Positions 1 through 64,000 of a stretch of DNA of 64,000 nt are shown here, one piece after another. The DNA lies in assembly GCA_902560705.1 (NCBI GenBank), contig CACEMW010000003.1, positions 6,125 to 70,124 of the forward strand, in the 5' to 3' direction. The notes under the pieces are model-generated. The model saw only the letters and a program-made list of their open reading frames with translations, was not told where the DNA came from and ran no database searches. The position numbers and the translations under genes were made by a program. The DNA is from an uncultured Verrucomicrobiota bacterium. GTDB taxonomy: Bacteria > Verrucomicrobiota > Verrucomicrobiia > Limisphaerales > AAA164-E04. Within the stretch, counting starts at the first letter, position 1. Each line of letters starts with the position of its first letter.

Positions 1-168
1 TTAACGATTTCTCAGAGACTTACCGATCATTGGAATCTGAAGTTCTCGGCCAAAAACCTTCTTAATCCGGATGTGAAAATCACCCAGGAATACAATGGAA
101 GGGACTACATTTACTCCTCTTATACCCGCGGGCGATCCTTTGGCATGTCTCTGAATTATGATTTTTAG
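1..168 (+). CDS. 3' end of an outer-membrane beta-barrel gene, probably a TonB-dependent receptor (partial, open at window edge)
   Basis: Frame +1 reads ...QEYNGRDYIYSSYTRGRSFGMSLNYDF, then TAG at 166-168. The terminal aromatic residue and alternating strand pattern are typical of the last barrel strands of TonB-dependent receptors. It is too short to appear in the supplied ORF track. Confidence 0.55.
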   Translation, partial: LTISQRLTDHWNLKFSAKNLLNPDVKITQEYNGRDYIYSSYTRGRSFGMSLNYDF

Positions 169-268
169 ATGGTGACCCTTACCATCACTCCCGAGGTGGG
201 CCTGTATCTCTGTCTTCAGATAATAAGCTTTCCTGGCAGTGGATATTTGAAATGATTCCCTCAACAAC

Positions 269-1741
269 ATGGAACTAACGGCCTTTCACTACTTTTTGGG
301 TTTTATTGCCCTCTTCATGCTGATTTACAACACGATCGAGGTCGGCAGAAACGACGCAGCAAATATTGTGAACGCCGTGTTTGGCGCAAAGGTCTTGGAT
401 GCCAAGCGTGCCATTCTGTTGGCGGGTCTGGCCGTGATTGTGGGAGCTGTTGCCGCTTCCCCCGTCATGGAGACGGCTCGTAAGGGCATCTTTGACCCGA
501 GTTCCCTTGGCAACCTGCAATCAGCCATCAATGTCTATCTCGCTGTTTATGTCACCAATACCGTTCTCCTATATTCCTTTTCCGCTTTTGGCATGCCAGT
601 CTCAACGACTGCCTGTCTGGTCTTTGCCCTTTTGGGTGGGGGATTCGCCGTGGGTGGAATGGAGGCGATCGATTGGCAGAAAAGTTCACAGGTGATTCTT
701 GGAATCATCTGCTCTATCCTGGCCAGCGGTTTTCTTGGTTACATGGTTCAGCGACTGTTTCGATATTTTATCCAAGGAGATTGCCGCTCCGATTCTTCGG
801 TTCAACGACATGGGGCCTGGATCAGTGGTCTTCTGATCACCGGCTTGATTTACTTCATGATCATGAAAGGGCTCAAGAATGTTGCTTTCGTCAAACTGAT
901 CAAGGCGTCCTTCTTTGCCAAGCTTGGCACACCGGTGGCGCTTCTCTGTTTATGGGGCCTTTTTTCCCTAGTGATTGGTGTTGCCATGGTCGCTTGGAAA
1001 CAGCGTCTGAAGTCCTATTTATTTGCCAGTCTGGCGATTCTTGGAATGATTTCCACGGCGATTGCTTTTGGTCAAAATGACTTGGCCAACTGTGCTTCAC
1101 CCGGGCTGGCCATTTTGATGATTCTTAAACACGGCACGCTTGCAACCCAAGTCGATGTAGCATGGTGGATGCTTTTTGGATGTGGTGTCCTTTTGTTCCT
1201 GGGCATGTCGACCAAAACGGCGAGGAGAGTTACTGAGGCAGGTGTGCGCGCGGGAAGCCAAGGGGGTAACGTGCGGCTTTATGCTCCCAAGTGGTGCCTT
1301 TCTTTGGCTGAATGTTTGGTTGCCAAGGAAGCTTCAACCGCACCACAGGCCGAGGGAAAGGACTCGTTGGATGAAGGATTTCATTTCGATGCACTGCGCG
1401 CGGCGGTGATCACATCAGTGACCGGCAGTGTGATTGCCGTTGCTTCCGGTTTGGGACTTCCAGTTTCAACGACTTATGTCTCTTTTGCAGCTGTCATATC
1501 GACTGGATGGGCAGATCGTATTTTTCATACAGGGGATGCTGTGGTAAAGATGGGGCGGACGATTTGGGTCGTGTTTTGCTGGTTTTTTTCGGCACTCATC
1601 GCTGCGTTGGCCACAGCTATCATGCTTCAGATCATCTCTTTTGGTTGGTGGGGTATCCTCCTGGCTCTGGGCGTCAATCTGGCTATCCGTCAAATCATGC
1701 AGCGTCGATCGGATCTGCATGAACAGAGGGTCAATGAGTGA
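269..1741 (+). CDS. pit: Inorganic phosphate transporter, PiT (PHO4) family
   Basis: 490-aa polytopic membrane ORF carrying both PHO4 signature repeats, GRNDAANIV near the N-terminus and GQNDLANCA in the second half. Confidence 0.85.
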   Translation: MELTAFHYFLGFIALFMLIYNTIEVGRNDAANIVNAVFGAKVLDAKRAILLAGLAVIVGAVAASPVMETARKGIFDPSSLGNLQSAINVYLAVYVTNTVLLYSFSAFGMPVSTTACLVFALLGGGFAVGGMEAIDWQKSSQVILGIICSILASGFLGYMVQRLFRYFIQGDCRSDSSVQRHGAWISGLLITGLIYFMIMKGLKNVAFVKLIKASFFAKLGTPVALLCLWGLFSLVIGVAMVAWKQRLKSYLFASLAILGMISTAIAFGQNDLANCASPGLAILMILKHGTLATQVDVAWWMLFGCGVLLFLGMSTKTARRVTEAGVRAGSQGGNVRLYAPKWCLSLAECLVAKEASTAPQAEGKDSLDEGFHFDALRAAVITSVTGSVIAVASGLGLPVSTTYVSFAAVISTGWADRIFHTGDAVVKMGRTIWVVFCWFFSALIAALATAIMLQIISFGWWGILLALGVNLAIRQIMQRRSDLHEQRVNE

Positions 1742-1784
1742 CTTTAACAACTGTCTTGGATTTCGGATCTTTCATAGCGTTTTT

Positions 1785-1813
1785 CTGTCACAGAAATGTC
1801 ACATGGACGTCAC
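1785..1813 (+). promoter_or_regulatory. Pho-box-like operator: three 7-bp direct repeats with 11-bp phasing
   Basis: CTGTCAC-agaa-ATGTCAC-atgg-ACGTCAC, with repeat starts at 1785, 1796 and 1807. It resembles the E. coli PhoB box CTGTCAT-N4-CTGTCAY. It lies between the pit stop and the phoU-like gene, in the same orientation as phoU. Confidence 0.45.
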
Positions 1814-2098
1814 ATAGGCACAACGCTTTGCATGCATGGTTTAATCAGGTAAAATAAGTAGTCGACGAGTGGCTCACCATTATCAACAAAAGCATTTGCA
1901 GTCATGGTAAACTTTCCGCCCACTGGTGGTATTTTTGGGAAAAAGAAAGATAATTCTCTTTTCCAGCTTCTCTTTGGTCGGGTTAGGTCAAAAGCTGGTC
2001 TAAAACAAAAATCATCCAAATCATCTTTATCAGAGAACTCATTTCAATCACCGGAAGCCGATGGTTTTTCTACTTCACGCCTATCGCATCACTCAACC

Positions 2099-2737
2099 AT
2101 GAATAAAGACTCTCATGATACCCTCAAGAGCCAATTGCTTTTGATGGCTAGCAATGCCGAGGAGTGCGTGAAAAATGCCATCCAGTCCTTGATACAAAGA
2201 AAGGAGTCTCTCGCAAGGACGATGAAGGCTCAGGATGATGTCATTGATCAATTGGAGATAGAAGTCGATCAACTAGCTATTTCCATGCTGGGTGAAGCTA
2301 CCAAGCCGGAAGACCTGCGATTTATCACGATGGCCATGCGCATTTCCAATGAGTTGGAACGAGTTGGGGATGAGGCCACCACGATTTCTCGGCGCAGTTT
2401 GGAACTCATGAAGCACGATCCGCTTCGTTTGGATATGCCGATCGAATCCATGGCTCAGATGGTCACTGATATGTTGAGGGAGGCGCTGGACACCTTTGTC
2501 TATCGCAAGCCTGATCTGGCGCGCGAAATCGTTCTTCGTGACAAGCAAGTCGACCAGCTCAACAAAGCCATTCAGGCTCAGATGACCGAAACCATGTTGA
2601 AGCATCCCGATCATATTGTCCGCTCCCTGCATCTCATGACCATTGCCAAGAGCATGGAACGGATCGGAGATCATGCGAGCAACATTGCTGAGCAGGTTGT
2701 CTTCTTGTGCGAAGCGGAGGATATCCGTCATCAGTAA
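2099..2737 (+). CDS. phoU: PhoU-family phosphate signalling/regulatory protein
   Basis: Two PhoU repeats with the conserved E-x-x-G-D motifs (NELERVGDEA and SMERIGDHA). The ORF-track start at 1904 adds 65 low-complexity residues. The internal ATG at 2099 gives a canonical protein of about 212 aa. The start codon is uncertain. Confidence 0.85.
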   Translation: MNKDSHDTLKSQLLLMASNAEECVKNAIQSLIQRKESLARTMKAQDDVIDQLEIEVDQLAISMLGEATKPEDLRFITMAMRISNELERVGDEATTISRRSLELMKHDPLRLDMPIESMAQMVTDMLREALDTFVYRKPDLAREIVLRDKQVDQLNKAIQAQMTETMLKHPDHIVRSLHLMTIAKSMERIGDHASNIAEQVVFLCEAEDIRHQ

Positions 2738-2819
2738 TTTCCGATGACTGGTGTGTCCTGTCCTCCCTGGGTGCAGCCTTTGGTTTTGACGAATCCATTC
2801 CCGTAATTAGGTTGGGTGA

Positions 2820-4655
2820 ATGACCCCTACCGAAGGGCAATTTAAAACCAGCTCCTCGCCCTCTCGAGAATCGAGGTTTGGACAATGGCCTCTCTGGAAA
2901 CGTGCCTTGCTGGGGGGAGGTTTTTCCCTGCTCCTGTTGGGTCTTTTGTCAGGCAGTTTGGAATGGGGCTTCAGGCTGATCGGTATCGGTCACTCGGCAT
3001 CCTTCTTCTCCCATCTTGCCGCGGGTGAGGTGGTGGAGAATGAGGCCTTCATCTGGTCTTACCACGGTTCTGAAAGTCCTCTCAAACCGCACCCATTCAA
3101 GTTTTCTCATCCCAAGCCAGAGGACACCTTACGTATTTTCGTCTTAGGAGAATCGGCTGCGATGGGTACGCCCGAACCTGCTTTCGGTTTTAGCCGCATT
3201 TTGGAAAGACTGCTGCAGCATCGTTATCCTGATCAGGCCTTTGAGGTGATCAACCTCGCCATGAGAGGTATCAATTCGCACATGATCCGACGCATCGCGA
3301 TGGAAGCGGCAGCTTACGATCCGGATCTGGTCATTGTTTATGCTGGAAACAACGAGTTGGTCGGTTGGCAAGCCCCAGAACCCGATCATGCTCCCCTTCG
3401 GCCACTGAAAATGATTCGCGCCCAACAGGCATTGCTGAGCACGCGACTGGGGCAATGGCTTTGGCAGCGGATTCGCCCGTTCAAGGACGAGTGGAACCAG
3501 GAGCAGGACATGGTGTTTTTCAGAAAGCATTATTTGAGTGCCAAGGACCCGCGTCGGGAGGAGGTTTTGTCTCGTTTTGCTGGCAACATGAGTGAGGCCC
3601 TTGAGGTTTTTGTGGTTCAGAGAGTTCCTGTTTTGGTTGGGCCGGTGCTGGTCAATGAAAGGGATTTTCCACCCTTGGGATTTCCATCTTCATCCGAGGG
3701 AACTCCGCTGAACGATCCTCTCTTCGCTTTGCCCTGGTGGCAGGCGTGTGAGGGCGGTGACGGGGAATGGCTGGAAGAACAGCTGCCGGTTTTAGAGCAG
3801 TATTTACAAAACCACCCCCTGGATGCCAGGGCTCACTACCTGGTGGCGAGAGCCCAGGAAACACTGGGGGACTTCTTCGCGGCGAAGGTGCATTATCAGG
3901 CTGCCAGAGATGCCGATCATCTACCTTTTCGTGCTACAACCCGAATCAACCATACGTTGAAGGAGCTTGCTGAAACCATGGGGGGCGTGGAGTGGGTCGA
4001 TTTGGAAACCTATGCCCTCCGGGGGGAGGACGAGGTCAAAGCGCTGGGGGATGCCTGGTTTCACGAACATGTCCATTTTCGCTTTGAAGGGGATTATCGC
4101 CTGGCGGCCTACTTTTACCCCCATGTTCAGCAAACTTTGAAACTTCCCATGGAAGATGTGGTCCAGGAAGGTGGTCAAATCCGTCAGATGAGTGAGGTGG
4201 CTCGCGACCTGGGCTACACGCCGATTTCAGAAGCCATGATGGAGCGATCCATCATCGATCTTCTTTCAGCCCCTCCCTTCCTGGATCAGTGGATGCATGA
4301 GGAGCGTCTCGAGGAACGCAAGGCACGCTTGCAGCAACGGTTTTCGATCTATGGAAAAGCTCATGTTCAAGGTGCCCTCCAATGGATTGCCGAAGCCAGT
4401 GAGCGTTTCGCTGACGACTGGCACCTGCCACTGCTGGCTTCGCGCATGGCGGATCGACTTCAAAACCATGCGCTGGCTCTTGAGTGGGCCACGCGTGCCC
4501 GAGATCGAATGCCTCACGCCAGTTTGCCACAATTCATGATGGCCCAGCAGGCCATGGCTCTGGGGAAGAAGGAGGAGGCACGTGACGCGCTTGAGGCGAT
4601 CCTCCATCGTTATCCTGAGCACCCCCTGGCCCTGGGCATGCTTGAAGCACTTTAG
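2820..4655 (+). CDS. Membrane-anchored SGNH/GDSL-like hydrolase-fold protein with a TPR-like C-terminal region
   Basis: N-terminal TM helix. Block-I-like IFVLGESAAMG and block-III-like VYAGNNE. Helical repeat-like C-terminus (ARAHYLVARAQETLGDFFAAKVHYQAA). Function unknown. Confidence 0.45.
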   Translation: MTPTEGQFKTSSSPSRESRFGQWPLWKRALLGGGFSLLLLGLLSGSLEWGFRLIGIGHSASFFSHLAAGEVVENEAFIWSYHGSESPLKPHPFKFSHPKPEDTLRIFVLGESAAMGTPEPAFGFSRILERLLQHRYPDQAFEVINLAMRGINSHMIRRIAMEAAAYDPDLVIVYAGNNELVGWQAPEPDHAPLRPLKMIRAQQALLSTRLGQWLWQRIRPFKDEWNQEQDMVFFRKHYLSAKDPRREEVLSRFAGNMSEALEVFVVQRVPVLVGPVLVNERDFPPLGFPSSSEGTPLNDPLFALPWWQACEGGDGEWLEEQLPVLEQYLQNHPLDARAHYLVARAQETLGDFFAAKVHYQAARDADHLPFRATTRINHTLKELAETMGGVEWVDLETYALRGEDEVKALGDAWFHEHVHFRFEGDYRLAAYFYPHVQQTLKLPMEDVVQEGGQIRQMSEVARDLGYTPISEAMMERSIIDLLSAPPFLDQWMHEERLEERKARLQQRFSIYGKAHVQGALQWIAEASERFADDWHLPLLASRMADRLQNHALALEWATRARDRMPHASLPQFMMAQQAMALGKKEEARDALEAILHRYPEHPLALGMLEAL

Positions 4656-4689
4656 GGAGAGGCATGGATTCCATCTCAGCTGCTGATCC

Positions 4690-5592
4690 TTATCCTGAGC
4701 TACTCTCCATGGCCATGCAGGCAGCGCCCATGGCACCTGCATATTCCCCCAACTGAGCAGGCAGGATGCGAACCCGATGGCTACCGACCTGCCATTCCAT
4801 GGTGTTGAGTTTCTCTTGCAGGGGTTGAAAGAGGGATGAACCGGCGACCGCAATACCACCCCCAAGAATGATGGCTTCCGGATCCAGCAGATTGATCATG
4901 GAGGTGATGCCGGCGGCCAGGCAATGGATGGATCGCAGCCAAATCTGACGAGCTAGCGTGTCACCTGCCTCGAAGGCTTGAATCAGTGCCAGCGTGGAAT
5001 GAAAGCGTCCCTGCGATCGCTCAACGATGGTGGCATTGCCGATGGCCCACTCCAGGCTTCCCGGAGTGCGGCAGATGTCTGGGGGCCCATCCACATCCAG
5101 TGACAGATGCCCAAGATGGCCTGCTCTCCCAAGATATCCTTTGAGAAGATGGCCATCCACCATCACCGCTCCGCCCACTCCGGTGCCGAGGGTGATCATG
5201 ATGACCTGCTCCATGCCTCTGGCGGCTCCATGGCGCGATTCTCCCAGTAAGGCGGCATGGGCGTCATTGATGACTGGTATGGGCCGCCTGTGGCCCAAGA
5301 CCTCTTGCCACTGAAGGCCCTCCAGCCCTTGTAGCCTCCCCGGCATGTGTGCAATGGAAAGTCCATCCTTGGAGACAAGTCCTGGGGCGGCCAAACCCAT
5401 GTTCTCGGGCAAATCTCCCCATTGATGTGCGATCTTGGCGGTAACCCCCTGGATGGTGGCTTTCCATGAGAGTTCAGAACCGATGGATTGAAAGGGATTG
5501 GTGCCTTGCCCGAGGATTCGGCCACCCTGATCCATGAGGATGTGCTTGACCTGTGTGCCCCCCAGATCCCATCCCAGAGTGATGGGTTTCAT
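4690..5592 (-). CDS. ROK-family sugar kinase-like protein
   Basis: N-terminal LGWDLGGTQVK (DxGGT ATP-binding motif) and GTGVGGAVMVDGHLLKG...GHLGH. The CxCGxxGC zinc motif of classical ROK glucokinases is absent. Confidence 0.75.
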   Translation of the reverse strand: MKPITLGWDLGGTQVKHILMDQGGRILGQGTNPFQSIGSELSWKATIQGVTAKIAHQWGDLPENMGLAAPGLVSKDGLSIAHMPGRLQGLEGLQWQEVLGHRRPIPVINDAHAALLGESRHGAARGMEQVIMITLGTGVGGAVMVDGHLLKGYLGRAGHLGHLSLDVDGPPDICRTPGSLEWAIGNATIVERSQGRFHSTLALIQAFEAGDTLARQIWLRSIHCLAAGITSMINLLDPEAIILGGGIAVAGSSLFQPLQEKLNTMEWQVGSHRVRILPAQLGEYAGAMGAACMAMESSSG

Positions 5593-6128
5593 GAGCCCGT
5601 GTCGCCAGTGTCAGGATGATGTTTCTCCAACCATGCAAGGGTCTCTTGCCACACCAGGCGAAAGGCGCTTGCAAAATCCTCGGGTGCTCTGTCCAGCCAG
5701 CGGTTCACCTCATCGGTCTCAAACCAGTCACCGGACTCGATTTCCTCCGGGTGCAATACAAAAGGGCCATTGTAAGTGACGCGGTAAACCCAGACGAATT
5801 CCCAACCGGTTTCCAAGCTGGCTGGGAGTTTGAAAAGTTTCTCAAGAGGCCGATCCGGAATCCATCCCAGCTCTTCGCCCACTTCCCGAATGGCACAGGC
5901 ATCGTAGGATTCTCCCTTGTCCAGATGCCCGGATGCCGAGGAATCCCAGGTGCCGGGAAAGCAATCCTTGATCATGGAGCGTTTTTGTAGAAAGAGTCGA
6001 CCGTCCTCATGGAAGACCAGAACATGAACGGCTCGATGAAGCAGGTTTTCGGCATGTACGGTGCTGCGTGGGGCTTGCCCGACAATCGCATCCTCCTGAT
6101 TGACGACATCAAATATTTCCTCACTCAT
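5589..6128 (-). CDS. NUDIX hydrolase (Idi-like subgroup)
   Basis: Nudix box GHLDKGESYDACAIREVGEELG (Gx5Ex7REUxEExGU). The ORF-track start at 6473 would overlap the upstream gene. Internal ATGs at 6242 and 6128 are more plausible, and MSEEIFDVVNQ (6128) resembles typical N-termini of this subgroup. Confidence 0.75.
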   Translation of the reverse strand: MSEEIFDVVNQEDAIVGQAPRSTVHAENLLHRAVHVLVFHEDGRLFLQKRSMIKDCFPGTWDSSASGHLDKGESYDACAIREVGEELGWIPDRPLEKLFKLPASLETGWEFVWVYRVTYNGPFVLHPEEIESGDWFETDEVNRWLDRAPEDFASAFRLVWQETLAWLEKHHPDTGDTGS

Positions 6129-6441
6129 GAGCTTTGGCGTAGGGTTATGATGCAGTTCATGTGACTCCTTCCTTGCGGCATTGGCAAGCCAAACCCTCTG
6201 GTATGCCCATTCAAGGTCGCTCAAGAACAAGCTCTCAGCCATGGGGCACTCTCCCTGAAATGACCCCTCAAAAAGAACCAAGGACCCAAACCATACTTTG
6301 CGGTTTGAGTCCCTGGTGTCAATGGATGCACACAGGTAAGGAATGGGTCTTTCTTGCTTGAAGCTTTGTCTGCAACCGACGGCAAGGAAGCGAATCAGGC
6401 ATGGTCTGGCAAGGGGAGTGACTGTCAGAGTTCCTTTTCGA

Positions 6442-7236
6442 TTATCCGAGATTCGAATGAACGGAGTTTCCATGGACGATTTCTGTCCCCAGAAAGCGTT
6501 GCTGAATATTTTTGGAGAGATTTTTCAGATCCAGAAGGGTGAGAAAGTCGATGGTTCCGAACGATTCATCCATGGAGGGGCGAGCACAGATTTTGGCTCC
6601 CAAACTCAGGTAGTACCGGAGGAGCTTGGGGATTTTCGGAGTCACCGATTCCCAGTCCATGAAGGGTAATTGTGTTTCAAAATGTGGGGTGGTTTGAAAA
6701 GCCTCCGGAGCCAGGTGGGATTTCTTCAATGCCTCGTAGATCGCATGTCCCTGCTGAATGTCCAATCCATGAACCGAGCTGCAGCCCAACAAGTAACGCA
6801 AGGCTCGTTTTTTGGCATATCGGAGGATACCTTTCCAGAGCAGAGACAAAGCCTGGGAATGACGATGGTCTGGATGCAGGCACGTACGACCGAGCTCCAA
6901 CGATGCGGATCGAACGCGTTCAAAGGGTGAGAAGTCAAAGGCTTGTTCCGAAACATACCCGAAGGCCTCCTCAGCCGTATCACCACTTTGCATACGGTAG
7001 GTTCCCACAACCTTTCCAGACATGCGGTCGACCAGGATCATATGATCACAGACCGCATCAAAAGGATCTTGATCGCGCTGATGCAGATACGATGAGGCCA
7101 GGCCCTCACCCAATTCCAAGTGGAACACTTCAAATCGCAGGTGTTGGGCGCGGCAGATTTCCTCTTGTGTCCTGGTCAGACGACAGTCGTAGCGGTCGTT
7201 GGACAAGAAGGGGGGCGAATGGGGTAGCAATCTCAT
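6442..7236 (-). CDS. GNAT-family N-acyltransferase (OlsB / N-acyl amino acid synthase-like)
   Basis: HLRFEVFHLELGEG, VVGTYRMQ and LELGRTCLHPDHR are typical of the hemolysin-like / OlsB acyltransferase clade. The probable start is MRLLPHS at 7236 rather than 7332. Confidence 0.55.
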   Translation of the reverse strand: MRLLPHSPPFLSNDRYDCRLTRTQEEICRAQHLRFEVFHLELGEGLASSYLHQRDQDPFDAVCDHMILVDRMSGKVVGTYRMQSGDTAEEAFGYVSEQAFDFSPFERVRSASLELGRTCLHPDHRHSQALSLLWKGILRYAKKRALRYLLGCSSVHGLDIQQGHAIYEALKKSHLAPEAFQTTPHFETQLPFMDWESVTPKIPKLLRYYLSLGAKICARPSMDESFGTIDFLTLLDLKNLSKNIQQRFLGTEIVHGNSVHSNLG

Positions 7237-7384
7237 GGTCTGTAAGTCAATGACGGACTTCCGGTTCAAGGGTTTCCTTGAACACACGAAAGTTACTTTG
7301 ACGCTTGAGGGTGACGTTTTGAGACCACTCAAGTCACAAACAAGTGACGAATGCCTGTGTCTTTCCGTGGCGGTGAAAGGAAAA

Positions 7385-7460
7385 TGGTAGGCTGACAGGG
7401 ACTCGAACCCTGGACAAACGGCTTAAAAGGCCGCTGCTCTACCAACTGAGCTATCAGCCC
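7385..7460 (-). tRNA. tRNA-Lys (anticodon UUU), CCA encoded
   Basis: The reverse complement folds as a cloverleaf: acceptor GGGCTGA/TCAGCCT, D arm GCTC/GAGC, anticodon stem GCGGC/GCCGT with loop CTTTTAA, T arm CAGGG-TTCGAGT-CCCTG, discriminator A and CCA. Confidence 0.9.
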
Positions 7461-7595
7461 TACCCGAAGATTTGGCCTCCGTTAGGAAGCTTATTCCTCG
7501 TTGACGAGGAAGTGCAGAAAACTAGTCCTGGTTCCATGCTCATGCAAGTGTTTTTGCCACTTTTTTGGTTCAGGAGATGGCTCCATCAAGGAAGC

Positions 7596-7979
7596 TCAGG
7601 CCTGGGTCTTTGGGGTCGGCAAGAGACAACTGAGCCATCCTGCAATCAGACAGATGCCCCCAATGGGTGTGATGGCACCCAGCCAGTTGAGGCCACTCAG
7701 GCACAGCAGGTAGAGGCTGCCGGAAAACACCGCGACCCCACTCACAAAACAATAAAAAGTAGACCTTCGCATCGAAGGCTGTGTGGATAGAACCAGCAAG
7801 GCCAGCGCATGAACCAAATGGTAGAACACGGCTGTTTCCCAAGTGTCCGTTCGACCGCTGGCCTCAAGTGTTGCCTGCAGAGCGTGAGCCCCAAAAGCTC
7901 CGAGTGCGACTCCCGCGGCCCCCAGGATGGCGGCAGCCATACGGGCTTTTTGGGGTAGAGGATGGTCTGCTAGCGACAT
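7596..7979 (-). CDS. DUF423 (YgdD-like) small membrane protein
   Basis: AAILGAAGVALGAFGAHAL and four predicted TM helices. The start is likely MSLADH (7979) or MAAAIL (7940). Confidence 0.7.
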   Translation of the reverse strand: MSLADHPLPQKARMAAAILGAAGVALGAFGAHALQATLEASGRTDTWETAVFYHLVHALALLVLSTQPSMRRSTFYCFVSGVAVFSGSLYLLCLSGLNWLGAITPIGGICLIAGWLSCLLPTPKTQA

Positions 7980-8683
7980 GGGCGAATGAGTAACTCCTGG
8001 ACCACGGCTCGTGGAGGCAGATTCACTGCCAGCATGACACATTCGGCCACATCTTCAGGACGCAGCATGGTGGCTCTGTGAGCTTCAGTGGGCATGGTGG
8101 GACGTTGTTTCAAGATGGGGGTATCGATTTCCCCCGGGAGAATGCCACAAGCTCGGATGCCATGCTTGTTCTCTTCGGCATTGATGGTTTGGGTTAGACC
8201 GCGCAAACCAAATTTGGAGACCGTGTAGGCTGCCCCTGCCAGAGGCATGCCCCACAGTGCGGAGTCTGAAATGATGTTGATGATGGTCCCCGAGCGCGCT
8301 TCCCGCATCGAGGGAAGGATTGCCTGAATGGCGTCGTAGCTGCCGTGGAGGTTGGTATCGATGAGCCGGTGATAATCTTCTTCAGAAAGCTCCTCAAGCA
8401 TGCGACGCGGGGTATTGGTGCCTGCGGCATTGCAAAGCACACCGACAGCACCATGGGTCTGAACGGCCTTTTGAATGAGCTGAGCTGCAAAACCTCTTTC
8501 GGCGATGCTGCCTGCAACGATTTGGCATCGGGTGCCATGCGCCAAGCAGGACTCCCGGGTTTCCTCGAGCGTAGAAAGGGTCCGTCCGTTGAGGGTCAGT
8601 GCCCAGCCAGCCTTGGCCAGAGCGACTGCGGTATGATGTCCGACGCCTGTGCCGGCTCCAGTGATGATCGCGTGTTGTTTCAT
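7970..8683 (-). CDS. Short-chain dehydrogenase/reductase (SDR)
   Basis: ITGAGTGVG (TGxxxGxG), NAAG and YTVSKFG (YxxxK). The ATG at 8683 (MKQHAIITG) is preferred over the GTG at 8716. Confidence 0.85.
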   Translation of the reverse strand: MKQHAIITGAGTGVGHHTAVALAKAGWALTLNGRTLSTLEETRESCLAHGTRCQIVAGSIAERGFAAQLIQKAVQTHGAVGVLCNAAGTNTPRRMLEELSEEDYHRLIDTNLHGSYDAIQAILPSMREARSGTIINIISDSALWGMPLAGAAYTVSKFGLRGLTQTINAEENKHGIRACGILPGEIDTPILKQRPTMPTEAHRATMLRPEDVAECVMLAVNLPPRAVVQELLIRPCR

Positions 8684-8722
8684 GATGTTTTTGGTAGCAC
8701 TCTCCCTATGCCTCACCCATGT

Positions 8723-9490
8723 TCAAGGCTTGGGGTTGGGGGAGGATGGATTGAGAAAAGGATTCAGCAGGCTTTTGGCCTTCTCCTTGACTTCATTGAA
8801 CTTCAAGGGGAGGGCTCCTCCGCCAGGCGAGTCGAAGCGTTTGAGAAGTCCTTGCCATCCTTCTTCGTCAAATTCATCCAGGAGTTGATCGAGTAAATGA
8901 CGCATGATGTGGCTGGTGATCTCCGACGCCGTCACGCCTTTTTCTTCTGCGCCCAGATGCTTCAGGATCATGTCAGGGAGTTGGAGTGATAGAAGAGGCT
9001 GCTCGAGCATGGGGGTTGAGATCTCTACCTGGATTTGCTTCAGGGTCAGAAGGTCGATTTGAAAATGGCTCTCCTGATCGGTTGGCCAGGTGGCCAGTTG
9101 CTGCTCTAGATGCTGGATCAGGGACTCCAGATTGCCCGATTTGAGCTGCCGCTCATACGTCACTTTTACCCGTGAGATGGCCAGGGAAGGCACCTTGATT
9201 TTCTCGCTCATCAGCGAAGTGGGCTCAATTTGCGCCGCTATTTTCTGGATTTCCACTGCGGGTCCTTCGGAGTAGTTCGTGGGGTTGGCGACTGCCAGTA
9301 TCCGCAGTTCTCCCGTGCCCTTGAACGGGTTGATAGTCACCGAATCCAGCGTCACTGGAGTTCCAAGGAGTTGGCTTCCTGTTTTGACAATGGCTGATTG
9401 GACCAAAGACCCCATGTTCCACATGAGGAAAACCATGCCTGCAACCAGGAGGATGCTCAAGATTGCAGCGCGGCGCTTCCAAGATTTCAT
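8723..9490 (-). CDS. Membrane-anchored hypothetical protein (AsmA/DUF748-like N-terminal region)
   Basis: Single N-terminal TM helix followed by GTPVTLDSVTINPFKGTGELRILAVANP, which resembles AsmA-like N-termini. The family call is weak. Confidence 0.4.
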   Translation of the reverse strand: MKSWKRRAAILSILLVAGMVFLMWNMGSLVQSAIVKTGSQLLGTPVTLDSVTINPFKGTGELRILAVANPTNYSEGPAVEIQKIAAQIEPTSLMSEKIKVPSLAISRVKVTYERQLKSGNLESLIQHLEQQLATWPTDQESHFQIDLLTLKQIQVEISTPMLEQPLLSLQLPDMILKHLGAEEKGVTASEITSHIMRHLLDQLLDEFDEEGWQGLLKRFDSPGGGALPLKFNEVKEKAKSLLNPFLNPSSPNPKP

Positions 9491-9525
9491 CGTAGGTTAC
9501 AGGAGGGCTGAGAAGACGTGTTTGG

Positions 9526-10635
9526 CTAGACTCGGAGGTAGATCTTGCGACGATGAAGGAACCATACCAACCCAAAGCTCATGGCCAAGACTACGGCGAG
9601 CACCAGGACTTCGCCGTAATTGCCAAGAGCGCCCTTGATTGGGCCTCCGACAAGGCGATTGGCCAAGTTGTCGAAGCGAAGAAACTTATGCGCCAAATAG
9701 ATGGTGATGGGGTTCATGCCAATCCATACAAAAGGCCAGCACCAGTGATGAAAGCCCAGGCCGTCGATCACGTAGTAGAACAATGCCAGGAGGAGAAAAC
9801 TGTAGCCCCCGGTCACCAGCACAAAAGAAGAAGTCCAGATTTTCTTGATAATGGGGAACTGCATGCTCCAGGCGTAGCCCAGCGCCAGACAAATGAGCCC
9901 GCAGCCTGCCATTTGAAGGGCCTTTTTTGAGTGCGATGGGTTCGAGGCCTGGAGGATCATGCCCGCAAACACCCCCAAGAGGCAGCTCCCGATCGCAGGT
10001 AATGTGCTCAACAAACCTTCGGGATCGTGATCTCCATTCCACTTGAAAAGGGGCAAGTAAATTTTATCTACGTAATTTGCCAGATTCTTGTCTACTTCAA
10101 AGTTTCCTGCCCCGACGCCCGGCACTGGAATGAAGGTCATCATCGCCCAGTATCCCCCAAGGATGGCCACCAGGGACACCAGTCTTCCTTTCAAATCGGT
10201 GAAACAGAAAATTAGGGCAGCAAAAAGATAGCAAAGAGCAATGCGCTGGAGAACCCCAAGAAGTCGGATCTTTTCGACTCCTTCGGAAAACCCTCCATAA
10301 TAATAGATTCCAATCAGGTAGAGTATGAGAGAGCGGAGGAATACTTTTCGAAGTGTGCTGGCGCGCCCTCTTTGAGCCATGGAACGGTTCAAGCTGAAAA
10401 CGATGGAGACACCTGCTAGGAACACAAACAAAGGAAAAATGCAGTCATAAAAGGCCAACCCCTCCCACTTTTTATGACTCAGTTGTTCGGTGAGAAAGGT
10501 CACCCAGCTCGCCTTGGAGGTTCCACTCAGGGCGTGTACGAATTCTTCGGCACCGACAATCCAGAACATGTCGAAACCGCGCAAGGCATCCAAGCTGGTC
10601 AATCTTTGGGGTAAGGCATGGGATTCGGTGTTCAT
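9526..10635 (-). CDS. Acyltransferase-3/DUF5009-like (heparan-alpha-glucosaminide N-acetyltransferase-like) membrane protein
   Basis: RLTSLDALRGFDMFWIVG motif followed by about 10 TM helices. The probable start is MNTESH at 10635. Confidence 0.65.
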   Translation of the reverse strand: MNTESHALPQRLTSLDALRGFDMFWIVGAEEFVHALSGTSKASWVTFLTEQLSHKKWEGLAFYDCIFPLFVFLAGVSIVFSLNRSMAQRGRASTLRKVFLRSLILYLIGIYYYGGFSEGVEKIRLLGVLQRIALCYLFAALIFCFTDLKGRLVSLVAILGGYWAMMTFIPVPGVGAGNFEVDKNLANYVDKIYLPLFKWNGDHDPEGLLSTLPAIGSCLLGVFAGMILQASNPSHSKKALQMAGCGLICLALGYAWSMQFPIIKKIWTSSFVLVTGGYSFLLLALFYYVIDGLGFHHWCWPFVWIGMNPITIYLAHKFLRFDNLANRLVGGPIKGALGNYGEVLVLAVVLAMSFGLVWFLHRRKIYLRV

Positions 10636-10993
10636 ATTTCCTGCTCGCTCGTGGGTTTCCAACGAGCTAAATCCGTTGGGTGAATGGATTAATGTGAAGA
10701 CATTGTCCAAGCCTTACCTTGGCTCAGCAAGTCAAAAGGTTCGTTCATGAACCAGGAGATCTATCTCGCCGGACTTGAGAGACAAGATCCAGGGTGGAAG
10801 CCTTTTGCAAGGTGTTGGTCTGAATCTTGCTAATTGGTGAATGCTTTACGGCCTGAAACTCGGCAACATACGGCGATGGATGAGATGAAAGAAGACTACT
10901 TTGATCTTGTTATTCAAGGTCATCGCTCTACATTTTCACCGTTTGGTGATGTTTGCTGAAGGTTGCCAACTCACTCAACCATAAGAAATTCAT

Positions 10994-12466
10994 ATGTTAA
11001 TCTGGATCATTGCCATTCTGCTGCTCCTAGTATGGGGTGCTTTGGGGTTTTTCACTGGAGCACTCGCCATGCTGATCACCCTGGCGGGTTTCCTCGTTGC
11101 GCTGCTCTCCTCCAAGGCTCTCGCGCCGCTCATGGAATCTTTTTACGTCAAGATGGAATTCTCCAACTTGATCGCGCTCAAAATGCTGCCTCCGATCACG
11201 GCTTTTCTCCTCGTCAGCCTGATTTTTCTTACCATCGGTTTGGTCGTCCATTGGAAACTCTCCAGCCGCTTCAAATTTGCCATGGATGAGGTGACCCGAC
11301 TGCGCTGGACTCGCATGAACCAACATTGTGGCGCGGCCATTGGCCTTTTCATGGGAAGCGCCTACACCGTGCTGGTGGGCATGTTGGTTTATGTGATGGG
11401 ATATTTCAGCCTTCAGGTTGCTTCCTCGAACGATCAGGGATGGATTTCCCGATTAAACGCGGTGGCCGGTGGCCTGGAGGGCTCTGGGATGGCAAAAATT
11501 GCTCGTTCCATTTGTCCTGCTCCCGAAACGTTTTTCAAAGTTTCCGATCTTTTGGCCTTTTCCCGTGCCAACCCTTTGCTGGAGGTCCGCTACCGCAACT
11601 ATCCGCCATTCCTCAAATTGTCAGATGACAAGATGATTCAGGACATCTCCGCAGACGAAGGTTTCAATAATTTGTGGACTCAGCAAGCGGCCTTGGGTGA
11701 ATTCATAGAGAACCCAATCTGCAAACAGGTCATGACCGATCAAGGTTTTGTGGATCGGATGCTTGCCTATGATTTGGAGGACCTGGATGCTTACTTGCAC
11801 ACCGGAGAATCGCCGGCGCACAAGGATGAATCCATTCTGGGGCGGTGGGAGTTCGACGCCAATGCCACGATCAACCACTTCATGCGAAATACCGTGGGGG
11901 TCACAGGAAAGCAGATCCGAGAGTTCAAGGCCGTGGCATACGGCACGGACGGAGGACTCACGCTCGTGGCCCATCCAGATCAAAAGATCACCATCCAAGC
12001 TGATGCCAAGACCTTTCTCAAAAATGCCATGCGCATGGGAATCATGAAGGCCTATAAGATCGACTCTGAAACAGCTGAAACCTACGTCACTCAGTTCATG
12101 GACGGTGGGGGAAATCAAGGGAACGATGATGGCTACGGTGATCCATACGGTGGCATGAGCCAGGGGGATTATGAAATGCAACAGCGCTATGGTCTCAGTC
12201 CCGGCGCCATGAGTCAGCAGCAGGGCCCCAGCAGTGATCAGATTTCGGACTTCATGGAGGGGATGCAGAAAGGCTTTGAAGATTATTTCAGCAACCTCGA
12301 TCTTCAGTGGAAGAGGGTGGGACGGGGTCGCTACGAGGCCTCAGGGGGCCAGATTACCATCAAAAAGGATTACCGTTTGAGCCTCGAGGCCAAGAATACC
12401 TTTGCGGGTGCTCAAGGTGGGCTTCTTGGCGATGGTAGTGTCATGGTATTCAAACGCGTCTGGTAA
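10994..12466 (+). CDS. CvpA-like membrane protein with a large soluble C-terminal region
   Basis: The N-terminal third has about four TM helices of CvpA type (MLIWIIAILLLLVWGALGFFTGALAM...). The C-terminal region of about 300 aa is unassigned. Confidence 0.45.
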   Translation: MLIWIIAILLLLVWGALGFFTGALAMLITLAGFLVALLSSKALAPLMESFYVKMEFSNLIALKMLPPITAFLLVSLIFLTIGLVVHWKLSSRFKFAMDEVTRLRWTRMNQHCGAAIGLFMGSAYTVLVGMLVYVMGYFSLQVASSNDQGWISRLNAVAGGLEGSGMAKIARSICPAPETFFKVSDLLAFSRANPLLEVRYRNYPPFLKLSDDKMIQDISADEGFNNLWTQQAALGEFIENPICKQVMTDQGFVDRMLAYDLEDLDAYLHTGESPAHKDESILGRWEFDANATINHFMRNTVGVTGKQIREFKAVAYGTDGGLTLVAHPDQKITIQADAKTFLKNAMRMGIMKAYKIDSETAETYVTQFMDGGGNQGNDDGYGDPYGGMSQGDYEMQQRYGLSPGAMSQQQGPSSDQISDFMEGMQKGFEDYFSNLDLQWKRVGRGRYEASGGQITIKKDYRLSLEAKNTFAGAQGGLLGDGSVMVFKRVW

Positions 12467-12494
12467 GACCAAAATTTCTAATGCCGAGTCGAGC

Positions 12495-12527
12495 AAACAC
12501 AGCCTGAGGGCTGTGTTTTTTCTTTTG
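12495..12527 (+). terminator. Rho-independent terminator after the CvpA-like gene
   Basis: 10-bp stem AAACACAGCC/GGCTGTGTTT, loop TGAG, then a T-rich tract TTTTCTTTT. It starts 29 nt after the stop codon. Confidence 0.65.
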
Positions 12528-12612
12528 TTCTACCCACCCAGTTGCGTTCCTGTTGCAAGGCGTTGCCGGCTTCAGTTGACGCGCGGGGTGCCATGGCGCA
12601 GAATAGCCAATA

Positions 12613-15600
12613 ATGCTCCGTGTGTTTCCAAAGTCATGGGCTTGGCGTTCCCTACTGCTTGCTTTCGGGGCCGTGCTCTGGGCATCAGACTGTCTTTGTG
12701 CCCCTGAGTCTGAATCTCCGCCGGGGTGGGAAACCATCCAATCCCTCCTGCAGATCCATTGCTCCGATTGTCATGGTGCAAAGAAACAAAAAGGGGGGTT
12801 GCGTCTGGACAGCCTCTCACATCTCCTGCTGGGGGGTGCATCAGGCCCCATTCTGGATCCAACCGATGTGAAGCAAAGCGCCCTAGTGCAGCGCTTGCAA
12901 CATCCGAATCCAGAAGAACGGATGCCACCCGATGGTTCATCGAAATGGACCTTGTCCATGAAAGACCAGGTGGTGGAGTGGTTTGGCGAGCATCACAAAG
13001 AGCTTATGGATCGAGAAGATCGAGAAGATTCCCCCTTCGACTCTGAGGTGTACACCCACTGGTCGCTCCTGCCGCTTGAACGCCCCCAATTGCCCCATGG
13101 GCTAAACGCGGATCTGTCGGATTGGGGGCGCAATCCCATCGATGCCTTTGTATTGAAAGCCATGCTTGGTCAGGGCTTGAGCCCATCCGAACGTGCAGGG
13201 CGCGAAACGCTCATTCGAAGGGTCTACGTGGACATGTTGGGTTTATTGCCCACCCCTGAAGAGGTTCAAACCTTTTTACAGGACACGCATCCGATGGCCT
13301 ATGAACGGTTGGTGGACCGCTTGCTGGCCTCGCCTGCTTACGGTGAGCGCTGGGCACGTCACTGGCTTGATGTGGTCCACTATGCCGACACGCATGGGTA
13401 TGATAAGGACAAGTTGCGTCCTCATGCATGGCCCTATCGGGATTATGTGGTTCGCTCATTTAATGCGGACAAACCCTATGCCCGATTTGTGCGGGAACAA
13501 TTGGCAGGTGATGTGCTCTATCCTCAAAGCGTGGACGGGCTGACAGCCACTGGTTTCATCGCCACCGGGCCATGGGACTTCATCGGGCATGCCGAGGTTT
13601 CGGAAGACAAGGTGGACGGTCAGATTGCAAGGCACCTGGATCGCGATGACATGGTCACCACCGCGATGAACACCTTTGTCAGCACAACCGTTCAATGTGC
13701 CCGCTGTCATCACCATAAATTTGATCCGGTGAGGATGGATGACTACTACAGCTTGCAGGCGGTTTTTGCTGCCTTAGATCGATCGGATCGTGAGTTTGAT
13801 GCGGACCCGGTCGTGGCCCGTCAGCGCCAGTTTCTGCAGGAGCGCAAAACGCAGCTGACTGCTGACCTGAGCGCCCTGCAGGAGCGCATTCGCCAGAAAG
13901 CAGGCGAGCCGTTACGGAAAGTAGAGGCGTCCATCCAGACCTTGGAAAAGGCCTCTGCCAGCAGGCCAGATGCCTACGGTTACCATAGTGCGATCGCCGA
14001 TTTACCCGATGTTGAAAAGTGGGTGCAGGTGGATCTGGGTTCCATCCAAAGGATCCACCAGGTGCGTCTTTGGGGCTGTGAAGATGATTTCAATGGCATT
14101 GGTGCAGGCTTTGGTTTTCCTCCCAGGTTTCGTATTGAAGCTTCGAGCGAGGCCACCTTCACCCAGGAGAAACATTCACTGGTCGACCATACCCAACAGG
14201 ATGTGACCTCTCCTGGGTCGGGTGTCTTTGAAATGACCTTTGAGCCGGTTCAGGCACGGTTTGTCAGGGTGACGGTGACTCAGCTGGCCCATCGCTCCAA
14301 TGACTTCATCTTCGCGCTGGCCGAGTTGGAGGTGCTGGATGTGGGTGGCAATCCACTGGCGTTGGGTGCCTCAGTGCAAGCACTGGACAGCATTGAAGCC
14401 CCTGTGCGCTGGGCGCGAAGCAATCTGGTGGATGGGAAGCATGTCGAGTCGCCCTCACTCTCGGAGGATGGACGCAACCTCGGAGAACTCAAGGAAGCCA
14501 GGCAGGAGTTGCTCGAAAAAGCTACCCAGCCCGAATGGTCCAGAGATCAACATGACTGGAAGGAGGAGTTGAAGGAGGTGGCTGTGGCACTGGAAGAGCT
14601 TCCCCCTGTCTCCAAGGTATATGCTGGCATGGTGCATCACGGCTCCGGGGCTTTTCGTGGGCGTGGGTATTTGAATGGTGAGCCGAGAATGATTCGCATT
14701 TTGGCCAGGGGAGATGTTTCACAACCTGGAAAGGAAGTTCAACCCGGGGCAATCCCTGTCTTTGATGGTCAAGCTCCATCCTTCACTTTGGCCAATGGGC
14801 ATTCGGAGGGTGACCGGCGAGTGGCCCTGGCATCCTGGATTCTTCGGCGTGATCACCCACTTACCTGGAGAACCATCGTCAATCGCCTTTGGCAATACCA
14901 TTTCGGGGTGGGAATCTGTCCCACGCCCAATGATTTTGGCCGCATGGGCGCCGACCCAAGCCATCCTGACTTGCTGGACTGGTTGGCGGTGGAATTCAGG
15001 GATGGAGGTCAGTCCTTCAAGAAGTTGCATCGCTTGATTCTCACCAGTGCCACCTATCGTCAGGTGTCTTCCGCCGATCCGGGCAAGGCAAGCATCGATG
15101 GTGACAATCGCTATTTGTGGAGAATGAATCGACGACGACTTGAAGCTGAGGCTTATCGTGATTCGGTGCTGCAGCTAGCTGGGCTCTTGGACCGGCGCAT
15201 CGGAGGATCGTCTTTCAGGGATTTTGTCATCGAAAAACCCGAGCATTCTCCTCATTACGAATACCATTTGCATGATCCGATGGATCCTCTATCCCATCGC
15301 CGATCGGTGTATCGATTCATCGTGCGCTCCCAGCAACAACCTTTTATGACGACACTGGATTGTGCCGACCCCTCCCTGATGGTAGCCAAACGTAATGAAA
15401 CCCTCACGCCCGCGCAATCTCTCGCCATGTTGAACAACCCCTTCATGCTCGCCATGTCCGAGGCATGGGCGGATCAACTCACCCGGGAGGGAGGCTCTCT
15501 TGAGGACCAGGTTCGGGGGGCGCTTGGTACACTGCTTGGTAGGCAGCCATCCTCCCAGGAGATTCATCGCTGGCTGGGGTATGCCCGGGACCATGGGTTG

Positions 15601-15654
15601 GCCAACACCTGCCGCTGGCTCTTCAACCTCAACGCTTTCCTTTTCGTCGACTGA
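12613..15654 (+). CDS. PSCyt1 / DUF1549 / discoidin (F5/8 type C)-like / DUF1553 protein
   Basis: Signal peptide. CSDCHGAKKQKGGLRLD (planctomycete cytochrome c, CxxCH). ERWARHWLDVVHYADTHGYDKD (DUF1549). CARCHHHKFDP. A discoidin-like insert (VQVDLGSIQRIHQVRLWG...FIFALAELEV). DUF1553-type C-terminus. Confidence 0.85.
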   Translation: MLRVFPKSWAWRSLLLAFGAVLWASDCLCAPESESPPGWETIQSLLQIHCSDCHGAKKQKGGLRLDSLSHLLLGGASGPILDPTDVKQSALVQRLQHPNPEERMPPDGSSKWTLSMKDQVVEWFGEHHKELMDREDREDSPFDSEVYTHWSLLPLERPQLPHGLNADLSDWGRNPIDAFVLKAMLGQGLSPSERAGRETLIRRVYVDMLGLLPTPEEVQTFLQDTHPMAYERLVDRLLASPAYGERWARHWLDVVHYADTHGYDKDKLRPHAWPYRDYVVRSFNADKPYARFVREQLAGDVLYPQSVDGLTATGFIATGPWDFIGHAEVSEDKVDGQIARHLDRDDMVTTAMNTFVSTTVQCARCHHHKFDPVRMDDYYSLQAVFAALDRSDREFDADPVVARQRQFLQERKTQLTADLSALQERIRQKAGEPLRKVEASIQTLEKASASRPDAYGYHSAIADLPDVEKWVQVDLGSIQRIHQVRLWGCEDDFNGIGAGFGFPPRFRIEASSEATFTQEKHSLVDHTQQDVTSPGSGVFEMTFEPVQARFVRVTVTQLAHRSNDFIFALAELEVLDVGGNPLALGASVQALDSIEAPVRWARSNLVDGKHVESPSLSEDGRNLGELKEARQELLEKATQPEWSRDQHDWKEELKEVAVALEELPPVSKVYAGMVHHGSGAFRGRGYLNGEPRMIRILARGDVSQPGKEVQPGAIPVFDGQAPSFTLANGHSEGDRRVALASWILRRDHPLTWRTIVNRLWQYHFGVGICPTPNDFGRMGADPSHPDLLDWLAVEFRDGGQSFKKLHRLILTSATYRQVSSADPGKASIDGDNRYLWRMNRRRLEAEAYRDSVLQLAGLLDRRIGGSSFRDFVIEKPEHSPHYEYHLHDPMDPLSHRRSVYRFIVRSQQQPFMTTLDCADPSLMVAKRNETLTPAQSLAMLNNPFMLAMSEAWADQLTREGGSLEDQVRGALGTLLGRQPSSQEIHRWLGYARDHGLANTCRWLFNLNAFLFVD

Positions 15655-15662
15655 AAAAGTAA

Positions 15663-15699
15663 ACCCCGATCTCCAAGGCAAGGAGAACGGGGTCTTTTA
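15663..15699. terminator. Probable bidirectional terminator between convergent genes
   Basis: Hairpin ACCCCG-at-CTCC / loop AAGGCAA / GGAG-aa-CGGGGT. It is followed by CTTTT on the + strand and preceded by AAAAAG, which gives a T-run on the - strand. It sits between the stop at 15654 and the jag stop at 15723. Confidence 0.5.
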
Positions 15700-15722
15700 A
15701 AGCTCTTGGTCCGCTGTTCGGA

Positions 15723-16202
15723 TCAGTGCTTGGGACGCAGAAGAATGGCTTTCTTGCGGGTGCCATCAACTTCCACACTGTGAGTCTCGATGGATGGATC
15801 GTCCTTTAAGGTGTTGTGAACGATACGTCTCTCATAAGCATTCATGGGCTCCAGTTCGACCACGTCACCCCAGCGACGAACTTTGTCCGCAGCCGCTTTG
15901 GTTTTTTCAATCAGGGAGTCTCTGGACTTCATGCGGTAATTGCCTACATCCAGAGTGACCTTGGGAACGTCGCGATCCTGGCGAAAGAGAAGTCGGTTGA
16001 CGACGTATTGCAATTGACTGAGCGTCTGCCCCTGACGGCCAATGAGGCGTCCCGGATCTTCGGTTTGGATCTCGAGAAAAATATTGTCATCCATGTGGGT
16101 TTCTGCCACGGAGGCGGAAAAACCCAGGGAGTTGAGCAGGCCTTCCAATGTTTCTTTTGGTTTTGCGTTCATGGTTTCACGAATCTGAGGAACCTCTGTC
16201 AT
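15723..16202 (-). CDS. jag: Jag/KhpB RNA-binding protein (KH + R3H)
   Basis: R3H motif ERRIVHNTLKD and a KH-like LIGRQGQTLSQLQYV. ATGA overlap with the yidC stop. Canonical position after yidC. Confidence 0.85.
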   Translation of the reverse strand: MTEVPQIRETMNAKPKETLEGLLNSLGFSASVAETHMDDNIFLEIQTEDPGRLIGRQGQTLSQLQYVVNRLLFRQDRDVPKVTLDVGNYRMKSRDSLIEKTKAAADKVRRWGDVVELEPMNAYERRIVHNTLKDDPSIETHSVEVDGTRKKAILLRPKH

Positions 16203-18025
16203 GGGTTCTTCTTCTTGTTTGGTTTACGGTAGGATTGCCCCCAGTCCGGGCTCCCTTTGTGTGGAGTCTTCGGTTGGTCGGTTGGAGTGGGGGTCGATCC
16301 CGCAGTCTCGTTTCTGATGAGCTTCATCTGGACAATGGACAAGAGGTTTTGGACCGTCCAGTAAAGGGCAAGACCTGCGGAAAAGTTGTATAAAATGAAG
16401 ACAAACATCAATGGCATGTATCTCATGATCTTCTGCTGGGCAGGATCCATACCTGGAGAGGGAGGTGTCATGCTGGTTTGCCAGAGCTGGGCCGCTCCCA
16501 TCAGGAGAGGCCACAAATTGAATGGGAGTTCCAATCCCGGAATGATGAACAGGGTATCTGGCTGGGAGAGGTCACTGGTCCAAAGGAAGCTGGCACCTCT
16601 CAACTCGATCGCGCTCTGAAGCATGGAATAAAAGCCAAAGAACACGGGAAGTTGCAGAAGGATGGGCAGGCACCCCCCCAGCGGGCTGACTTTGTTTTCC
16701 CGCATGAACTCCATGAGCTTGCGGTTCATTTTTTGAGGGTCCTCCTTGTATTTGTCCTGAATAGCCTTCATCTGGGGCTGGAGAGCCGACATGCGCTTCA
16801 TGGACCGTGTGCTCGCCTGAGTCAGAGGCCAGAATAGGATCTTGATAATGACGGTGATCGCGACAATGGACCAACCGTAGCTCAAACCCCAATATACGAG
16901 CTTGTTCATCGCCAGGAGGAGTCCTTCGGCAAAAACGCCGAAAAATCCAGTGAAGCCCATCACCGCATCCACACCTTCGTTGGTTTGTTTTCCGAGGCTC
17001 CTGAGGGTGTTGTATTCCTTGGGGCCTGTGAACAAAGTGTAATGATACTCCACATTTTGGTTGGCTCCCAGGGTGGTGACTGGATACGCAAAGGCGTTGA
17101 GATAAGCCTTGGGGTTGGGGTTGGCGTTGGGGTGCTTCTGGAGGGTTTCCACGCTGGGGGCGGGGAGTGCCCTCTGTTGAGTGACCAAGGCATGGGCGGG
17201 TTTCTCCGGGATGGCAATCATGGCAAAGTACTGATTGTCCACCGAGGCCCAGCGAATGGGACTATACTCCGAAGCGTAAGTGGTGCGAGGCGTGCCAGGG
17301 AAACAGCCCAAGGTGCGGTTGGCAAACCATCCTTCCTTGACCTCTTCAACTTCATCCTCGTAGCCATAGCGAAGGCCCATGTAGAGATCCTTGTCTTCCG
17401 GCGTGGTGGGGCCGGTGCTCCCCGTCACCACGTAATGCTCGGGAACATTCATTCCTTGCTCAGAGGTGTTCTCAATCCTGATGGAAGCCTGAATGACATA
17501 ATTGGTGGTTGGGGTGAATGTTTTCGTCACGCGCAGGCCCTCCTCAGTTTGAGTGGTGGCCATGATTTGATCCCCTTGCTGGGAAAGCTGGTAAGGCATT
17601 GGGGAAGCAGCATCCAGGCTCCCAAAGAGGATACTCATGGCGGGGATCTCAAGGTGATGGTTCAGCTGTACCTTTTCCTCTGTGGTGGAGTCATCCTCTT
17701 CGCGGCGAGTGGTTACATTAAAATCGCGGAGCAGGATGGACTCAATACCTCCACCCAGGGAGGTAAAGTTGTAATCCAATGATTCCATCTCCAGGATCAG
17801 TGCAGAGGCTTCCACGCCAACCGGAGCAGTGAGAGGGGTGTTGCCTTCCTGCCCCCCAGGGCTTTCAGCAGTCTCCGTCAGAGTTGGGTTGACCGAGGGA
17901 GCTTCCTGGTTTTCGGCAACCGCCTGAGGGGTCTGCTTTGGGGGATACATCTGGTTGATGCTCTTGTACCAGATGACCATGCCGAGGATGGAAAAGATGA
18001 GGATGGCTACGGATTTACGATCCAT
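16199..18025 (-). CDS. yidC: Membrane protein insertase YidC
   Basis: N-terminal anchor, large periplasmic domain and a conserved core (IILFWPLTQASTRSMKRMSALQPQMKAIQDKYKEDPQKMNRKLMEFMRENKVSPLGGCLPILLQLPVFFGFY). Confidence 0.95.
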   Translation of the reverse strand: MDRKSVAILIFSILGMVIWYKSINQMYPPKQTPQAVAENQEAPSVNPTLTETAESPGGQEGNTPLTAPVGVEASALILEMESLDYNFTSLGGGIESILLRDFNVTTRREEDDSTTEEKVQLNHHLEIPAMSILFGSLDAASPMPYQLSQQGDQIMATTQTEEGLRVTKTFTPTTNYVIQASIRIENTSEQGMNVPEHYVVTGSTGPTTPEDKDLYMGLRYGYEDEVEEVKEGWFANRTLGCFPGTPRTTYASEYSPIRWASVDNQYFAMIAIPEKPAHALVTQQRALPAPSVETLQKHPNANPNPKAYLNAFAYPVTTLGANQNVEYHYTLFTGPKEYNTLRSLGKQTNEGVDAVMGFTGFFGVFAEGLLLAMNKLVYWGLSYGWSIVAITVIIKILFWPLTQASTRSMKRMSALQPQMKAIQDKYKEDPQKMNRKLMEFMRENKVSPLGGCLPILLQLPVFFGFYSMLQSAIELRGASFLWTSDLSQPDTLFIIPGLELPFNLWPLLMGAAQLWQTSMTPPSPGMDPAQQKIMRYMPLMFVFILYNFSAGLALYWTVQNLLSIVQMKLIRNETAGSTPTPTDQPKTPHKGSPDWGQSYRKPNKKKNP

Positions 18026-18043
18026 GGGTGCGTGAATAAGTCT

Positions 18044-18379
18044 TTAAGGTCGCCGCTCGTCCATTTCCGAGCGGTAAAAGATGGGTGACATGGGTTTTAG
18101 TGGCTTTGCTGTCACTGACGTGATCACATTGGGATCCATAGAACTTGGAACTGGATCCCAGCCGGAGGGTCCCGCCGGATGGCATTTTGTTAGGCGCTTG
18201 AGCGCCAGAAGGCTCCCACTCCAGACCCTGTGCTGCATGATCGACTCCATGGCATAGGCCGAAAATGTGGGTTGAAATCGGCAGCCTGCTCCAGATCCCA
18301 TGAAGAACCTTTTCAGGGGAGACAGGGTCCACCGGTAGAGAACAAGCGGGAAGCATGCTAAATGTCGCCATAGCTTCAT
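18044..18379 (-). CDS. yidD: Membrane protein insertion efficiency factor YidD (with an extended C-terminus)
   Basis: LYRWTLSPL...CRFQPTFSAYAMESI...LALKRLTKCHP motif set. Located between rnpA and yidC. Confidence 0.85.
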   Translation of the reverse strand: MKLWRHLACFPLVLYRWTLSPLKRFFMGSGAGCRFQPTFSAYAMESIMQHRVWSGSLLALKRLTKCHPAGPSGWDPVPSSMDPNVITSVTAKPLKPMSPIFYRSEMDERRP

Positions 18380-18657
18380 TTTTCTTCGTCCTCCAACATG
18401 GTGTGTTCCTTCAAGATGCTAATCAAATCCAACGCCACTTCAGGCTGGCGTTTGTTCACGATGGACTTCCTGGCAATCAAGATGATATCCACTGGAGTCA
18501 CCAAGGCGTGTTGAATATGCCGGAAGGATTCCCTCAACAGTCTCCTCGCACGATTTCGGTCGTGTGCCTTGCCGATTCGCTTGCTTGTGATGACACCCAG
18601 TCTCGAGATTTTGGCCGACGGGTTGAGCTGCCAATTAGCAATCAGGCATCCACGCAC
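18376..18657 (-). CDS. rnpA: RNase P protein component (5' end probably extends upstream to a non-ATG start)
   Basis: ITSKRIGKAHDRNRARRLLRESF (RNR motif region). The listed start is a GTG. The same frame stays open upstream and encodes the conserved ...ILRSAEFAHLKKTGHRK segment, with candidate CTG codons at 18726 and 18750. Confidence 0.8.
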   Translation of the reverse strand: MRGCLIANWQLNPSAKISRLGVITSKRIGKAHDRNRARRLLRESFRHIQHALVTPVDIILIARKSIVNKRQPEVALDLISILKEHTMLEDEEK

Positions 18658-18782
18658 CTTTCTATGCCCCGTTTTCTTGAGATGAGCAAATTCGGCGGAT
18701 CTCAGGATGCGCTGGCGATGAGTCAGGTGAAGTGGTTGAGCTGGCTTCAGACGAGTGGTTAAACTTTCAGGGAGAGGATGTT

Positions 18783-18920
18783 CTATGCTGGGGTTAGTCG
18801 CTTGCGTCCAGCGCGGCGTCGGGCATTGAGGATGCCACGGCCGCTCTTGCTGCGGGTGCGACTGAGAAAACCATGTTGGCGTTTTCTACGAATCTTGGAT
18901 GGTTGATAGGTCCTTTTCAT
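18783..18920 (-). CDS. rpmH: 50S ribosomal protein L34
   Basis: Hand translation gives [45 protein letters not shown] plus a stop (45 aa). It is absent from the ORF track because it is under 60 aa. Confidence 0.95.
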
Positions 18921-19121
18921 ACAAAATTTTAAATAAAACGAGGTTCTCTTCGCCTTCAGGCAAGAGGGATGCCCCTTGTTGAATTGGGTTCAAAACGCCC
19001 AAAATAGAGTCGCGGAGCATACCAACCGTCCATGGGATGTCAAGCAGTGCAAATTCATATTTCAAAGCTAGACCTAACGGAATTCTTACCTCTAAGCTAA
19101 GCGCTTTAGTTGAATCGTTAC

Positions 19122-20234
19122 ATGACAGATCCCAGATATAGAACCCTTGCGGAGTTACTGGTCGGATACTCCACCCAGGTGAAAAAAGGTGAAAAGGTGC
19201 TTTTGGACATGATTGATGTCCCGGACGCTTTTACCGTGGCTCTGGCTCGGTCTGTCCGTGATGCAGGTGCCATCCCGCTGATTGAGACCCGACACACCCG
19301 AGTCACTCGCGAGTTGCTGTGTGGCATGACCAAGGAGCAAGCCACCATCATGAGGGATATCGAAATGGCACGAATGAAGAAGGTCCAGAGTTACATCGCC
19401 ATTCGGGGAGCGGCCAACACCAGTGAAAACTCGGATGTGCCCGGTGATTCGATGTCCCTTTATTCCAAGGTGATGCGCCCACTGCTCAATTATCGGGTGA
19501 ACAAAACCAGATGGTGCGTTCTCAGGTGGCCCACACCGAGCATGGCTCAGGCTGCCAACATGAGCACGGAGGCTTTTGAGGATTTCTACTTTGATGTCTG
19601 CACACTCAACTACCGGAAAATCGGCAAAGCCATGGAGACATTGGAAAAACTCATGGCACGCACGGACAAGGTGGTGCTCAAGGGCCCTGGAACGGATCTG
19701 AGTTTCAGCATCAAGGGGGTTGGAGCCAAGGCATGCAAGGGAGATCGCAACATCCCTGATGGAGAGGTTTTCTCCTGTCCACTGAAGTATTCGGTCAATG
19801 GAGTCATCCAATACAATACTCCCAGCGTCTATGCTGGTACACGGTTTGAAAATGTGCGACTTGTCCTCAAGAATGGTAAAATTGTGGAAGCCACTGCCAA
19901 CCAGCCCGAACGCATCAATCAGATTTTTGACACAGATCCCGGCGCGCGCTACATCGGCGAATTCAGTCTGGGGCTCAACCCCAGAATTCTCAACCCGATG
20001 AATGACATTCTCTTTGATGAAAAGATTGCAGGTTCACTTCACTTCACTCCGGGGCAGGCCTATGAGGATTGCGGCAATGGCAACAAATCCGCCATCCACT
20101 GGGACATGGTTTTGATCCAGCGGCCCGAATGGGGCGGTGGAGAGGTCTGGTTTGATGGAAAACTCATCCGCAAGGATGGCCTTTTTGTTCCCAAGAGCCT
20201 TCAGAAACTCAACCCGGATCAGCTCGGATCCTGA
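19122..20234 (+). CDS. Aminopeptidase, M29 (AmpS/PepS) family
   Basis: Length and motifs GEFSLGLNP, IAGSLHFTPG and HWDMVL. The ORF-track start at 19110 is a TTG, and the ATG at 19122 is preferred. Confidence 0.75.
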   Translation: MTDPRYRTLAELLVGYSTQVKKGEKVLLDMIDVPDAFTVALARSVRDAGAIPLIETRHTRVTRELLCGMTKEQATIMRDIEMARMKKVQSYIAIRGAANTSENSDVPGDSMSLYSKVMRPLLNYRVNKTRWCVLRWPTPSMAQAANMSTEAFEDFYFDVCTLNYRKIGKAMETLEKLMARTDKVVLKGPGTDLSFSIKGVGAKACKGDRNIPDGEVFSCPLKYSVNGVIQYNTPSVYAGTRFENVRLVLKNGKIVEATANQPERINQIFDTDPGARYIGEFSLGLNPRILNPMNDILFDEKIAGSLHFTPGQAYEDCGNGNKSAIHWDMVLIQRPEWGGGEVWFDGKLIRKDGLFVPKSLQKLNPDQLGS

Positions 20235-20236
20235 TC

Positions 20237-20842
20237 ATGGCCCAGCATTTGGTTACATTGGATCTTGAGGGCGTCCTGGTCCCCGAAGTTTGGATCGCGT
20301 TTGCCGAGAAAACGGGGATCGAAGCCCTCAAGAAAACCACACGAGACATCCCGGATTATGATGAGCTGATGACCGGCCGCCTCGAGTTGTTGCAAGAAAA
20401 CGGGCTGAGCTTAAGCATGATTCAGAAGGTGATCGCGACCTTAGCCCCTCTTCCAGGGGCGGTCGAATTTCTGAACAAGCTCAGAGAGAAGGTTCAAGTG
20501 ATCATTCTTTCTGATACCTTTGAAGAGTTTGCCCAGCCCCTCATGCGTCAATTGGGCTGGCCCACCATTTTTTGCCATCGCCTTGAAGTTTCATCCGACC
20601 ACATTGTCCATTATCGGCTTCGACAGGCAGACCAGAAACAGTGCTCGGTGAAGGCCTTTCAGTCCCTTCAATACAAAGTGATTGCTGCTGGAGATTCCTA
20701 CAATGACATTTCCATGCTTTCTAGTGCGGATCACGGAATTCTCTTTCATGCTCCGGACAATATCCGCCAAGAGTTTCCTCAGTTTCCTGCGTTGGATACC
20801 TACGCCGCCCTGATGGACCAAATCACCGAGCACCTTTCCTAA
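20237..20842 (+). CDS. thrH: HAD-family phosphoserine phosphatase / homoserine phosphotransferase, ThrH type
   Basis: Near-colinear resemblance to P. aeruginosa ThrH as I recall it: LDLEGVLVPE(V/I)WIAFAEKTGI, TTRDIPDYD, ILSDTF.EF.QPLMRQLG.PT, VIAAGDSYND, ILFHAP.N...EFPQFPA. Confidence 0.8.
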   Translation: MAQHLVTLDLEGVLVPEVWIAFAEKTGIEALKKTTRDIPDYDELMTGRLELLQENGLSLSMIQKVIATLAPLPGAVEFLNKLREKVQVIILSDTFEEFAQPLMRQLGWPTIFCHRLEVSSDHIVHYRLRQADQKQCSVKAFQSLQYKVIAAGDSYNDISMLSSADHGILFHAPDNIRQEFPQFPALDTYAALMDQITEHLS

Positions 20843-20867
20843 ACTTACCTTCTCTGATTGAACAACC

Positions 20868-22718
20868 ATGGAATCCGCCAAAGCACCTGTTAATCGCAAG
20901 ACACTGGATGAACGTCATCAGATGAGTGACCTTGAGAGGCTGCGTCACTCCTGTGCCCACATCATGGCCACTGCCGTCACACGTCTCTGGCCTGAGGCGA
21001 AGCTGGACATTGGTCCTCCTACCGATGAAGGTTACTACTACGACTTTGATCTCAAGGACCACCGTTTCAGCCCCGAAGATTTCGAGGCCATCGAGGCTGA
21101 GATGAAGAAAGTGGTTAAGGAGAACCAGGTCTTTGAACGCCAGACCAAAACCCGAGAGGAGGCCTTGGCTTATTTCAAGGAGCGGGAACAAACCTTCAAG
21201 GTCGAACGCCTGAAGGATATTCCCGAGGGTGAAGAAATCACCTTCTATCAGAATGGCACCTTCGTGGACCTCTGTGCGGGACCTCACGTGATGCGAACAG
21301 GCAATGTCAAGGCGTTCAAATTGCTTCGAGTGGCTGCGACCTACTACAGGGGGAATGAAAAGAACCCCCAGCTTCAGCGTATCTACGGAACAGCCTTTCC
21401 TAACAAGACACAGCTTAATGAGTGGTTGCAAGCTCAGGAAGAAGCTCGCAAGCGCGATCATCGCAGGATCGGCAAAGCCATGCAGCTTTTCACCTTCGAT
21501 GATGATGTGGGTCCAGGGCTTCCCTTGTGGATGCCCAAAGGAGCGGTTCTCATTGAGGAACTCGAAAAATTGGCTAAAGAAACCGAATTTGAGGCGGGCT
21601 ATCAGCGAGTCAGGACACCTCATCTGGCAAAGGAATCCATGTATTTGACCAGTGGCCATCTACCCTTTTATGCGGAAAGCATGTTCCCTCCCATGGAGTT
21701 GGCCGAAGATGCCGCAAAGGGTGGGCAGACGCAGGTCAAGGAGCGTTACTACCTCAAGGCCATGAACTGCCCTCATCACCACAAGATTTTCTCCGCTACG
21801 CCCCGCAGCTATCGTGAATTGCCCTTGCGACTAACCGAATACGGCACCTGCTATCGCTACGAGCAATCTGGAGAGCTCATGGGCCTGATGAGGGTGCGAT
21901 CCATGCAGATGAACGATGGGCACATTTATTGCACACCCGATCAATTCGCGGATGAATTCAAGGCGGTCAATGAAATGTACCTCAAATATTTCAAGATCTT
22001 TGGATTCGAGAAATACCAGATGCGATTCAGTACACACGATCCGGAGCGCCTGGGTGACAAGTTTGTGGATGAACCTGCCTTGTGGAAAGAAACCGAGGAT
22101 ATGGTGAGGGAAGTGTTGATTGAATCAGATATTGATTATGTCGAAATCCCCAACGAGGCGGCATTCTATGGGCCCAAGATCGATGTTCAGGTGTATTCGA
22201 TTTCTGGTCGTGAATTCACCATTGCCACCAACCAGGTCGACTTTGCCGTTCCTTCCCGCTTTGGATTGCAATATCGATCGGCCGACAATCAATTTGAAAC
22301 ACCGCTTTGCATCCATCGAGCCCCTCTGGGGACTCATGAGCGCTTCCTTGCTTTTCTGATTGAGCATTATGCGGGCAATTTTCCTCTCTGGTTGGCTCCC
22401 GACCAGGTGCGCATTCTGCCCATTACCGAAGACCAGCTTGAAATGGCCAAGTCTCTGGAAGTTGAATTGCGCAGGCATGGCGTTCGTGCCGAGCTTGAAT
22501 ACAGCCACGACAAGTTGCAGGGCCGTATCCTCAAGGCAGAAGAAGCTAAAGTGCATACCATGTTGATCATCGGCGCCAAGGAGCAGGAAGCCGATGCAGT
22601 GGCCGTCCGCGTTCATGGAAAGGGCAATTGTGGGGTGCATCCGCGTGAAAAAGTGGTCAAGGACCTGCTGGAGAAGATTGCCCTGCGTTCCTCTGAAGAT
22701 GGATCGACCCCTCATTGA
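20868..22718 (+). CDS. thrS: Threonine--tRNA ligase (no N-terminal TGS domain)
   Basis: Editing-site HSCAH at residues 27-31, zinc-site MNCPHHH, class II motif 2 CYRYEQSGELMGLMRVRSMQMNDGH, and an anticodon-binding C-terminus. Confidence 0.95.
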   Translation: MESAKAPVNRKTLDERHQMSDLERLRHSCAHIMATAVTRLWPEAKLDIGPPTDEGYYYDFDLKDHRFSPEDFEAIEAEMKKVVKENQVFERQTKTREEALAYFKEREQTFKVERLKDIPEGEEITFYQNGTFVDLCAGPHVMRTGNVKAFKLLRVAATYYRGNEKNPQLQRIYGTAFPNKTQLNEWLQAQEEARKRDHRRIGKAMQLFTFDDDVGPGLPLWMPKGAVLIEELEKLAKETEFEAGYQRVRTPHLAKESMYLTSGHLPFYAESMFPPMELAEDAAKGGQTQVKERYYLKAMNCPHHHKIFSATPRSYRELPLRLTEYGTCYRYEQSGELMGLMRVRSMQMNDGHIYCTPDQFADEFKAVNEMYLKYFKIFGFEKYQMRFSTHDPERLGDKFVDEPALWKETEDMVREVLIESDIDYVEIPNEAAFYGPKIDVQVYSISGREFTIATNQVDFAVPSRFGLQYRSADNQFETPLCIHRAPLGTHERFLAFLIEHYAGNFPLWLAPDQVRILPITEDQLEMAKSLEVELRRHGVRAELEYSHDKLQGRILKAEEAKVHTMLIIGAKEQEADAVAVRVHGKGNCGVHPREKVVKDLLEKIALRSSEDGSTPH

Positions 22719-22842
22719 TCCTCATCGTCCGCTGGCTGGCTCTTGATGGAATTGCCTCCAACCTTCCTAGGGTTGGTGCTTGAACTCGGGGGGCGCCCAT
22801 TCCATATTTGGATCGCCCCCTCTTGTTCTGACCGCACGATTC

Positions 22843-24015
22843 ATGAAAGCTTTCAAAATGTCATCAACGACGGGCTCGTCGCCGATCTTTCTGGCGATGA
22901 GCATGGGTTTCACCTTGCTCGCATCTGCTGGCGACGGAGCTCTGGAGCCTTTCCTAGGCCCGCCCAAAATCGAGATGCAGCAACTCTTCCAGGGGCAGCG
23001 GTTTCCCAATGTGGCCGTTGCCATCGATGGAACCGTGCTGGCGTCTTGGGGCAATGACGACGTAAAGATTCGTCGCAGCACCGATGGAGGAGCCCAGTGG
23101 TCCGGACCTGCAACCCTCATGGAAGGAGGCTTTCAGGGAGGTGGGCTGACCGTGGACACGGTCAGTGGAGATGTGTTTGCTTTCATCGAGGCGCACCATC
23201 CTCCTGCCCCAATTCACATCTACCGCAGTCAAGATCATGGGCTCACCTGGCAGACCCAGCCCACGAAACTCCTCCCTAACAGCCAAGGGCACGTTCCATC
23301 GATGCACATGAACGACCATGGGATTACGCTTCAGGTGGGACGGCATGCTGGCCGATTGATACGGCCGTCCCGATGGTATGCCAAAGGTAACCGACGTGAA
23401 GAGTGGCCCAATCATTACACCAATGCCATTTTCAGTGATGATCGCGGGGTGACTTGGCAGGCAAGTGAGGCTTTCCCTGAAATGGGGACGGGCGAGGCTT
23501 GTATTGTCGAATTGTCCAATGGGACCCTCTACTACAACTCTCGGGTGCACTGGGATCAAAACGAATACAATACCCGTCGGCGTTCGGCCCTGAGTCGGGA
23601 TGGAGGCGTTCATTGGGAGGATTGGCGCATCGTTCATGCACTTCCTGATGGTCATCAGTATCGTTCCTATGGCTGCATGGGTGGGCTGGTCCGGCTCCCG
23701 GTCGAGGGACGGGATTTGCTGGTGTTCAGTAATTTGGATACTCCCAAGGCAACCCGCGAACGCGTAACCCTCTGGTTGAGTGCTGACGGTGGTCAGAGCT
23801 GGCCCATCAAGCGCTTAGTTTACGATGGTCCCAGTGGCTATTCCTCCTTGAATGCCGGGCGATCCGGCACAGCCAGTGAAGGTTGGATGTATCTTTTCTT
23901 TGAAGGTGGGCCGGGGGGAGGTGGTCAGATGGTTCGAGTAAACCTCACTTGGCTGCTGCAGGGCGTCTCCAACGACGATGGCCAGCTGCCAGACTGGTTG
24001 ACTTCACGGCTATAG
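22843..24015 (+). CDS. BNR/Asp-box glycoside hydrolase, sialidase-like
   Basis: Five Asp-boxes (RSTDGGAQWS, RSQDHGLTWQ, SDDRGVTWQ, SRDGGVHWE, SADGGQSWP). N-terminal signal-like MKAFKMSSTTGSSPIFLAMSMGFTLLASA. The start is taken at 22843. Confidence 0.75.
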   Translation: MKAFKMSSTTGSSPIFLAMSMGFTLLASAGDGALEPFLGPPKIEMQQLFQGQRFPNVAVAIDGTVLASWGNDDVKIRRSTDGGAQWSGPATLMEGGFQGGGLTVDTVSGDVFAFIEAHHPPAPIHIYRSQDHGLTWQTQPTKLLPNSQGHVPSMHMNDHGITLQVGRHAGRLIRPSRWYAKGNRREEWPNHYTNAIFSDDRGVTWQASEAFPEMGTGEACIVELSNGTLYYNSRVHWDQNEYNTRRRSALSRDGGVHWEDWRIVHALPDGHQYRSYGCMGGLVRLPVEGRDLLVFSNLDTPKATRERVTLWLSADGGQSWPIKRLVYDGPSGYSSLNAGRSGTASEGWMYLFFEGGPGGGGQMVRVNLTWLLQGVSNDDGQLPDWLTSRL

Positions 24016-24035
24016 GCTCCACTAGCGATCCTCTT

Positions 24036-25961
24036 CTATCGGGGCGATCCGAAATATCGAGTGATCAGCTCAGTAGCAATTGGCTTGCTGCACTTGGACA
24101 CTCCCAGGGTTGCCATTGTGGATCCCAATACGTCCCAGATGAAGGGTTGGATTCCTAAAAAGGAATACACCTTGAAACCGTCATACATCAGGTAGCCGAT
24201 TACGTAGAGGCTGAGATGGGTGATGCATCCTCCCAGCATCCCTGCGATCATGCCTTTTTGGGTGACCCCTTTCCAGAAAAGAGCCAAAGCCATTGGCATC
24301 AAAAAGCATCCAGCCAAGCCTCCCGTGGCGAAGACGATCAGGTTTTGGAGATAGGTGGGAGGATTGAGAACTGCCATGACCGCAGCAATTCCAATCAGCG
24401 TGGTGGTCGCATAGGTAAGCCATTTGATGGCGCGTTCGGAAGCCTTGGGATTGACGTGATGTTGATAGACATCACGCACCACTCCGGAGGAAACCATCAG
24501 CAGAAAGCTATCCACGCTGCTCATGACCGCGGCAAAAGGAGCAGCCACGATGAGACCTGTAAGCCAAGGCACGCCGGCGGCAAAGGAAAGCGTGCGGGCC
24601 ATTTCTGGCATGATGCGGTCTGGGGTAATTTCCATCCCAGGAAGCATGACCTTTGCACAGCAGAAAATGATCACCAGGGGAAAGTAAATGGCTGTGTAAT
24701 AAAGGGAGATGACGATGATGGATCGTTTTAGGACTCGGCTATCGGTGAAGGCCATTTGCCGTACCATGTTGCTAGGTTGCCCAGCTCCGCCGAAGGCCCA
24801 GAAAACAAAAAAGCTGAATGCCATGCCGATGGACAGATAACCCAATTCACTGTTCTTACTCGGGCCGGGCGCACTGACATAAACGCCCTTGCTTCCGTCG
24901 CCTCGAGCGTAGCCTGTGGGTTCCCCTTGAATGAGGGTTTTTCCCCAGGTAGAGAGATCCCAGACATCCACTGTAAGATAGGTATCTGAATTGGTTTCAA
25001 TCAAGACTTCCACCGGTTCACTTAGGGTGTCTCCCTGCTGCATCTCCAGTGGCTTAGCCAGTCTTACCAAGTCCCCCGTTTCGGTTTGCAGCCAGACCCC
25101 TTTGGGAATCCTTCCAGCCTCAAGGATGGGTTCCTTCCATTCGACTCGAATGGTGCCGCTTTTTGGAGGTTCGAGTTGAGCCAGTTTTTGAGTGGCTTGG
25201 CTCAGACCTCCTACCTGATAAAGCACGAGGAACAACATGATCACCACGCCGATCACCATCACGATTCCCTGCATGACGTCGGTCCACACCACGGCTCTGA
25301 ATCCCCCGTAGGTCGTGTAGACAATCACCGTGCTGGCAAAGAGCAGGAGGCAGAGCAAGTAGTCGGCGTCGGTCTGTTGCGTCAGAAAAAAGTTTCCCTT
25401 CCATCCGTCCACCCAAAGAACTCCTTGTTGAAAGAGGGGCATGTCCTGAAGCAAGGTGGCGAGAATCTGGCTGCCCGCCTTGAATTGCGCCAGAAGATAA
25501 AAAAACATGAAGAAGGTGAGCAACCCGGTGGCCACAAGCCCAACCGAAGAGCTGCCAAAACGTTCCCTAAGGATATCCGGCACGGTGACCGCCTTGGCAA
25601 TGCGTGAAACCTGGTTCAGACGCTTTGCCAGCAAGCCGGTGGTGACCAAGGGCACCACCATGTAGCTAGCGATCCAAAGCGCAAGGATCCAGCCATGGCT
25701 ATAGATCAGGGCGGGAAATCCCATGAAGCTGCCTCCCGAGGCATTGGTGGCGGCAAAGGTCAGCGCAAAAGCCCACATGCCAAGCCCTCGGCTACCTAGA
25801 AAGTATTCGCTCATGAACTCGCTTTTGCCCTTTCGTAATCTTCCTGCAAGCCATGCGAGGGCGAACACAAGGAGCATGTAGACAGCGAAGCTGATCAATG
25901 CGGACTGATGCTCCGTCTTGGGTTGGCTGGCTTCTTGAATCCAGGGTAAAAGGGTTTCCAT
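24036..25961 (-). CDS. Sodium:solute symporter family transporter (PanF-like) with a large extra loop domain
   Basis: SSS-type TM core (GGFRAVVWTDVMQG, GGAGQPSNMVRQMAF). A small YhdT-like partner lies immediately upstream. About 110 hydrophilic residues sit between TM helices (residues about 264-372). Confidence 0.85.
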   Translation of the reverse strand: METLLPWIQEASQPKTEHQSALISFAVYMLLVFALAWLAGRLRKGKSEFMSEYFLGSRGLGMWAFALTFAATNASGGSFMGFPALIYSHGWILALWIASYMVVPLVTTGLLAKRLNQVSRIAKAVTVPDILRERFGSSSVGLVATGLLTFFMFFYLLAQFKAGSQILATLLQDMPLFQQGVLWVDGWKGNFFLTQQTDADYLLCLLLFASTVIVYTTYGGFRAVVWTDVMQGIVMVIGVVIMLFLVLYQVGGLSQATQKLAQLEPPKSGTIRVEWKEPILEAGRIPKGVWLQTETGDLVRLAKPLEMQQGDTLSEPVEVLIETNSDTYLTVDVWDLSTWGKTLIQGEPTGYARGDGSKGVYVSAPGPSKNSELGYLSIGMAFSFFVFWAFGGAGQPSNMVRQMAFTDSRVLKRSIIVISLYYTAIYFPLVIIFCCAKVMLPGMEITPDRIMPEMARTLSFAAGVPWLTGLIVAAPFAAVMSSVDSFLLMVSSGVVRDVYQHHVNPKASERAIKWLTYATTTLIGIAAVMAVLNPPTYLQNLIVFATGGLAGCFLMPMALALFWKGVTQKGMIAGMLGGCITHLSLYVIGYLMYDGFKVYSFLGIQPFIWDVLGSTMATLGVSKCSKPIATELITRYFGSPR

Positions 25962-25967
25962 AGGCGT

Positions 25968-26273
25968 CTATTTCTCCGGTTCCCCTTTGGGTGATGTCGC
26001 GTTGGTTCCCACCGACTCATGGGCATCGAGGGGATCCTCTGCCATACCGAAACAAACAAAAAGAACGATGGCGACGTTGGATCCCAGCCATGGGACTGCT
26101 ATTCCCCAGAAAACCCAGGATGGGAAGCCCAGAACCATCTTGAGCGTTTCTTCGGGAGCTTGTTGATAGCCTAGTAAATAGCAGGGGATCATAACCCACA
26201 GGGCAAAACAGGCCCAGAGGAGGAGGATGCCCCAGGTTTCCTTCTTGGTGTTTTCATAGACGGAGTGATTCAT
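25968..26273 (-). CDS. Small two-TM protein, YhdT/DUF997-like
   Basis: MNHSVYENTKKETWGILLLWACFALWVMIPCYLLGY... Its position directly upstream of an SSS transporter mirrors yhdT-panF. The start at 26273 makes an ATGA overlap with the upstream gene. Confidence 0.55.
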   Translation of the reverse strand: MNHSVYENTKKETWGILLLWACFALWVMIPCYLLGYQQAPEETLKMVLGFPSWVFWGIAVPWLGSNVAIVLFVCFGMAEDPLDAHESVGTNATSPKGEPEK

Positions 26274-26776
26274 TCTGCTGTCTGGGCTTGAAGCTTGATG
26301 ATGTTGAAGGATCCCGGGTACTTCCAAACGTCTCCCTGACTCGCTTTGGCGGCGCCAATCAAAGGGTACACAAGAGAAAGCCCTGCCAGTAAAATGAGCA
26401 AGGGCCAACCGATCAGAATAAAGCTCAATAAAAAGAAGATCACCCCATAGATCAGCTCACTTAAAACCCAGTTCAGCACGATGGTTCCATGAGCATCAAT
26501 TTTAGGTGAAAGATCTTTTTTCAAGAACCAGATCGCCACGGGGATGATCCATCCCAGGACTGGAAGCAAGTATCCACAAAGTTGTGAGAGATGGATGAAC
26601 ATCCCCCAGATGTTGGCATCCGCCTTGACTGGCTCTAGAAGGTGATCGTAGTTTGCTTTGGCCTGGTTTTGTCCTTCAAAGAGAGATTGCTTGGCCCGCT
26701 CGTATTCGCTCTGGGTGATCAGCCCTTCCCGTCGCAGGCGTCCCAGCTTTTCCATTTCATCGGCTAGACTGTTCAT
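26270..26776 (-). CDS. SHOCT domain + DUF4870-like membrane protein
   Basis: N-terminal MEKLGRLRREGLITQSEYERAKQSLF (SHOCT). Then IHLSQLCGYLLPVLGWIIPVAIWFLKKDLSPKIDAHGTIVLNW (DUF4870-type). Confidence 0.6.
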   Translation of the reverse strand: MNSLADEMEKLGRLRREGLITQSEYERAKQSLFEGQNQAKANYDHLLEPVKADANIWGMFIHLSQLCGYLLPVLGWIIPVAIWFLKKDLSPKIDAHGTIVLNWVLSELIYGVIFFLLSFILIGWPLLILLAGLSLVYPLIGAAKASQGDVWKYPGSFNIIKLQAQTAE

Positions 26777-27885
26777 GGCTTGCTGACAATTCCCTCAGGA
26801 GACCAGGGCGAGCGATTCACTCCAAAGGGCTTGCACGTCCGGTCCCATTCCTGCACGAGGATATCTTCCGACATCATGGAATCCATGCATTCAAGCAACT
26901 CACCCCAAAGCAGGTGTCGTTCAGGTGGCATGGTGCTCTTGTCATGCTCAAGGTATTGGGTGATGGCGGTGGTCAGTCTTGAATAGCGGTGATCGTTGGG
27001 TTTGGGTGGCTGATAGATTTGAGCTGAATAGAGCCTGCCGTCCTCGGACTGTGCTGCAAAGGTTTCATCCTGGAGGATGCCATCCACGGTGAGAAGAACT
27101 GACTGCAGCCCATCCACATGCTGGATGATCCATGCCCTGGTGTCGCGCGCAAGTTCAGGAACCATGCCAAGGCCCACGATGTCCTGCGTGCGCCCGTCAA
27201 CGGTGGCATCGCCTTGTTTGCTGTGGGTTCTCGAAACAGCTGCCTTGAACAGGTCCCATGAAAAAAGCCCTTCCCGGGCTCCCTTCCAAACGGCATCACC
27301 CCGCAGGAGGCGTATGTGCTGAATGCCGGACTCGCCTCCCTGACGATGGCTGGTCAAGCCCAACAGTGCGTCTACGCCATGGGTTTCGGCTTCAGGGTAA
27401 GCACCCCGAACCAGAAGCATGATTTCCGAGAGCGGGCATTTCCAGGGGATATCCACTTCTGGAAGTCGCCATGTGTAGGGCATGGGCGTGCCCGCTTGAA
27501 ACGAGGGGCTCATCGATGCCTCGCCCCGGCACCAGCTCAGCGGAGGAATGCCGATAACCCATCCACGAGCGGGGCTGTTGGATAAGCACTCATGCCAGTC
27601 CTCGGCGAGACGGGTTTTCCAGTTCTCAGGTCTTCCAGGTGCGATGATCCAGGCATCGATTCCCTGAGTTGCACCCTTGGCATCCTTGCTCAATTGAAGC
27701 TTGGAACTTGCCTGAAGACGCTTTTTCATCGCCGGGTTGAGGGCCTGTTGAGGAACGCGAATGCGATCCCATGTCGTCGATGCGACCGCTCCTTTTTCAG
27801 GCCATCCGAAGAGAAGACGATCTAGGACCTGCTGGGCAGGGGATCCCTCTTCGAATGTGTCCAGGAAAAATGCCAGTGTTTTCAT
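26773..27885 (-). CDS. Hypothetical protein, signal-less paralog of the upstream Tat-signal protein
   Basis: Colinear similarity to 27899-29224, for example DIPWKCPLSEIMLLVRGAYPEAETHGVDALLGLTSHRQGGESGIQHIRLLRGDAVW versus DMPWNSDLKESVCVCYGGVDSYDIHGLETAQCMSERRHGGEAGVRSVHAMRGRKIW. No signal peptide. Confidence 0.6.
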   Translation of the reverse strand: MKTLAFFLDTFEEGSPAQQVLDRLLFGWPEKGAVASTTWDRIRVPQQALNPAMKKRLQASSKLQLSKDAKGATQGIDAWIIAPGRPENWKTRLAEDWHECLSNSPARGWVIGIPPLSWCRGEASMSPSFQAGTPMPYTWRLPEVDIPWKCPLSEIMLLVRGAYPEAETHGVDALLGLTSHRQGGESGIQHIRLLRGDAVWKGAREGLFSWDLFKAAVSRTHSKQGDATVDGRTQDIVGLGMVPELARDTRAWIIQHVDGLQSVLLTVDGILQDETFAAQSEDGRLYSAQIYQPPKPNDHRYSRLTTAITQYLEHDKSTMPPERHLLWGELLECMDSMMSEDILVQEWDRTCKPFGVNRSPWSPEGIVSKP

Positions 27886-27898
27886 GACCTAGTCGGAT

Positions 27899-29224
27899 TT
27901 AGCCCCTCCAGTAAGAGGATTGTGGTCCCACCTGATAAGGGATGTTGAGTTCGGGGGTGTTCAAGGCAACCTCCCCGCGATAGAGCGATTCGACGGCAAA
28001 AAGGGTGATCCCTGAAGTCAGCAGGGTGCGCTCAGGTGGATAGGTCGCATGTCCAAGGGCGATGGTTTCTTCAATGCGCCGGGAAAGGGGGTTGAAAAAG
28101 TCGGCTGTGGTGGTGTGGGCCGGAGGCATGGGCAAATGCATCAGACAGGAGAGGATGCTGCCGTCGGCGCGCATACCGGCATAAGTGAAGTCCTGCACCA
28201 GTCCATTGAGCATGAAAAGTGTGGTCCGAAAGCCATCCTGATGTTCGATCCAGTAAGCCACCGGATTCGGACATGCTTCCTGAATCCAGTCTGCGCTGGG
28301 AGGGCGCCAAGGACCACCGGAAGGAGGGCGGCATTGGTGGCTGCGATTCAGCGCGGCGATAAGAAGTTGTTCGGTCGTCGTGCGCGATGCCAACTGGTCC
28401 CATATCTTCCGACCGCGCATGGCGTGTACCGATCGGACTCCCGCTTCACCTCCATGACGTCGTTCCGACATGCATTGAGCGGTTTCCAGTCCGTGAATGT
28501 CATATGAATCGACCCCTCCGTAGCAAACGCAGACGCTTTCCTTCAGATCGCTGTTCCACGGCATGTCGATGGAGGGAATACGCCAGGTGACCGGCAGGGA
28601 TGATCCTGCCAAGAGAGGAAAGCCCAGCCGGTAGCTGTCTTCCACCATTTTCACGCATTCCTCCCAGCGCGTTGAGTAGTGCTTGTCGTTGAAGACAGGC
28701 ACGGCTCGCCCGCTTCTCTCGAACACCTCCACCATCTCTTTGAAGAAACGATAGCGAGGGTATTGTTTTTGCCCCTTGGCGTTGGTGGGGTATTGCCCAT
28801 GTTCGGCAATGATGATCACCCCGTCGACATCGAGTTGATCCGTTCCCCGGGTGAGCGCCTCGGCAATGCTTCCATAAATGGGTACTCCGTGGCGTCTTTC
28901 GCGGTCACGAGCCAAATCGTTTTCGGGGAACTGGTCGACGTAAAGCGAGACTAACTTGAGTTTGGGGAAATAGTGTTCTCCATGCCATCCGTAGCCCTCC
29001 AGCAGACGATCAATGAAGTGCTGGGCATGGCTGTGTCGCCTCACTTCCGTCGCCAGCAGGGCGACTTTTTTGGGAGCACCTTGGCTCATGGAGGCCCCCT
29101 GCAGGGTCGATGCCAACTGCAGGATTCCTGAACAGGCACCCAAGAGCGAAAGCTGCTCTAGGAAGGTTCTTCTGGAAACTTTCTCCTCCAAAGGTTTAGA
29201 GGGATATGGGGGTAATTGAATCAT
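27899..29224 (-). CDS. Tat-signal hypothetical protein (Gfo/Idh/MocA-like layout without a dinucleotide-binding motif)
   Basis: Twin-arginine signal VSRRTFLEQLSLLGACSGILQLAS. KKVALLATEV occupies the place of a GxGxxG motif. The probable start is MIQLPP at 29224. Confidence 0.6.
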   Translation of the reverse strand: MIQLPPYPSKPLEEKVSRRTFLEQLSLLGACSGILQLASTLQGASMSQGAPKKVALLATEVRRHSHAQHFIDRLLEGYGWHGEHYFPKLKLVSLYVDQFPENDLARDRERRHGVPIYGSIAEALTRGTDQLDVDGVIIIAEHGQYPTNAKGQKQYPRYRFFKEMVEVFERSGRAVPVFNDKHYSTRWEECVKMVEDSYRLGFPLLAGSSLPVTWRIPSIDMPWNSDLKESVCVCYGGVDSYDIHGLETAQCMSERRHGGEAGVRSVHAMRGRKIWDQLASRTTTEQLLIAALNRSHQCRPPSGGPWRPPSADWIQEACPNPVAYWIEHQDGFRTTLFMLNGLVQDFTYAGMRADGSILSCLMHLPMPPAHTTTADFFNPLSRRIEETIALGHATYPPERTLLTSGITLFAVESLYRGEVALNTPELNIPYQVGPQSSYWRG

Positions 29225-29369
29225 GATTACATTGTGGCGCTGGTTGAAATGTTCGCAATTGGGGCAGGGGTGCGTCAATGGGAAAGCAGGGGAGTTCGCC
29301 CACATGTATCGGTGATTCACGTTGACCGGGTCCTTTTCTCCCCGTAAAATTTAATAATCCCCAATAGCT

Positions 29370-30200
29370 ATGAAAGCAAAACCTTTCAACTCCTTGAAGG
29401 CTTGGTACTCGTCCCACATCTCATCCGATGCTCGAAAGGGCTTTACGCTGATTGAGTTGCTGGTGGTGATCGCCATCATTGCAATCCTGGCAGGCATGCT
29501 TCTTCCTGCCCTCAGCAAGGCCAAGGCGAAAGCCAATCAGACACTCTGTCTGAGCAACCAGAGGCAATGGGGTATTTCCATTCAGATGTATGCAGCTGAT
29601 CACAACAATCGCTTTCCAGACAATTCCCAAGGGCAGCACTTGAGCTGGATGGGTCCGTCCATGGCGGAGTTTTGGCGAAACTATCTGATGGAGTCCAAAA
29701 AGACAGAGGCGGAGAAGGACAAGTTTCACGTGCTCTTTTGCCCGACTGACAAATGGCATCGAGTGGCCGACTTGTGGAGAAACTCCGACCCCAATGCCCA
29801 CCTCAAACCTGTGCTGACGGGATACTTCTACCTGCCGGGTCGTACCGCTTCCAGTGCGGAGTACAATGTGAGTGGGGTGGAAGACTGGGTGAAACGTAAG
29901 CAACTTGGGGGGCGCTTCAAGAACGCTCCTATACTCTCGGATCGTCTCCAGGGAATCGGAAGCTGGAGCGTCAACAACAATAGTGGAAATGTAAATTGGT
30001 TTACCGAGAGTGACGGAAAATCCGTTCCTGCCGCGACCCATCGCAATCAGGACGGCTCGCCTCAGGGGGGGAACTTTCTTTTCGAAGACGGTCACGCCGA
30101 ATGGCACCGCTTTGATCTTCAAAACGCTCGCCAAACCATTGATCTGGGTGCTCGAGTTGGAAGCTGGCTTTGCTTCTACAAGATACCGATCCAGGAATAA
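29370..30200 (+). CDS. Prepilin-type N-terminal cleavage/methylation domain protein (PVC DUF1559-like pseudopilin)
   Basis: KGFTLIELLVVIAIIAILAGMLLPALSKAKAKA N-terminus. C-terminal GGNFLFEDGHAEW (H-X9-DG-like region). Confidence 0.85.
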   Translation: MKAKPFNSLKAWYSSHISSDARKGFTLIELLVVIAIIAILAGMLLPALSKAKAKANQTLCLSNQRQWGISIQMYAADHNNRFPDNSQGQHLSWMGPSMAEFWRNYLMESKKTEAEKDKFHVLFCPTDKWHRVADLWRNSDPNAHLKPVLTGYFYLPGRTASSAEYNVSGVEDWVKRKQLGGRFKNAPILSDRLQGIGSWSVNNNSGNVNWFTESDGKSVPAATHRNQDGSPQGGNFLFEDGHAEWHRFDLQNARQTIDLGARVGSWLCFYKIPIQE

Positions 30201-30244
30201 GGCCCTCGACTTGGTGGCTTAGCGTGCAGGGCTGTCTGTGGGTT

Positions 30245-30931
30245 TTACGGACCTTTCAATGAGGAGGAACGGTCATCTTCTTCAGAAGATTCCTTGCCAG
30301 CCTCAGACGAGGGCAGGGTTTTGAGGTTGAGGATCCCTGCCGGATTAGCAGCCATAGGGGAAGGCGTCGTGAAAAAAGAATAGTCCCTCAGAGGTTCCTT
30401 CCCCAACCATTTTTGTTCCACGAAATGGCTTTCATTGAGCCCAAAGGAGATGTCCGCGACTTGCTTGGGGTATTTGGGAAGGTATTCATGTGCGACCCGT
30501 CTGCCATTGGGGCGGATCAAAGCCAGGTATTCTCCTCCCGAGGAAAGTTTGAAATTGGTGTGGAGATCGCCGACCCAGTTGGTGCGGTTCTTTCCGGAGG
30601 CCCAGACCAGCAGGAAAGCCCCTGGTCTTAGGCGAATCGAGGGAAAGGGCCATTTTTTGTAATCCTTGAAGTCGTCGGTCAGCGACCAGCCTTCCAGCGA
30701 CTGAGCTTGGTCACTGGCATTGTAAATTTCAATCCAGTCCGAAAAATCGCCATCGCTGTCGGCGCGGATGGATTGGTTTTCTGCCAGAAATTCCGAAATG
30801 AGCAGATCTGGTTTTCCGGCGTAAAAGCGCAAAAGATCGGGAGAGAGAGTTGCGCCCAGCACCATGCATCCGATGAGAAGGGCGATGAATTGGCAGGAGG
30901 TGATACGGGTTTTGCTCTGGATGACTCTCAT
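30245..30931 (-). CDS. Lamin tail domain (LTD) protein, membrane anchored
   Basis: LISEFLAENQSIRADSDGDFSDWIEIYNASDQAQSLEGWSLTDD...PGAFLLVWASGK is a typical LTD. The C-terminus is short and low-complexity. Confidence 0.7.
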   Translation of the reverse strand: MRVIQSKTRITSCQFIALLIGCMVLGATLSPDLLRFYAGKPDLLISEFLAENQSIRADSDGDFSDWIEIYNASDQAQSLEGWSLTDDFKDYKKWPFPSIRLRPGAFLLVWASGKNRTNWVGDLHTNFKLSSGGEYLALIRPNGRRVAHEYLPKYPKQVADISFGLNESHFVEQKWLGKEPLRDYSFFTTPSPMAANPAGILNLKTLPSSEAGKESSEEDDRSSSLKGP

Positions 30932-30948
30932 GAACTGCCTTGTGTTTT

Positions 30949-31665
30949 CTAACCGTGGAGGAGCTCCACCCCACTGACATACTTGGACATGCGGGTGATA
31001 CGGAATGGGAAGAAATTCATCAAACGCTCGTCCAGTGTGGCAATGGATCCCTGGTATTTGAGTTCCACAATCACACTTTGGTGGAGTTTCCGGATGCGCT
31101 CAAAGCTATTGTCGAACCTCTCGATGGCGATGAAGCTCAGCTCTGAATCGATGGTGATCCGATAGTCTCCGTCGATGGACAGAAAATATTTTCTCCGATA
31201 GCGATTGCCGATTGTTGGGAGGATCACCGCCGCGTCCTCCTTGACTCGGTCTGGCAAGGGACAGGAATCCCAGTAAGTCTTGAGATCATGGTATCCAAAA
31301 CCAGGTTTCAGCGACAAGGCAGGCAGCTTGTAGGATTCCTTGGTGCCGACCATGCCCTGCTTGATCTTGTACTCGAGCGTGGTCTTGGAAGGGTTGTAGA
31401 GATAATCTCCATACCAACGGAGCCGGAGCTTGGTGCGTGCAGCCTGGCCTCCCAGGTTCTCATGGTAGTTGTCCAACTCCGGCGTATCGAAGTAGATGTT
31501 GTTGATGTATCGGGGTGGGAAGCACTCGCGAAAGAGACAAGGGGAGCGTCGTACCCACATTTCCACTTCGTGAAGGTTCAGATCTTGGATGTGGTATTTC
31601 CGCTCGAAACGATAGTCATCGGCCGAACGCTCTTTGACTGGCACCGAGGCTTGCATGTCAGGCAT
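30949..31665 (-). CDS. VTC domain protein (CYTH-like, polyphosphate polymerase-type fold)
   Basis: YRFERKYHI near the N-terminus, RLRWYGD, and VIVELKY late in the sequence. These are the hallmarks of bacterial VTC-domain proteins. Confidence 0.7.
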   Translation of the reverse strand: MPDMQASVPVKERSADDYRFERKYHIQDLNLHEVEMWVRRSPCLFRECFPPRYINNIYFDTPELDNYHENLGGQAARTKLRLRWYGDYLYNPSKTTLEYKIKQGMVGTKESYKLPALSLKPGFGYHDLKTYWDSCPLPDRVKEDAAVILPTIGNRYRRKYFLSIDGDYRITIDSELSFIAIERFDNSFERIRKLHQSVIVELKYQGSIATLDERLMNFFPFRITRMSKYVSGVELLHG

Positions 31666-31670
31666 GGGCT

Positions 31671-32354
31671 CTAGCTACCGATGCCTCGATCGTCAATGAG
31701 GCTGATCTTCAAGTTAGGATGGAGTTCTTTCAGAGACTGACGGCAATTTTCAATGTGAGCCATGTCGCGAAACTGCATCTGAAAGGATGCCTCAAAGAGC
31801 TCTCCGGTTTCGTCGAGTCGACGCAGTCGATAGTCTCCGGTTTGTTTGGCCAGTAAGTCCGTGATGGACGATAAGAGATTGGGGTCGGATTGATCGCCAG
31901 AGAGGGTGAGATAGAGATTGGGAGATGCCTTGTCAGAGCGGGTGATGTGCCGCAGCCACAGGATGGCCACAATGACACCAAAGGCAACCAGGGTGATCAC
32001 TGCTTGCTGCGACCCCATACCCAGACCGATGGCGATGGCAAAAAACAAGTAGCTCAATTCCTCTGGCTCCTTGATGGCAGCTCGAAACCGGATGATGGAG
32101 AGTGCGCCTACCAGCCCGAGGGACAAGGCAACGGAAGATTTGACAATGGTGATGATGAGCATGGTGGTCATGCTCAAAATCATGAAATTCCGACCAAACA
32201 TTTCCCGATTGGAGAGCACGTTGCCAAAATGTAGGTAAGCCTTGGCCAGCAGGTAGCTCAGAAGAGCTGCCAGGAGGAAATGAATCACAAACCAAAGGAT
32301 GTCAATCTCGGCATTCTGGGCAGCAAAAAAATTCAGTAGGGATTTTGAATCCAT
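31671..32354 (-). CDS. DUF4956 membrane protein
   Basis: LSLGLVGALSIIRFRAAIKEPEELSYLFFAIAIGLGMG core plus a soluble C-terminal domain. It is the usual partner of bacterial VTC-domain genes. Confidence 0.7.
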   Translation of the reverse strand: MDSKSLLNFFAAQNAEIDILWFVIHFLLAALLSYLLAKAYLHFGNVLSNREMFGRNFMILSMTTMLIITIVKSSVALSLGLVGALSIIRFRAAIKEPEELSYLFFAIAIGLGMGSQQAVITLVAFGVIVAILWLRHITRSDKASPNLYLTLSGDQSDPNLLSSITDLLAKQTGDYRLRRLDETGELFEASFQMQFRDMAHIENCRQSLKELHPNLKISLIDDRGIGS

Positions 32355-32486
32355 GACTTATCGAACTTGTTAGGACAATGAATGTGAAAGAAACGTTACA
32401 CGGACCTTGAAACCAACGCAATATTTTGCCATGTCCTGACTTAATGAATGCCTTTCCTCTCTGGGTGACCTTGCGCGTTTCCGACC

Positions 32487-33794
32487 TCAGGCATCCAAGC
32501 CGGGCGGCCCCAACTCTCCCTCGCTAGAGGCAATTACGCAGGCAACGGCGGCATCGCCCGTCACATTGGTCACCGTGCGCATCATGTCCAAAATACGATC
32601 TACCCCAAGAATGAGGGCAATGCCCTCGGCGGGTACCTGGATGGCCTCAAGGATGATGACCAGCATGATGATTCCGGCTCCGGGTACCGCAGCCGTGCCA
32701 ATGGAGGCCAGAACAGCAGTCAGGACGATGGTGGCTTGCGCTGTAAGTGTCAGATCCAGGCCCAGTGCCTGAGCGATGAACACCGATGCGACAGCCTGGT
32801 AGAGAGCCGTGCCATCCATATTGATGGTGGCCCCGAGTGGCAACACGAAGGAGGTGACCTCCTCGGACACTCCCAGATGCTTGCGGCATCGATCCATAGT
32901 CACAGGGAGGGTGGCTCCGCTTGAACTGGTGGAGAAGGCAAGGAGTTGTGCCGGGGCCAGGCCTTTGAAAAAGGTTTTCCAGCTCAGGGATGTCCAGAAA
33001 CGCAGGAGCAGTGGATAAATGATGAGCATTTGACAGAGCAGTCCGGCGACGACAACCAGGCAGTAGGCACCCAGGCCTTTGAGAAGATCCATTACCCGTG
33101 AGGGGTCATCCTTGGCCAAGGTGACGATGGTGTTGGCCATCAAGCCAAAAACCCCCAGCGGCGCCAGGCGCATGATCAGATGTACGATTTGGATGACTGC
33201 TTCCATGAGCCCATCGAAAACAGCGAGGACGGGTTGACGCTTGGTTTGTGGACTCATGGTCAGTCCGACTCCAAGGATCAAGGACACACACACTACCTGC
33301 AACATGGCACCGTTGCTGGAAGCAGCTCCAAGAAAGTTCTCAGGCACCATGTCGGTCAGAAAGTCAAGTGGGCCCCGCTGGTGGACCTCCGAGGCGGCGG
33401 ACTGCCGACCTTGCACATCCTCCTGATGGGCGGCTTCCAATTCAGCGCGCGTTTCACTGGGGAGGCTCTTTCCAGGTTGCACGGCGTTGACCCACAGCAG
33501 CCCCAGAGTCACGGCAAGAGCGGTGGTCCCCAGGTAGAGTGCGATGGTCTTGCCTCCCATGCGGCTGAGTTTTCGCACATCGGACAGGGAGGCCACCCCT
33601 GAGACCAATGAGGTAATGACCAGCGGAACAGCGATAAGTTTGAGCAAGGTGACGAAAATCGTTCCGAAAGGACTGATCCAATCTCGGGTCCACTGCCCCC
33701 AGCCTTGGGATGAAGCGATCATTCCGTACACGACTCCTGCAATCAGAGCCATCACGATTTGCCAGTGAAGTTGTCGATACCAAGCGGTCTTCAT
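32487..33794 (-). CDS. Dicarboxylate/amino acid:cation symporter (DAACS family)
   Basis: Typical DAACS motifs: FSTSSSGATLPVTM, PLGATINMDGTALYQ and DRILDMMRTVTNVTGD. Confidence 0.9.
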   Translation of the reverse strand: MKTAWYRQLHWQIVMALIAGVVYGMIASSQGWGQWTRDWISPFGTIFVTLLKLIAVPLVITSLVSGVASLSDVRKLSRMGGKTIALYLGTTALAVTLGLLWVNAVQPGKSLPSETRAELEAAHQEDVQGRQSAASEVHQRGPLDFLTDMVPENFLGAASSNGAMLQVVCVSLILGVGLTMSPQTKRQPVLAVFDGLMEAVIQIVHLIMRLAPLGVFGLMANTIVTLAKDDPSRVMDLLKGLGAYCLVVVAGLLCQMLIIYPLLLRFWTSLSWKTFFKGLAPAQLLAFSTSSSGATLPVTMDRCRKHLGVSEEVTSFVLPLGATINMDGTALYQAVASVFIAQALGLDLTLTAQATIVLTAVLASIGTAAVPGAGIIMLVIILEAIQVPAEGIALILGVDRILDMMRTVTNVTGDAAVACVIASSEGELGPPGLDA

Positions 33795-33862
33795 GATGTT
33801 CTATTTGAATGGCGGCGGGGAGACATCCTTCATTATCTGCCATTCCGGCATGGGGAAATGCC

Positions 33863-35341
33863 TCATCCCTGAACCTCCTCCACCTGGACCTCGTAGCGGT
33901 GGCCTTGAATGGTCAGCGCATACTGATGGGTGCCGGCCTTCAGGGTTTCCTTTTTGCCTGTGGGATGGGGTTGAGAGGCCTGGGTGGAAGGATTCTCCGG
34001 GGCTTCGAGGTGTTTTTTGAGCTCCTGTGGAAACATCGCCTGCAGAACGGCAAGATCATCGCTGTCGTCGTGTCCGGCTTCTCTCAAGGCCTTTCTCAAC
34101 GAGGGCATGCGCGGTTCCAGTAAGTCGGCTGGACGACCTTCAATGGAGGATTCACGCGCCTGTACTTCAGCCTTTTTTCTAAGCTCAGGATCCACCGGTC
34201 CAGGTGTTCTGCCATACTTACCCAACAAGATATCGACCACCGGTTGAGAGAGCATGTTCCAGCGGCCGAATTTGACATTCAGCATGGACTGGGTGCCCAC
34301 AATCTGCGAAGTGGGTGTCACTAGAGGGATCCAGCCAAGGCGCTCGCGCACGTATGGGATTTCCTTCATGACTTCGGTCAGTCGATCGCCCATGCCCTGT
34401 TCCTTGAGTTGATTGCGAAAGTTACTCATCATGCCGCCCGGGACCTGGTAAACGAGGATGTCTGCATCCACTGCTTCGTTCTTCGGGTTGGTGTAGGCGG
34501 ATAGCTCCTCATAGACCTGTGTGAAATGCTTCCCGAGCTGAGCCAAGGCTTCCGTATCATAGGAAGGTTTGCGTGAGCTGGTTTCCAGCATCGATTGCAT
34601 GAGGAGGGTGTCAGGCTGTCCTGTGCCATTGGCAAAGGGAGCGATGGAGGTATCCACGCGGTCAACGCCGGCTTCAATGGCAGCGCAGTAGCTGGCCGCC
34701 GCCATGCCCGCGGTGCTATGGCTGTGCAATACCAAGGGTAAGCCAACGCTCCGCTTGAGGGCCTTGACCAGGTCTGCGGCTTTGGAAGGGCTGATCAAGC
34801 CCGCCATGTCCTTGATGCAGATGGAATCACATCCCATCGTTTCAAGCTCTTTTCCTAATGCGACAAAGCTTTTCAAGGTATGTACTGGGCTGGTGGTATA
34901 ACACAAGGTTCCCTGAGCGTGTTTTCCAGCTTTCTGAACGGCATCGATGGCTGTTCGCAGATTGCGGGTATCGTTGAGTGCGTCAAAAATCCTGAAGACG
35001 TCCATGCCGTGATTGGCAGAACACTGGACGAAAGCAGCTACCACATCGTCAGGGAAGCTGGTGTATTGGACGATGTTCTGCCCCCTCAAGAGCATCATGT
35101 GAGGAGTCCTGGGGCTCCCTTCCTTGAGGGCATCCAAGCGGTCAAAGGGGTTTTCATTCATGAAACGCAAGCAGGCATCAATGGTGGCTCCTCCCCACGT
35201 CTCCAGGGCGCCAAAGCCCAATTGGTCCAGGCATTCGAGGGCTGGAAGCATTTGGCCGGTCCGCATTCGGGTAGCTGCCAACGATTGATGACCGTCGCGC
35301 AAAACGGTGTTGTTGAATACAATGGGACCGGCCGAAGGCAT
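33863..35341 (-). CDS. Oxaloacetate decarboxylase alpha / transcarboxylase 5S-type carboxyltransferase, without a biotinyl domain
   Basis: VLRDGHQSLAATRM, CIKDMAGL, HSHSTAGMA and a PYC_OADA-type region. It ends ...HQYALTIQGHRYEVQVEEVQG with no AMKM biotinylation motif. The start is taken at MPSAGPIVFNNT (35341). The ATG at 35431 is also possible. The ORF-track start at 35767 is clearly too long. Confidence 0.85.
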   Translation of the reverse strand: MPSAGPIVFNNTVLRDGHQSLAATRMRTGQMLPALECLDQLGFGALETWGGATIDACLRFMNENPFDRLDALKEGSPRTPHMMLLRGQNIVQYTSFPDDVVAAFVQCSANHGMDVFRIFDALNDTRNLRTAIDAVQKAGKHAQGTLCYTTSPVHTLKSFVALGKELETMGCDSICIKDMAGLISPSKAADLVKALKRSVGLPLVLHSHSTAGMAAASYCAAIEAGVDRVDTSIAPFANGTGQPDTLLMQSMLETSSRKPSYDTEALAQLGKHFTQVYEELSAYTNPKNEAVDADILVYQVPGGMMSNFRNQLKEQGMGDRLTEVMKEIPYVRERLGWIPLVTPTSQIVGTQSMLNVKFGRWNMLSQPVVDILLGKYGRTPGPVDPELRKKAEVQARESSIEGRPADLLEPRMPSLRKALREAGHDDSDDLAVLQAMFPQELKKHLEAPENPSTQASQPHPTGKKETLKAGTHQYALTIQGHRYEVQVEEVQG

Positions 35342-35476
35342 CGAGCCAAGCTTGCGGAGTGCCTCCTTGGGATTCAAGCGGAATCTGGACGGACCCGAAG
35401 AAGGAAAGCCTCTCGCATGCCAGCTTTCCATTCTTTGGCTTTGATGAATCCTCCGGATCGGCTTTGATCTTGCATC

Positions 35477-36382
35477 ATGAGTGGTGCATCCCGCGACAAG
35501 ACTCGCCAGTTGAAGGCTTTGATGAAACGGCCGCAGGGCATTCCTAGTGTGGGAGTGCACGATGCCCTCTCGGCACTGGTTGCACAGCAGGCGGGTTTTG
35601 AACTCCTCTTCCTGGGTGGCTTTGGTGTCAGTGCCTCGCGCCTTGGTCTTCCCGATCTGCAACTTCTTGGCCTGCGAGACATGGAGCAAGCCGTCAGCGA
35701 GTTGACTGCGGTGCTGGAGATTCCCCTGATTGTGGATGCCGATACCGGCCATGGTGACTTGCCGCAAGTCAGGCGCACAGTCCAGCGGCTGGCTGCAGCA
35801 GGTGCCTCAGGCTTGCTGCTTGAGGATCAGCAATCTCCGAAGCGCTGTGGCCATTTCCGTGGCAAGCAGGTCATCGACACCTCCTTCATGCAGGCCAAAC
35901 TGCGGGTCGCCCTCGAGGCCCGACCAAGCGATGATTTTCTTATCATTGCCCGCACCGATGCTCGCGCCGTCTATGGCCTGGACGAGGCACTCCTTCGCAT
36001 GCAGGCATATGCCCAGTGTGGTGTGGGGGGAGGTTTTGTAGAAGCCCCTCAAAGCGTCACTGAGCTGGAGCGTATCGCCCATGAAACAGGTATTCCCCAG
36101 ATGGCGAATATGCTGGTCGGTGGGGCTACCCCCATTTTGAAGTGGCAGGAGCTTGCCTCGATGGGGTTCAAATGGGTGGTGAGCCCGATTGAAACCCTTG
36201 CTGTATGCATGAGCGCCCTTCAAGCTATGATGAAGACCTTTTTGACTGAGGGCAGTCTGACTGATTTCATGCAGGACAAGGCCAGTTTCGAAGACCTCAA
36301 GTCGCTTCTCAAGCTCAAGGAGTGGCAATCGGCCGAGGCTGATCCGAACCATGCTCGAAGAGAGGGAAGTAATGCCCGATGA
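35477..36382 (+). CDS. Isocitrate lyase / PEP mutase superfamily enzyme (2-methylisocitrate lyase / oxaloacetate decarboxylase-like)
   Basis: VHDALSALVAQQAGF, IVDADTGHG and LLLEDQQSPKRCGHFRGK are superfamily signature motifs. Confidence 0.85.
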   Translation: MSGASRDKTRQLKALMKRPQGIPSVGVHDALSALVAQQAGFELLFLGGFGVSASRLGLPDLQLLGLRDMEQAVSELTAVLEIPLIVDADTGHGDLPQVRRTVQRLAAAGASGLLLEDQQSPKRCGHFRGKQVIDTSFMQAKLRVALEARPSDDFLIIARTDARAVYGLDEALLRMQAYAQCGVGGGFVEAPQSVTELERIAHETGIPQMANMLVGGATPILKWQELASMGFKWVVSPIETLAVCMSALQAMMKTFLTEGSLTDFMQDKASFEDLKSLLKLKEWQSAEADPNHARREGSNAR

Positions 36383-36447
36383 CTCTCCCTTGGCTCCTTT
36401 GCTTTAACGGATTGTCAATCCCCACAATCTCCATTAGAACGTCTCCT

Positions 36448-37482
36448 ATGAACGCTGACTCTCAAAGCCTCCCATGCCGTGTCCGGGCATGGGGTGTCCT
36501 CCTTGGCCTTTCGATGCTCATGCTGGCTTCTTTACCCCTCCTTGCCGAGGATGGATGGGTGCACTACCCGGGCAAGGAAGGTCCGGGTAAGGGCAAGCGT
36601 ATCGTTTTCATCACGGGTGATGAGGAATATCGATCCGAGGAAGCAATGCCCATGATGGCTAAGATTCTTTCGGTTCGTCACGGGTTTGATTGTACCGTTC
36701 TCTTTGCCATGGATGATACCACCGGGACGATTGACCCCAACAACCAGACCAACATCAAGGGTATGCATTTTGTGGCAGAAGCCGATCTGGTAATGCTCTT
36801 TACCCGGTTCAGGGAATTGCCCGATGATCAGATGAAGTTTTTTGCCGATTACTTCGAGGCTGGCAAACCCATCATTGGCCTTCGTACCTCCACCCACGCG
36901 TTTTCCTACAGTCGAAACAAGCAGAGTGCCTACATCGATTATCACTGGCAAAGCAGTCGCTGGCCCGGAGGATTCGGCCAGCAGGTGTTGGGCGAAACCT
37001 GGGTCAATCATCATGGTCACCACGGACAGGAAAGCACTCGCGGTGTGATTGAAGGGCAAGCCTTCCGCCACCCTATTCTCAAGGGCGTCAAGGATATCTG
37101 GGGTCCGACCGATGTCTATGGAGTGGCGCACCTGCCTGATGACATCACGGTGCTGGTGCATGGCGTCTCCCTCGCGGGCATGCAACCAGACTCTCTGCCC
37201 AATTACGACAAGCCTTTGATGCCGGTTGCCTGGGTGCGGGAACACCCCCAGCCCCATGGAAAAAACAATCGTATTTTCTGCAGCACAATGGGTGCCGCCA
37301 CCGATCTTGAGAGCGCCGGCCTGAGACGCTTGCTGGTCAACGCCTCCTTCTGGGCCCTTGGCATGGAAAAAGATATCCCTGAAGCTAGTGAGGTAGAAAC
37401 GGTCGGTGCTTATCATCCGACCGCCTTTGGTTTCAATGGCTTTGTCAAGGGGATCAAGCCTTCTTCGCATGCGCTTCCCTGA
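36448..37482 (+). CDS. Secreted ThuA-like (class I glutamine amidotransferase-fold) protein
   Basis: Signal peptide, then KRIVFITGDEEYRSEEAMPMMAKIL...ADLVMLFTRFRELPDDQMKFFADYFEAGKPIIGLRTSTHAF. The start is taken at MNADSQ (36448). Confidence 0.5.
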   Translation: MNADSQSLPCRVRAWGVLLGLSMLMLASLPLLAEDGWVHYPGKEGPGKGKRIVFITGDEEYRSEEAMPMMAKILSVRHGFDCTVLFAMDDTTGTIDPNNQTNIKGMHFVAEADLVMLFTRFRELPDDQMKFFADYFEAGKPIIGLRTSTHAFSYSRNKQSAYIDYHWQSSRWPGGFGQQVLGETWVNHHGHHGQESTRGVIEGQAFRHPILKGVKDIWGPTDVYGVAHLPDDITVLVHGVSLAGMQPDSLPNYDKPLMPVAWVREHPQPHGKNNRIFCSTMGAATDLESAGLRRLLVNASFWALGMEKDIPEASEVETVGAYHPTAFGFNGFVKGIKPSSHALP

Positions 37483-37574
37483 AGCGACCCTGCAGATCGG
37501 TTGCGATCATGAGGTTTCAATCTTTCGCTGGTGAATGGCCTGCCCTTTGAAACCCTGATATTTCGAGCCCTTAC

Positions 37575-38545
37575 ATGACAACCGAGGCGCTGATTCTCAT
37601 CTATTGTGTGGCCATCCTCCTGGCTTCCCTGGCTGGGGGATGGATTCCTCTGATGGTGCGGCTGGCGCACACCCGGTTGGAAGTGGCATTGAGTTTTATT
37701 TCAGGACTGATGCTGGGGGTAGGGTTTCTCCATCTTTTGTCTCATGCCTTTTTCGAGCTTGGTTCCATCGATCGGGGTATTCACTGGCTCTTGGGAGGGT
37801 TTCTCTTCACCTTTTTGATCCAGCGCTTTTTCCTCCATCACATGCATGGGTTGCCGATGGATGCGGGTGCATCAGGTCAGGAGGGTAGCATCCATGCTTC
37901 TCACGACTGTGGTGGGCATGACCATGCCCATCTTCACTCCGGCGACAGTGGTGAAGGGCATGGGATTGGCAAGCGCTGGTCGTGGTTGGGGGCGGGTCTT
38001 GGGCTGACCCTTCATACCTTGATCAATGGCATGGTTCTGGCGGCCAGTATTAAGAGCGAAGTTCAGCCTCAAGAGGCGGTTGCCTGGGCTGTTTTGGTAC
38101 TTTCCTGGTCATAATGTTTCATAAACCTTTCGATGCCTGCACCATTGGAACCTTTATGTCCACGGGAGGCTGGTCGCGTGGGCAGCGTCATCTGGTCAAT
38201 GCAGGCTTTGCATTGATTATTCCGTTGGGGGTCGCTCTTTTCATAATGGGCTTTCATTCAGTGGCCGATAGCAACCACCAGTGGATCGGGTGCGCCCTGG
38301 CCTTTGCAGCGGGTACTTTTCTTTGCATTGCCTCCATTGATCTTCTGCCCGAGTTGCAATTTCACAAGCACGACCGTCTCAAACTCAGCGCGGCGCTGGC
38401 TCTGGGAATCGCCCTGGCAGTGGTCATTGGGAAGTTTGAATCCAGCGGCCATGATCACCACCACGATACGGGAGAATCCTCTTCCACAGAAGTTCCACAG
38501 AAGAGACGCATCATGGGCATGACCACGCCCACTAGAGAGCCTTGA
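37575..38545 (+). pseudogene. ZIP-family metal transporter interrupted by a frameshift (or split into two ORFs)
   Basis: ORF 37575-38114 holds TM1-4, a His-rich loop (HHMHG...HASHDCGGHDHAHLH) and the TM4 motif LHTLINGM. TM5 with its HK-P-D motif (GGCLGCFGTFLVIMFHKPFDA) and TM6-8 continue in the -1 frame, which is open from 38054 to 38545. The two ORFs meet in a TAATG overlap at 38112-38116. Confidence 0.7.
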
Positions 38546-38566
38546 ATCAGGTTGATGCGGAGGTGA

Positions 38567-38761
38567 TCAAAAGGCCTCCGGGAGATCACCCCAGTCACTC
38601 CTTCGAATGATTTCCCGAATTTTTCGGCGCTCGTAGCGGTGTTTGTGAGGTTTGTTGGCTCGGTTTTCGATTTGCCGGAAGGGGTGTTTGGTATGGTGAA
38701 CCAAGCTGAGCCAATGGGTCGTAGGTTTGATCATCGCTTTATCTTCAAAGGTTTGCGTCAA
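38567..38761 (-). CDS. Small basic hypothetical protein (64 aa)
   Basis: An ORF only, with a lysine/arginine/histidine-rich centre (KPHKHRYERRKIREIIRR). No confident family assignment. Confidence 0.3.
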   Translation of the reverse strand: MTQTFEDKAMIKPTTHWLSLVHHTKHPFRQIENRANKPHKHRYERRKIREIIRRSDWGDLPEAF

Positions 38762-38928
38762 ACATCTTCACTGATGAGCATTGACAGCGAACAGCCTATC
38801 CTGCTAACAGAACTTTCCTAGATCTTGGTTGAACCCCCTGCGTTCGCTTTTTTTAAAAATCCCTTCGGAATGGCATCTCCAAGGCTTTGGTGATTGTCAG
38901 AGGTCTGCGTCTTGACTACTTTTCGACC

Positions 38929-39402
38929 ATGAACTTTGTCCTCCATTGGTTCTTCATTTGCGTTATCGGGCTGGCGAGTTCTTTTTCGACTTGGGCTCTG
39001 GGGGCTTCCACTGAGATCCTAAAGGTCTTGCCTCACTGGCTGGATCAGCAAGGGCGTCACACCATTTCTCCCAGTCTTTTCGAGCGTGATGCCTACCAGC
39101 TGCACCTCAAGGAGCATCGTGAAGAAGTTTCCACCATCCGTTTTGATGTGAACTGGCGGTTGAAAGAGCGAGGCCTCCAAGGGTGTACGCTGCATCTTGA
39201 GGCTCGTTTTGGAAGTGAAAAGGGTATTCAAACCCTGGAGCAGAAAAGGCTCATTGAGACCGGGAAGCGCCGCAAAAAAGGATGGAGCGGTCTTCGGATT
39301 CCTGAAGCATCTTTTGACGTTCAGTCCAACTTGATTGCTTGGCGGGTACGTGTGATGCGAGGTGATGAAGTGTTGGCCACCCGCACCAGCTTTCTCTGGT
39401 AG
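38929..39402 (+). CDS. Secreted hypothetical protein
   Basis: Signal peptide MNFVLHWFFICVIGLASSFSTWALG. No recognisable motif. It lies upstream of, and co-directional with, the radical SAM gene. Confidence 0.4.
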   Translation: MNFVLHWFFICVIGLASSFSTWALGASTEILKVLPHWLDQQGRHTISPSLFERDAYQLHLKEHREEVSTIRFDVNWRLKERGLQGCTLHLEARFGSEKGIQTLEQKRLIETGKRRKKGWSGLRIPEASFDVQSNLIAWRVRVMRGDEVLATRTSFLW

Positions 39403-39518
39403 GCGAGCCCGGATCGGCTTTCCACCTGTCTGCAGATCTTTTAATGCATTCGGTATGTCCATTGATCGGGGGGATTTTCATTGCGATTCAAGGGCTTTCG
39501 TGACATAAAACTCTATTG

Positions 39519-40784
39519 ATGTTACCCCGACTCGCCATGCGCGTATTGCGCTCGACCGATCCCAAGGCCTTGTGGAAATTCTCCTGGCTTTTCGGGTTCA
39601 AAGGCATGCTTTCGGTGCAACGTTTCAAGCGAAGGGCCCAGCAAGGCGTCTATTTCCCACCATTTCTTTACCTGAGTATCCTCAACAGCTGCAATCTGCG
39701 TTGTCAGGGGTGCTGGGTGGATGTGGAATCGCCACGAGAAAGCATTGAACTGGAGCGGCTTCATCGCCTTATCAATGAGGCCAAGTCCCACGGCAACAGT
39801 TTTTTCGGGCTTCTGGGCGGCGAACCCTTCATGCACCCCCAGCTGCTGGACTTGGTGGAGCAGCAATCCGATGCCTATTTTCAGATTTTTACCAACGGTC
39901 AGTTGATCACCGACAAGGTGGCCGATCGTCTGCGGCGCGCCGGCAATGCCACCCCGCTGATCAGTATCGAAGGCCGGGAAGTGGTGAGTGATCAGCGGCG
40001 AGGAAAAAAAGACGTTTTTGCCCGCACCTTGCGAGGGCTCGATACCGCTATCCGCCATCGCCTTCTGACAGGTGTGGCCACCAGTGTGTGTCAGTCGAAC
40101 ATTCGGGATCTCCTGAACGAATCTTGGATCGATGAGCTTATTGACCGGGGGGTCCATTATGTCTGGTTTCACTCCTACCGCCCTGTCGGGCCCATGATGC
40201 ACGAAGACCTTGGACTTTCTCGTGAGCAACTGGTTGAGACCCGTCAATTCATTACGGAAATGCGTGCCAAGAAGCCTATTGGAATCGTGGATGCCTACTA
40301 TGATCATGATGGCCAGGCCCTTTGCCCCATGGCCACGGGGATCAGTCACCATGTCAATCCCAAGGGAGGGGTGGAACCCTGCCCCATCATTCAATTTGCC
40401 AATGAGTCGATCGATGATGATCGGGGTATCTACCGTACCCTGACCGAGTCTTCTTTTCTGAAGGATTTCCGAGAGACCACGGCCCGCGAAACCCGTGGCT
40501 GTGTGATGCTGGAACGGCCCGATCTGGTCGAAGACCTTGTCAAAAAGCATGCGGCCGGGGATGGCACCATTCGACAAACGGCCATGCAGGAGCTGCAGGC
40601 CATGAAACCTCGCCACAGCCAATGGCTTCCGGGAGACGAGATCCCCGAAAAGCATTGGATGTATCGGTGGGCCAAACGATTTTTTTACACCGACTTCGGC
40701 GCCTACGACCGATTGGAAAAGGTGAAACCTCTGAGTGACACAGTCGGTCAAGATGAGAAACCACAATCAACCCTCCATTCCTGA
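39519..40784 (+). CDS. Radical SAM enzyme (HpnH-like layout, no obvious SPASM tail)
   Basis: CNLRCQGC (Cx3Cx2C) preceded by FPPFLYLSILNS. GGEPF glycine-rich SAM motif. A distal cysteine pair (ALCPMATG...VEPCPII). The ATG at 39519 is preferred over the TTG at 39516. Confidence 0.85.
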   Translation: MLPRLAMRVLRSTDPKALWKFSWLFGFKGMLSVQRFKRRAQQGVYFPPFLYLSILNSCNLRCQGCWVDVESPRESIELERLHRLINEAKSHGNSFFGLLGGEPFMHPQLLDLVEQQSDAYFQIFTNGQLITDKVADRLRRAGNATPLISIEGREVVSDQRRGKKDVFARTLRGLDTAIRHRLLTGVATSVCQSNIRDLLNESWIDELIDRGVHYVWFHSYRPVGPMMHEDLGLSREQLVETRQFITEMRAKKPIGIVDAYYDHDGQALCPMATGISHHVNPKGGVEPCPIIQFANESIDDDRGIYRTLTESSFLKDFRETTARETRGCVMLERPDLVEDLVKKHAAGDGTIRQTAMQELQAMKPRHSQWLPGDEIPEKHWMYRWAKRFFYTDFGAYDRLEKVKPLSDTVGQDEKPQSTLHS

Positions 40785-40813
40785 AATGGAGTTTTTGAGA
40801 AAATACAGCTAAC

Positions 40814-42559
40814 ATGGAATTCACTGGCCAGACCGTGATGGGAGAGACCACTCTCAAGTTGCCCAAACTAACACCGCCTGCACGTTTCAGGCCTCCCAAG
40901 AGCAACTTGCCCCAGACGCCGGAAGAACGGTCGGAGATCCTGCAGCAGGTCCGTGCTTACATTGCCGAGCACCAGCCGGTGCCTCCCATGCCCATGGAAG
41001 ACATCAAGGTGCACGCCGACCGTCTGGTGGCCTCACTGGGCTGTGATCCGGTGTATCGCGATTTCATTGGCGTTCTGATGAACAACGAGATGTGGCGCGA
41101 TTCCCTAGCTGCCATCCCCTATGAGCGTCGACTCTTGCTGTTACCCAAATGCCTTCGTGTGGAAAGCAAGTGCCCGGCCCCATTCGATGAGTTTGGTCTT
41201 CTCTGCAAGCAGTGTGGATTGTGTTCGATTCAGGATCTTCAAAATGAAGCCGAGCGTTTGGGCTATGCCGTGTTGGTGGCCGAGGGGTCGGCGATTGTGA
41301 TGTCCCTGATCCAGACCGGAAAGATCGAAGCCATCGTCGGGGTCAGCTGTCTTAGCGTTCTGGAGCGCGCCTTTCCCTACATGGAGGCCGCTGCGGTGCC
41401 GGGCGTCGCCATCCCCCTGCTGCAGGATGATTGCATCGACACCACTGTCGATCTGGATTGGATCTGGGATTACATCCATCTGACCAGCGCGGATAAAAGC
41501 CTGCGATTGGATCTGGGAGCCCTTCGGGAGGAGGTTGATTTTTGTTTTTCCCCGACCTCCATGGCATTGATCATGGGTGAAGTCAAGGGACAAACCGAGG
41601 AACTGGCGCGCGAATGGCTGATGCGGGCCGGTAAGCGATGGCGTCCTTTCCTCACCGCCTCGGTGGTGCAGTCTTTGGTGGAAACATCGCAGGACGGATG
41701 GTCGGAGGATCTCAAACGCATCTGCGTGGCGGTGGAATGTTTCCACAAGGCCTCGCTGATTCATGATGACATCGAAGATGAAGACGATCAGCGTTACGGC
41801 GAACAGACCCTGCATGCCTCCCACGGGGTGGCCGTCGCTCTCAATGTCGGGGACCTTCTGGTGGGAGAGGGGTATCGACTGATCGCTGCGACCGGGCTTT
41901 CTCCGGAGCAAAAAGCTGCGATGCTTCAAGTGGCTGCCGAAGGGCATCGCCAGCTATGCCGCGGACAGGGAGCGGAGCTTTGCTGGATGCGGGATCCACA
42001 CCCCATGAAACCAGTAGAAGTGCTGGAAATTTTTCGGAGCAAGACTGCGCCAGCATTTGAAGTGGCACTTCAGATGGGGGCGATCTTTGCAGGGCTGGAT
42101 CTGCACGAAGGGGTGCGAGGCACCCTGCATGCCTATAGTGAGGCGCTGGGTATTGCCTATCAGATCCGGGATGATCTCTCCGATCACGGTGTGGGAGGTG
42201 AGACCAACGACCTGGAACAAATTCGCCCCAATCTGCCTCTGGCCGTGGCTCACGAAAAAGCCAAGGGACCCGATCGCGACGCCCTGGAGACGGCCTGGAA
42301 ACGGCAGCTCAATGGCACGGTTTCCCATCAGGATGTTGAACGCCTTTGCCGCGAGCTCAAGGCATTGGACCGATCCGAACGCCTGCTGGAGGCCTACAAG
42401 GAGGAAGCCATCCGATCGATTGCTCAGCTCGACAACCCCAGCCTGAAGGGTCTGCTTCGCCGCATGATTGGTAAGATCTTCAACGATGCTGAAATCAAGG
42501 GGTGGTGTAGTGAGGTTCATGGTGCAGGCGGCGATCAGCTTTTTGCGGAGGCTCCGTAG
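40814..42559 (+). CDS. Fusion of a DUF116-like Cys-rich domain and a trans-prenyl diphosphate synthase
   Basis: N-terminal half: RRLLLLPKCLRVESKCPAPFDEFGLLCKQCGLCSIQDL...GYAVLVAEGSAIV (DUF116 pattern). C-terminal half: FARM LIHDDIEDEDDQRYG and SARM YQIRDDLSD. Confidence 0.75.
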   Translation: MEFTGQTVMGETTLKLPKLTPPARFRPPKSNLPQTPEERSEILQQVRAYIAEHQPVPPMPMEDIKVHADRLVASLGCDPVYRDFIGVLMNNEMWRDSLAAIPYERRLLLLPKCLRVESKCPAPFDEFGLLCKQCGLCSIQDLQNEAERLGYAVLVAEGSAIVMSLIQTGKIEAIVGVSCLSVLERAFPYMEAAAVPGVAIPLLQDDCIDTTVDLDWIWDYIHLTSADKSLRLDLGALREEVDFCFSPTSMALIMGEVKGQTEELAREWLMRAGKRWRPFLTASVVQSLVETSQDGWSEDLKRICVAVECFHKASLIHDDIEDEDDQRYGEQTLHASHGVAVALNVGDLLVGEGYRLIAATGLSPEQKAAMLQVAAEGHRQLCRGQGAELCWMRDPHPMKPVEVLEIFRSKTAPAFEVALQMGAIFAGLDLHEGVRGTLHAYSEALGIAYQIRDDLSDHGVGGETNDLEQIRPNLPLAVAHEKAKGPDRDALETAWKRQLNGTVSHQDVERLCRELKALDRSERLLEAYKEEAIRSIAQLDNPSLKGLLRRMIGKIFNDAEIKGWCSEVHGAGGDQLFAEAP

Positions 42560-42581
42560 TCTCTGCACTACGCCCCTGTCC

Positions 42582-43883
42582 ATGCCCATGGATTTGTCCC
42601 GGACTTCTCGAATATCTCAGATATCTCGAATTGCTCGGAGGGGATGGTCGCTTACCTTCCTTCAGGCCGGCTGCTGGATGGTGGGGGCATTGCTGGTGTT
42701 TTTGAGCCCCAGGGGCCATTCCCTCCTGGCCCAACCTCAAGCTTCTGCCTTGCCGCCTTCGCCGGTGGTTTTCTCCCGCACCGAGAAGCTGGATCCGCCC
42801 ATCACATGCGTCCCGCTAGCGGAGGGCCTGTCTTGGGATCGCCCCGTGTGGATGACGCCCATCCCCGGGCATGAGGGCCAGTGGGTGGTATTGGAGCACC
42901 GTAGTGGCAAGGCCTGGCGTCTGAATCTCGCCGATCAAGCCGCGCCCCTCAAGAGCCTCTTTGGTGACTTTAGTGCTGCCGTCAGTGACGGACCTTGGGA
43001 AGGCTTGATGTGTCTGGCCTTTCATCCGGAGTTTTCCACCAACCGACGCTACTTCCTCAAACATGAGACCTTGAGGCAAGAGCAGCGGTGGACCGTCCTC
43101 CGGGAACACCGGGCCAGTCAGGATGGCTTGCGGGATTCTGGCCAATCGCCCCGAGAACTTTGTGCGATGGCACAGCCTGCAGACAACCACAATGGTGGGA
43201 CGCTCGCCTTTGGCCCGGACGGCATGCTCTACTTTGCCATGGGGGATGGGGGGCCGCAGGAAGACCCTGAGGGTCACTCCCAGAATTTGAACAGCTGGTT
43301 GGGGAAGATGCACCGCTTGGATGTGGATCATGTAGAGCCTGGGATGGCCTATGGGATCCCCCCTGACAATCCACATGCGGGCAGTCAGGATCCACACCTG
43401 CGCCGGGAGATCTTTGCTGTAGGCCTGAGGGAGCCCTGGCGCTTTTCCTTCGATCGACTCACGGGCGATTGCTGGGTAGGGGACGTGGGACAGGGGAAGT
43501 ATGAGGAGGTGACGGTGGTCGGCCGGGGAGAAAACCATGGGTGGAACGTTTACGAAGGATTTGAATCTTTTTCGGAGCAATACCGCCAGCCCGATCATCG
43601 CTACACCTGGCCGGTCTTTGTTTACGGTCGTCGTCTGGGAAACTCAATTACCGGAGGTTATGTCTACCGGGGAGATGTCCACTCTGACTACTACGGGGCT
43701 TATATTTGCGGGGACTACACCACGCGTCGGCTCTGGGCTTTGTGGACAGAAGAAGGTCGCCTGCAGAAGGTGCTCCAAATCGCAGTATCTCCCTCGCCGG
43801 TGGCCTCCTTTGCCGAGGCACTCGACGGGAGTCTTTGCCTCGTGGGGTATGATGGAAAGCTTTACCGGCTGGCCTTGCCCTGA
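42582..43883 (+). CDS. PQQ-dependent sugar dehydrogenase-type (sGDH/sorbosone dehydrogenase) beta-propeller protein
   Basis: HNGGTLAFGPDGMLYFAMGDGG, GLREPWRFSFD, VGDVGQGKYEEV, NHGWNVYEG and ITGGYVYRG. N-terminal signal anchor. The start is taken at 42582. Confidence 0.85.
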   Translation: MPMDLSRTSRISQISRIARRGWSLTFLQAGCWMVGALLVFLSPRGHSLLAQPQASALPPSPVVFSRTEKLDPPITCVPLAEGLSWDRPVWMTPIPGHEGQWVVLEHRSGKAWRLNLADQAAPLKSLFGDFSAAVSDGPWEGLMCLAFHPEFSTNRRYFLKHETLRQEQRWTVLREHRASQDGLRDSGQSPRELCAMAQPADNHNGGTLAFGPDGMLYFAMGDGGPQEDPEGHSQNLNSWLGKMHRLDVDHVEPGMAYGIPPDNPHAGSQDPHLRREIFAVGLREPWRFSFDRLTGDCWVGDVGQGKYEEVTVVGRGENHGWNVYEGFESFSEQYRQPDHRYTWPVFVYGRRLGNSITGGYVYRGDVHSDYYGAYICGDYTTRRLWALWTEEGRLQKVLQIAVSPSPVASFAEALDGSLCLVGYDGKLYRLALP

Positions 43884-43921
43884 GGCTCTCTTGAAACTGG
43901 TAAGCGACCAAGGAATGGTTT

Positions 43922-45742
43922 TCAGCGAATGCCGCTTGCCTCCAGTTCCCGAATCTCCGCTTCCCACTTTGTTCGCTCAGTTTCAGAGACTTCCGGGTCG
44001 CGCAGTAAACTGCGCCGGCTGCAGTGCACCAGAGCCTGCAATGTCTGGTAGTGCCGGGTGGTTGCAATGGCGGCAGGCAGGTGGTCGTGCACCACTTCCA
44101 GAATGGCATCCATCTCCAGCGCCTCAGCCTTGCGCAGCAGTTGTCGCGCCTTGAGCTCCGAACGCAGGGAAGCCATTGCCGCAGCAGACAGATCCCCGAT
44201 TTCTGTGAGCAGATGCTCCAGCTCATCGGGTTTGAGCTTGCGCCCCAATACCGGCTGGATCACCCATTCCAGAAAGGCTTGGCGATCTTCGTTCTCCGGA
44301 TCGAGCACCGGGATGATGAGATCTCCCACGCGGCCAGGGCGACGCAAGTCGGGCGAGAGCTGGTGAATACGTGCGGTGATCAGCAGCCAGAATACCCTGC
44401 CTCTCAGGCGTGGGTCGGACATCATGGCCTGGATCTTGCCGGTGAGACGACGTTCGGTTTCGTGTGCATTCGGGCCAATGGCGCCGAACTGTGTGTCAGC
44501 CTCATCCACAAAAATCAGCACCTTGGAAAGGGCTTCCAGAACGCGTCGAAGTCGCTCGAAAATGACATCGGTTTGACCAAACCACTGACTCCGCAGGTTC
44601 TTTAGCACTAGCACCACCATGTCCATTTCGGTAGCGACGGCTTCAAAGATGAAGGTTTTGCCGCTACCGATCGGGCCACAAACCGCGGCCCCGGGCAGTG
44701 AAGCCTTGCCACCCATCTTGAAGCGTGGGATGAGCTCCTGGTTGAGGAAACCCTTGAGCTTGGTAAAGCCCACCACGTCCTTGAGACGATGTTCGGGTTT
44801 CTTGAATTCCACCACTGAATCCCCCAGCTGGCTTTGAATGAAGGACTCCACCTTGGCCACTACATCGACAGGCTGGAGCTTTTCCTTCCCATGGATGGCC
44901 CCTTTGAGGAGTTGCAGCAGGGCCTGCAGCGAGAGCCCTGCGGTCAAGGCTGCCAGCTGGCTTTGACTGCTCCAGAGCTTGAGTTCCTCACCATGGCTCA
45001 AGTGGCGGTTGAACCAGGAGATGAAGTGCTTGCGGATAGCTTCATCGGGTGAAGGAATTTCGCTCTCCAGCAAGTAAGGCAATTTGGCGATGCGGTGGTG
45101 GATCTGACTGCGCGATTCAGCCAGAAGGATCACCGCATCTCCGGAACGAAGGAAGTCCTGATCACTGAACCAATCCTGACAAATGGTCACGCGCCGGCGG
45201 TCCATGTCTCCCATCTGAGCGATGGGTGCTTCCGGTAGGATCAGGTCGGCTCCCTCAATTAGAATCAACAGATTGGCTTTCAGGCTGGGCTTGGAACCTT
45301 GTCGGGAACGCGAGCAGAGACACATCTGGCGGAGCATTTCCAACGCCAGGGTAGGATTGCCAATGGCTTCCTGCAAGTGGCGCTCAAAGCTCTCGGCGAT
45401 GGCTTTTTCGTCATCCACTGCGCCTTTATGAAGCATCCGCTGGATAGCCATCTGTTCGTTGTTCAGTCCGCTGCGCCAGCCTACCCAGGCCTTTTTCATG
45501 GCCTCGCGGTGCGAGGGATGCAGGAAGCGAATGGGGCCATTGAGTTCATAGACCAACAGCATGAAGTTGGGTAGATCCCAATGATGCAGCAAGAAAGGAA
45601 GCAGCGAGACGTAGTCCTCTTCATCCTCTTTTTTCTGATAGAAGAGGTCGTGAATGTTTCCGGTCAACAACACCGTGCGGGTCTGGCCGGCATTGAGCAT
45701 CCGGCCGGCGGCCTTGAGAAAAGGGGGGGCTTGCTGACTCAT
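43922..45742 (-). CDS. Classical-clade AAA ATPase with a degenerate N-terminal AAA-like domain
   Basis: C-terminal module: Walker A GPIGSGKT, Walker B LIFVDEAD, second region of homology ARIHQLSPDLRRPGRVGDLI. N-terminal module: TRTVLLTGNIHD and LLILIEGADLILPE in place of the Walker motifs. ATGA overlap with the upstream ABC ATPase gene. Confidence 0.85.
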   Translation of the reverse strand: MSQQAPPFLKAAGRMLNAGQTRTVLLTGNIHDLFYQKKEDEEDYVSLLPFLLHHWDLPNFMLLVYELNGPIRFLHPSHREAMKKAWVGWRSGLNNEQMAIQRMLHKGAVDDEKAIAESFERHLQEAIGNPTLALEMLRQMCLCSRSRQGSKPSLKANLLILIEGADLILPEAPIAQMGDMDRRRVTICQDWFSDQDFLRSGDAVILLAESRSQIHHRIAKLPYLLESEIPSPDEAIRKHFISWFNRHLSHGEELKLWSSQSQLAALTAGLSLQALLQLLKGAIHGKEKLQPVDVVAKVESFIQSQLGDSVVEFKKPEHRLKDVVGFTKLKGFLNQELIPRFKMGGKASLPGAAVCGPIGSGKTFIFEAVATEMDMVVLVLKNLRSQWFGQTDVIFERLRRVLEALSKVLIFVDEADTQFGAIGPNAHETERRLTGKIQAMMSDPRLRGRVFWLLITARIHQLSPDLRRPGRVGDLIIPVLDPENEDRQAFLEWVIQPVLGRKLKPDELEHLLTEIGDLSAAAMASLRSELKARQLLRKAEALEMDAILEVVHDHLPAAIATTRHYQTLQALVHCSRRSLLRDPEVSETERTKWEAEIRELEASGIR

Positions 45743-46701
45743 GCTTCAGGGTGGGTGTTGCTGTCGGGAGCGATGCGTGGCTGAAGGTGGTTGGGGTGAA
45801 ACACCTCCTGTCGCACTGCCGCACGCTGGTGTTCGAAGATTTCAAAATCCCGCACACTGTGGGGCTCGAAGATGGGGGTAGGCTGATCATACACGATGGA
45901 AGCCCCGGGATGGGCGCTGTGTCCTTCGGCCTTCCAATCCCAATACTGGGACAAGCCGATCAGGCGATCCCCGACATAGATCGCCTCGTTCAGCTCATGG
46001 GTGACGATGATGAGCGTGTAATCGGGTAGCTGTCCTGCTGCCTTGGCTTGCTGGTTTTCTTCATAGAGCTCAAGCAAGGCTTTCTGAAGCTCTTCACGCG
46101 TGGCTTCATCCAGGGCTCCGAACGGCTCATCCAGCAGGATGATTTCGGGCTTCATCACCAGCGCCTGCGCGATGGCCACGCGCTGGCGCATGCCACCCGA
46201 CATTTCATGGGGGTAGAGGTGCATGGCATCCTTGAGCTTGACCCGCTCCAGCATTGCAGCAGCTTCTTCCAGATGCCCCTTGCGACTCCTCTTCCAGTGC
46301 CCCCATCGGAAAAGCCGGTCCGCCAGAGTGGTCTGGTCCAGTTTCAAGCCGATGGCGACATTTTCGAGGGCAGTGAGAAACGGGAAAAGTGAATAGTGCT
46401 GATAGACAATGCCACGATCCCGCCCGGGTCCTTGGACCGGTGAGGGTGGGATGGAGGCTTCCTTGGCGTGGACCTGCACCACGCCTTCGTTGGGTAGATG
46501 GGTACCGACAATCGCACGGAGCAGGGTGGATTTGCCGCATCCGCTGGGGCCTACCAGACTGACAAACTGCCCGCGCTGGATGGTGAGGTGAATGTCATGC
46601 AGCACCCGCTTGGATCCAAACCAATGGGAAAGGGATCGGCATTCCAGAGCGATATGTGGTTGAGAAGCTACAGTCGTCATGGGGGCATCAGTGTTGGGCA
46701 T
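45739..46701 (-). CDS. ABC transporter ATP-binding protein, NitT/TauT (nitrate/sulfonate/bicarbonate) type, with a C-terminal extension
   Basis: Walker A GPSGCGKST, signature MSGGMRQRVAIA, Walker B IILLDEPFGALD, and about 70 extra C-terminal residues. An alternative start at 46680 is possible. Confidence 0.9.
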   Translation of the reverse strand: MPNTDAPMTTVASQPHIALECRSLSHWFGSKRVLHDIHLTIQRGQFVSLVGPSGCGKSTLLRAIVGTHLPNEGVVQVHAKEASIPPSPVQGPGRDRGIVYQHYSLFPFLTALENVAIGLKLDQTTLADRLFRWGHWKRSRKGHLEEAAAMLERVKLKDAMHLYPHEMSGGMRQRVAIAQALVMKPEIILLDEPFGALDEATREELQKALLELYEENQQAKAAGQLPDYTLIIVTHELNEAIYVGDRLIGLSQYWDWKAEGHSAHPGASIVYDQPTPIFEPHSVRDFEIFEHQRAAVRQEVFHPNHLQPRIAPDSNTHPEA

Positions 46702-47491
46702 CGAACCAGGGAGCGATTTTCTTTTGAAGTGCGTTGAGTAGACTGTCCATCAGAAAGCCGAAACCAGCCAGCAAGGCCAGGTAAGGATATACGACCCCCA
46801 TGTTCAGCAACTTGGATTGGATCCGGATTCGGTAGCCAAAGCCGACATCCCCAAAGAGCATTTCAGCCGCAATCAGGTAGACCATCGCCGGCCCGATCAT
46901 CAGTCGAGTGGCCTCCAGTAACTTGGGCAGCACGTAAGGAAAAATGACATTGCACACGACCTCCATGTGCGAGGCTCCCAGAGTGTAGGCCTTGTATTGC
47001 AGCTCATCGGGAAAGGCCTTGACCGATTGATAGACGGTGATGGCCATGCTGGGCAGGATACCAAAGACAATCATGGTGAAGTACATTTTCATCCCCAAGC
47101 CCACCAGGGCCATGAACACGGCAATGACGGCGGTTGCCGGTACTTTTGCCAGAAAGGAAAGAGGAGGGGCCAAAAAGGCCTCCACCGACTGGGAACAACC
47201 CATGGCAATCCCAAGGACGCATGAGCCGACTACTGCCAACCCCAGACCGGCAAACAGGCGGGTAAGGGTGGCCCTAGCATCATCGGTGAGCCAGCGATCC
47301 TCCAACCGTTCATTCCACTGAATGGACCGCTGAACCCCTTCGCTGAGCTGCGACCAGTTGGGGATGGTGGTATCCTTGGGGTTTTTCTGGTGCTGGCGGT
47401 AGGAGAGCCAGCTGTAGCCGGCCAACATCAATGCGACTGACAAGAGCCCCAGAATGATTCGGGTGGTAGAAGCAATCGGTCGACGAATCAT
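46688..47491 (-). CDS. ABC transporter permease, NitT/TauT type
   Basis: 267 aa with six predicted TM helices and a binding-protein-dependent transport inner-membrane component layout. It overlaps the downstream ATPase gene. Confidence 0.8.
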   Translation of the reverse strand: MIRRPIASTTRIILGLLSVALMLAGYSWLSYRQHQKNPKDTTIPNWSQLSEGVQRSIQWNERLEDRWLTDDARATLTRLFAGLGLAVVGSCVLGIAMGCSQSVEAFLAPPLSFLAKVPATAVIAVFMALVGLGMKMYFTMIVFGILPSMAITVYQSVKAFPDELQYKAYTLGASHMEVVCNVIFPYVLPKLLEATRLMIGPAMVYLIAAEMLFGDVGFGYRIRIQSKLLNMGVVYPYLALLAGFGFLMDSLLNALQKKIAPWFDAQH

Positions 47492-47731
47492 GGAGGCTTT
47501 TTAACCGCAGGCCCCAAACGTTGGCCATGATAAAAAAGCACTCATTTTCTCATGGTCCAGACAAGATGGCTTGAAAGGGTCCTTTTCCGAGGGTCGCAGC
47601 CGATGGATTGCAAAGGACTTTTTTTCAACAGATAGTCGGTGACCAAAAGCTACATTGTGGGCCCCACGAGGGGTGCTCCACTCCCCATATAGGAAGGTTT
47701 CCTTCTTGATGCCGTTGCAGGCTGAGGCAGC

Positions 47732-48934
47732 ATGGAGGGCATGCATTCATCCAAGAGCCTGCCTCGATCCCGGCGTCGCTTTCTCTCTGCATGTGGGAGG
47801 GTGGCTGGGACTGCTGCTTTCATGCATGCCTTGCCTGCCATGCCGGCCCTTCGGCTGCGGGCGGCGGCGCCTGTCATTCGGGTGCACGAGCTTCGCACCA
47901 TCAGTCACGCCCCAGATCGTTATCATGGGTGGCCGACCCTGTCGCGCTCTCAACAAGGAGATCTGCTGCTGGCCTGGTCGGGAGGGCGCGAAGATCATGT
48001 CTGCCCTTTTGGTCAGGTGCAGTTCATGCGCTCTTCTGACGGAGGGGAGACCTGGTGTTGGCCTCGAGTGATCCTGGACAGCGGTCTGGATGACCGCGAT
48101 GCCGGTATTCTGGAGACGCCCTCGGGGACTTTGCTCGCAACCACCTTCACTTCTATGGCCTACCAGCCCATTCTGGAACGTGCGCGAAAGGAGGGGCGCT
48201 GGGATCCGTCTCGCCTCCAGCGCTGGGAGGCGGCGCATGCACGCCTCGATGCCGCATCTCGGCAAAGCCAGCTGGGGCAGTGGATCCTGCGTTCGGAGGA
48301 TGGTGGGCTCAACTGGTCGGCCAAGACGCCTTCAGTCGTCAATAGCCCCCACGGCCCCATCGCGCTGTCCAATGGACGGTTGCTCTATGCCGGCAAGGAG
48401 CTTTGGACAGGTCAGCGACGGATCGGAGTGGCGTTTTCTGAGGATGATGGACGCAGCTGGCAATGGGCAGCCGAGATCCCTGCTCGCGAGGGAGACGATC
48501 CCGCCGAGTATCATGAATTGCATGCCGTTGAGATGCCCGACCGCAGGGTGGTGGTGCACATCCGCAATCACAACCCGCTTCATGCGGGAGAGACCCTTCA
48601 ATGCGAATCGACCGATGGGGGGCTGAGCTGGACCAAGCCACGATCGGTGGGTGTCTGGGGGCTGCCCTCTCATCTGCTTCGCCTGGCCGATGGCCGTGCC
48701 CTGATGACTTATGGGCATCGAAGGCTCCCTTTCGGCAATCAGGCTCGGCTCAGTGAGGATGGGCGATCTTGGTCGGCACCGATGAGTCTTTCCACCGATG
48801 GGGCCTCGGGCGACCTGGGCTATCCCAGCACCGCGCAGCTGATCGATGGTTCGCTGGTCAGTGTGTGGTACGAACGGCTGGCGAATCGTCCCAAGGCGGT
48901 GCTGCGCCAGGCTCGGTGGTCGCTGGAGTCCTGA
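47732..48934 (+). CDS. Tat-signal BNR/Asp-box beta-propeller hydrolase (sialidase-like)
   Basis: SRRRFLSACGRVAGTAAFMHA twin-arginine signal. Asp-boxes SSDGGETWCW, SEDGGLNWS, SEDDGRSWQW, STDGGLSWTK and SEDGRSWS. Confidence 0.7.
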   Translation: MEGMHSSKSLPRSRRRFLSACGRVAGTAAFMHALPAMPALRLRAAAPVIRVHELRTISHAPDRYHGWPTLSRSQQGDLLLAWSGGREDHVCPFGQVQFMRSSDGGETWCWPRVILDSGLDDRDAGILETPSGTLLATTFTSMAYQPILERARKEGRWDPSRLQRWEAAHARLDAASRQSQLGQWILRSEDGGLNWSAKTPSVVNSPHGPIALSNGRLLYAGKELWTGQRRIGVAFSEDDGRSWQWAAEIPAREGDDPAEYHELHAVEMPDRRVVVHIRNHNPLHAGETLQCESTDGGLSWTKPRSVGVWGLPSHLLRLADGRALMTYGHRRLPFGNQARLSEDGRSWSAPMSLSTDGASGDLGYPSTAQLIDGSLVSVWYERLANRPKAVLRQARWSLES

Positions 48935-49092
48935 TTGCGGTAAAAGGTCGGCATGGTCTCGGGTTGGCTCGGGGTTGTCGAGGTTCCAGGCCTGCGCGAG
49001 ATCTTGTTTGCCCTTCATGGAGATTTCGCGAAGGATTCCTCTTGCCTGGATTTGCCCTCCTCGGGTATGCATGGCAGGCTTTTATAATAAAC

Positions 49093-50268
49093 ATGAAGGT
49101 TAAGATTTCTCAGCGCGCCGCTTCTCTGGCGCCTTCCCTGACCCTGGCCATCAGTGCCAAGGCCAAGCAATTAAGGGCAGCCGGGCAGGATGTCATCGGC
49201 TTTGGAGCCGGTGAACCTGATTTTGATACCCCCCAACCTATCAAGGATGCGGCCATCGCCGCTCTCCAGGACGGGTTCACCAAATACACTCCAGCCAGCG
49301 GTATCCCCGAACTCAAGGAAGCCATCGTTGAGAAATTCCAGCGCGACAACGGCCTGAACTACAGCAGCTCCGAAATCATCGTCAGCTGTGGGGGCAAGCA
49401 TGCCTGCTACAACATCATGATGGCCCTTTGCGACGCGGGCGATGAGGTGATCATCCCGGCGCCCTACTGGTTGAGCTACCCGGAGATGGTTAAACTGGCA
49501 GGGGGCAACCCGGTCATCCTGGAGACCACCGATGCCACCCAGTTCAAGGCAACCCCCGATCAGCTGGAAGCGGCCATCACTGACAAGACCCGCCTCTTCA
49601 TTCTCAATTCACCCAGCAACCCTACGGGCACCGTCTACAGCCCTGAGGAAATCAAGGCACTGGGGGATGTCTGTGTCTCCAGGGGTATCCTGATTCTCAG
49701 CGACGAAATCTACGAGCACCTGGTCTATGGGAACGCGGTGCACCGCAGCGTGGCCTCTTTCTCCCCTGAGCACCAAGAATACACCATACTCACTCATGGC
49801 CTGGCCAAGGCGTGGTCGATGACTGGCTGGCGCCTGGGCTTCATGGCGGCCCCCGAACCGATTGCCAAGGCCATCAATGCCATTCAGAGTCACAGCACCA
49901 GCAACCCGACTTCCTTTGCGCAGAAAGGTGGAGTGGAGGCGCTGAGAGGGTCTCAGGACCACCTCAAGAGCTGGTTGCCTGAATTCGATCGTCGCCGTCG
50001 TTTTTCTCATGAGCAGCTTGCGTCCATGCCGGGCGTGAGTTGCGTCAACGCCCAAGGTGCCTTCTACCTGTTTCCCAACATCTCGGCCACTGGACTGAGC
50101 TCGTCGGTCTTCTGTGAGCGTCTTCTCGAGGAGGCTCAGGTGGCCGCGGTGCCAGGCATTGCTTTTGGCTCCGATGCCTATCTGCGCATCAGCTATGCCA
50201 CCAGCATGGAAAACCTGGAAAAGGGTATGGAGCGCATGGCGCGATTCGTTTCCTCATTGCAGGGTTGA
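49093..50268 (+). CDS. Class I pyridoxal-phosphate aminotransferase (aspartate aminotransferase-like)
   Basis: GFGAGEPDFDTP, NSPSNPTG and GLAKAWSMTGWRLGF (PLP lysine). The true start is MKVKISQRA at 49093, so the ORF-track start at 48769 is an upstream over-extension. Confidence 0.9.
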   Translation: MKVKISQRAASLAPSLTLAISAKAKQLRAAGQDVIGFGAGEPDFDTPQPIKDAAIAALQDGFTKYTPASGIPELKEAIVEKFQRDNGLNYSSSEIIVSCGGKHACYNIMMALCDAGDEVIIPAPYWLSYPEMVKLAGGNPVILETTDATQFKATPDQLEAAITDKTRLFILNSPSNPTGTVYSPEEIKALGDVCVSRGILILSDEIYEHLVYGNAVHRSVASFSPEHQEYTILTHGLAKAWSMTGWRLGFMAAPEPIAKAINAIQSHSTSNPTSFAQKGGVEALRGSQDHLKSWLPEFDRRRRFSHEQLASMPGVSCVNAQGAFYLFPNISATGLSSSVFCERLLEEAQVAAVPGIAFGSDAYLRISYATSMENLEKGMERMARFVSSLQG

Positions 50269-50297
50269 GTCGGTATGGATCATGCTGTGGTTCTGAC

Positions 50298-51044
50298 ATG
50301 GAAGCACCGCGTCGATCCTTTGTTCGAACGCTCCTGCTAAGCACTGCCTGGATGAGCGGTGTCTCGGGTATGAAGCGACTTCACCTTTCCGCAGAACTGA
50401 TCCCTTCGGCAGAGGGCAACGAAGGTTTGTTGTCCGTTCAACCCAGTGATTACCCAGCCCTGAGCCAGAGCGGTGGATCCATCCGGTTGGGCTTCAATCC
50501 CATTCGATCCAACCACCAACCCGATGGGACGCTTCAACCTTTGTTAATAAATCGCTTGGAGGATGGAAACCTTAAGGCGATGAGCGCGGAGTGCCCTCAT
50601 GGTTCCTGTGCGGTGCGTACCTTCAGCACGGGCAGTCAGTCTCATGTCTGCCCCTGTCATGCTTCACGATTTCGACTGGATGGTTCGCGCATCAGTGGCC
50701 CCGCGCCATTCGGTCTGGAAACCTATCCTTCCGAAGAACAGCCCGATGGGAGCCTGCACGTCCTGGTGCCGCGTCTGCGTTTCAGCTTGTCCACGCAAGT
50801 CGTGGATCTGGGCCAGAGCCAGCGCCTTCGCTTGACCTTCGCAGCACGGCGCAAGGTGTCCTATGAGGTGGTGCGTCGACGACAAATCAACGAACCCTGG
50901 GAGCGCGTGACTTTCGCCGGGAGCGAGCAGGGAGCGCTCTCGCAGACAGAGCTCGACGGAGAGGGGCTTCTGGCCTCGGTGTATGTCGAGGTACCCGATC
51001 ATCAGGGGCTGTTTGCCGTCCGCATCCTCCCCAAAGAATATTGA
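50298..51044 (+). CDS. Tat-signal Rieske [2Fe-2S] domain protein with an unassigned C-terminal domain
   Basis: RRSFVRTLLLSTAWMSGVSG. Rieske ligands CPHGSC...x...CPCHASRF (CxH-x17-CxxH). Confidence 0.75.
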   Translation: MEAPRRSFVRTLLLSTAWMSGVSGMKRLHLSAELIPSAEGNEGLLSVQPSDYPALSQSGGSIRLGFNPIRSNHQPDGTLQPLLINRLEDGNLKAMSAECPHGSCAVRTFSTGSQSHVCPCHASRFRLDGSRISGPAPFGLETYPSEEQPDGSLHVLVPRLRFSLSTQVVDLGQSQRLRLTFAARRKVSYEVVRRRQINEPWERVTFAGSEQGALSQTELDGEGLLASVYVEVPDHQGLFAVRILPKEY

Positions 51045-51199
51045 TTGTCTTACATCAATACAGACGCAGAGGAGGGGCGGTGGGCTCCTCTATGGTCTCG
51101 GGAAATTGCCATACAAAGGAGCCTTCCCGGTCGGTGAAGTAAAGCAGGGAAGGGGAGAGCCTGTCGGGATTCCCATCGGCCTAGGTGCCGTGGGGGCGA

Positions 51200-52216
51200 T
51201 CAGGCGCCAGGGTTGTCTCTTTTCGACAACGAGGCTTCCCATGTCCTAGTCGTGCCAGGCAGGTGCAATGTCCTCCATGGCCCAGGCACCGTCTCTCCAA
51301 TGAGCCACTCGCCAGGAGCGAGGGCGTCGGTGCGGACCGGATGGCTGAAATCGGATAGCGGAGGGGTGATCTCATGACCGGTGATGGTGTGCCAGCTTTC
51401 GCCCAGATTGCGGGTTTCTAGATAATAGAGATTCGTGCGAAGATCCACGTTGCCATCCGGGTGCGCGTTGAAGGCGGTGAGGACGCGATCACCGATGCTG
51501 CGACTGATCTGGTAATGCCCTACCATGCCAGCGAGTTTTCGGGGAGGTGTCCAGTCTCGGCCGGTCGAACTGTGGCTACAGTAAAGTTCCCGAACCCGGG
51601 TGTATTGGGTAAAGAGATGCAGGCACCCGGCTTCTCCCAGCCACCACGGTTGGGGATACGTGAACTCTACCTCTATCACCTGCTCAAAAGCGGTGTGATC
51701 GTAGGGTTCTCGGCTACGGTAGACAAACCCGGGTCTTTGCCTGCTTCGCCTACTGACAAACACCCAGAGATGCCCTTAGGGATCCATGGCCAGGGAAGGA
51801 TTGTCATGAGGATCATCCACGGTTTGTTTGTCGTGCACGACATGTGGCTGGTGGATTTTGCCCGTGTAGTGATCGTACACACCGATCATGGCCAGCAGAT
51901 GGCGCTGCCCTGCCTCGGGTGTGCCTCCATAAACAAAAAAGGTGTGATTCACCGCCTTGGCATGGATGGCCAGTGGGCAGTGCTTGGCGGTGTAGGTGCC
52001 CAGCCCTCCCGAATACTTGGAACCATGGGCGGAGCGCTGGCCCAGATCGAACCAGATGCCACGGTAGCCGGGAATGTTTCTGCCAGACCAGGATTTGGCT
52101 GCCTGCAGAGCCCCCGGATTCAGCAAGACAGCAAGTAGGGTTAAACACCCGAGGAGAGAGGAGCTGGAGTGCCTTTCGGGGAACAAGCCACGCATGCAGA
52201 GCACAGTAGACTTCAT
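51200..52216 (-). pseudogene. Secreted beta-propeller-type protein (resembles the BNR_4 family) interrupted by an in-frame TAA
   Basis: ORFs 51776-52216 and 51200-51763 are in the same frame. The junction reads ...DDPHDNPSLAMDP-TAA-GHLWVFVSRRSRQRPGF. The second ORF's listed start is merely a GTG inside this run. The 3' end also looks degraded. Confidence 0.55.
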
Positions 52217-52285
52217 CCTGCGAGAAGGACATCTTTTTGGGGAACCTTCTAATAAATCACGACTCCCGGCGTCTTAACTGTTACC

Positions 52286-55200
52286 ATGACCGACATGATA
52301 CGCCTGTGGATGGGTTCCTGCTTGATCGTCACTCAATGCCTGCTGGGAGCAGTCACTCCTTGGGTAGAAGGACTGCCCGCCCTCACGGAGGCCGAAGTCC
52401 TTTTTGCCCGAGGTGCCTACCAGCGCTCCCTGGAAGCCTATCAGGGCATCGATGTGAAGGATGAGGCCCTGACGGCCCAACAACAGCGATGGATTCTTTT
52501 TCGTCGATTGGACAGCCAGTGGCGTTCCTTCAGTGCCACTCAACAACCCGATCAAGGGCCTTTGATGAAGGTGGGACGGTCGTTGCAGCGCATGGTGGAC
52601 GATCGCGACGCTTCTCAGGGCGTCGATGCCATGGAGGCCGCCTTGTTGGAATCTCTGGGAGACTTCTGGTGGACTTCCCGCAATCGCCGTCAATGGAATC
52701 AGGCCTGGTCGGCTTATCAGCGTGCCTTGGATTTCTGGGCTGGTTCGTCGGAGTTGGAGGTCGCTAGGGATCGCTTTCTGAACATTCTTTGGAAAGCTTC
52801 GGCGGTGCCGCAGGCGAGGCCCTATGAAATGTATGGCAGTGCCGGAAACTATCTTCCGGTGGATGTCCTTGAGCAGGCCACCCGCATTACCCAAACTCCG
52901 GAGGATCGTTCGCACGCCTACTATCTTCTGGCTCGGTCTCTTCAACAGCGCTGGGGGGTGCAGGCACGCTCTTACGAACGCATCCTGCGAGCCTTCGAGA
53001 GGGCAACCGATAACTCGATCAAGCATGCATGGTTGGATGATGCCTTGGCTCAGCAGGCCCAGTGGCTGGGATCGCAGGGTCGGGCCGAGCAGCGAGACGA
53101 TGGACAGTGGTCCTTCCTGCCTGATTACCCGGCCGCGCTCAAGGTGTGGCGTCGGCTGCTTGATCTCTATGACAAGGAGGAAACACGCTATCATGCAAGC
53201 GCCACTCGGAGCGTGGAGGAGATTCTCAAGGTGCGAGCCGACCTGGCGGTGGATCACGCGTTCAAGCCTGATTCCAGAATTCGACTGCGCGTTCGCTGGC
53301 GCAACATCGAGTCCTTCCAGCTCAAGATTTATGCCATGGACCTGGTCCAAGACCTGGCTTTGACCGACAAGGGCCAGTTGGGTTCCTACCAGTGGATACG
53401 CTCGGTTGAGACGCCCAGCCAGGAGCCACTCTTTCAAGAAGCGGTGGAGACGGAGGATCTGGGACGACACGATCCCGGGCATAAGGAATGGGTGCTCAAG
53501 GAATCCTTGCCCGAGGGGGCCTATCTGGCCATCGCTTCGAGTGGCGGGAAAGAGCTGAGCCGCGAATGGATTCTGGTCAGCAATCTGATGGTGACCGCCA
53601 GAGCCTCCTCTAACCGCATGTTGGTGTGGGTCTGCGATGCGCGCGATGGCCGACCGATCCCTCACGCCACGGTGCGGCTGTGGCAGCAGACCCGACGAGG
53701 CCGCGAGCAGCAATGGATTTCGTTTGATCGCCAAAGCGATGCCGAGGGTCTGGTGGTGATGGAATCCGAACGGGCCGATGGCTCATCCTGGCTGATCACC
53801 GTGTCCAAGGATGACGGACAGAACCTGACCATGCTCCACCATCCGGGGAACCGTCGTGGCCAGCAAGATCCGTGGAAGGTATATGCCTTCTCCGATCGTC
53901 CGGCCTATCGCCCGGAGGAAACGGTGTATTGGAAGGCCATCGTGCGCCAGCGAGACGAAAGTGGTTACATCACCCCTGCTCAGGCTGATCTCAAATGCCG
54001 TATTGTGGACCCGCTCGGGGCCACGGTGTTCGAGTCACAAGTCACTCTCAATGCCTTCGGTTCGCTGCATGGGCAGTGGGAAATTGCCAGTGATACCCCT
54101 CTGGGGATGTATCGACTTGAACTGAAGGATAAGGATGATCAATGGGTTGCCAACCATACCCTTTTCCGTGTTGAGGAGTACAAGCTTCCCGAGATGAAGC
54201 TCTCCCTTGACTGGCCCGACCTGGAGGAGGGTCAGACACCCGAAGTGCCGCGTCCGGGAGATTCTGTAAGTCTGGATCTCCAGGCTTCCTACTATTTTGG
54301 TGGCCCCGTGATCGATGCTCAGGTGCAGGTCAGGGTGTATCGTCGGCCCTACCAGATGATTTCCCCAATGCCCCGCCCCTATCCATGGATGAAGGTGGCC
54401 GATGCTCAGGGGCGCATGATGCCTGGTCGGCAGCCCGAGAGCCTGGACAAGGAATGGTCGGTCAAGACCGATGCCCAAGGGCGAGCCCTCATCACCTTTG
54501 ATTCCAGCGATGATCTGTCGAAGGACATGAGTTATCGCGTCGAAGTGCGCGTGAGCGATGCTTCTCGTCGAGAGGTTGTGGCTCAAAAGGAAGTGCGGGT
54601 TTCACGACAGGGACACTTTGCCCACATCGTCGGGGATCATCGCGTGATCGAGCCTTCTCAGAAGGTGGTGTTCGACATCCGCATTCAAGATATTCAGGAG
54701 CGACCCCTTTCTCGTGAAGGGCAGATCAAGGTCCTTCGCAAGCAATGGCGTGAAATCTGGATCTCCCCCGAAGGTTTGGAAGTCGAGCGTCCGGGCCTGG
54801 GTGCGGATGCGGGCCAGTGGAAGGACTTCCCTCCGCAGCCCGAACGCCCCGACCAGCGTCCCTGGCAATTCAAGGAACGTGGTTATGAGAGCGAGGTGGT
54901 GAGTGATCAAGTGCTCAGCAGTGATGCTTCGGGAAAAGCCATCTTTGTCTTCACCCCCACCGAACGGGGTTACTACACCTTGTTGTGGACAAGTCAGGAT
55001 CAGCGACCCGGAGCCCCCCCCGGACCGGGTGCCGAAGTGCGTGCGGAATGTGACCTGTGGGTGGGTAGGCCTGAGGATCAGGACTTGGGTTATCACTCTC
55101 AAGGATTGGAAATCATTCTCGACAAGGAGACCTTTCAGGTGGGGCAGACCGCGCCTGTGTTATTGAGTGTCCCGACGAGTGATCGTTGGGTGCTCTTGAC

Positions 55201-58200
55201 CCTGGGTGCCGAGCAATTGCTGGAGCATCGGGTGATTCACGTCCCCGGAGGGGTTCGCATGGTTCCCTTGGAGATCAACGCTACGCACGTTCCCAATGTG
55301 TTTGTTCAGGCATGGAGTGTCAGCGATCACAAGGTTTATCAGGATCAGGAGTCGGTCACTGTGCCGCCCACCCATGCCTTTCTGGAGGTTGCCGTTGAGG
55401 CAGATCAGGAAGCCTACGCCCCCCGTCAGGAGGCAGAGGTGACGATCCAGGTGCGCGATCACGCGGGTCAGCCCGTGAAGGGTGAGCTGGCTCTGGCGGT
55501 GTATGATGAGTCGGTGACGGCCATCCAATCGGATCTTGCTGGGGATCCAAGGGAAACCTTCTATGGGCAAATGCGCTCCCTCATTGCTTCGCAGGGGGGA
55601 TTAGCGCGGTCCTTTGTGAAATGGTTGGAGGTGGAGGACAAGGGCCTCATGACGGAGGATCAATGGCGGCGTTACCGAGAACTTGGGCTTTCCTCGCCCG
55701 CCGATACGCTGTTGGAGGAGGATTCGAATCTGGCCATGGCCGATTTCAGCAGTCGCGGCTATGCTGGTGGAGCTGCACCTGAGTCGATGATGGCGCTCGC
55801 CGACGCGGCCCCGATGCAGGCTCGGATGATGAAAGGGGCTCCCGTGGCTGGCATGGCCATGGAGATGGATGCTGCGATGCCGGCCGCAGCACCCGCAGGA
55901 GGCGCCGCAGAGGTCGAAATGATCGTGCGCCAGGACATGCGGGCGACTGCCTTTTGGGAGCCTGCCTTGCAGACGGATCAGAATGGTGAGGCCCGACTCA
56001 AGGTTTCGCTGCCAGATACCCTGACTACCTGGAAGTTTGACGCACGCTGCCACGACCAGGACACACGCGTGGGCCGAGCCGAGGCCACGGCCCTGACCCG
56101 TCAGCCGCTGATGGTTCGCCTGCAGACTCCGAGGTTTCTGGTGGTGGGAGATCGAGCCACCCTTTCAGCAGTGGTGCACAATGAGACCGAGGAGGGGGTG
56201 GAGGCGTCGGTGGCCCTCGAGGTACTTTCTGGAAATCTGTCCGGTTGGACCGAAGAGGCTGATCGAAAGGTTCAGATCCCCGCTCAAGGAAAGGTGCGGG
56301 TTGATTGGAGCGATGTGCGGGTCGGCCAGCCCGGTAATGTTCGTCTGCAGGCCTCCGCACGAAGCCATAGTCATGCCGATGCCATGGTGGTGGACCTGGT
56401 GGCGCATGAGCATGGCTTGATGCAGCGTCTGGTGGCTTCTAGCCAAGGCAAGGCCTCTTCACTGGAGCTTTCCTTGAACCTGCCAGAGCAGCGCAGGGCA
56501 GGGAGCACCGAGCTTGAGATCCGGTTGACCCCCAGCCTGGCGGTCTCCATGCTCGATGCCCTGCCATACCTCATCGACTACCCCTACGGATGCACCGAGC
56601 AGACCCTGAGCCGTTTTGTGCCAGCCATGATCGTGCGTCGTACTCTGGAAGATCTGGGCGTTCGGGCTGAGGATGTGGCCGCGCGATCTTTGGGTGGGAT
56701 CGATCCTCAGCAGATGGAGGCGACCCATCGTTCAGGACATGTAGGATGGGATGAAATGGATGCGGTGACCCAGGCTTCCCTTGAGCGTCTGACTGATTTC
56801 CAGCACGCCGATGGCGGGTGGGCTTGGTGGAAGGAAGGTGCTTCCGACATTTTCATGTCTGCTTATGCGGTCTGGGCCCTGAGCTTGGCTCAGGATGCTC
56901 AAGTAGACTTGCCTGAAAACATGTTGCGCCGAGGAAGGGATTTTCTCGCCGCTCGTCTGGTGCAGGCGGAAAATCGCCCGGATCTGCAGGTGTGGATGCT
57001 CCATGCCATCCATGCCGCAGGTCGTGAAGACCTCAGCCCTAAGGGAAAGGAGGCCACGCGCAAGGCCTGGGAGCAGCTTTGGAGAGAGAAAGACACCCTC
57101 AATGCCTATAGCCGAGCCTTGTTGACGCTGGTGGCTCATCATGTTGGCCTGAAGAAGGAGGCCAAGCTCTTGGTGCAACAATTGGAAAATGGCGTGATTC
57201 GGCGAGAGCAGGGGGCAGGATCGGTGCTCGCATCCGGAATCAGGTCAGGAGATTCCGAACCGACCGCTCACTGGGGAGAGGATGGCCTGTTTCGTCACTG
57301 GTCCGATGGTGGTATCGAGGCCACTGCCATGGCCTTGAGGGCCTTGCTGGCCGTGGATCCGGACAATGAACTGGTGGCTCCCGTTGTGCGATGGTTGATT
57401 CAAAACCGACGTGGTGCGCATTGGTCCAATACCCGGGATACGGCCATGGTCCTTTTTGCTCTTACTGACTACCTCAAGCAAAGCGGGGAGCTGGAGGCCA
57501 CCATGCGCTATGAGCTTTATTTCAATGGGGTGCTTCTGGCAACCGAGTCACTGACTCCTGAAAACTGGCTGAAGGCTCCGAGTCGATTCCGAGTGCCGAG
57601 TGCAAGCATTGCGGATCAAAACCTCATCAAGGTCATCCGTGTCGAAGGGGAGGGCACCCTTTATCTGAGCGCCGATGCTTCTTGGTTCAGCACTGAGGAG
57701 CCGGTTTCCGCGGTGGGTAATGAATTGTTCGTACGCAGGGACTACGCTCGCTTGAAGGAAATCCCGACGCTGCTCAAGGGGAGGGTTCTTGCGCGTGAGC
57801 CACTGGCCGATGGGGACTCGCTGGCCAGCGGGGAGCGCGTCGAGGTCATCCTGACCCTCGATGCCTCCAACCATCAATCCTACCTGATGATCGAGGATCT
57901 AAAGCCTGCCGGTTTGGAAGCGGTGGAGGTCCAAAGCGGTGCATCGATCCGGGCGCGAAGACTTTCCCAGAGAGCTGTGGATCGACTCCTTTGGGAGAGC
58001 TTTCCTTCCGATCCGGCCGCGTCTGGGTGGCGATGGTCTGGGCAACAGCAACCCTTGCATCAGGAGTGGCGCGACCGACAAGTCGCTCTGTTTGTCGATG
58101 AACTTCCCGAGGGGGTTTGGGAAATCCGTTACACGCTGCGAGCCGAGGCCCTCGGTGCATTCCACGCATTGCCAGCGGTCGGGCAAGCCATGTACATCCC

Positions 58201-58258
58201 TCAGATCCGCGGGAACAGCCATGAGAAGCGGTTCAAGGTGATCGAAGCCCTGGAGTAG
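52286..58258 (+). CDS. Bacterial alpha-2-macroglobulin family protein (1990 aa) with an intact thioester motif
   Basis: Signal peptide, TPR-like N-terminal region and repeated MG-type beta-sandwich segments. Met/Ala-rich linker MMALADAAPMQARMMKGAPVAGMAMEMDAAMPAAAPAGG. Thioester YPYGCTEQTLSRF. A2M_comp-like region. Confidence 0.9.
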   Translation: MTDMIRLWMGSCLIVTQCLLGAVTPWVEGLPALTEAEVLFARGAYQRSLEAYQGIDVKDEALTAQQQRWILFRRLDSQWRSFSATQQPDQGPLMKVGRSLQRMVDDRDASQGVDAMEAALLESLGDFWWTSRNRRQWNQAWSAYQRALDFWAGSSELEVARDRFLNILWKASAVPQARPYEMYGSAGNYLPVDVLEQATRITQTPEDRSHAYYLLARSLQQRWGVQARSYERILRAFERATDNSIKHAWLDDALAQQAQWLGSQGRAEQRDDGQWSFLPDYPAALKVWRRLLDLYDKEETRYHASATRSVEEILKVRADLAVDHAFKPDSRIRLRVRWRNIESFQLKIYAMDLVQDLALTDKGQLGSYQWIRSVETPSQEPLFQEAVETEDLGRHDPGHKEWVLKESLPEGAYLAIASSGGKELSREWILVSNLMVTARASSNRMLVWVCDARDGRPIPHATVRLWQQTRRGREQQWISFDRQSDAEGLVVMESERADGSSWLITVSKDDGQNLTMLHHPGNRRGQQDPWKVYAFSDRPAYRPEETVYWKAIVRQRDESGYITPAQADLKCRIVDPLGATVFESQVTLNAFGSLHGQWEIASDTPLGMYRLELKDKDDQWVANHTLFRVEEYKLPEMKLSLDWPDLEEGQTPEVPRPGDSVSLDLQASYYFGGPVIDAQVQVRVYRRPYQMISPMPRPYPWMKVADAQGRMMPGRQPESLDKEWSVKTDAQGRALITFDSSDDLSKDMSYRVEVRVSDASRREVVAQKEVRVSRQGHFAHIVGDHRVIEPSQKVVFDIRIQDIQERPLSREGQIKVLRKQWREIWISPEGLEVERPGLGADAGQWKDFPPQPERPDQRPWQFKERGYESEVVSDQVLSSDASGKAIFVFTPTERGYYTLLWTSQDQRPGAPPGPGAEVRAECDLWVGRPEDQDLGYHSQGLEIILDKETFQVGQTAPVLLSVPTSDRWVLLTLGAEQLLEHRVIHVPGGVRMVPLEINATHVPNVFVQAWSVSDHKVYQDQESVTVPPTHAFLEVAVEADQEAYAPRQEAEVTIQVRDHAGQPVKGELALAVYDESVTAIQSDLAGDPRETFYGQMRSLIASQGGLARSFVKWLEVEDKGLMTEDQWRRYRELGLSSPADTLLEEDSNLAMADFSSRGYAGGAAPESMMALADAAPMQARMMKGAPVAGMAMEMDAAMPAAAPAGGAAEVEMIVRQDMRATAFWEPALQTDQNGEARLKVSLPDTLTTWKFDARCHDQDTRVGRAEATALTRQPLMVRLQTPRFLVVGDRATLSAVVHNETEEGVEASVALEVLSGNLSGWTEEADRKVQIPAQGKVRVDWSDVRVGQPGNVRLQASARSHSHADAMVVDLVAHEHGLMQRLVASSQGKASSLELSLNLPEQRRAGSTELEIRLTPSLAVSMLDALPYLIDYPYGCTEQTLSRFVPAMIVRRTLEDLGVRAEDVAARSLGGIDPQQMEATHRSGHVGWDEMDAVTQASLERLTDFQHADGGWAWWKEGASDIFMSAYAVWALSLAQDAQVDLPENMLRRGRDFLAARLVQAENRPDLQVWMLHAIHAAGREDLSPKGKEATRKAWEQLWREKDTLNAYSRALLTLVAHHVGLKKEAKLLVQQLENGVIRREQGAGSVLASGIRSGDSEPTAHWGEDGLFRHWSDGGIEATAMALRALLAVDPDNELVAPVVRWLIQNRRGAHWSNTRDTAMVLFALTDYLKQSGELEATMRYELYFNGVLLATESLTPENWLKAPSRFRVPSASIADQNLIKVIRVEGEGTLYLSADASWFSTEEPVSAVGNELFVRRDYARLKEIPTLLKGRVLAREPLADGDSLASGERVEVILTLDASNHQSYLMIEDLKPAGLEAVEVQSGASIRARRLSQRAVDRLLWESFPSDPAASGWRWSGQQQPLHQEWRDRQVALFVDELPEGVWEIRYTLRAEALGAFHALPAVGQAMYIPQIRGNSHEKRFKVIEALE

Positions 58259-58344
58259 ACGAACCTACTCCCAGGCAAGGTGGAAAGTGATCATCCTCTC
58301 TCAAGCGACGCAGTGTGGGGATCCATCGATGCACTAGCCGTCGA

Positions 58345-58947
58345 TCAAACCGAGTGTCCGCTGGCAGGCAGGACGTTTGCTCGGCGTTGCATCCAGATGC
58401 GCACACCAGCCCCCGCTAGAATCAGCACTGCCACAAGGAACAAGCCGGGTACCAACAATGACAGAATGGAGGCACCCACTGCGCCGCCCAGTTCTACGGT
58501 TGAGATCAGAGGGTTGCCCAAGCCGCCGGTGGTGACGGTGCTGCCACCCCTGAGCAGTGCCATTGAGGCGTGCACGATGCCTGCGGCGCCTCCACCGGCA
58601 ATAAGGGCCAGAGACCATTTCATGACCGGGCTCATGTCGGTAAACACCGAAGCACTTACAATGGCTCCTGCCACGACCGCTGCGGGAGCGGCCATGGTGT
58701 CGAGCAGGTTGTCCACCAGCGGCAGATAATACGCGGCCACCTCCAGGGCGACCGCGGTGCCAAGGGCAAGGACTGCTGGTAAGGTGGCCATCCAGGTAAA
58801 GTTTTCAGACAACTCCAGATGCCCCCCCAGGGCAGCCAGGCTGATGATGAAGGGAGGTACGAAGATGCGGAAGCCGCAGGAGGCGCTCAGGCCCAGGCCA
58901 ATTAGTAAGCTGAGCATGTTTGACGATGTGGGTTGAATCCATTCCAT
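58345..58947 (-). CDS. DUF4126 membrane protein
   Basis: LLIGLGLSASCGFRIFVPPFIISLA...LPAVLALGTAVALEVAAYYLPLVDNLLD pattern. An alternative start at 58917 is possible. Confidence 0.7.
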   Translation of the reverse strand: MEWIQPTSSNMLSLLIGLGLSASCGFRIFVPPFIISLAALGGHLELSENFTWMATLPAVLALGTAVALEVAAYYLPLVDNLLDTMAAPAAVVAGAIVSASVFTDMSPVMKWSLALIAGGGAAGIVHASMALLRGGSTVTTGGLGNPLISTVELGGAVGASILSLLVPGLFLVAVLILAGAGVRIWMQRRANVLPASGHSV

Positions 58948-59163
58948 GAAGGTATTCTTTCTCTTATATTATGTCTTACTCTAGCAAAAGATTCTCAAAA
59001 GGCCCTTACAAAAATGTCTTTTTTTTGGAACGATGCACCCATGCTAGCCGTTTCGCACCCAACCAATCCTTCCCGAATGACACCCTCGTTTGAAGGCATG
59101 AAGGCTTCAGGCCTCTTTCTTTCTATTGCCACTGGATGCAAGGCACCGGCATCATGAAGTGAG

Positions 59164-62100
59164 ATGAAATGCCTCGCGTCAGGGTGGATGGCAGGTGAGA
59201 CCCTATCGCCCCTTCGGTTCAAGATCCTCTGCGGATTGATGGGAATGCTGGGCGCCTGTTCTCTTCAATCTCAGAGCCTTTCGAGCCAAAGCTTGCAGCT
59301 GACGATGGAAGCGGGCCAAGACCTTGAGGGTTTTGTCGGGCTTGCGGCTGAAGACTGCGGGGTTGATTTCCGTAACGATCTGAACCCGCTCAAAGGCGCT
59401 GGCAACCGCGTGCTGTTCAATGGCTCCGGATTGGCTCTTGGAGACTTGAATGGAGATGGGCTACCCGAGGTTTTTTTCTGTGCCATTGATGGGGAGAACG
59501 CACTTTTTACCAATCGGGGTTCCTGGCAGTTTCAGTCGTGTGCTCTTCCTCCATCGCTCAGGCACCCGGGCGTGCCCAGTCGTGGGGTGGTGTTTGCCGA
59601 TGTCGATGGGGACAGGGACTTGGATATCCTCCTGGCGACGGTGGGGCGTGGCGTGCTCGTATTTCTCAATCGCGGGTCCTTTCGTTTCGAGGATGCCAGC
59701 GCTAAAGCCGGGCTGGAAACTCGCTTCAGTGCTTCAGGCCTGACACTGGCCGATGTGGATGGCAATGGGAGTTTGGATGTGTATGTAGCCAACAACCGAG
59801 TCGATGACATTCGGGACAAGGCGCGGGTTCCGGTTCGCAGGGTGGGGAATCAAATTCTTCCACCCAAGCAGTGGGAAGACCGCCTGTTCATTCATCAATC
59901 GCAGCTTCATGAATATGGGGAAGTCGATCACCTGTATCTGAATAATGGCCTGGGGCAGTTCACCCCTGTCTCATGGACGGAAGGAGCCTTTCGCAGCAAT
60001 GGGAAACCTCTTAAGGCCCCGCCGCAGGATTGGGGGCTGAGCGCCATGCTGTGCGATTGGACCGGAGACGGCTGGCCGGACCTGTATGTGTGCAATGATT
60101 ACTGGACGCCCGATCGCCTCTGGGTGGGGGATGGACAAGGAGGCTTTGATGCTCTGGATTCTGCGGCTCTCAAGATCACTTCGGCTAGCTCCATGGGAGT
60201 GGACATGGCAGATGTTGATCAGGATGGGGACCTGGATCTGTTCGTGGCGGACATGCTTGATCGGGACCCGATGCGACGCAAGGCACAGCTCCCTGCCATG
60301 AATTGGGTAGCAAACCTTCCTCATCTTAATGGCCCATGGACGCAGGTCAACCGCAATACCCTGCTTGTGCAAGAATCAGGCGGCCGTTTTGTCGAGACGG
60401 CACAGATGGCAAGCATCCAAGCCTCAGGATGGTCCTGGTGTCCCATCTTCATGGATGTCGACCTGGATGGCCTGGATGACCTGCTGGTGTCCGCAGGTTA
60501 CTCGCACGACATGCAGGACTTGGATGCTCTGGAAAAGATCAAGGGGCTTCAGCACCCCTGGCAAGGCTATCCGGATGAGGCCTCTCTGCAGGCTGCTTTC
60601 ACTCAGGAAATGAAGGAGCATATTGCCCTCTATCCTCCGCTGAAGGAACCGGTGGCTGCATTTCGAAATCTTGGCAAGGGTCAATTCGAAGACGTGACCG
60701 ATCGGTGGGGCACCCAGCATCCTGCCGTGCATCAGGGCTTCGCCACGGCGGATCTGGATGCCGATGGTGATTTGGACCTGGTGCTCAATCGCTTCAATGA
60801 CACCCCTGCCTTATACCGCAATCGGGCCTCGGGCGCCCGCCTCTCGCTTTCCTTGATGGGTAAGGGGCCCAATACCGCGGCCGTGGGGGCGAGGATGTGC
60901 CTAGATGTGGAGGGGCTGCCTTCCATGCAACGAACCGTGATTGCCGGCGGACGCTATCTTTCGCATGGAGAGAGTAAGCAAGTCTTTGCCATGCCGAGTG
61001 CACAAGCCACCGCTTCGCTGAGGATTCGATGGCCGGACGGAAGCCAAAGCGTCCACGACTCCCTCATGGCTCAGCAGCACCACCTCATTCAGCAGCCAGC
61101 GATTCTGGAGGCGCCGGCAAGAGGGGTGACGAACCCATTGCCTGCCTCCGACTCACAACCGTGGTTTGTGGATGCCTCGCATTTGCTGAATCACGCTTCA
61201 AAGCCCTCCCAGGCCAATGACTTTGCCGTGCAACCTAGTTTGCCTTTTGCCCAAGCGCATGGAGGGACCGGCCTTTCAAGCGTGGACATCAATCGGGATG
61301 GGCGCTCGGATATCATTCTGGGGGCAGTGAAGGGCGAGAAAATCACAGTCTTTGAATCTACCGATATCGATGGTGAACCGGGTTTTGAACCTCGAGAACT
61401 CTCCTATAAACTAGTCAATGACAGCACTGGCCTTCTGGCGATGGGGCTCCCCGGAGGAGCCGTCCACTTATTGATGGGACAGGATGGATATCAAACCCGC
61501 GAGGCTCCCTCACTGGTGGAGTTTGATCTCAAAGGTCGCTGGCGAACCCTGTTCTCGAAGGAGCTTCCGGGGATTCACTCCCTGGTCGCAGGTCCGGCCC
61601 AAGGCATGGGGCATTTAGGCGTTGCTGCGATCGGATACACCCGATGGGGTCTCTACCCCAATTGCCATCCATCCTTGATTTTTGAACAGGAGGCAAGCAA
61701 GCCCAACCCATGGCAGATCGCCCCTGATCTTTCCAAAGCACTGCGCTCGGTGGTTCGTCCTCGATCGGCGCTTTGGTGCGATCTGAAGGGAGATGGTTAC
61801 CCGGAGCTTCTCATTGCCTCTCATGGTGGCCCTATTCGACTGTTTGAAAACCGAAAGGGGCATCTGGAAGAAGCAACCGCCCAATGGGGTTTGGATCGTT
61901 GGAGGGGCCTATGGACCTCACTGCTGGCCGCCGACTTGGACGGGAATGGTCACCTGGACCTGGTAGCCGGTAACTTGGGGGCCAATACCCGGTGGCAGGC
62001 TTCCCGGGAAAAACCACTCCGATGGTATTTTGGAGATCCGCTCAAGCGAGGGCGCATGACGCTCCTAGAAGTAGCCTATCACCTGGATGGGGTGCCGGGT

Positions 62101-62889
62101 CTGAGCCTTTCGCGAAACCGCCTGTTAGCGGAGCTTCCTTACGCTCGCGATCTTGCTTCCAGTCATCGGTCACATGCAAAGATGTCAGTTGAGGATGTGC
62201 TCAGCATTCATCCCGACGCATGGGAAGTGCTGGAAGCCAACACGCTTGATTCCATGGTTTTCCTGAACGATGGAGAGGGGTCTTTACGCGCCGAAGCGCT
62301 CCCTCATGCTGTTCAGCGCGCCCCGGTTTCGGGGCTTCAGGCTGCGGATTTCAACGGAGATGGTCAAATTGACTTGATCGTCGGACAGGACACAGCGCAA
62401 GTTTTGGAGGACGGTGTCCCTCTAGCTCAGGGGGGGATGGTTTTTCTCAAGGGTGGGTTGGGAGGAGGGTTCACTACATTGGACCCCAAGGCGACGGGTA
62501 TCGCTGCTGAATGCCAGGGCCGATCCGTGGCGTTGGGCGATTTCAATGGAGACCGAAAGATGGACCTGGTCGTAACCAGCCCAGGCCGGGCGACCCGTTT
62601 GTTCCTGAACCAACTGACCGAGGTCGAGGCCATCAGTATTCGTGTCCGGGGCATGGGGGCAAACCCATGGGGGGTAGGATGTCAGGTAAGAGTGTTAGAT
62701 GATGCGGGGAAAGTTCTTTTCGCTAGGACTATGCCGGGTGGAGGATCGGGCTGGCAAACTCAGAACGACCCTTTGCTGATTTTGCCCATGATTCCCGCTG
62801 ATGTTGAATATCAAGTTCTCTGGCCAGGAGGAGAATGGAGATCACATGATATCGGGGAAGGTGTTGGTTCTGTGACAATTATCGAATGA
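59164..62889 (+). CDS. FG-GAP/VCBS repeat + ASPIC/UnbV (CRTAC1-like) lipoprotein
   Basis: Lipobox MLGAC. Many FG-GAP calcium-binding repeats (ADVDGDRDLDILLA, ADVDGNGSLDVYVAN, DVDQDGDLDLFVAD, DLDADGDLDLVLN, ADLDGNGHLDLVAGN, ADFNGDGQIDLIVG). UnbV_ASPIC-like GARMCLDVEG...GGRYLSHGESKQVF. Confidence 0.85.
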   Translation: MKCLASGWMAGETLSPLRFKILCGLMGMLGACSLQSQSLSSQSLQLTMEAGQDLEGFVGLAAEDCGVDFRNDLNPLKGAGNRVLFNGSGLALGDLNGDGLPEVFFCAIDGENALFTNRGSWQFQSCALPPSLRHPGVPSRGVVFADVDGDRDLDILLATVGRGVLVFLNRGSFRFEDASAKAGLETRFSASGLTLADVDGNGSLDVYVANNRVDDIRDKARVPVRRVGNQILPPKQWEDRLFIHQSQLHEYGEVDHLYLNNGLGQFTPVSWTEGAFRSNGKPLKAPPQDWGLSAMLCDWTGDGWPDLYVCNDYWTPDRLWVGDGQGGFDALDSAALKITSASSMGVDMADVDQDGDLDLFVADMLDRDPMRRKAQLPAMNWVANLPHLNGPWTQVNRNTLLVQESGGRFVETAQMASIQASGWSWCPIFMDVDLDGLDDLLVSAGYSHDMQDLDALEKIKGLQHPWQGYPDEASLQAAFTQEMKEHIALYPPLKEPVAAFRNLGKGQFEDVTDRWGTQHPAVHQGFATADLDADGDLDLVLNRFNDTPALYRNRASGARLSLSLMGKGPNTAAVGARMCLDVEGLPSMQRTVIAGGRYLSHGESKQVFAMPSAQATASLRIRWPDGSQSVHDSLMAQQHHLIQQPAILEAPARGVTNPLPASDSQPWFVDASHLLNHASKPSQANDFAVQPSLPFAQAHGGTGLSSVDINRDGRSDIILGAVKGEKITVFESTDIDGEPGFEPRELSYKLVNDSTGLLAMGLPGGAVHLLMGQDGYQTREAPSLVEFDLKGRWRTLFSKELPGIHSLVAGPAQGMGHLGVAAIGYTRWGLYPNCHPSLIFEQEASKPNPWQIAPDLSKALRSVVRPRSALWCDLKGDGYPELLIASHGGPIRLFENRKGHLEEATAQWGLDRWRGLWTSLLAADLDGNGHLDLVAGNLGANTRWQASREKPLRWYFGDPLKRGRMTLLEVAYHLDGVPGLSLSRNRLLAELPYARDLASSHRSHAKMSVEDVLSIHPDAWEVLEANTLDSMVFLNDGEGSLRAEALPHAVQRAPVSGLQAADFNGDGQIDLIVGQDTAQVLEDGVPLAQGGMVFLKGGLGGGFTTLDPKATGIAAECQGRSVALGDFNGDRKMDLVVTSPGRATRLFLNQLTEVEAISIRVRGMGANPWGVGCQVRVLDDAGKVLFARTMPGGGSGWQTQNDPLLILPMIPADVEYQVLWPGGEWRSHDIGEGVGSVTIIE

Positions 62890-62968
62890 CTGGTCCTTCT
62901 AGCATCGTATTTCCCATGTTGGTTTCTGCGAAATAAAGGCGCGAGTGCCTGCATCTGGCTTAGTTATT

Positions 62969-63012
62969 CCCGGTAATGTCAAAATACTATCGACGTTTTT
63001 GACATTACCCGG
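62969..63012. repeat. 44-nt imperfect palindrome (hairpin) in the intergenic region
   Basis: CC-c-GGTAATGTCAAAA / 12-nt loop TACTATCGACGT / TTTTGACATTACC-c-GG. This gives 13 contiguous base pairs plus 2 more after one mismatch. Confidence 0.7.
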
Positions 63013-63186
63013 TTACTAAAAAAACAAAAAAAGGCTCGATCAATGAGGCTTTTTCACCATTCTGTCCCTATTCTCGTTACCATCTTTTTCTATGCGCATG
63101 CGATGACCTGACCATTCTTTTTGAACTGGAGTGGCAATATTCGGATGCTGTGAGCTTAAGGTGGTATCAAAATCAATCAAAACCAC

Positions 63187-64000
63187 ATGAAAATGCTCAA
63201 GAAAAACAAGTGTATCCTATTTTTGTTTGGGGCTATTATGGTTTCCATATCTAGTTATGGTGCCGCCCCATCCATAAAGCTGGCTACGGGCTCAGATTCC
63301 TTCAATGAGGTTAAAGTAATCTTCTCTGAAGCTGTCGATTCCGCTACCGGTGGTAATGCTTCCAATTATAAACTCTCCGGTGGACTCACTATCAGTGAAG
63401 CCAATGTAGAAGCTGCTCCTAATGACAATACCGTCATTCTTCAGACCTCTCAGCAGTCAGTGGGGACAGAATATACCGTCACCGTGAACAATGTGCAGGA
63501 CTTGTCAGGTAATGCCATCGAGGCTGGTTCAACCATGGAATTCAGCTCCTTTATTTGGCAAGAGGGAGTGGTCCTACACAAGTTCTGGCAATTTGATGAG
63601 ACCCCTAATCTTGAAACCCTCCAAAATGATCCGCGATTTCCTGATAATCCTACATCTGTAACACTGGAGCCCTACTGGGAGTATGGCCCAGGAGGATCAA
63701 ACGAGAGCGGGGGGAATTACGGAAACCAACTTGTGGGATACTTTATTCCACCAGCAGATGGTAACTATATTTTCTTTACCAATAGTGATGATCCTTCAAA
63801 TCTTTACCTCAGCACAGACGATGACCCTACAAACAAACTTTTGATTGCTCAGGAAACTGGCTGGTCTAACGCCCGATCTTGGGTTTCTGTAGGGGGTGGG
63901 AGCAATGTGGATGACAAGCGCTCGGACTTGTTTTGGGAGAGTGAATGGCCCACTTATGACATTAAATTGGATGCGGGTAATCGCTACTATTTGGAATCTA
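63187..64000 (+). CDS. Secreted Ig-like (SbsA/Big_5-type) + PA14-like domain protein, 5' part (open at window edge)
   Basis: Hand translation gives MKMLKKNKCILFLFGAIMVSISSYGAAPSIKLATG...VKVIFSEAVDSATGGNASNYKLSGG...TEYTVTVNNVQDLSGNAI, then GNYGNQLVGYFIPPADGNYIFFTNSDDPSNLYLS (PA14-type). It is not in the ORF track and has no stop before the window end. Confidence 0.7.
   Translation, partial: MKMLKKNKCILFLFGAIMVSISSYGAAPSIKLATGSDSFNEVKVIFSEAVDSATGGNASNYKLSGGLTISEANVEAAPNDNTVILQTSQQSVGTEYTVTVNNVQDLSGNAIEAGSTMEFSSFIWQEGVVLHKFWQFDETPNLETLQNDPRFPDNPTSVTLEPYWEYGPGGSNESGGNYGNQLVGYFIPPADGNYIFFTNSDDPSNLYLSTDDDPTNKLLIAQETGWSNARSWVSVGGGSNVDDKRSDLFWESEWPTYDIKLDAGNRYYLES

Follow-up and report, generated by a model that had tools for sequence, protein, structure and literature searches.

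Bacterial polyphosphate (polyP) synthesis is usually attributed to PPK1 and PPK2, and the locus described here raises the question of whether some bacteria also encode a polymerase of the type known from Vtc4 of the yeast VTC complex, and whether such an enzyme works together with a membrane protein and the cell envelope. The locus belongs to an uncultured marine Verrucomicrobiota bacterium and lies within a stretch of 64,000 nucleotides that was analyzed as a whole and is referred to below as the window. It consists of three genes on the minus strand: the first (31671..32354, an ORF of 227 aa) codes for a DUF4956 membrane protein, the second (30949..31665, 238 aa) for a VTC-domain protein, and the third (30245..30931, 228 aa) for a protein with a lamin-tail domain (LTD). 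The gap between the first two is 5 nt (31666-31670), and that between the last two is 17 nt (30932-30948).

These ORF coordinates agree with the first-pass annotation of this DNA, which had reported three minus-strand genes with the same gaps; the peptides it had quoted, i.e., GALSIIRFRAAIKEPEEL, YRFERKYHI, and VIVELKY, are all present in the ORF translations, and the family identities it had given are borne out by HMM matches above the cut-offs of PF16316, PF09359, and PF00932. NCBIfam holds a name for none of the three proteins. As for the interpretation built on these genes, a polymerase plus a channel, it is partly supported as a whole. The HMM matches, the residues, the gene pairing, and the topology all speak for a polymerase with a membrane partner, a channel role is one that DUF4956 may have, and the fact that the LTD protein is a truncated LTD-CotH protein had been overlooked.

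Upstream of the DUF4956 gene, and on the same strand, is a gene for an SDF-family transporter, and the 132 nt between the two (32355..32486, minus strand) are the likely site of the operon promoter. A sigma-70 consensus scan found no minus-strand promoter-like site in this interval, and the promoter and terminator scan of the window returned site counts that are not above those of shuffled sequences. The transporter was considered as a fourth conserved member of the operon and was ruled out, as its synteny does not extend beyond the closest clade (L001-L005 and L007). On the other side of the operon, a convergent gap of 44 nt (30201..30244) separates the stop of the LTD gene from that of a pilin-like gene on the plus strand, and within it there is a stem-loop at 30213-30236 with a terminator-like call on the plus strand. 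No pel gene was seen among the near neighbors checked, namely the SDF transporter and the pilin-like gene. The Pit-type (PHO4) gene of the window, at about 344-1609, is approximately 29 kb away, in line with the earlier remark that pit is distant from the operon.

Contigs from RNA libraries, 90-99% alike, span the operon in 4/4 runs, and they bridge the VTC/DUF4956 junction in four runs and the LTD/VTC junction in two. These contigs are strandless, they cover the flanks and the convergent gene equally, and DNA carry-over is possible; no evidence that the three genes share a transcript can be drawn from this coverage.

Recurrence of the gene set and a proposed mechanism

The three-gene arrangement is confirmed as a genuine feature, and it is not due to chance because 74 of 80 related loci, spread over several phyla, have the DUF4956-VTC pairing as well. 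In all 74, DUF4956 is on the strand of VTC, and in 52 of them the two are within 150 nt of each other; five of the six loci without DUF4956 are cut contigs with less than 850 nt of upstream flank. The VTC enzyme with this membrane partner occurs in at least Verrucomicrobiota, Bacteroidota, Chloroflexota, Planctomycetota, and methanogenic archaea. Moreover, VTC and DUF4956 were detected in the same three of 14 control genomes, those of Bacteroides thetaiotaomicron, Corynebacterium glutamicum, and Methanosarcina acetivorans, which have all three families. One protein of 463 aa fuses DUF4956 and VTC, a singleton that could be a frameshift artefact.

Regarding the third position, CotH, already named as a possible neighbor in the first-pass annotation, is a frequent partner. 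It is Pfam-verified in 29 related loci, it lies between DUF4956 and VTC in 20 of the 22 loci in which these two are split, and an N-terminal hydrophobic anchor is present in 45 of 46 complete CotH-type partners. The genome under study has 18 matches to CotH domains, none of them in the operon of the window, and it also encodes both PPK1 and PPK2 elsewhere. In addition, on another contig of this genome (C50) and in a second genome (G045), VTC-DUF4956 is followed by genes for HlyD-type periplasmic adaptors, with any other inner-membrane component absent from these loci. The HlyD partner of contig C50 has one match in 150 other genomes of the phylum (E 1e-20), a number that is not a frequency estimate, and the locus of this match has the identical VTC-DUF4956-HlyD order.

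Our reading of these data, to which we give an even chance, is that the operon is a membrane-associated polyP module of the Vtc4 type, with VTC as the polymerase, DUF4956 for docking or translocation, and the LTD protein receiving the product. The cytoplasmic VTC protein would take the gamma-phosphate of ATP and extend a phosphate chain within its basic tunnel, as its sequence and its model suggest. DUF4956, probably as an oligomer, would dock the polymerase at the inner membrane and move the product into this membrane or through it, and the anchored LTD protein, from its place in the periplasm, would take over the product or retain it at the envelope. We infer the membrane coupling or export of the product, as well as its nature and fate.

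Several observations argue for this module. DUF4956 appears as an obligate partner of VTC, as judged from the related loci, the control genomes, and the one fusion; the anchored CotH-type partners sit outside; and the HlyD-type adaptors supply a context of export. To these are added the catalytic competence of VTC, seen in the nine Vtc4 residues, the tunnel fold, and the full-profile Pfam match, and the orientation and conservation of DUF4956, all of which are described in the following sections. Since PPK1 and PPK2 are encoded in the same genome, the module would not serve as redundant bulk storage.

The DUF4956 membrane protein

The DUF4956 protein matches PF16316 with an E value of 3.9e-17 (62.9 bits against a cut-off of 30.6). 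Its AlphaFold model has a pLDDT of 78.9, lowest (67-70) in the most conserved helices, and in it an amphipathic helix at the N-terminus is followed by five membrane helices and, at the C-terminus, by an ACT-like domain (residues ∼146-221) of the order beta-alpha-beta-beta-alpha-beta. An invariant loop, R89-F-R91...K95-E-P-E-E, is predicted to be on the cytoplasmic side. The core motif is invariant in an alignment of 29 sequences (A2), and the membrane core is near-invariant across phyla, a very strong conservation that argues for the module. One source gives some DUF4956 proteins the name "YhiD".

The orientation of the protein is suggested by its fusions. Among the matches listed, 87 of 120 long DUF4956 proteins carry a lectin-like domain (PF06439) at their N-terminus, and the six whose whole sequences were inspected carry a signal peptide, with no helix ahead of the DUF4956 core. 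Because of these fusions of signal peptide, lectin, and DUF4956, the predicted topology, from sequence and model, places the N-terminus outside and the ACT-like tail in the cytoplasm, and this outward orientation is a further argument for the module. Five helices alone cannot form a pore for polyP, and therefore an oligomer of DUF4956 must be assumed.

Other features weigh against the module. No similarity is detectable between DUF4956 and the DUF202 helices of the yeast VTC channel, the pLDDT is low precisely in the conserved helices, and MgtC is the only named resemblance. In fold comparisons of the C-terminal domain, generic ACT domains (Z 10-11) score above the C-domains of MgtC (7qa5, Z 8.8, and 2lqj, Z 8.7), the match of DUF4956 to MgtC PF02308 falls short of the threshold (11.7 bits, with the cut-off at 31.4, E 0.33), and no member of the MgtC family was above the cut-off in 21 related genomes. 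Fold searches returned no channel-like solved relative of the membrane part, the lists being filled by the ACT-like domain.

An alternative to be taken seriously, if unlikely, is that the polyP never leaves the cytoplasm. DUF4956 would then be an anchor, or an MgtC-like allosteric regulator sensing a small molecule, and the LTD and CotH proteins would be envelope proteins under shared regulation, with no flow of product to them. This account is favored by the ACT-type, ligand-binding fold of the C-terminal domain, as in MgtC, and by the fold-search lists just mentioned. It also draws on a preprint on Streptococcus intermedius (10.1101/2024.04.20.589940), the available text of which summarizes that members of the MgtC family work by binding other proteins and proposes that polyP may remain cytoplasmic. 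This proposal weighs against the module, as does the report, in the same preprint, of no clear phenotype in Pel assays upon deletion of the homologues. However, a purely cytoplasmic role leaves unexplained why the third partner is extracytoplasmic (in 45 of 46 cases), why exported lectin-like domains occur as fusions to DUF4956 (in 87 of the 120 long proteins listed), and why HlyD-type adaptors occur where no other inner-membrane component does. In addition, PPK1 and PPK2 already supply cytoplasmic polyP, and the near-invariant membrane core of DUF4956 exceeds what an anchor requires.

The polymerase and the LTD protein

The VTC protein matches PF09359 over profile positions 2-235 of 235 (E 1.2e-29, 104 bits, with the cut-off at 23). 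Because its 238 aa include no hydrophobic segment, it is placed in the cytoplasm. PF09359 is the only domain in the protein, with the SPX domain and the DUF202 helices absent, and its partner belongs to PF16316, not to PF02656. The AlphaFold model (pLDDT 87.1) has the fold of a Vtc4-like triphosphate tunnel, and the top 11 rows of a Foldseek search with this model are chains of Vtc4, Vtc2, and Vtc3, with E values from 4e-12 to 5e-11.

The catalytic set of the protein is composed of K23, R81, R83, K100, Y156, R158, E201, S227, and K228. In a HMMER alignment with the yeast chains, the first six are equivalent to K200, R264, R266, K281, Y359, and R361 of Vtc4. The C-terminal residues were mapped through a fungal Vtc4-like protein because direct mapping to yeast Vtc4 gave nothing usable: phmmer with residues 190-238 found no match, and a 25-sequence profile of the C-terminal part gave chance matches only (mucin, MANF). 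By hhalign to this fungal SPX-VTC-DUF202 protein, and by an alignment of Vtc2, the last three residues are equivalent to E426 (a yeast number inferred as position 424 plus two), S457, and K458. The fungal protein was the sole long VTC fusion, one match among 6483 candidates of 491-2000 aa; bacterial fusions were none among them, which is weak evidence, the sizes of 417-491 aa being outside this range.

The tunnel residues of Vtc4, on whose conservation the first-pass annotation had made its proposal depend, are all present, and the nine are invariant in 27/27 VTC sequences. According to the available text of a study on yeast (10.1101/2023.01.27.525886), these nine Vtc4 residues coordinate the triphosphate and Mn, and their mutation lowers polyP. 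The position of K228 is I or L in the inactive Vtc2 and Vtc3. From sequence and model, polyphosphate polymerase chemistry of the VTC protein is well supported in silico.

It is highly improbable, in our judgment, that the protein is a tunnel enzyme with different chemistry (for example, a tripolyphosphatase, an NTP phosphohydrolase, or a cyclase) and a name inherited from yeast. The tunnel superfamily does include hydrolases and cyclases, and the VTC model matches ygiF, an archaeal TTM, class IV cyclases, and thiamine triphosphatase at weaker scores; moreover, an assay of a bacterial VTC member was not found in the literature. Nevertheless, the best sequence and fold matches are to the VTC family proper, and the residues kept include the lysine that distinguishes active Vtc4 from inactive Vtc2 and Vtc3.

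The third protein matches PF00932 at residues 40-147 (E 2.4e-16, 60.5 bits against a cut-off of 34.3). Pfam gives LTD alone, and the CotH kinase domain PF08757 was not found in this gene. A single N-terminal hydrophobic segment, residues 13-29, agrees with the anchored LTD protein of the first-pass annotation; N-terminal anchoring is a reasonable assignment, and the protein probably faces the periplasm. A lipoprotein motif (LIGC, residues 19-22) was also considered and was ruled out, as the cysteine is not conserved in L002-L007.

The LTD protein aligns to the first ∼205 residues of LTD-CotH proteins of ∼730 aa (L009-L013), with 54 invariant columns, and its end coincides with the start of CHB_HEX_C in these homologues. 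Judged by these alignments, it is the anchored LTD-CHB_HEX_C-CotH protein that sister lineages encode at the same position, in a shortened form that lacks the kinase, and the conserved unit is therefore DUF4956-VTC-CotH. Since the kinase partner is absent, any kinase-linked role in the window would either be filled in trans or be missing altogether. It is hardly credible that the loss of the kinase left a non-functional or degenerating cassette in this lineage, as a third gene without the CHB_HEX_C and CotH parts of the sister lineages might suggest, because the short form is intact in seven loci (L001-L007, where VTC is 65-99% identical to that of the window) and has the 54 invariant columns in common with the long forms, every conserved residue is kept in VTC and DUF4956, and, as weak evidence, contigs from four RNA libraries span the operon.

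Significance and comparison with known systems

A Vtc4-type enzyme with intact catalytic residues and a conserved membrane partner would add a new route to polyP in bacteria, and a bacterial module of this type would bear on the origin of the eukaryotic VTC complex; a 2023 review of Vtc4 distribution (PMC10657179) treats Vtc4 as eukaryotic in its available text. The operon of the window is one local version of a gene set that is widespread in bacteria and that may assemble a phosphate polymer at the membrane and hand it to the envelope. ATP is absent outside the cell, and if the product leaves the cytoplasm, it offers a possible answer to how CotH, with its kinase fold, operates extracellularly without ATP; it would also link polyP to the loci of surface polysaccharides and biofilms.

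A bolder version of the module, doubtful when taken as a whole, is that of a third bacterial polyP route, of the Vtc4 type and made for export. VTC and an oligomer of DUF4956 would produce the polymer at the inner membrane and thread it outward, and the LTD domain would capture the emerging chain. For anchored CotH kinases, as well as for surface proteins and glycans, the exported polyP would be a phosphoryl donor independent of ATP, or else a modifier, either covalent or bound. The kinase-less LTD form of the window would then be a pared-down system that makes, exports, and holds the polymer, perhaps feeding the many CotH proteins that the rest of the genome encodes.

With the yeast VTC complex (Vtc4/Vtc3 or Vtc2/Vtc1; 3g3q, 7ytj, 8i6v), the window has in common the family of the catalytic domain, its fold, and the nine residues, and in both the polymerase gene comes with one for a membrane protein of its own. 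In yeast, the synthesis of polyP is coupled to its passage through a membrane channel, as described in the available text of two reports (PMC9911596; 10.1101/2023.01.27.525886). The polymerase of the window differs in being a separate soluble protein of 238 aa, with neither the SPX sensor nor the DUF202 helices, and its membrane partner comes from an unrelated family (DUF4956, with five helices and an ACT-like tail). Moreover, the product would be destined for the bacterial envelope and not for the vacuole, and the extracytoplasmic CotH and LTD partners have no counterpart in yeast.

Among bacteria, genes for cotH, a polyphosphate polymerase, and DUF4956 have been described as accessories to the pel operons of Gram-positive bacteria (Whitfield et al., 10.1101/768473), so that the gene set had already been noted in the literature, a point that the first-pass annotation had missed. 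The three families are contiguous in both cases, with LTD in place of the kinase in the window, whose third gene has no kinase and whose host is a Gram-negative verrucomicrobium. In S. intermedius, SIR_1592-1594 are the trio in its pel context, and the available text of the 2024 preprint (10.1101/2024.04.20.589940) calls their function uncharacterized, describes the pel-linked DUF4956 as MgtC-like, with four transmembrane segments along with an ACT domain at its C-terminus, and states that the trio was not found outside pel operons. In the loci compared here, the DUF4956-VTC-CotH trio is common outside pel operons. The NELoc-2 locus of Clostridium perfringens, as given in the available text of its report (PMC2879425), has two pairs of a ∼230-aa VTC gene and a ∼225-aa cytoplasmic-membrane protein adjoining CotH; the membrane partner is annotated there as tubulin/FtsZ, and, judged by size and location only, it may be DUF4956.

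The MgtC/SapB/YhiD family resembles DUF4956 in its layout, with several helices forming a small membrane domain ahead of a C-terminal domain of the ACT-like type, whereas the sequence match of DUF4956 to it is far under threshold. MgtC is a regulator and not a channel, and we know of no pairing of MgtC with a tunnel enzyme. Finally, PPK1 and PPK2 are the established polyphosphate kinases of bacteria and make the polymer from nucleoside triphosphate. The same polymer is expected from the VTC module, by a protein of unrelated fold, and because both kinases are in this genome, the module would be an addition to them and not their replacement.

Organization of the operon and features of its VTC protein

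The window carries three tightly spaced minus-strand genes, encoding a DUF4956 (PF16316) membrane protein of 227 aa (31671..32354), a VTC-domain (PF09359) protein of 238 aa (30949..31665), and a lamin-tail-domain (LTD, PF00932) protein of 228 aa (30245..30931). The first-pass annotation had reported spacers of 5 and 17 nt, with which these coordinates agree, and the peptides it cited are found in the ORF translations. Its family calls all lie above the Pfam cut-offs (DUF4956, E 3.9e-17, 62.9 bits against 30.6; VTC, over the full profile, E 1.2e-29, 104 bits against 23; LTD, E 2.4e-16, 60.5 bits against 34.3), and no NCBIfam model matches any of the three. The arrangement is confirmed as real and not due to chance.

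Regarding the surroundings, a gene for an SDF-family transporter lies 132 nt upstream on the same minus strand, and a plus-strand gene for a prepilin-type N-methylation protein with a C-terminal H-X9-DG motif (29370-30200) converges with the LTD gene 44 nt downstream of it, a synteny kept in four related loci (L003-L006). The nearest public relative, L001 from a Pedosphaera sp. MAG (Verrucomicrobiota), has a VTC protein 99% identical to that of the window. The PHO4/Pit transporter gene, at about 344-1609, is some 29 kb away, and no link to the operon is claimed, as had been stated from the start. The gene at 26270-26776 (minus), whose 168-aa product has SHOCT and DUF4870 domains, overlaps the end of a 370-aa ORF; Pfam gave no family for this ORF, nor for the 473-aa ORF that comes next at 27899-29320.

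A word-indexed search returned 166 VTC relatives among 332 candidates; the 120 among the matches listed all contain PF09359, measure 168-280 aa, and are named "polyphosphate polymerase domain-containing protein" or similar. An alignment of the window protein with 26 of these 120, picked for spread, has 35 invariant columns (n = 27), and the AlphaFold model derived from it is a beta-barrel tunnel (pLDDT 87.1), for which Foldseek ranks the yeast Vtc4, Vtc2, and Vtc3 tunnel domains first (E 4e-12 to 5e-11), ahead of other triphosphate-tunnel enzymes (E 2e-8 and weaker).

In yeast, K200, R264, R266, K281, Y359, R361, S457, and K458 are reported to bind the triphosphate and E426 the Mn ion; mutation of the eight triphosphate ligands lowers polyphosphate (polyP), and K458 is described as the only one that differs in the inactive Vtc2 and Vtc3, where I or L takes its place (10.1101/2023.01.27.525886). 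An inactive Vtc4 form in use is R264A/R266A/E426N (PMC9911596). HMMER alignments of the window protein with the yeast chains, numbered from the chain offsets, pair K23 with K200, R81 with R264, R83 with R266, K100 with K281, Y156 with Y359, and R158 with R361; they do not extend to the C-terminal strands. For these, a profile comparison with a fungal SPX-VTC-DUF202 protein sets VIVELKY against AVLEVKL and MSKYVSG against FSKYVHG, and an alignment with Vtc2 places the S-K of the window opposite S-I, from which E201, S227, and K228 are taken as counterparts of E426 (a number inferred as residue 424 of the yeast alignment plus two), S457, and K458. All nine ligand residues are kept in the window protein and are invariant in the 27 sequences, so the objection that the tunnel residues needed by a polymerase might be missing falls away, and polymerase competence, as judged from sequence and fold, holds.

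Partner genes in related loci and in the same genome

A degenerate pattern from this alignment, applied to one genome per species, gave 211 matches; confirmation left 202, and the top 80 of these were retained as loci, which are drawn from Verrucomicrobiota, Bacteroidota, Chloroflexota, Chlorobiota, Planctomycetota, a Bifidobacterium MAG, and two methanogens. The pairing proposed in the first-pass annotation is conserved: 74 of these best 80 of 202 loci have a DUF4956 homologue (phmmer with the window protein), always on the strand of the VTC gene, either within 150 nt of it (52 loci; 50 upstream, 2 downstream) or 710-3829 nt upstream (22 split loci). In five of the six remaining loci the available upstream flank is shorter than 850 nt, and L075 is the only one with a full flank in which phmmer found no DUF4956. 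VTC and DUF4956 both match in the same three of 14 control genomes, and CotH, a kinase-fold family, in those three and Bacillus subtilis. In addition, one 463-aa protein (P0124), retrieved in a search for long DUF4956 forms, joins DUF4956 and then VTC in a single chain; it may be a natural fusion or a frameshift artefact in a metagenome contig, the latter being possible because it is a singleton with its junction where the neighboring genes overlap in relatives.

The identity of the third gene changes with distance from the window. In L001-L007, whose VTC proteins are 65-99% identical to that of the window, it encodes an LTD-only protein of 195-224 aa, as in the window; in L009-L014 (49-56% identical), VTC is followed by a gene for an anchored protein of ~730 aa with the domain order LTD-CHB_HEX_C/Fn3_assoc-CotH (the L011 copy, interrupted by the contig end, has 522 aa). 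When five short and four long forms are aligned, 54 columns are invariant across the first ~205 residues, after which the short forms run out in variable tails, exactly at the point where CHB_HEX_C starts in the long ones. By this alignment, the LTD gene of the window is a stable version of the CotH partner that lacks the kinase; that it might be an independent kind of gene is ruled out by the same comparison.

CotH, whose presence in the neighborhood had also been put forward for checking, is a recurrent partner: phmmer with eight seeds finds a CotH-type protein in 51 of the best 80 of 202 loci, and profiles built from these matches in 58, a figure that over-counts kinases because the profiles take in non-kinase domains. 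Pfam added L038 as one further locus with such a partner, and it verified CotH domains in 29 loci among 87 neighbor ORFs checked. In 20 of the 22 split loci, a CotH protein of 852-906 aa, often with a beta-helix region, sits between DUF4956 and VTC. In loci where CotH was not detected, genes of envelope or glycan functions are frequent neighbors, namely Wzy_C, Wzz, GT2, polysaccharide lyase, MBOAT, and AlgX, together with a T9SS-tagged metallophosphoesterase and a PEP mutase with a cytidylyltransferase. Metallophosphoesterase genes lie in or beside some clusters (L022:6820-7944, L059:4737-5750, L066:4904-5998), one with a T9SS sorting tail, and hint at extracytoplasmic turnover of phosphoesters or polyP.

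The source genome of the window (2.75 Mb, 52% complete) contains three VTC/DUF4956 loci. Besides the window, contig C52 has a tightly packed minus-strand cluster (L098:2477-6381) of DUF4956 (229 aa), CotH/beta-helix (839 aa), and VTC (227 aa), downstream of a weak Wzy_C-like membrane protein of 581 aa; AMP-binding and short-chain dehydrogenase genes follow the cluster. Contig C50 has, on the plus strand (L099:12192-14856), VTC (296 aa), DUF4956 (290 aa), and an HlyD-type periplasmic adaptor (365 aa), an order repeated in one other genome of the phylum (L101), where a second HlyD-like gene follows. The source genome also has 18 CotH-domain matches, spread over many contigs and several of them within ORFs of 1200-2000 aa; for a bacterium that does not sporulate, this is an unusually large complement of exported kinase-fold proteins. 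PPK1 and a PPK2-type ORF occur once each, and no PPX was found in the contigs of this 52%-complete genome.

Membrane topology and proposed function

Across phyla, the membrane core of DUF4956 is nearly invariant (n = 29; ...ALSLGLVGALS-I/V-RFR-x-x-IKEPEEL...AIGLG-x-G), and a conserved patch is also present in its C-terminal domain. In the model (pLDDT 78.9), an amphipathic helix at the N-terminus precedes five long helices, and residues 146-221 form a beta-alpha-beta-beta-alpha-beta domain. The fold of this domain is matched by ACT domains (Z 10-11) and by MgtC C-terminal domains (7qa5, Z 8.8; 2lqj, Z 8.7); the MgtC Pfam model reaches only 11.7 bits. Positive charges, read from the sequence, fall in the loops after helices 1, 3, and 5. 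Moreover, 87 of the 120 long DUF4956 proteins listed (516 in all) have an N-terminal lectin-like PF06439 domain, and the six that were read run from signal peptide to lectin-like domain, acidic/proline linker, and core, with no helix between. Chloroflexota proteins of ~445-545 aa, with a signal peptide, PF06439 (3-keto-disaccharide hydrolase/lectin-like), and an acidic proline-rich linker, occur in L016, L021, L038, L041, L067, and L076.

The loop charges, the PF06439 fusions, and the order behind the signal peptide point to an N-out/C-in DUF4956, which would put the RFR..KEPEE loop and the ACT-like tail in the cytoplasm, on the same side as the VTC protein, in which no hydrophobic segment was found. 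The CotH-type third partners are predicted to lie outside the cytoplasm; a strong hydrophobic segment falls within the first 90 residues of 45 of 46 complete ORFs, the lone exception having an over-extended start.

It is well supported that the VTC protein of the window is a predicted cytoplasmic phosphotransferase of the Vtc4 type working with DUF4956. Its product would be received at the basic cytoplasmic loop by DUF4956, acting as an oligomer, which would move it into or across the membrane, where the outward-facing LTD protein (LTD-CotH in other loci) would take it up. Export is favored because nearly all third partners are extracytoplasmic, DUF4956 itself occurs fused to exported domains, no further inner-membrane component is encoded in the HlyD variants, and the genome has PPK1/PPK2 to make ordinary polyP. 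Against it stand the resemblance of DUF4956 to MgtC, which is a regulator, and the fold searches, which, in lists filled by the ACT-like domain, showed no solved channel-like relative. The deletions reported for Streptococcus intermedius, with no clear phenotype in Pel assays, also weigh against it (10.1101/2024.04.20.589940). The first-pass interpretation is partly supported, in its polymerase competence and conserved pairing; a channel is a role that DUF4956 may have.

Comparison with known systems

The gene set itself is already in print. Clostridium perfringens NELoc-2 has "VTC domain - tubulin/FtsZ" pairs next to CotH (PMC2879425), and Gram-positive pel operons are described with cotH, polyphosphate-polymerase, and DUF4956 accessory genes (10.1101/768473). 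SIR_1592-1594 of S. intermedius is the same set; the authors of that study note the catalytic residues, liken the DUF4956 protein, in which they describe an ACT domain, to MgtC, propose cytoplasmic polyP, and state that the trio was not found outside pel operons (10.1101/2024.04.20.589940). Within the papers covered, a full-text literature search found neither a biochemical study of a bacterial VTC-domain member nor a statement of the export idea for this set. A Vtc4-type polymerase with a bacterial membrane partner deserves bench work, its function being so far predicted. Unlike the known Vtc4-type polymerase, the enzyme of the window has a different, bacterial partner in the membrane, DUF4956; particular to the window is the kinase-less LTD partner, and to its genome the presence of three architectural variants side by side.

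Follow-up and report, generated by a model that had tools for sequence, protein, structure and literature searches.

What does a AAA ATPase do directly behind a pair of ABC transporter genes? The question arises in the 64,000-nucleotide stretch of DNA from an uncultured Verrucomicrobiota bacterium analysed here (the window), in which three genes follow one another on the minus strand: a permease (46688-47491, 267 aa), an ABC ATPase (45739-46701, 320 aa), and a AAA ATPase (43922-45742, 606 aa). The ABC ATPase gene starts with an ATG 14 nt before the permease gene ends, and the ATG of the AAA ATPase overlaps the stop codon of the ABC ATPase gene as ATGA. The coordinates, strand, and overlaps given in the original prediction were all confirmed on the sequence, as was the divergent 240-bp gap in front of the permease (47492-47731). 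This region is presumed to hold the promoter of the three-gene unit; a simple consensus scan found no sigma-70 site in it, with a consensus that is not informative for this phylum. The BNR_2 (sialidase-like) gene that follows it, identified by Pfam at 47732-48934 on the plus strand, diverges from the permease and is outside the system. Metatranscriptome contigs fall on the ABC ATPase gene (45791-46308) and on the AAA gene (43990-44234 and 44431-44648), and a single 91-nt contig spans the junction of the two, which is thin evidence given that DNA carry-over is possible. The components drew no specific match from the PADLOC anti-phage defence models, whose hits were all of a generic P-loop, ABC, or coiled-coil kind.

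Pfam AAA matches the AAA protein at residues 354-473 only (E 1e-15), and the first domain (residues 1 to ~340) had no Pfam or NCBIfam hit. In the AlphaFold2 model (mean pLDDT 74), the N-terminal half (~85) consists of alternating strands and helices, and the model aligns over ~650 columns to the D1-D2 tandem of p97/Cdc48, Rix7, and NVL. Due to the restricted Pfam match and the alignment to D1-D2 tandems, the description of a tandem-domain protein with a degenerate first domain holds. In that domain, Walker A is replaced by LLTGNIHD, which has no Walker A lysine, and the Walker B region reads LILIEGAD (IEGAD), without the acidic pair. The second domain carries GPIGSGKT, IFVDEAD, the pore loop WFG, and a second region of homology with RRPGRVGD. 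The motifs of the active domain and the degenerate module before it, both noticed in the original prediction, are conserved in an alignment of 16 homologues. Judged by its motifs and modelled fold, the protein is composed of two classical-type AAA domains: an inactive AAA-like N-terminal domain with a helical lid (residues 1 to ~340, 44723-45742) and an intact, active classical-clade domain with a conserved C-terminal helical extension (residues ~341-606, 43922-44722), both encoded on the minus strand.

The original prediction likened this layout to Ycf46, an AAA ATPase with a non-canonical N-terminal half, and some homologues are labelled 'SpoVK/Ycf46/Vps4 family' by JGI. The protein would then be a Ycf46 orthologue and, as in cyanobacteria, the unit would take part in the uptake of inorganic carbon or nitrogen. 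However, the JGI label, which we take to be the name of COG0464, is a broad umbrella name and no orthology call, and distant relatives carry it as well. No Ycf46-specific hit was obtained for the AAA protein in Pfam or NCBIfam. Ycf46 is ~500 aa long, and no full-length match of that size was present among the 150 best representative clusters, a list without names and hence weak evidence. None of the best 80 related loci is cyanobacterial, and no carbon-concentrating, carbon-uptake, or nitrate-assimilation genes were linked at the loci examined. The gene neighbourhood also differs from that of Synechococcus elongatus, in which ycf46 belongs to a three-gene operon (Synpcc7942_0416-0418) described as KaiC-interacting. 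On these labels, searches, and gene contexts, we consider it very improbable that the protein is a Ycf46 orthologue in a unit for such uptake.

Of the two transporter proteins, the permease (Pfam BPD_transp_1, E 2e-15) has a type I importer fold and is NitT/TauT-like, and the ABC ATPase (Pfam ABC_tran, E 5e-33) has canonical motifs throughout (Walker A GPSGCGKST, signature MSGGMRQR, Walker B ILLDEPFGALD, and H-loop VTHE). The best NCBIfam matches were SaoP, TauC, NtrB, and SsuC for the permease, and PhnT2, NtrCD, SaoA, and TauB for the ATPase (160-174 bits); these are transporters of the nitrate, taurine, sulfonate, and SaoA/SaoP types, and none of the scores comes near its curated cut-off. 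The predicted NitT/TauT-like identity is thus borne out, with the Tau, Ssu, and Ntr subunits as the nearest relatives. Such family-level likeness to TauBC, SsuBC, and NtrBCD would also suit an importer of the common sulfonate, nitrate, or urea type standing by chance beside an unrelated AAA gene, although no match reaches the cut-off of a curated equivalog.

The synteny survey, which covered the best 80 related genome loci with the window's own contig (L001) among them, contradicts such a chance neighbourhood. The order permease-ABC-AAA is collinear in ~60 of the 80 loci, from several phyla and at 53-79% protein identity, and the linkage is far beyond chance. The genes overlap or abut down to an AAA identity of 31%; in that locus (L095), the same gene set is arranged as two convergent sub-operons. 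The claim of a fixed link between the ABC pair and a tandem classical AAA protein with a dead first domain therefore withstood a comparison that could have overturned it, and a fortuitous pairing is highly unlikely.

The survey also places the three genes in a larger setting. A full cluster of eight to nine genes was found in 46-47 of the 80 loci, in the order vWA protein, NMT1/OmpA membrane protein, a coiled-coil protein (c6), a protein of 276 aa in relatives (c4), binding lipoprotein, permease, ABC ATPase, and AAA ATPase. Only the triad is present in five loci, including the window's own contig, whereas in 11-13 loci, c4 stands immediately before the AAA gene and ABC genes are missing nearby. 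Overall, c4 and the AAA gene share a locus in ~58-60 of ~66 informative cases. The absence of a substrate-binding-protein gene next to the triad was confirmed in the window, and the relatives' binding protein, used as a tblastn query, had no match in the whole 64 kb. As a system, however, the transporter is not binding-protein-less as had been proposed, due to an NMT1/SsuA-type lipoprotein gene lying immediately upstream of the permease in the 46-47 relatives with the full cluster. This lipoprotein resembles urea/sulfonate-type binding proteins, at 160 bits against a cut-off of 334 for TIGR03427.

The remaining cluster proteins point to the envelope. The vWA protein bears a signal peptide. The membrane protein c6 has two helices and a coiled coil; neither Pfam nor hhalign against Vipp1 gave it a Snf7 or PspA signal. 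NMT1 and OmpA domains are combined in one or two membrane-anchored proteins, c7 among them. Up to three binding-protein-like paralogues occur in the cluster, and two of these carry an OmpA peptidoglycan-binding domain and a membrane anchor in the same chain. These paralogues and the signal-peptide-bearing vWA protein, together with the failure of every transporter part to reach the curated cut-off of a substrate-specific family, would fit an ABC unit that is no nutrient importer but a periplasmic sensor or mechanical transmitter. In concert with the peptidoglycan-tethered and vWA proteins, it would switch on a machine of the AAA protein and a PspA-like protein at envelope damage. Against this stand the ordinary importer fold of the permease, the fully canonical ATPase motifs, and the free lipoprotein with its urea/sulfonate-type likeness, and we regard a purely sensory role as rather improbable.

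In a distant branch (L097), whose AAA protein is ~35% identical, the AAA gene follows a near-canonical PspA, and the locus holds only this PspA-AAA pair. The L097 protein matches Pfam PspA_IM30 (PF04012) over its full length (E 2e-7), and the c4 profile aligned to it in hhalign over 212 columns with a probability of 97.9% (E 3e-13). Against a Vipp1 alignment, c4 gave P values of 2.5e-4 to 5.8e-4 over 154-177 collinear columns, compared with 0.02-0.04 over 18-27 columns for reversed-sequence controls. Twelve of 20 c4 members weakly match PspA_IM30 over most of the profile, the best at ~18 bits against a PF04012 gathering score of 33.9, and neither Foldseek nor a PDB sequence search gave c4 a significant hit to PspA or Vipp1. 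A homologue 76% identical to the query c4 (L004) bears the NCBI name 'PspA/IM30 family protein'. The AlphaFold2 model of c4 has an N-terminal helix, a long helical hairpin, and further helices, in an ESCRT-III-like layout. On these profile comparisons, c4 is homologous to PspA-like proteins. With its 11-13 loci without ABC genes and the L097 pair, this PspA/IM30-like protein is the most general partner of the AAA protein, which revises the earlier view of an ATPase tied chiefly to the transporter.

Where is the rest of the cluster in the organism studied? The genes for c4, c6, the OmpA-domain protein, the vWA protein, and the binding protein were all absent from the 64-kb window by tblastn. 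In the complete genome of a relative (CP170459.1), the triad lies at ~4.20 Mb, likewise without an adjoining binding-protein gene, and the vWA-OmpA-c6-c4-binding-protein half lies at ~4.97 Mb, ~770 kb apart. A distal binding-protein gene, for which the original prediction had advised a search, thus exists at this second locus. The same locus (L081) has a BNR_2 gene ~6 kb downstream of its binding-protein gene, and the BNR_2 gene of the window is 66% identical to it; by this resemblance, the window's gene marks a former contiguity with the missing half. Only the permease, ABC, and AAA genes remain together in the window because the cluster has been broken in two in the clade of this organism, and by analogy with CP170459.1, the missing half is probably present elsewhere in the source genome. 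In another relative (L004), the binding-protein and permease genes are separated by an inserted sulfatase gene.

Where the cluster is split, it is the ABC genes, not c4, that the AAA gene accompanies (window, L002, L005, L009, L054, and L095). This fits a direct relationship between AAA protein and transporter at least as well, one in which the ATPase would assemble, regulate, extract, or recycle the ABC transporter itself, and the PspA-like and other genes would be accessory. The ATGA overlap, the ABC-then-AAA order kept in ~60 loci, the similar identity levels at which the three proteins co-vary, and the pairing of c4 with the binding protein in split or rearranged clusters (window, L009/L081, and L095) all favour such a role. 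A AAA unfoldase devoted to a type I ABC importer is not known to have been described. Moreover, no permease or ABC gene was found up to ~7 kb to either side in the 11-13 c4-AAA loci, all of one orthologous group with the others, the distant L097 branch has the PspA-AAA pair only, and PspA-AAA dyads without transporters were also found in a published survey (PMC11237479). We therefore judge it unlikely, though the least so of the alternatives, that the transporter is the substrate of the AAA protein.

The explanation that we prefer, and hold to be probable, is that the triad is the ATP-using half of a conserved envelope cluster in which the AAA protein remodels PspA-like polymers and is coupled to an ABC importer. 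The AAA protein would form a hexamer, with the dead first domain as an assembly or partner-binding tier. The active second domain, with its aromatic pore loop and double arginine finger, would pull on PspA-like polymers at the inner membrane and thereby disassemble or recycle them, as Vps4 does for ESCRT-III; the action of the AAA protein on c4 is inferred from these analogies. The NMT1-type binding protein may deliver a small solute, and because the ABC importer would take up or sense this solute, membrane remodelling or repair may be tied to a periplasmic or cell-wall cue. In this arrangement, the vWA protein is predicted to be periplasmic with a membrane anchor, the coiled coil of c6 to be cytoplasmic, and the OmpA domains to bind peptidoglycan.

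Several known systems share parts of this organization. TauABC, SsuABC, and NrtABCD are NitT/TauT importers with a permease and ATPase of the same family, and the NMT1/SsuA-type binding lipoprotein of the relatives' cluster likewise belongs there. The ABC pair described here differs in reaching no curated equivalog cut-off, in the C-terminal extension of ~60 aa on its ATPase, and in adjoining a AAA gene in the loci surveyed.

For the AAA protein, the tandem (type II) unfoldases Cdc48/p97, NVL/Rix7, and Pex1/Pex6 are the best fold matches over both tiers, and Cdc48/p97 is the best sequence match for the active domain (phmmer against the PDB, E 2e-24). Pex1/Pex6 likewise has an inactive first tier. 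Membership in Cdc48/p97, which requires two active tiers, was rejected due to the inactive D1, the absence of the N-terminal double-psi-barrel adaptor domain or any extra N-terminal domain, and a score of 52.9 bits against a cut-off of 802.65 for NCBIfam CDC48 (TIGR01243). In contrast to the tandem unfoldases, the genomic context here is bacterial and envelope-related.

Vps4 (CdvC) is also a classical-clade AAA protein with an aromatic pore loop and a double arginine finger, and its gene lies beside one of the ESCRT-III superfamily, a neighbour found here in relatives only. The likely common logic would be the ATP-driven disassembly of membrane-bound polymers. However, where Vps4 has a single AAA tier, the present protein has a dead one in front of the active one. 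It also lacks an MIT domain and is nearer by sequence to Cdc48/p97 than to Vps4 (E 4.5e-10). Its putative partner is PspA-like and not Snf7-like, and its linked genes include those for an ABC importer and peptidoglycan-binding proteins. Assignment to Vps4/CdvC (MIT plus a single AAA domain) was rejected, as the N-terminal 340 residues fold as a AAA-like domain with a lid; the NCBIfam CdvC score was 35 bits against a cut-off of 650.

A AAA+ protein is functionally tied to PspA in the PspF-PspA system of Proteobacteria (PMC7619361). There, PspA inhibits PspF, an enhancer-binding transcription activator of the NtrC type, whereas the protein described here is a classical-clade tandem with pore loops and without a DNA-binding domain.

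The closest counterpart is an operon type known from computation and comparative genomics, described by Ravi, Anantharaman, Aravind, and Gennaro (mSystems 2024, PMC11237479), in which PspA occurs with 'Inactive-Classical-AAA+Classical-AAA' dyads; an example is OGG56892.1 from Candidatus Handelsmanbacteria. The PspA/tandem-AAA/ABC combination had thus been reported already, and the statement that it was not a described system does not stand. The window has the tandem AAA protein with an inactive N-terminal domain, the ABC ATPase, and the permease. No PspA-family gene was found in it by tblastn, and relatives keep c4 in the locus or ~770 kb off, so the window would hold a detached part of such a system. 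The published order (PspA, PBPB-OmpA, permease, ABC, TM-Snf7, and AAA) differs from that of the cluster described here, which has a vWA protein and a free-standing binding lipoprotein as further members and is split in the window, where the permease, ABC, and AAA genes are alone together; the AAA proteins are likened by description. Nevertheless, both have the inactive-plus-classical AAA protein, PspA or a PspA-like protein, a membrane coiled-coil protein, the ABC ATPase, the permease, and a signal-peptide-bearing binding-protein/OmpA protein, and for both the same tie has been proposed, between ATP-driven membrane remodelling and solute transport.

The three genes lie on the minus strand of the window and encode a permease (46688-47491; 267 aa; Pfam BPD_transp_1), an ABC ATPase (45739-46701; 320 aa; Pfam ABC_tran), and an AAA ATPase (43922-45742; 606 aa), the last with a single Pfam AAA match at residues 354-473. 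The ABC ATPase gene starts 14 nt within the permease gene, and its stop codon overlaps the AAA start codon as ATGA. An intergenic region of 240 bp (47492-47731) separates the permease gene from a divergent BNR_2 gene (47732-48934, plus strand). The ORFs, coordinates, and overlaps of the original prediction were thus borne out, and synteny among the relatives indicates that the linkage of the three genes is real and ancient. The NCBIfam neighbors of the ABC pair were nitrate, taurine, sulfonate, and Sao-type transporters, all below the curated cut-offs; therefore, the apt label for the pair is "NitT/TauT-like, substrate unknown".

Metatranscriptome contigs mapped onto the AAA and ABC genes, one contig of 91 nt spanning their junction, which weakly supports the in-situ expression of both. 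The promoter and terminator scan of positions 43600-48000 returned no sigma-70-like site, the sigma-70 consensus not being informative for this phylum, and terminator-like sites occurred at chance level only. Past the ABC_tran match, the ABC ATPase extends by about 60 aa at its C-terminus (residues ~255-320), and its tblastn alignments to relatives extend to query residue ~303-317. This extension could be a candidate contact site for the AAA protein. Elsewhere in the window, on the plus strand, a ZIP-family metal transporter gene is spread over two ORFs that abut (37575-38114 and 38114-38545) and cover Pfam Zip positions 4-211 and 213-322; an assembly error, a frameshift, or a pseudogene could account for this split. 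A radical SAM gene (39516-40784, plus) and a DUF116-polyprenyl synthetase fusion (40814-42559, plus) form a pair that adjoins the AAA locus in four Pedosphaera-like genomes (L001, L004, L005, and L007). A bacterial alpha-2-macroglobulin of 1990 aa, with MG, bait-region, thioester, and bMG10 domains, is encoded at 52286-58258 (plus).

A scan restricted to one genome per species confirmed relatives of the AAA protein in 546 stretches, and 263 representative clusters scored E <= 1e-30. The best 80 of the 546 stretches were submitted to locus analysis. The permease, ABC ATPase, and AAA ATPase genes were collinear in about 60 of these 80 loci, with 53-79% identity. ORF clustering of the loci, family scans, and sequence reading together gave the order of a larger cluster of eight genes. 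The first encodes a vWA protein (c9) with a signal peptide and a C-terminal anchor. Next come, in order, c7, which is anchored in the membrane and combines an NMT1-type binding-protein domain with an OmpA domain; c6, a two-helix membrane protein that has a coiled coil; c4, a coiled-coil protein of about 276 aa; and a lipoprotein of the NMT1/SsuA binding-protein family (best model TIGR03427, 160 bits, below cut-off). The permease, ABC ATPase, and AAA ATPase genes occupy the sixth to eighth positions. Among the best 80 loci, the full cluster was found in 46-47, and 11-13 carried c4 immediately 5' of the AAA gene with the ABC genes absent from the locus. The three-gene set occurred by itself in five (L001, L002, L005, L009, and L054) and a lone AAA gene in one; the remaining loci were too short for an arrangement call. 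L001 is the window's own contig, from a marine Pedosphaera-like Verrucomicrobiota MAG, and its AAA protein is 98% identical to that of the window.

The carriers were labeled Verrucomicrobiota, Hydrogenedentota, Sumerlaeota, Acidobacteriota, Nitrospiraceae, Desulfobacterales, and Phycisphaerae, among others. Two full clusters (L068 and L072) came from MAGs labeled as unexpected hosts, Bathyarchaeia and Bifidobacteriaceae, and these labels may be binning errors. An extra conserved gene 5' of the vWA gene encodes a protein of 570-625 aa with an NMT1 binding-protein-like domain (L081:4571-6445; L085:3653-5458; L095:14489-16210, the last with a weak OmpA match); therefore, the full cluster can carry three binding-protein-like paralogues. 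A defense-system reading of the locus was dropped because the PADLOC models gave generic matches only.

The identity of c4 was approached through profile and fold comparisons. Against Pfam PspA_IM30, c4 stayed below the gathering threshold, with 12 of 20 members matching. The c4 model comprises an N-terminal helix, a long hairpin, and further helices. A Foldseek search of this model against the PDB had no match under an E of 0.005; its best-ranked matches included SMC arms as well as Vipp1 entries, so that the long helical hairpin is not placeable by fold search alone. PDB sequences searched with the c4 and c6 profiles (hmmsearch) yielded chance coiled-coil matches only, and hhalign gave no signal for c4 against either c6 or an E. 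coli PspA sequence. For the comparison with Vipp1, an alignment was built of database proteins recruited with a query 97% identical to Synechocystis Vipp1. Against this alignment, c4 matched by hhalign with P 2.5e-4 to 5.8e-4 over 154-177 collinear columns, and the reversed-sequence controls gave P 0.02-0.04 over about 20 columns. Additionally, the gene of P0272, an AAA family member of the ~35% identity class, lies directly 3' of a gene whose 248-aa product matches PspA_IM30 along the entire length (E 2e-7). The c4 profile matched this neighbor with a probability of 97.9% (E 3e-13), and it matched the PspA-like neighbor of a second distant AAA relative with a probability of 84%. Based on the Vipp1 profile match, the bridging neighbor of P0272, and the second distant neighbor, we conclude that c4 is a divergent PspA/IM30 protein of the ESCRT-III superfamily. 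The c6 protein gave no signal of this kind in hhalign against Vipp1 or in the PspA/Snf7 tests, and a tblastn search of c4 against plasmids found no match. All c4 orthologues share the same last three residues, Leu-Pro-Glu, preceded by a variable low-complexity linker about 25 residues long (e.g., L028:3216-4058; L081:10001-10831). This ending is absent from the more distant PspA-like partners (L095, L097, and L098), and it is a candidate recognition tail.

Since PspA-like and AAA genes are paired across close to distant loci, this pair is the general core of the system. The ABC and periplasmic genes often accompany it as an ancient extension, inside which the permease, ABC ATPase, and AAA ATPase genes behave as a single sub-operon. 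In L095, a locus whose AAA protein is 31% identical, this sub-operon converges on a second one encoding a binding protein, two coiled-coil proteins, an OmpA-domain protein, a vWA protein, and an NMT1/OmpA protein, the same gene set as in the full cluster. In L096, which encodes a distant AAA relative, the partner genes are all absent from the linkage. Whenever the cluster breaks, the AAA gene remains linked to the ABC genes, which hints at physical docking of the AAA protein on the ABC transporter and speaks for the proposal that the AAA protein services the transporter. However, the c4-AAA dyads exist without ABC genes, and we consider this proposal, the main rival reading, improbable. The ABC-AAA linkage of the original prediction holds; the primary partner of the AAA protein is most likely the PspA-like protein.

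No gene for c4, c6, c7, c9, or the binding protein was found within the 64-kb window, and the ABC pair had been described as binding-protein-less. The system as a whole does have a binding protein, encoded by the lipoprotein gene of the full cluster, and in the window's clade the cluster is split. In the related complete genome CP170459.1 (6.08 Mb), the three genes lie at ~4.20 Mb (L009), and the NMT1-like, vWA, OmpA-domain, c6, c4, and binding-protein genes lie at ~4.97 Mb of the same chromosome (L081). L081 also has a BNR_2 gene (18132-19301, minus) 6 kb past the binding-protein gene, and this gene shares 66% identity with the BNR_2 gene adjoining the permease gene in the window. This likeness suggests a remnant of former contiguity, the split probably having arisen by rearrangement of a once-joined region. 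The closer relatives L004, L006, and L007 keep both halves together with a sulfatase gene between them; other marine populations have the c4 half followed by unrelated genes. A close c4 homologue, P0287, led to other marine populations with the split arrangement and not to the window's genome. Given the distal gene in CP170459.1, we infer that a distal locus best explains the absent binding protein of the window's genome. The "orphan" ABC pair of the window should be annotated as a portion broken away from a larger system and not as a nutrient importer lacking its binding protein.

In the C-terminal domain of the AAA protein, the motifs GPIGSGKT, IFVDEAD, and RRPGRVGD and the pore loop WFG showed little or no variation among 16 homologues. 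At the positions equivalent to the Walker motifs, the N-terminal half reads LLTGNIHD and IEGAD. An AlphaFold2 model (mean pLDDT 74; N-terminal half ~85) was aligned over ~650 columns to the D1-D2 tandem of p97/Cdc48, Rix7, NVL, and Pex1/6. By sequence and model, the AAA protein is a tandem with a dead first tier. Its active domain is nearest in sequence to Cdc48/p97 (E 2e-24), with Vps4 more distant (E 4.5e-10); unlike Vps4, the protein has no MIT domain. A likeness to Ycf46 had also been proposed. The name "SpoVK/Ycf46/Vps4" on some homologues is an umbrella name, and ten distant relatives carried umbrella names or none. The cyanobacterial ycf46 gene, in contrast to the AAA gene here, belongs to a different three-gene operon. 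No cyanobacterial locus was among the best 80 of the 546 stretches, and no carbon or nitrogen assimilation genes were found linked to the AAA loci.

We regard the following mechanism as reasonably probable. The active second tier of the AAA hexamer would pull on and recycle PspA-like polymers at the inner membrane; the ABC importer and its binding protein would supply or sense a solute, and the machine's contact with the cell wall would run through the peptidoglycan-tethered proteins and the vWA protein. A bolder version, which we hold only tentatively, takes the AAA family as the missing bacterial Vps4 counterpart that remodels PspA-type ESCRT-III polymers. It may dock on its dedicated ABC transporter, and the transporter and periplasmic partners would direct, in place and time, the machine's action on the inner membrane. 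The Leu-Pro-Glu tail would be the handle gripped by the AAA protein, analogous to the MIT-interacting motifs of ESCRT-III.

The original prediction held that this is not a described system; however, the operon type already appears in a comparative genomics study (Ravi, Anantharaman, Aravind, Gennaro, mSystems 2024, PMC11237479; preprint 2020). There, bacterial PspA co-occurs with a two-AAA+ protein whose N-terminal domain is inactive, and longer operons further include an ABC ATPase and a permease as well as PBPB+OmpA and TM+Snf7 proteins. The authors proposed ATP-dependent membrane remodeling tied to solute transport. Our literature search found no experimental work on PspA/tandem-AAA operons; what lies in the window is a three-gene piece, detached from a system known through computational description. 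The attached ABC importer, peptidoglycan-binding proteins, and vWA protein would link membrane repair or remodeling to a periplasmic signal or solute. According to a 2025 review (PMC7619361), a Vps4-like ATPase appears absent from bacteria, which leaves the disassembly of PspA/Vipp1 polymers an open question. Because the AAA family is widespread and its genes pair with PspA-like ones in close and distant branches alike, it is a concrete candidate for the missing bacterial Vps4-like activity.
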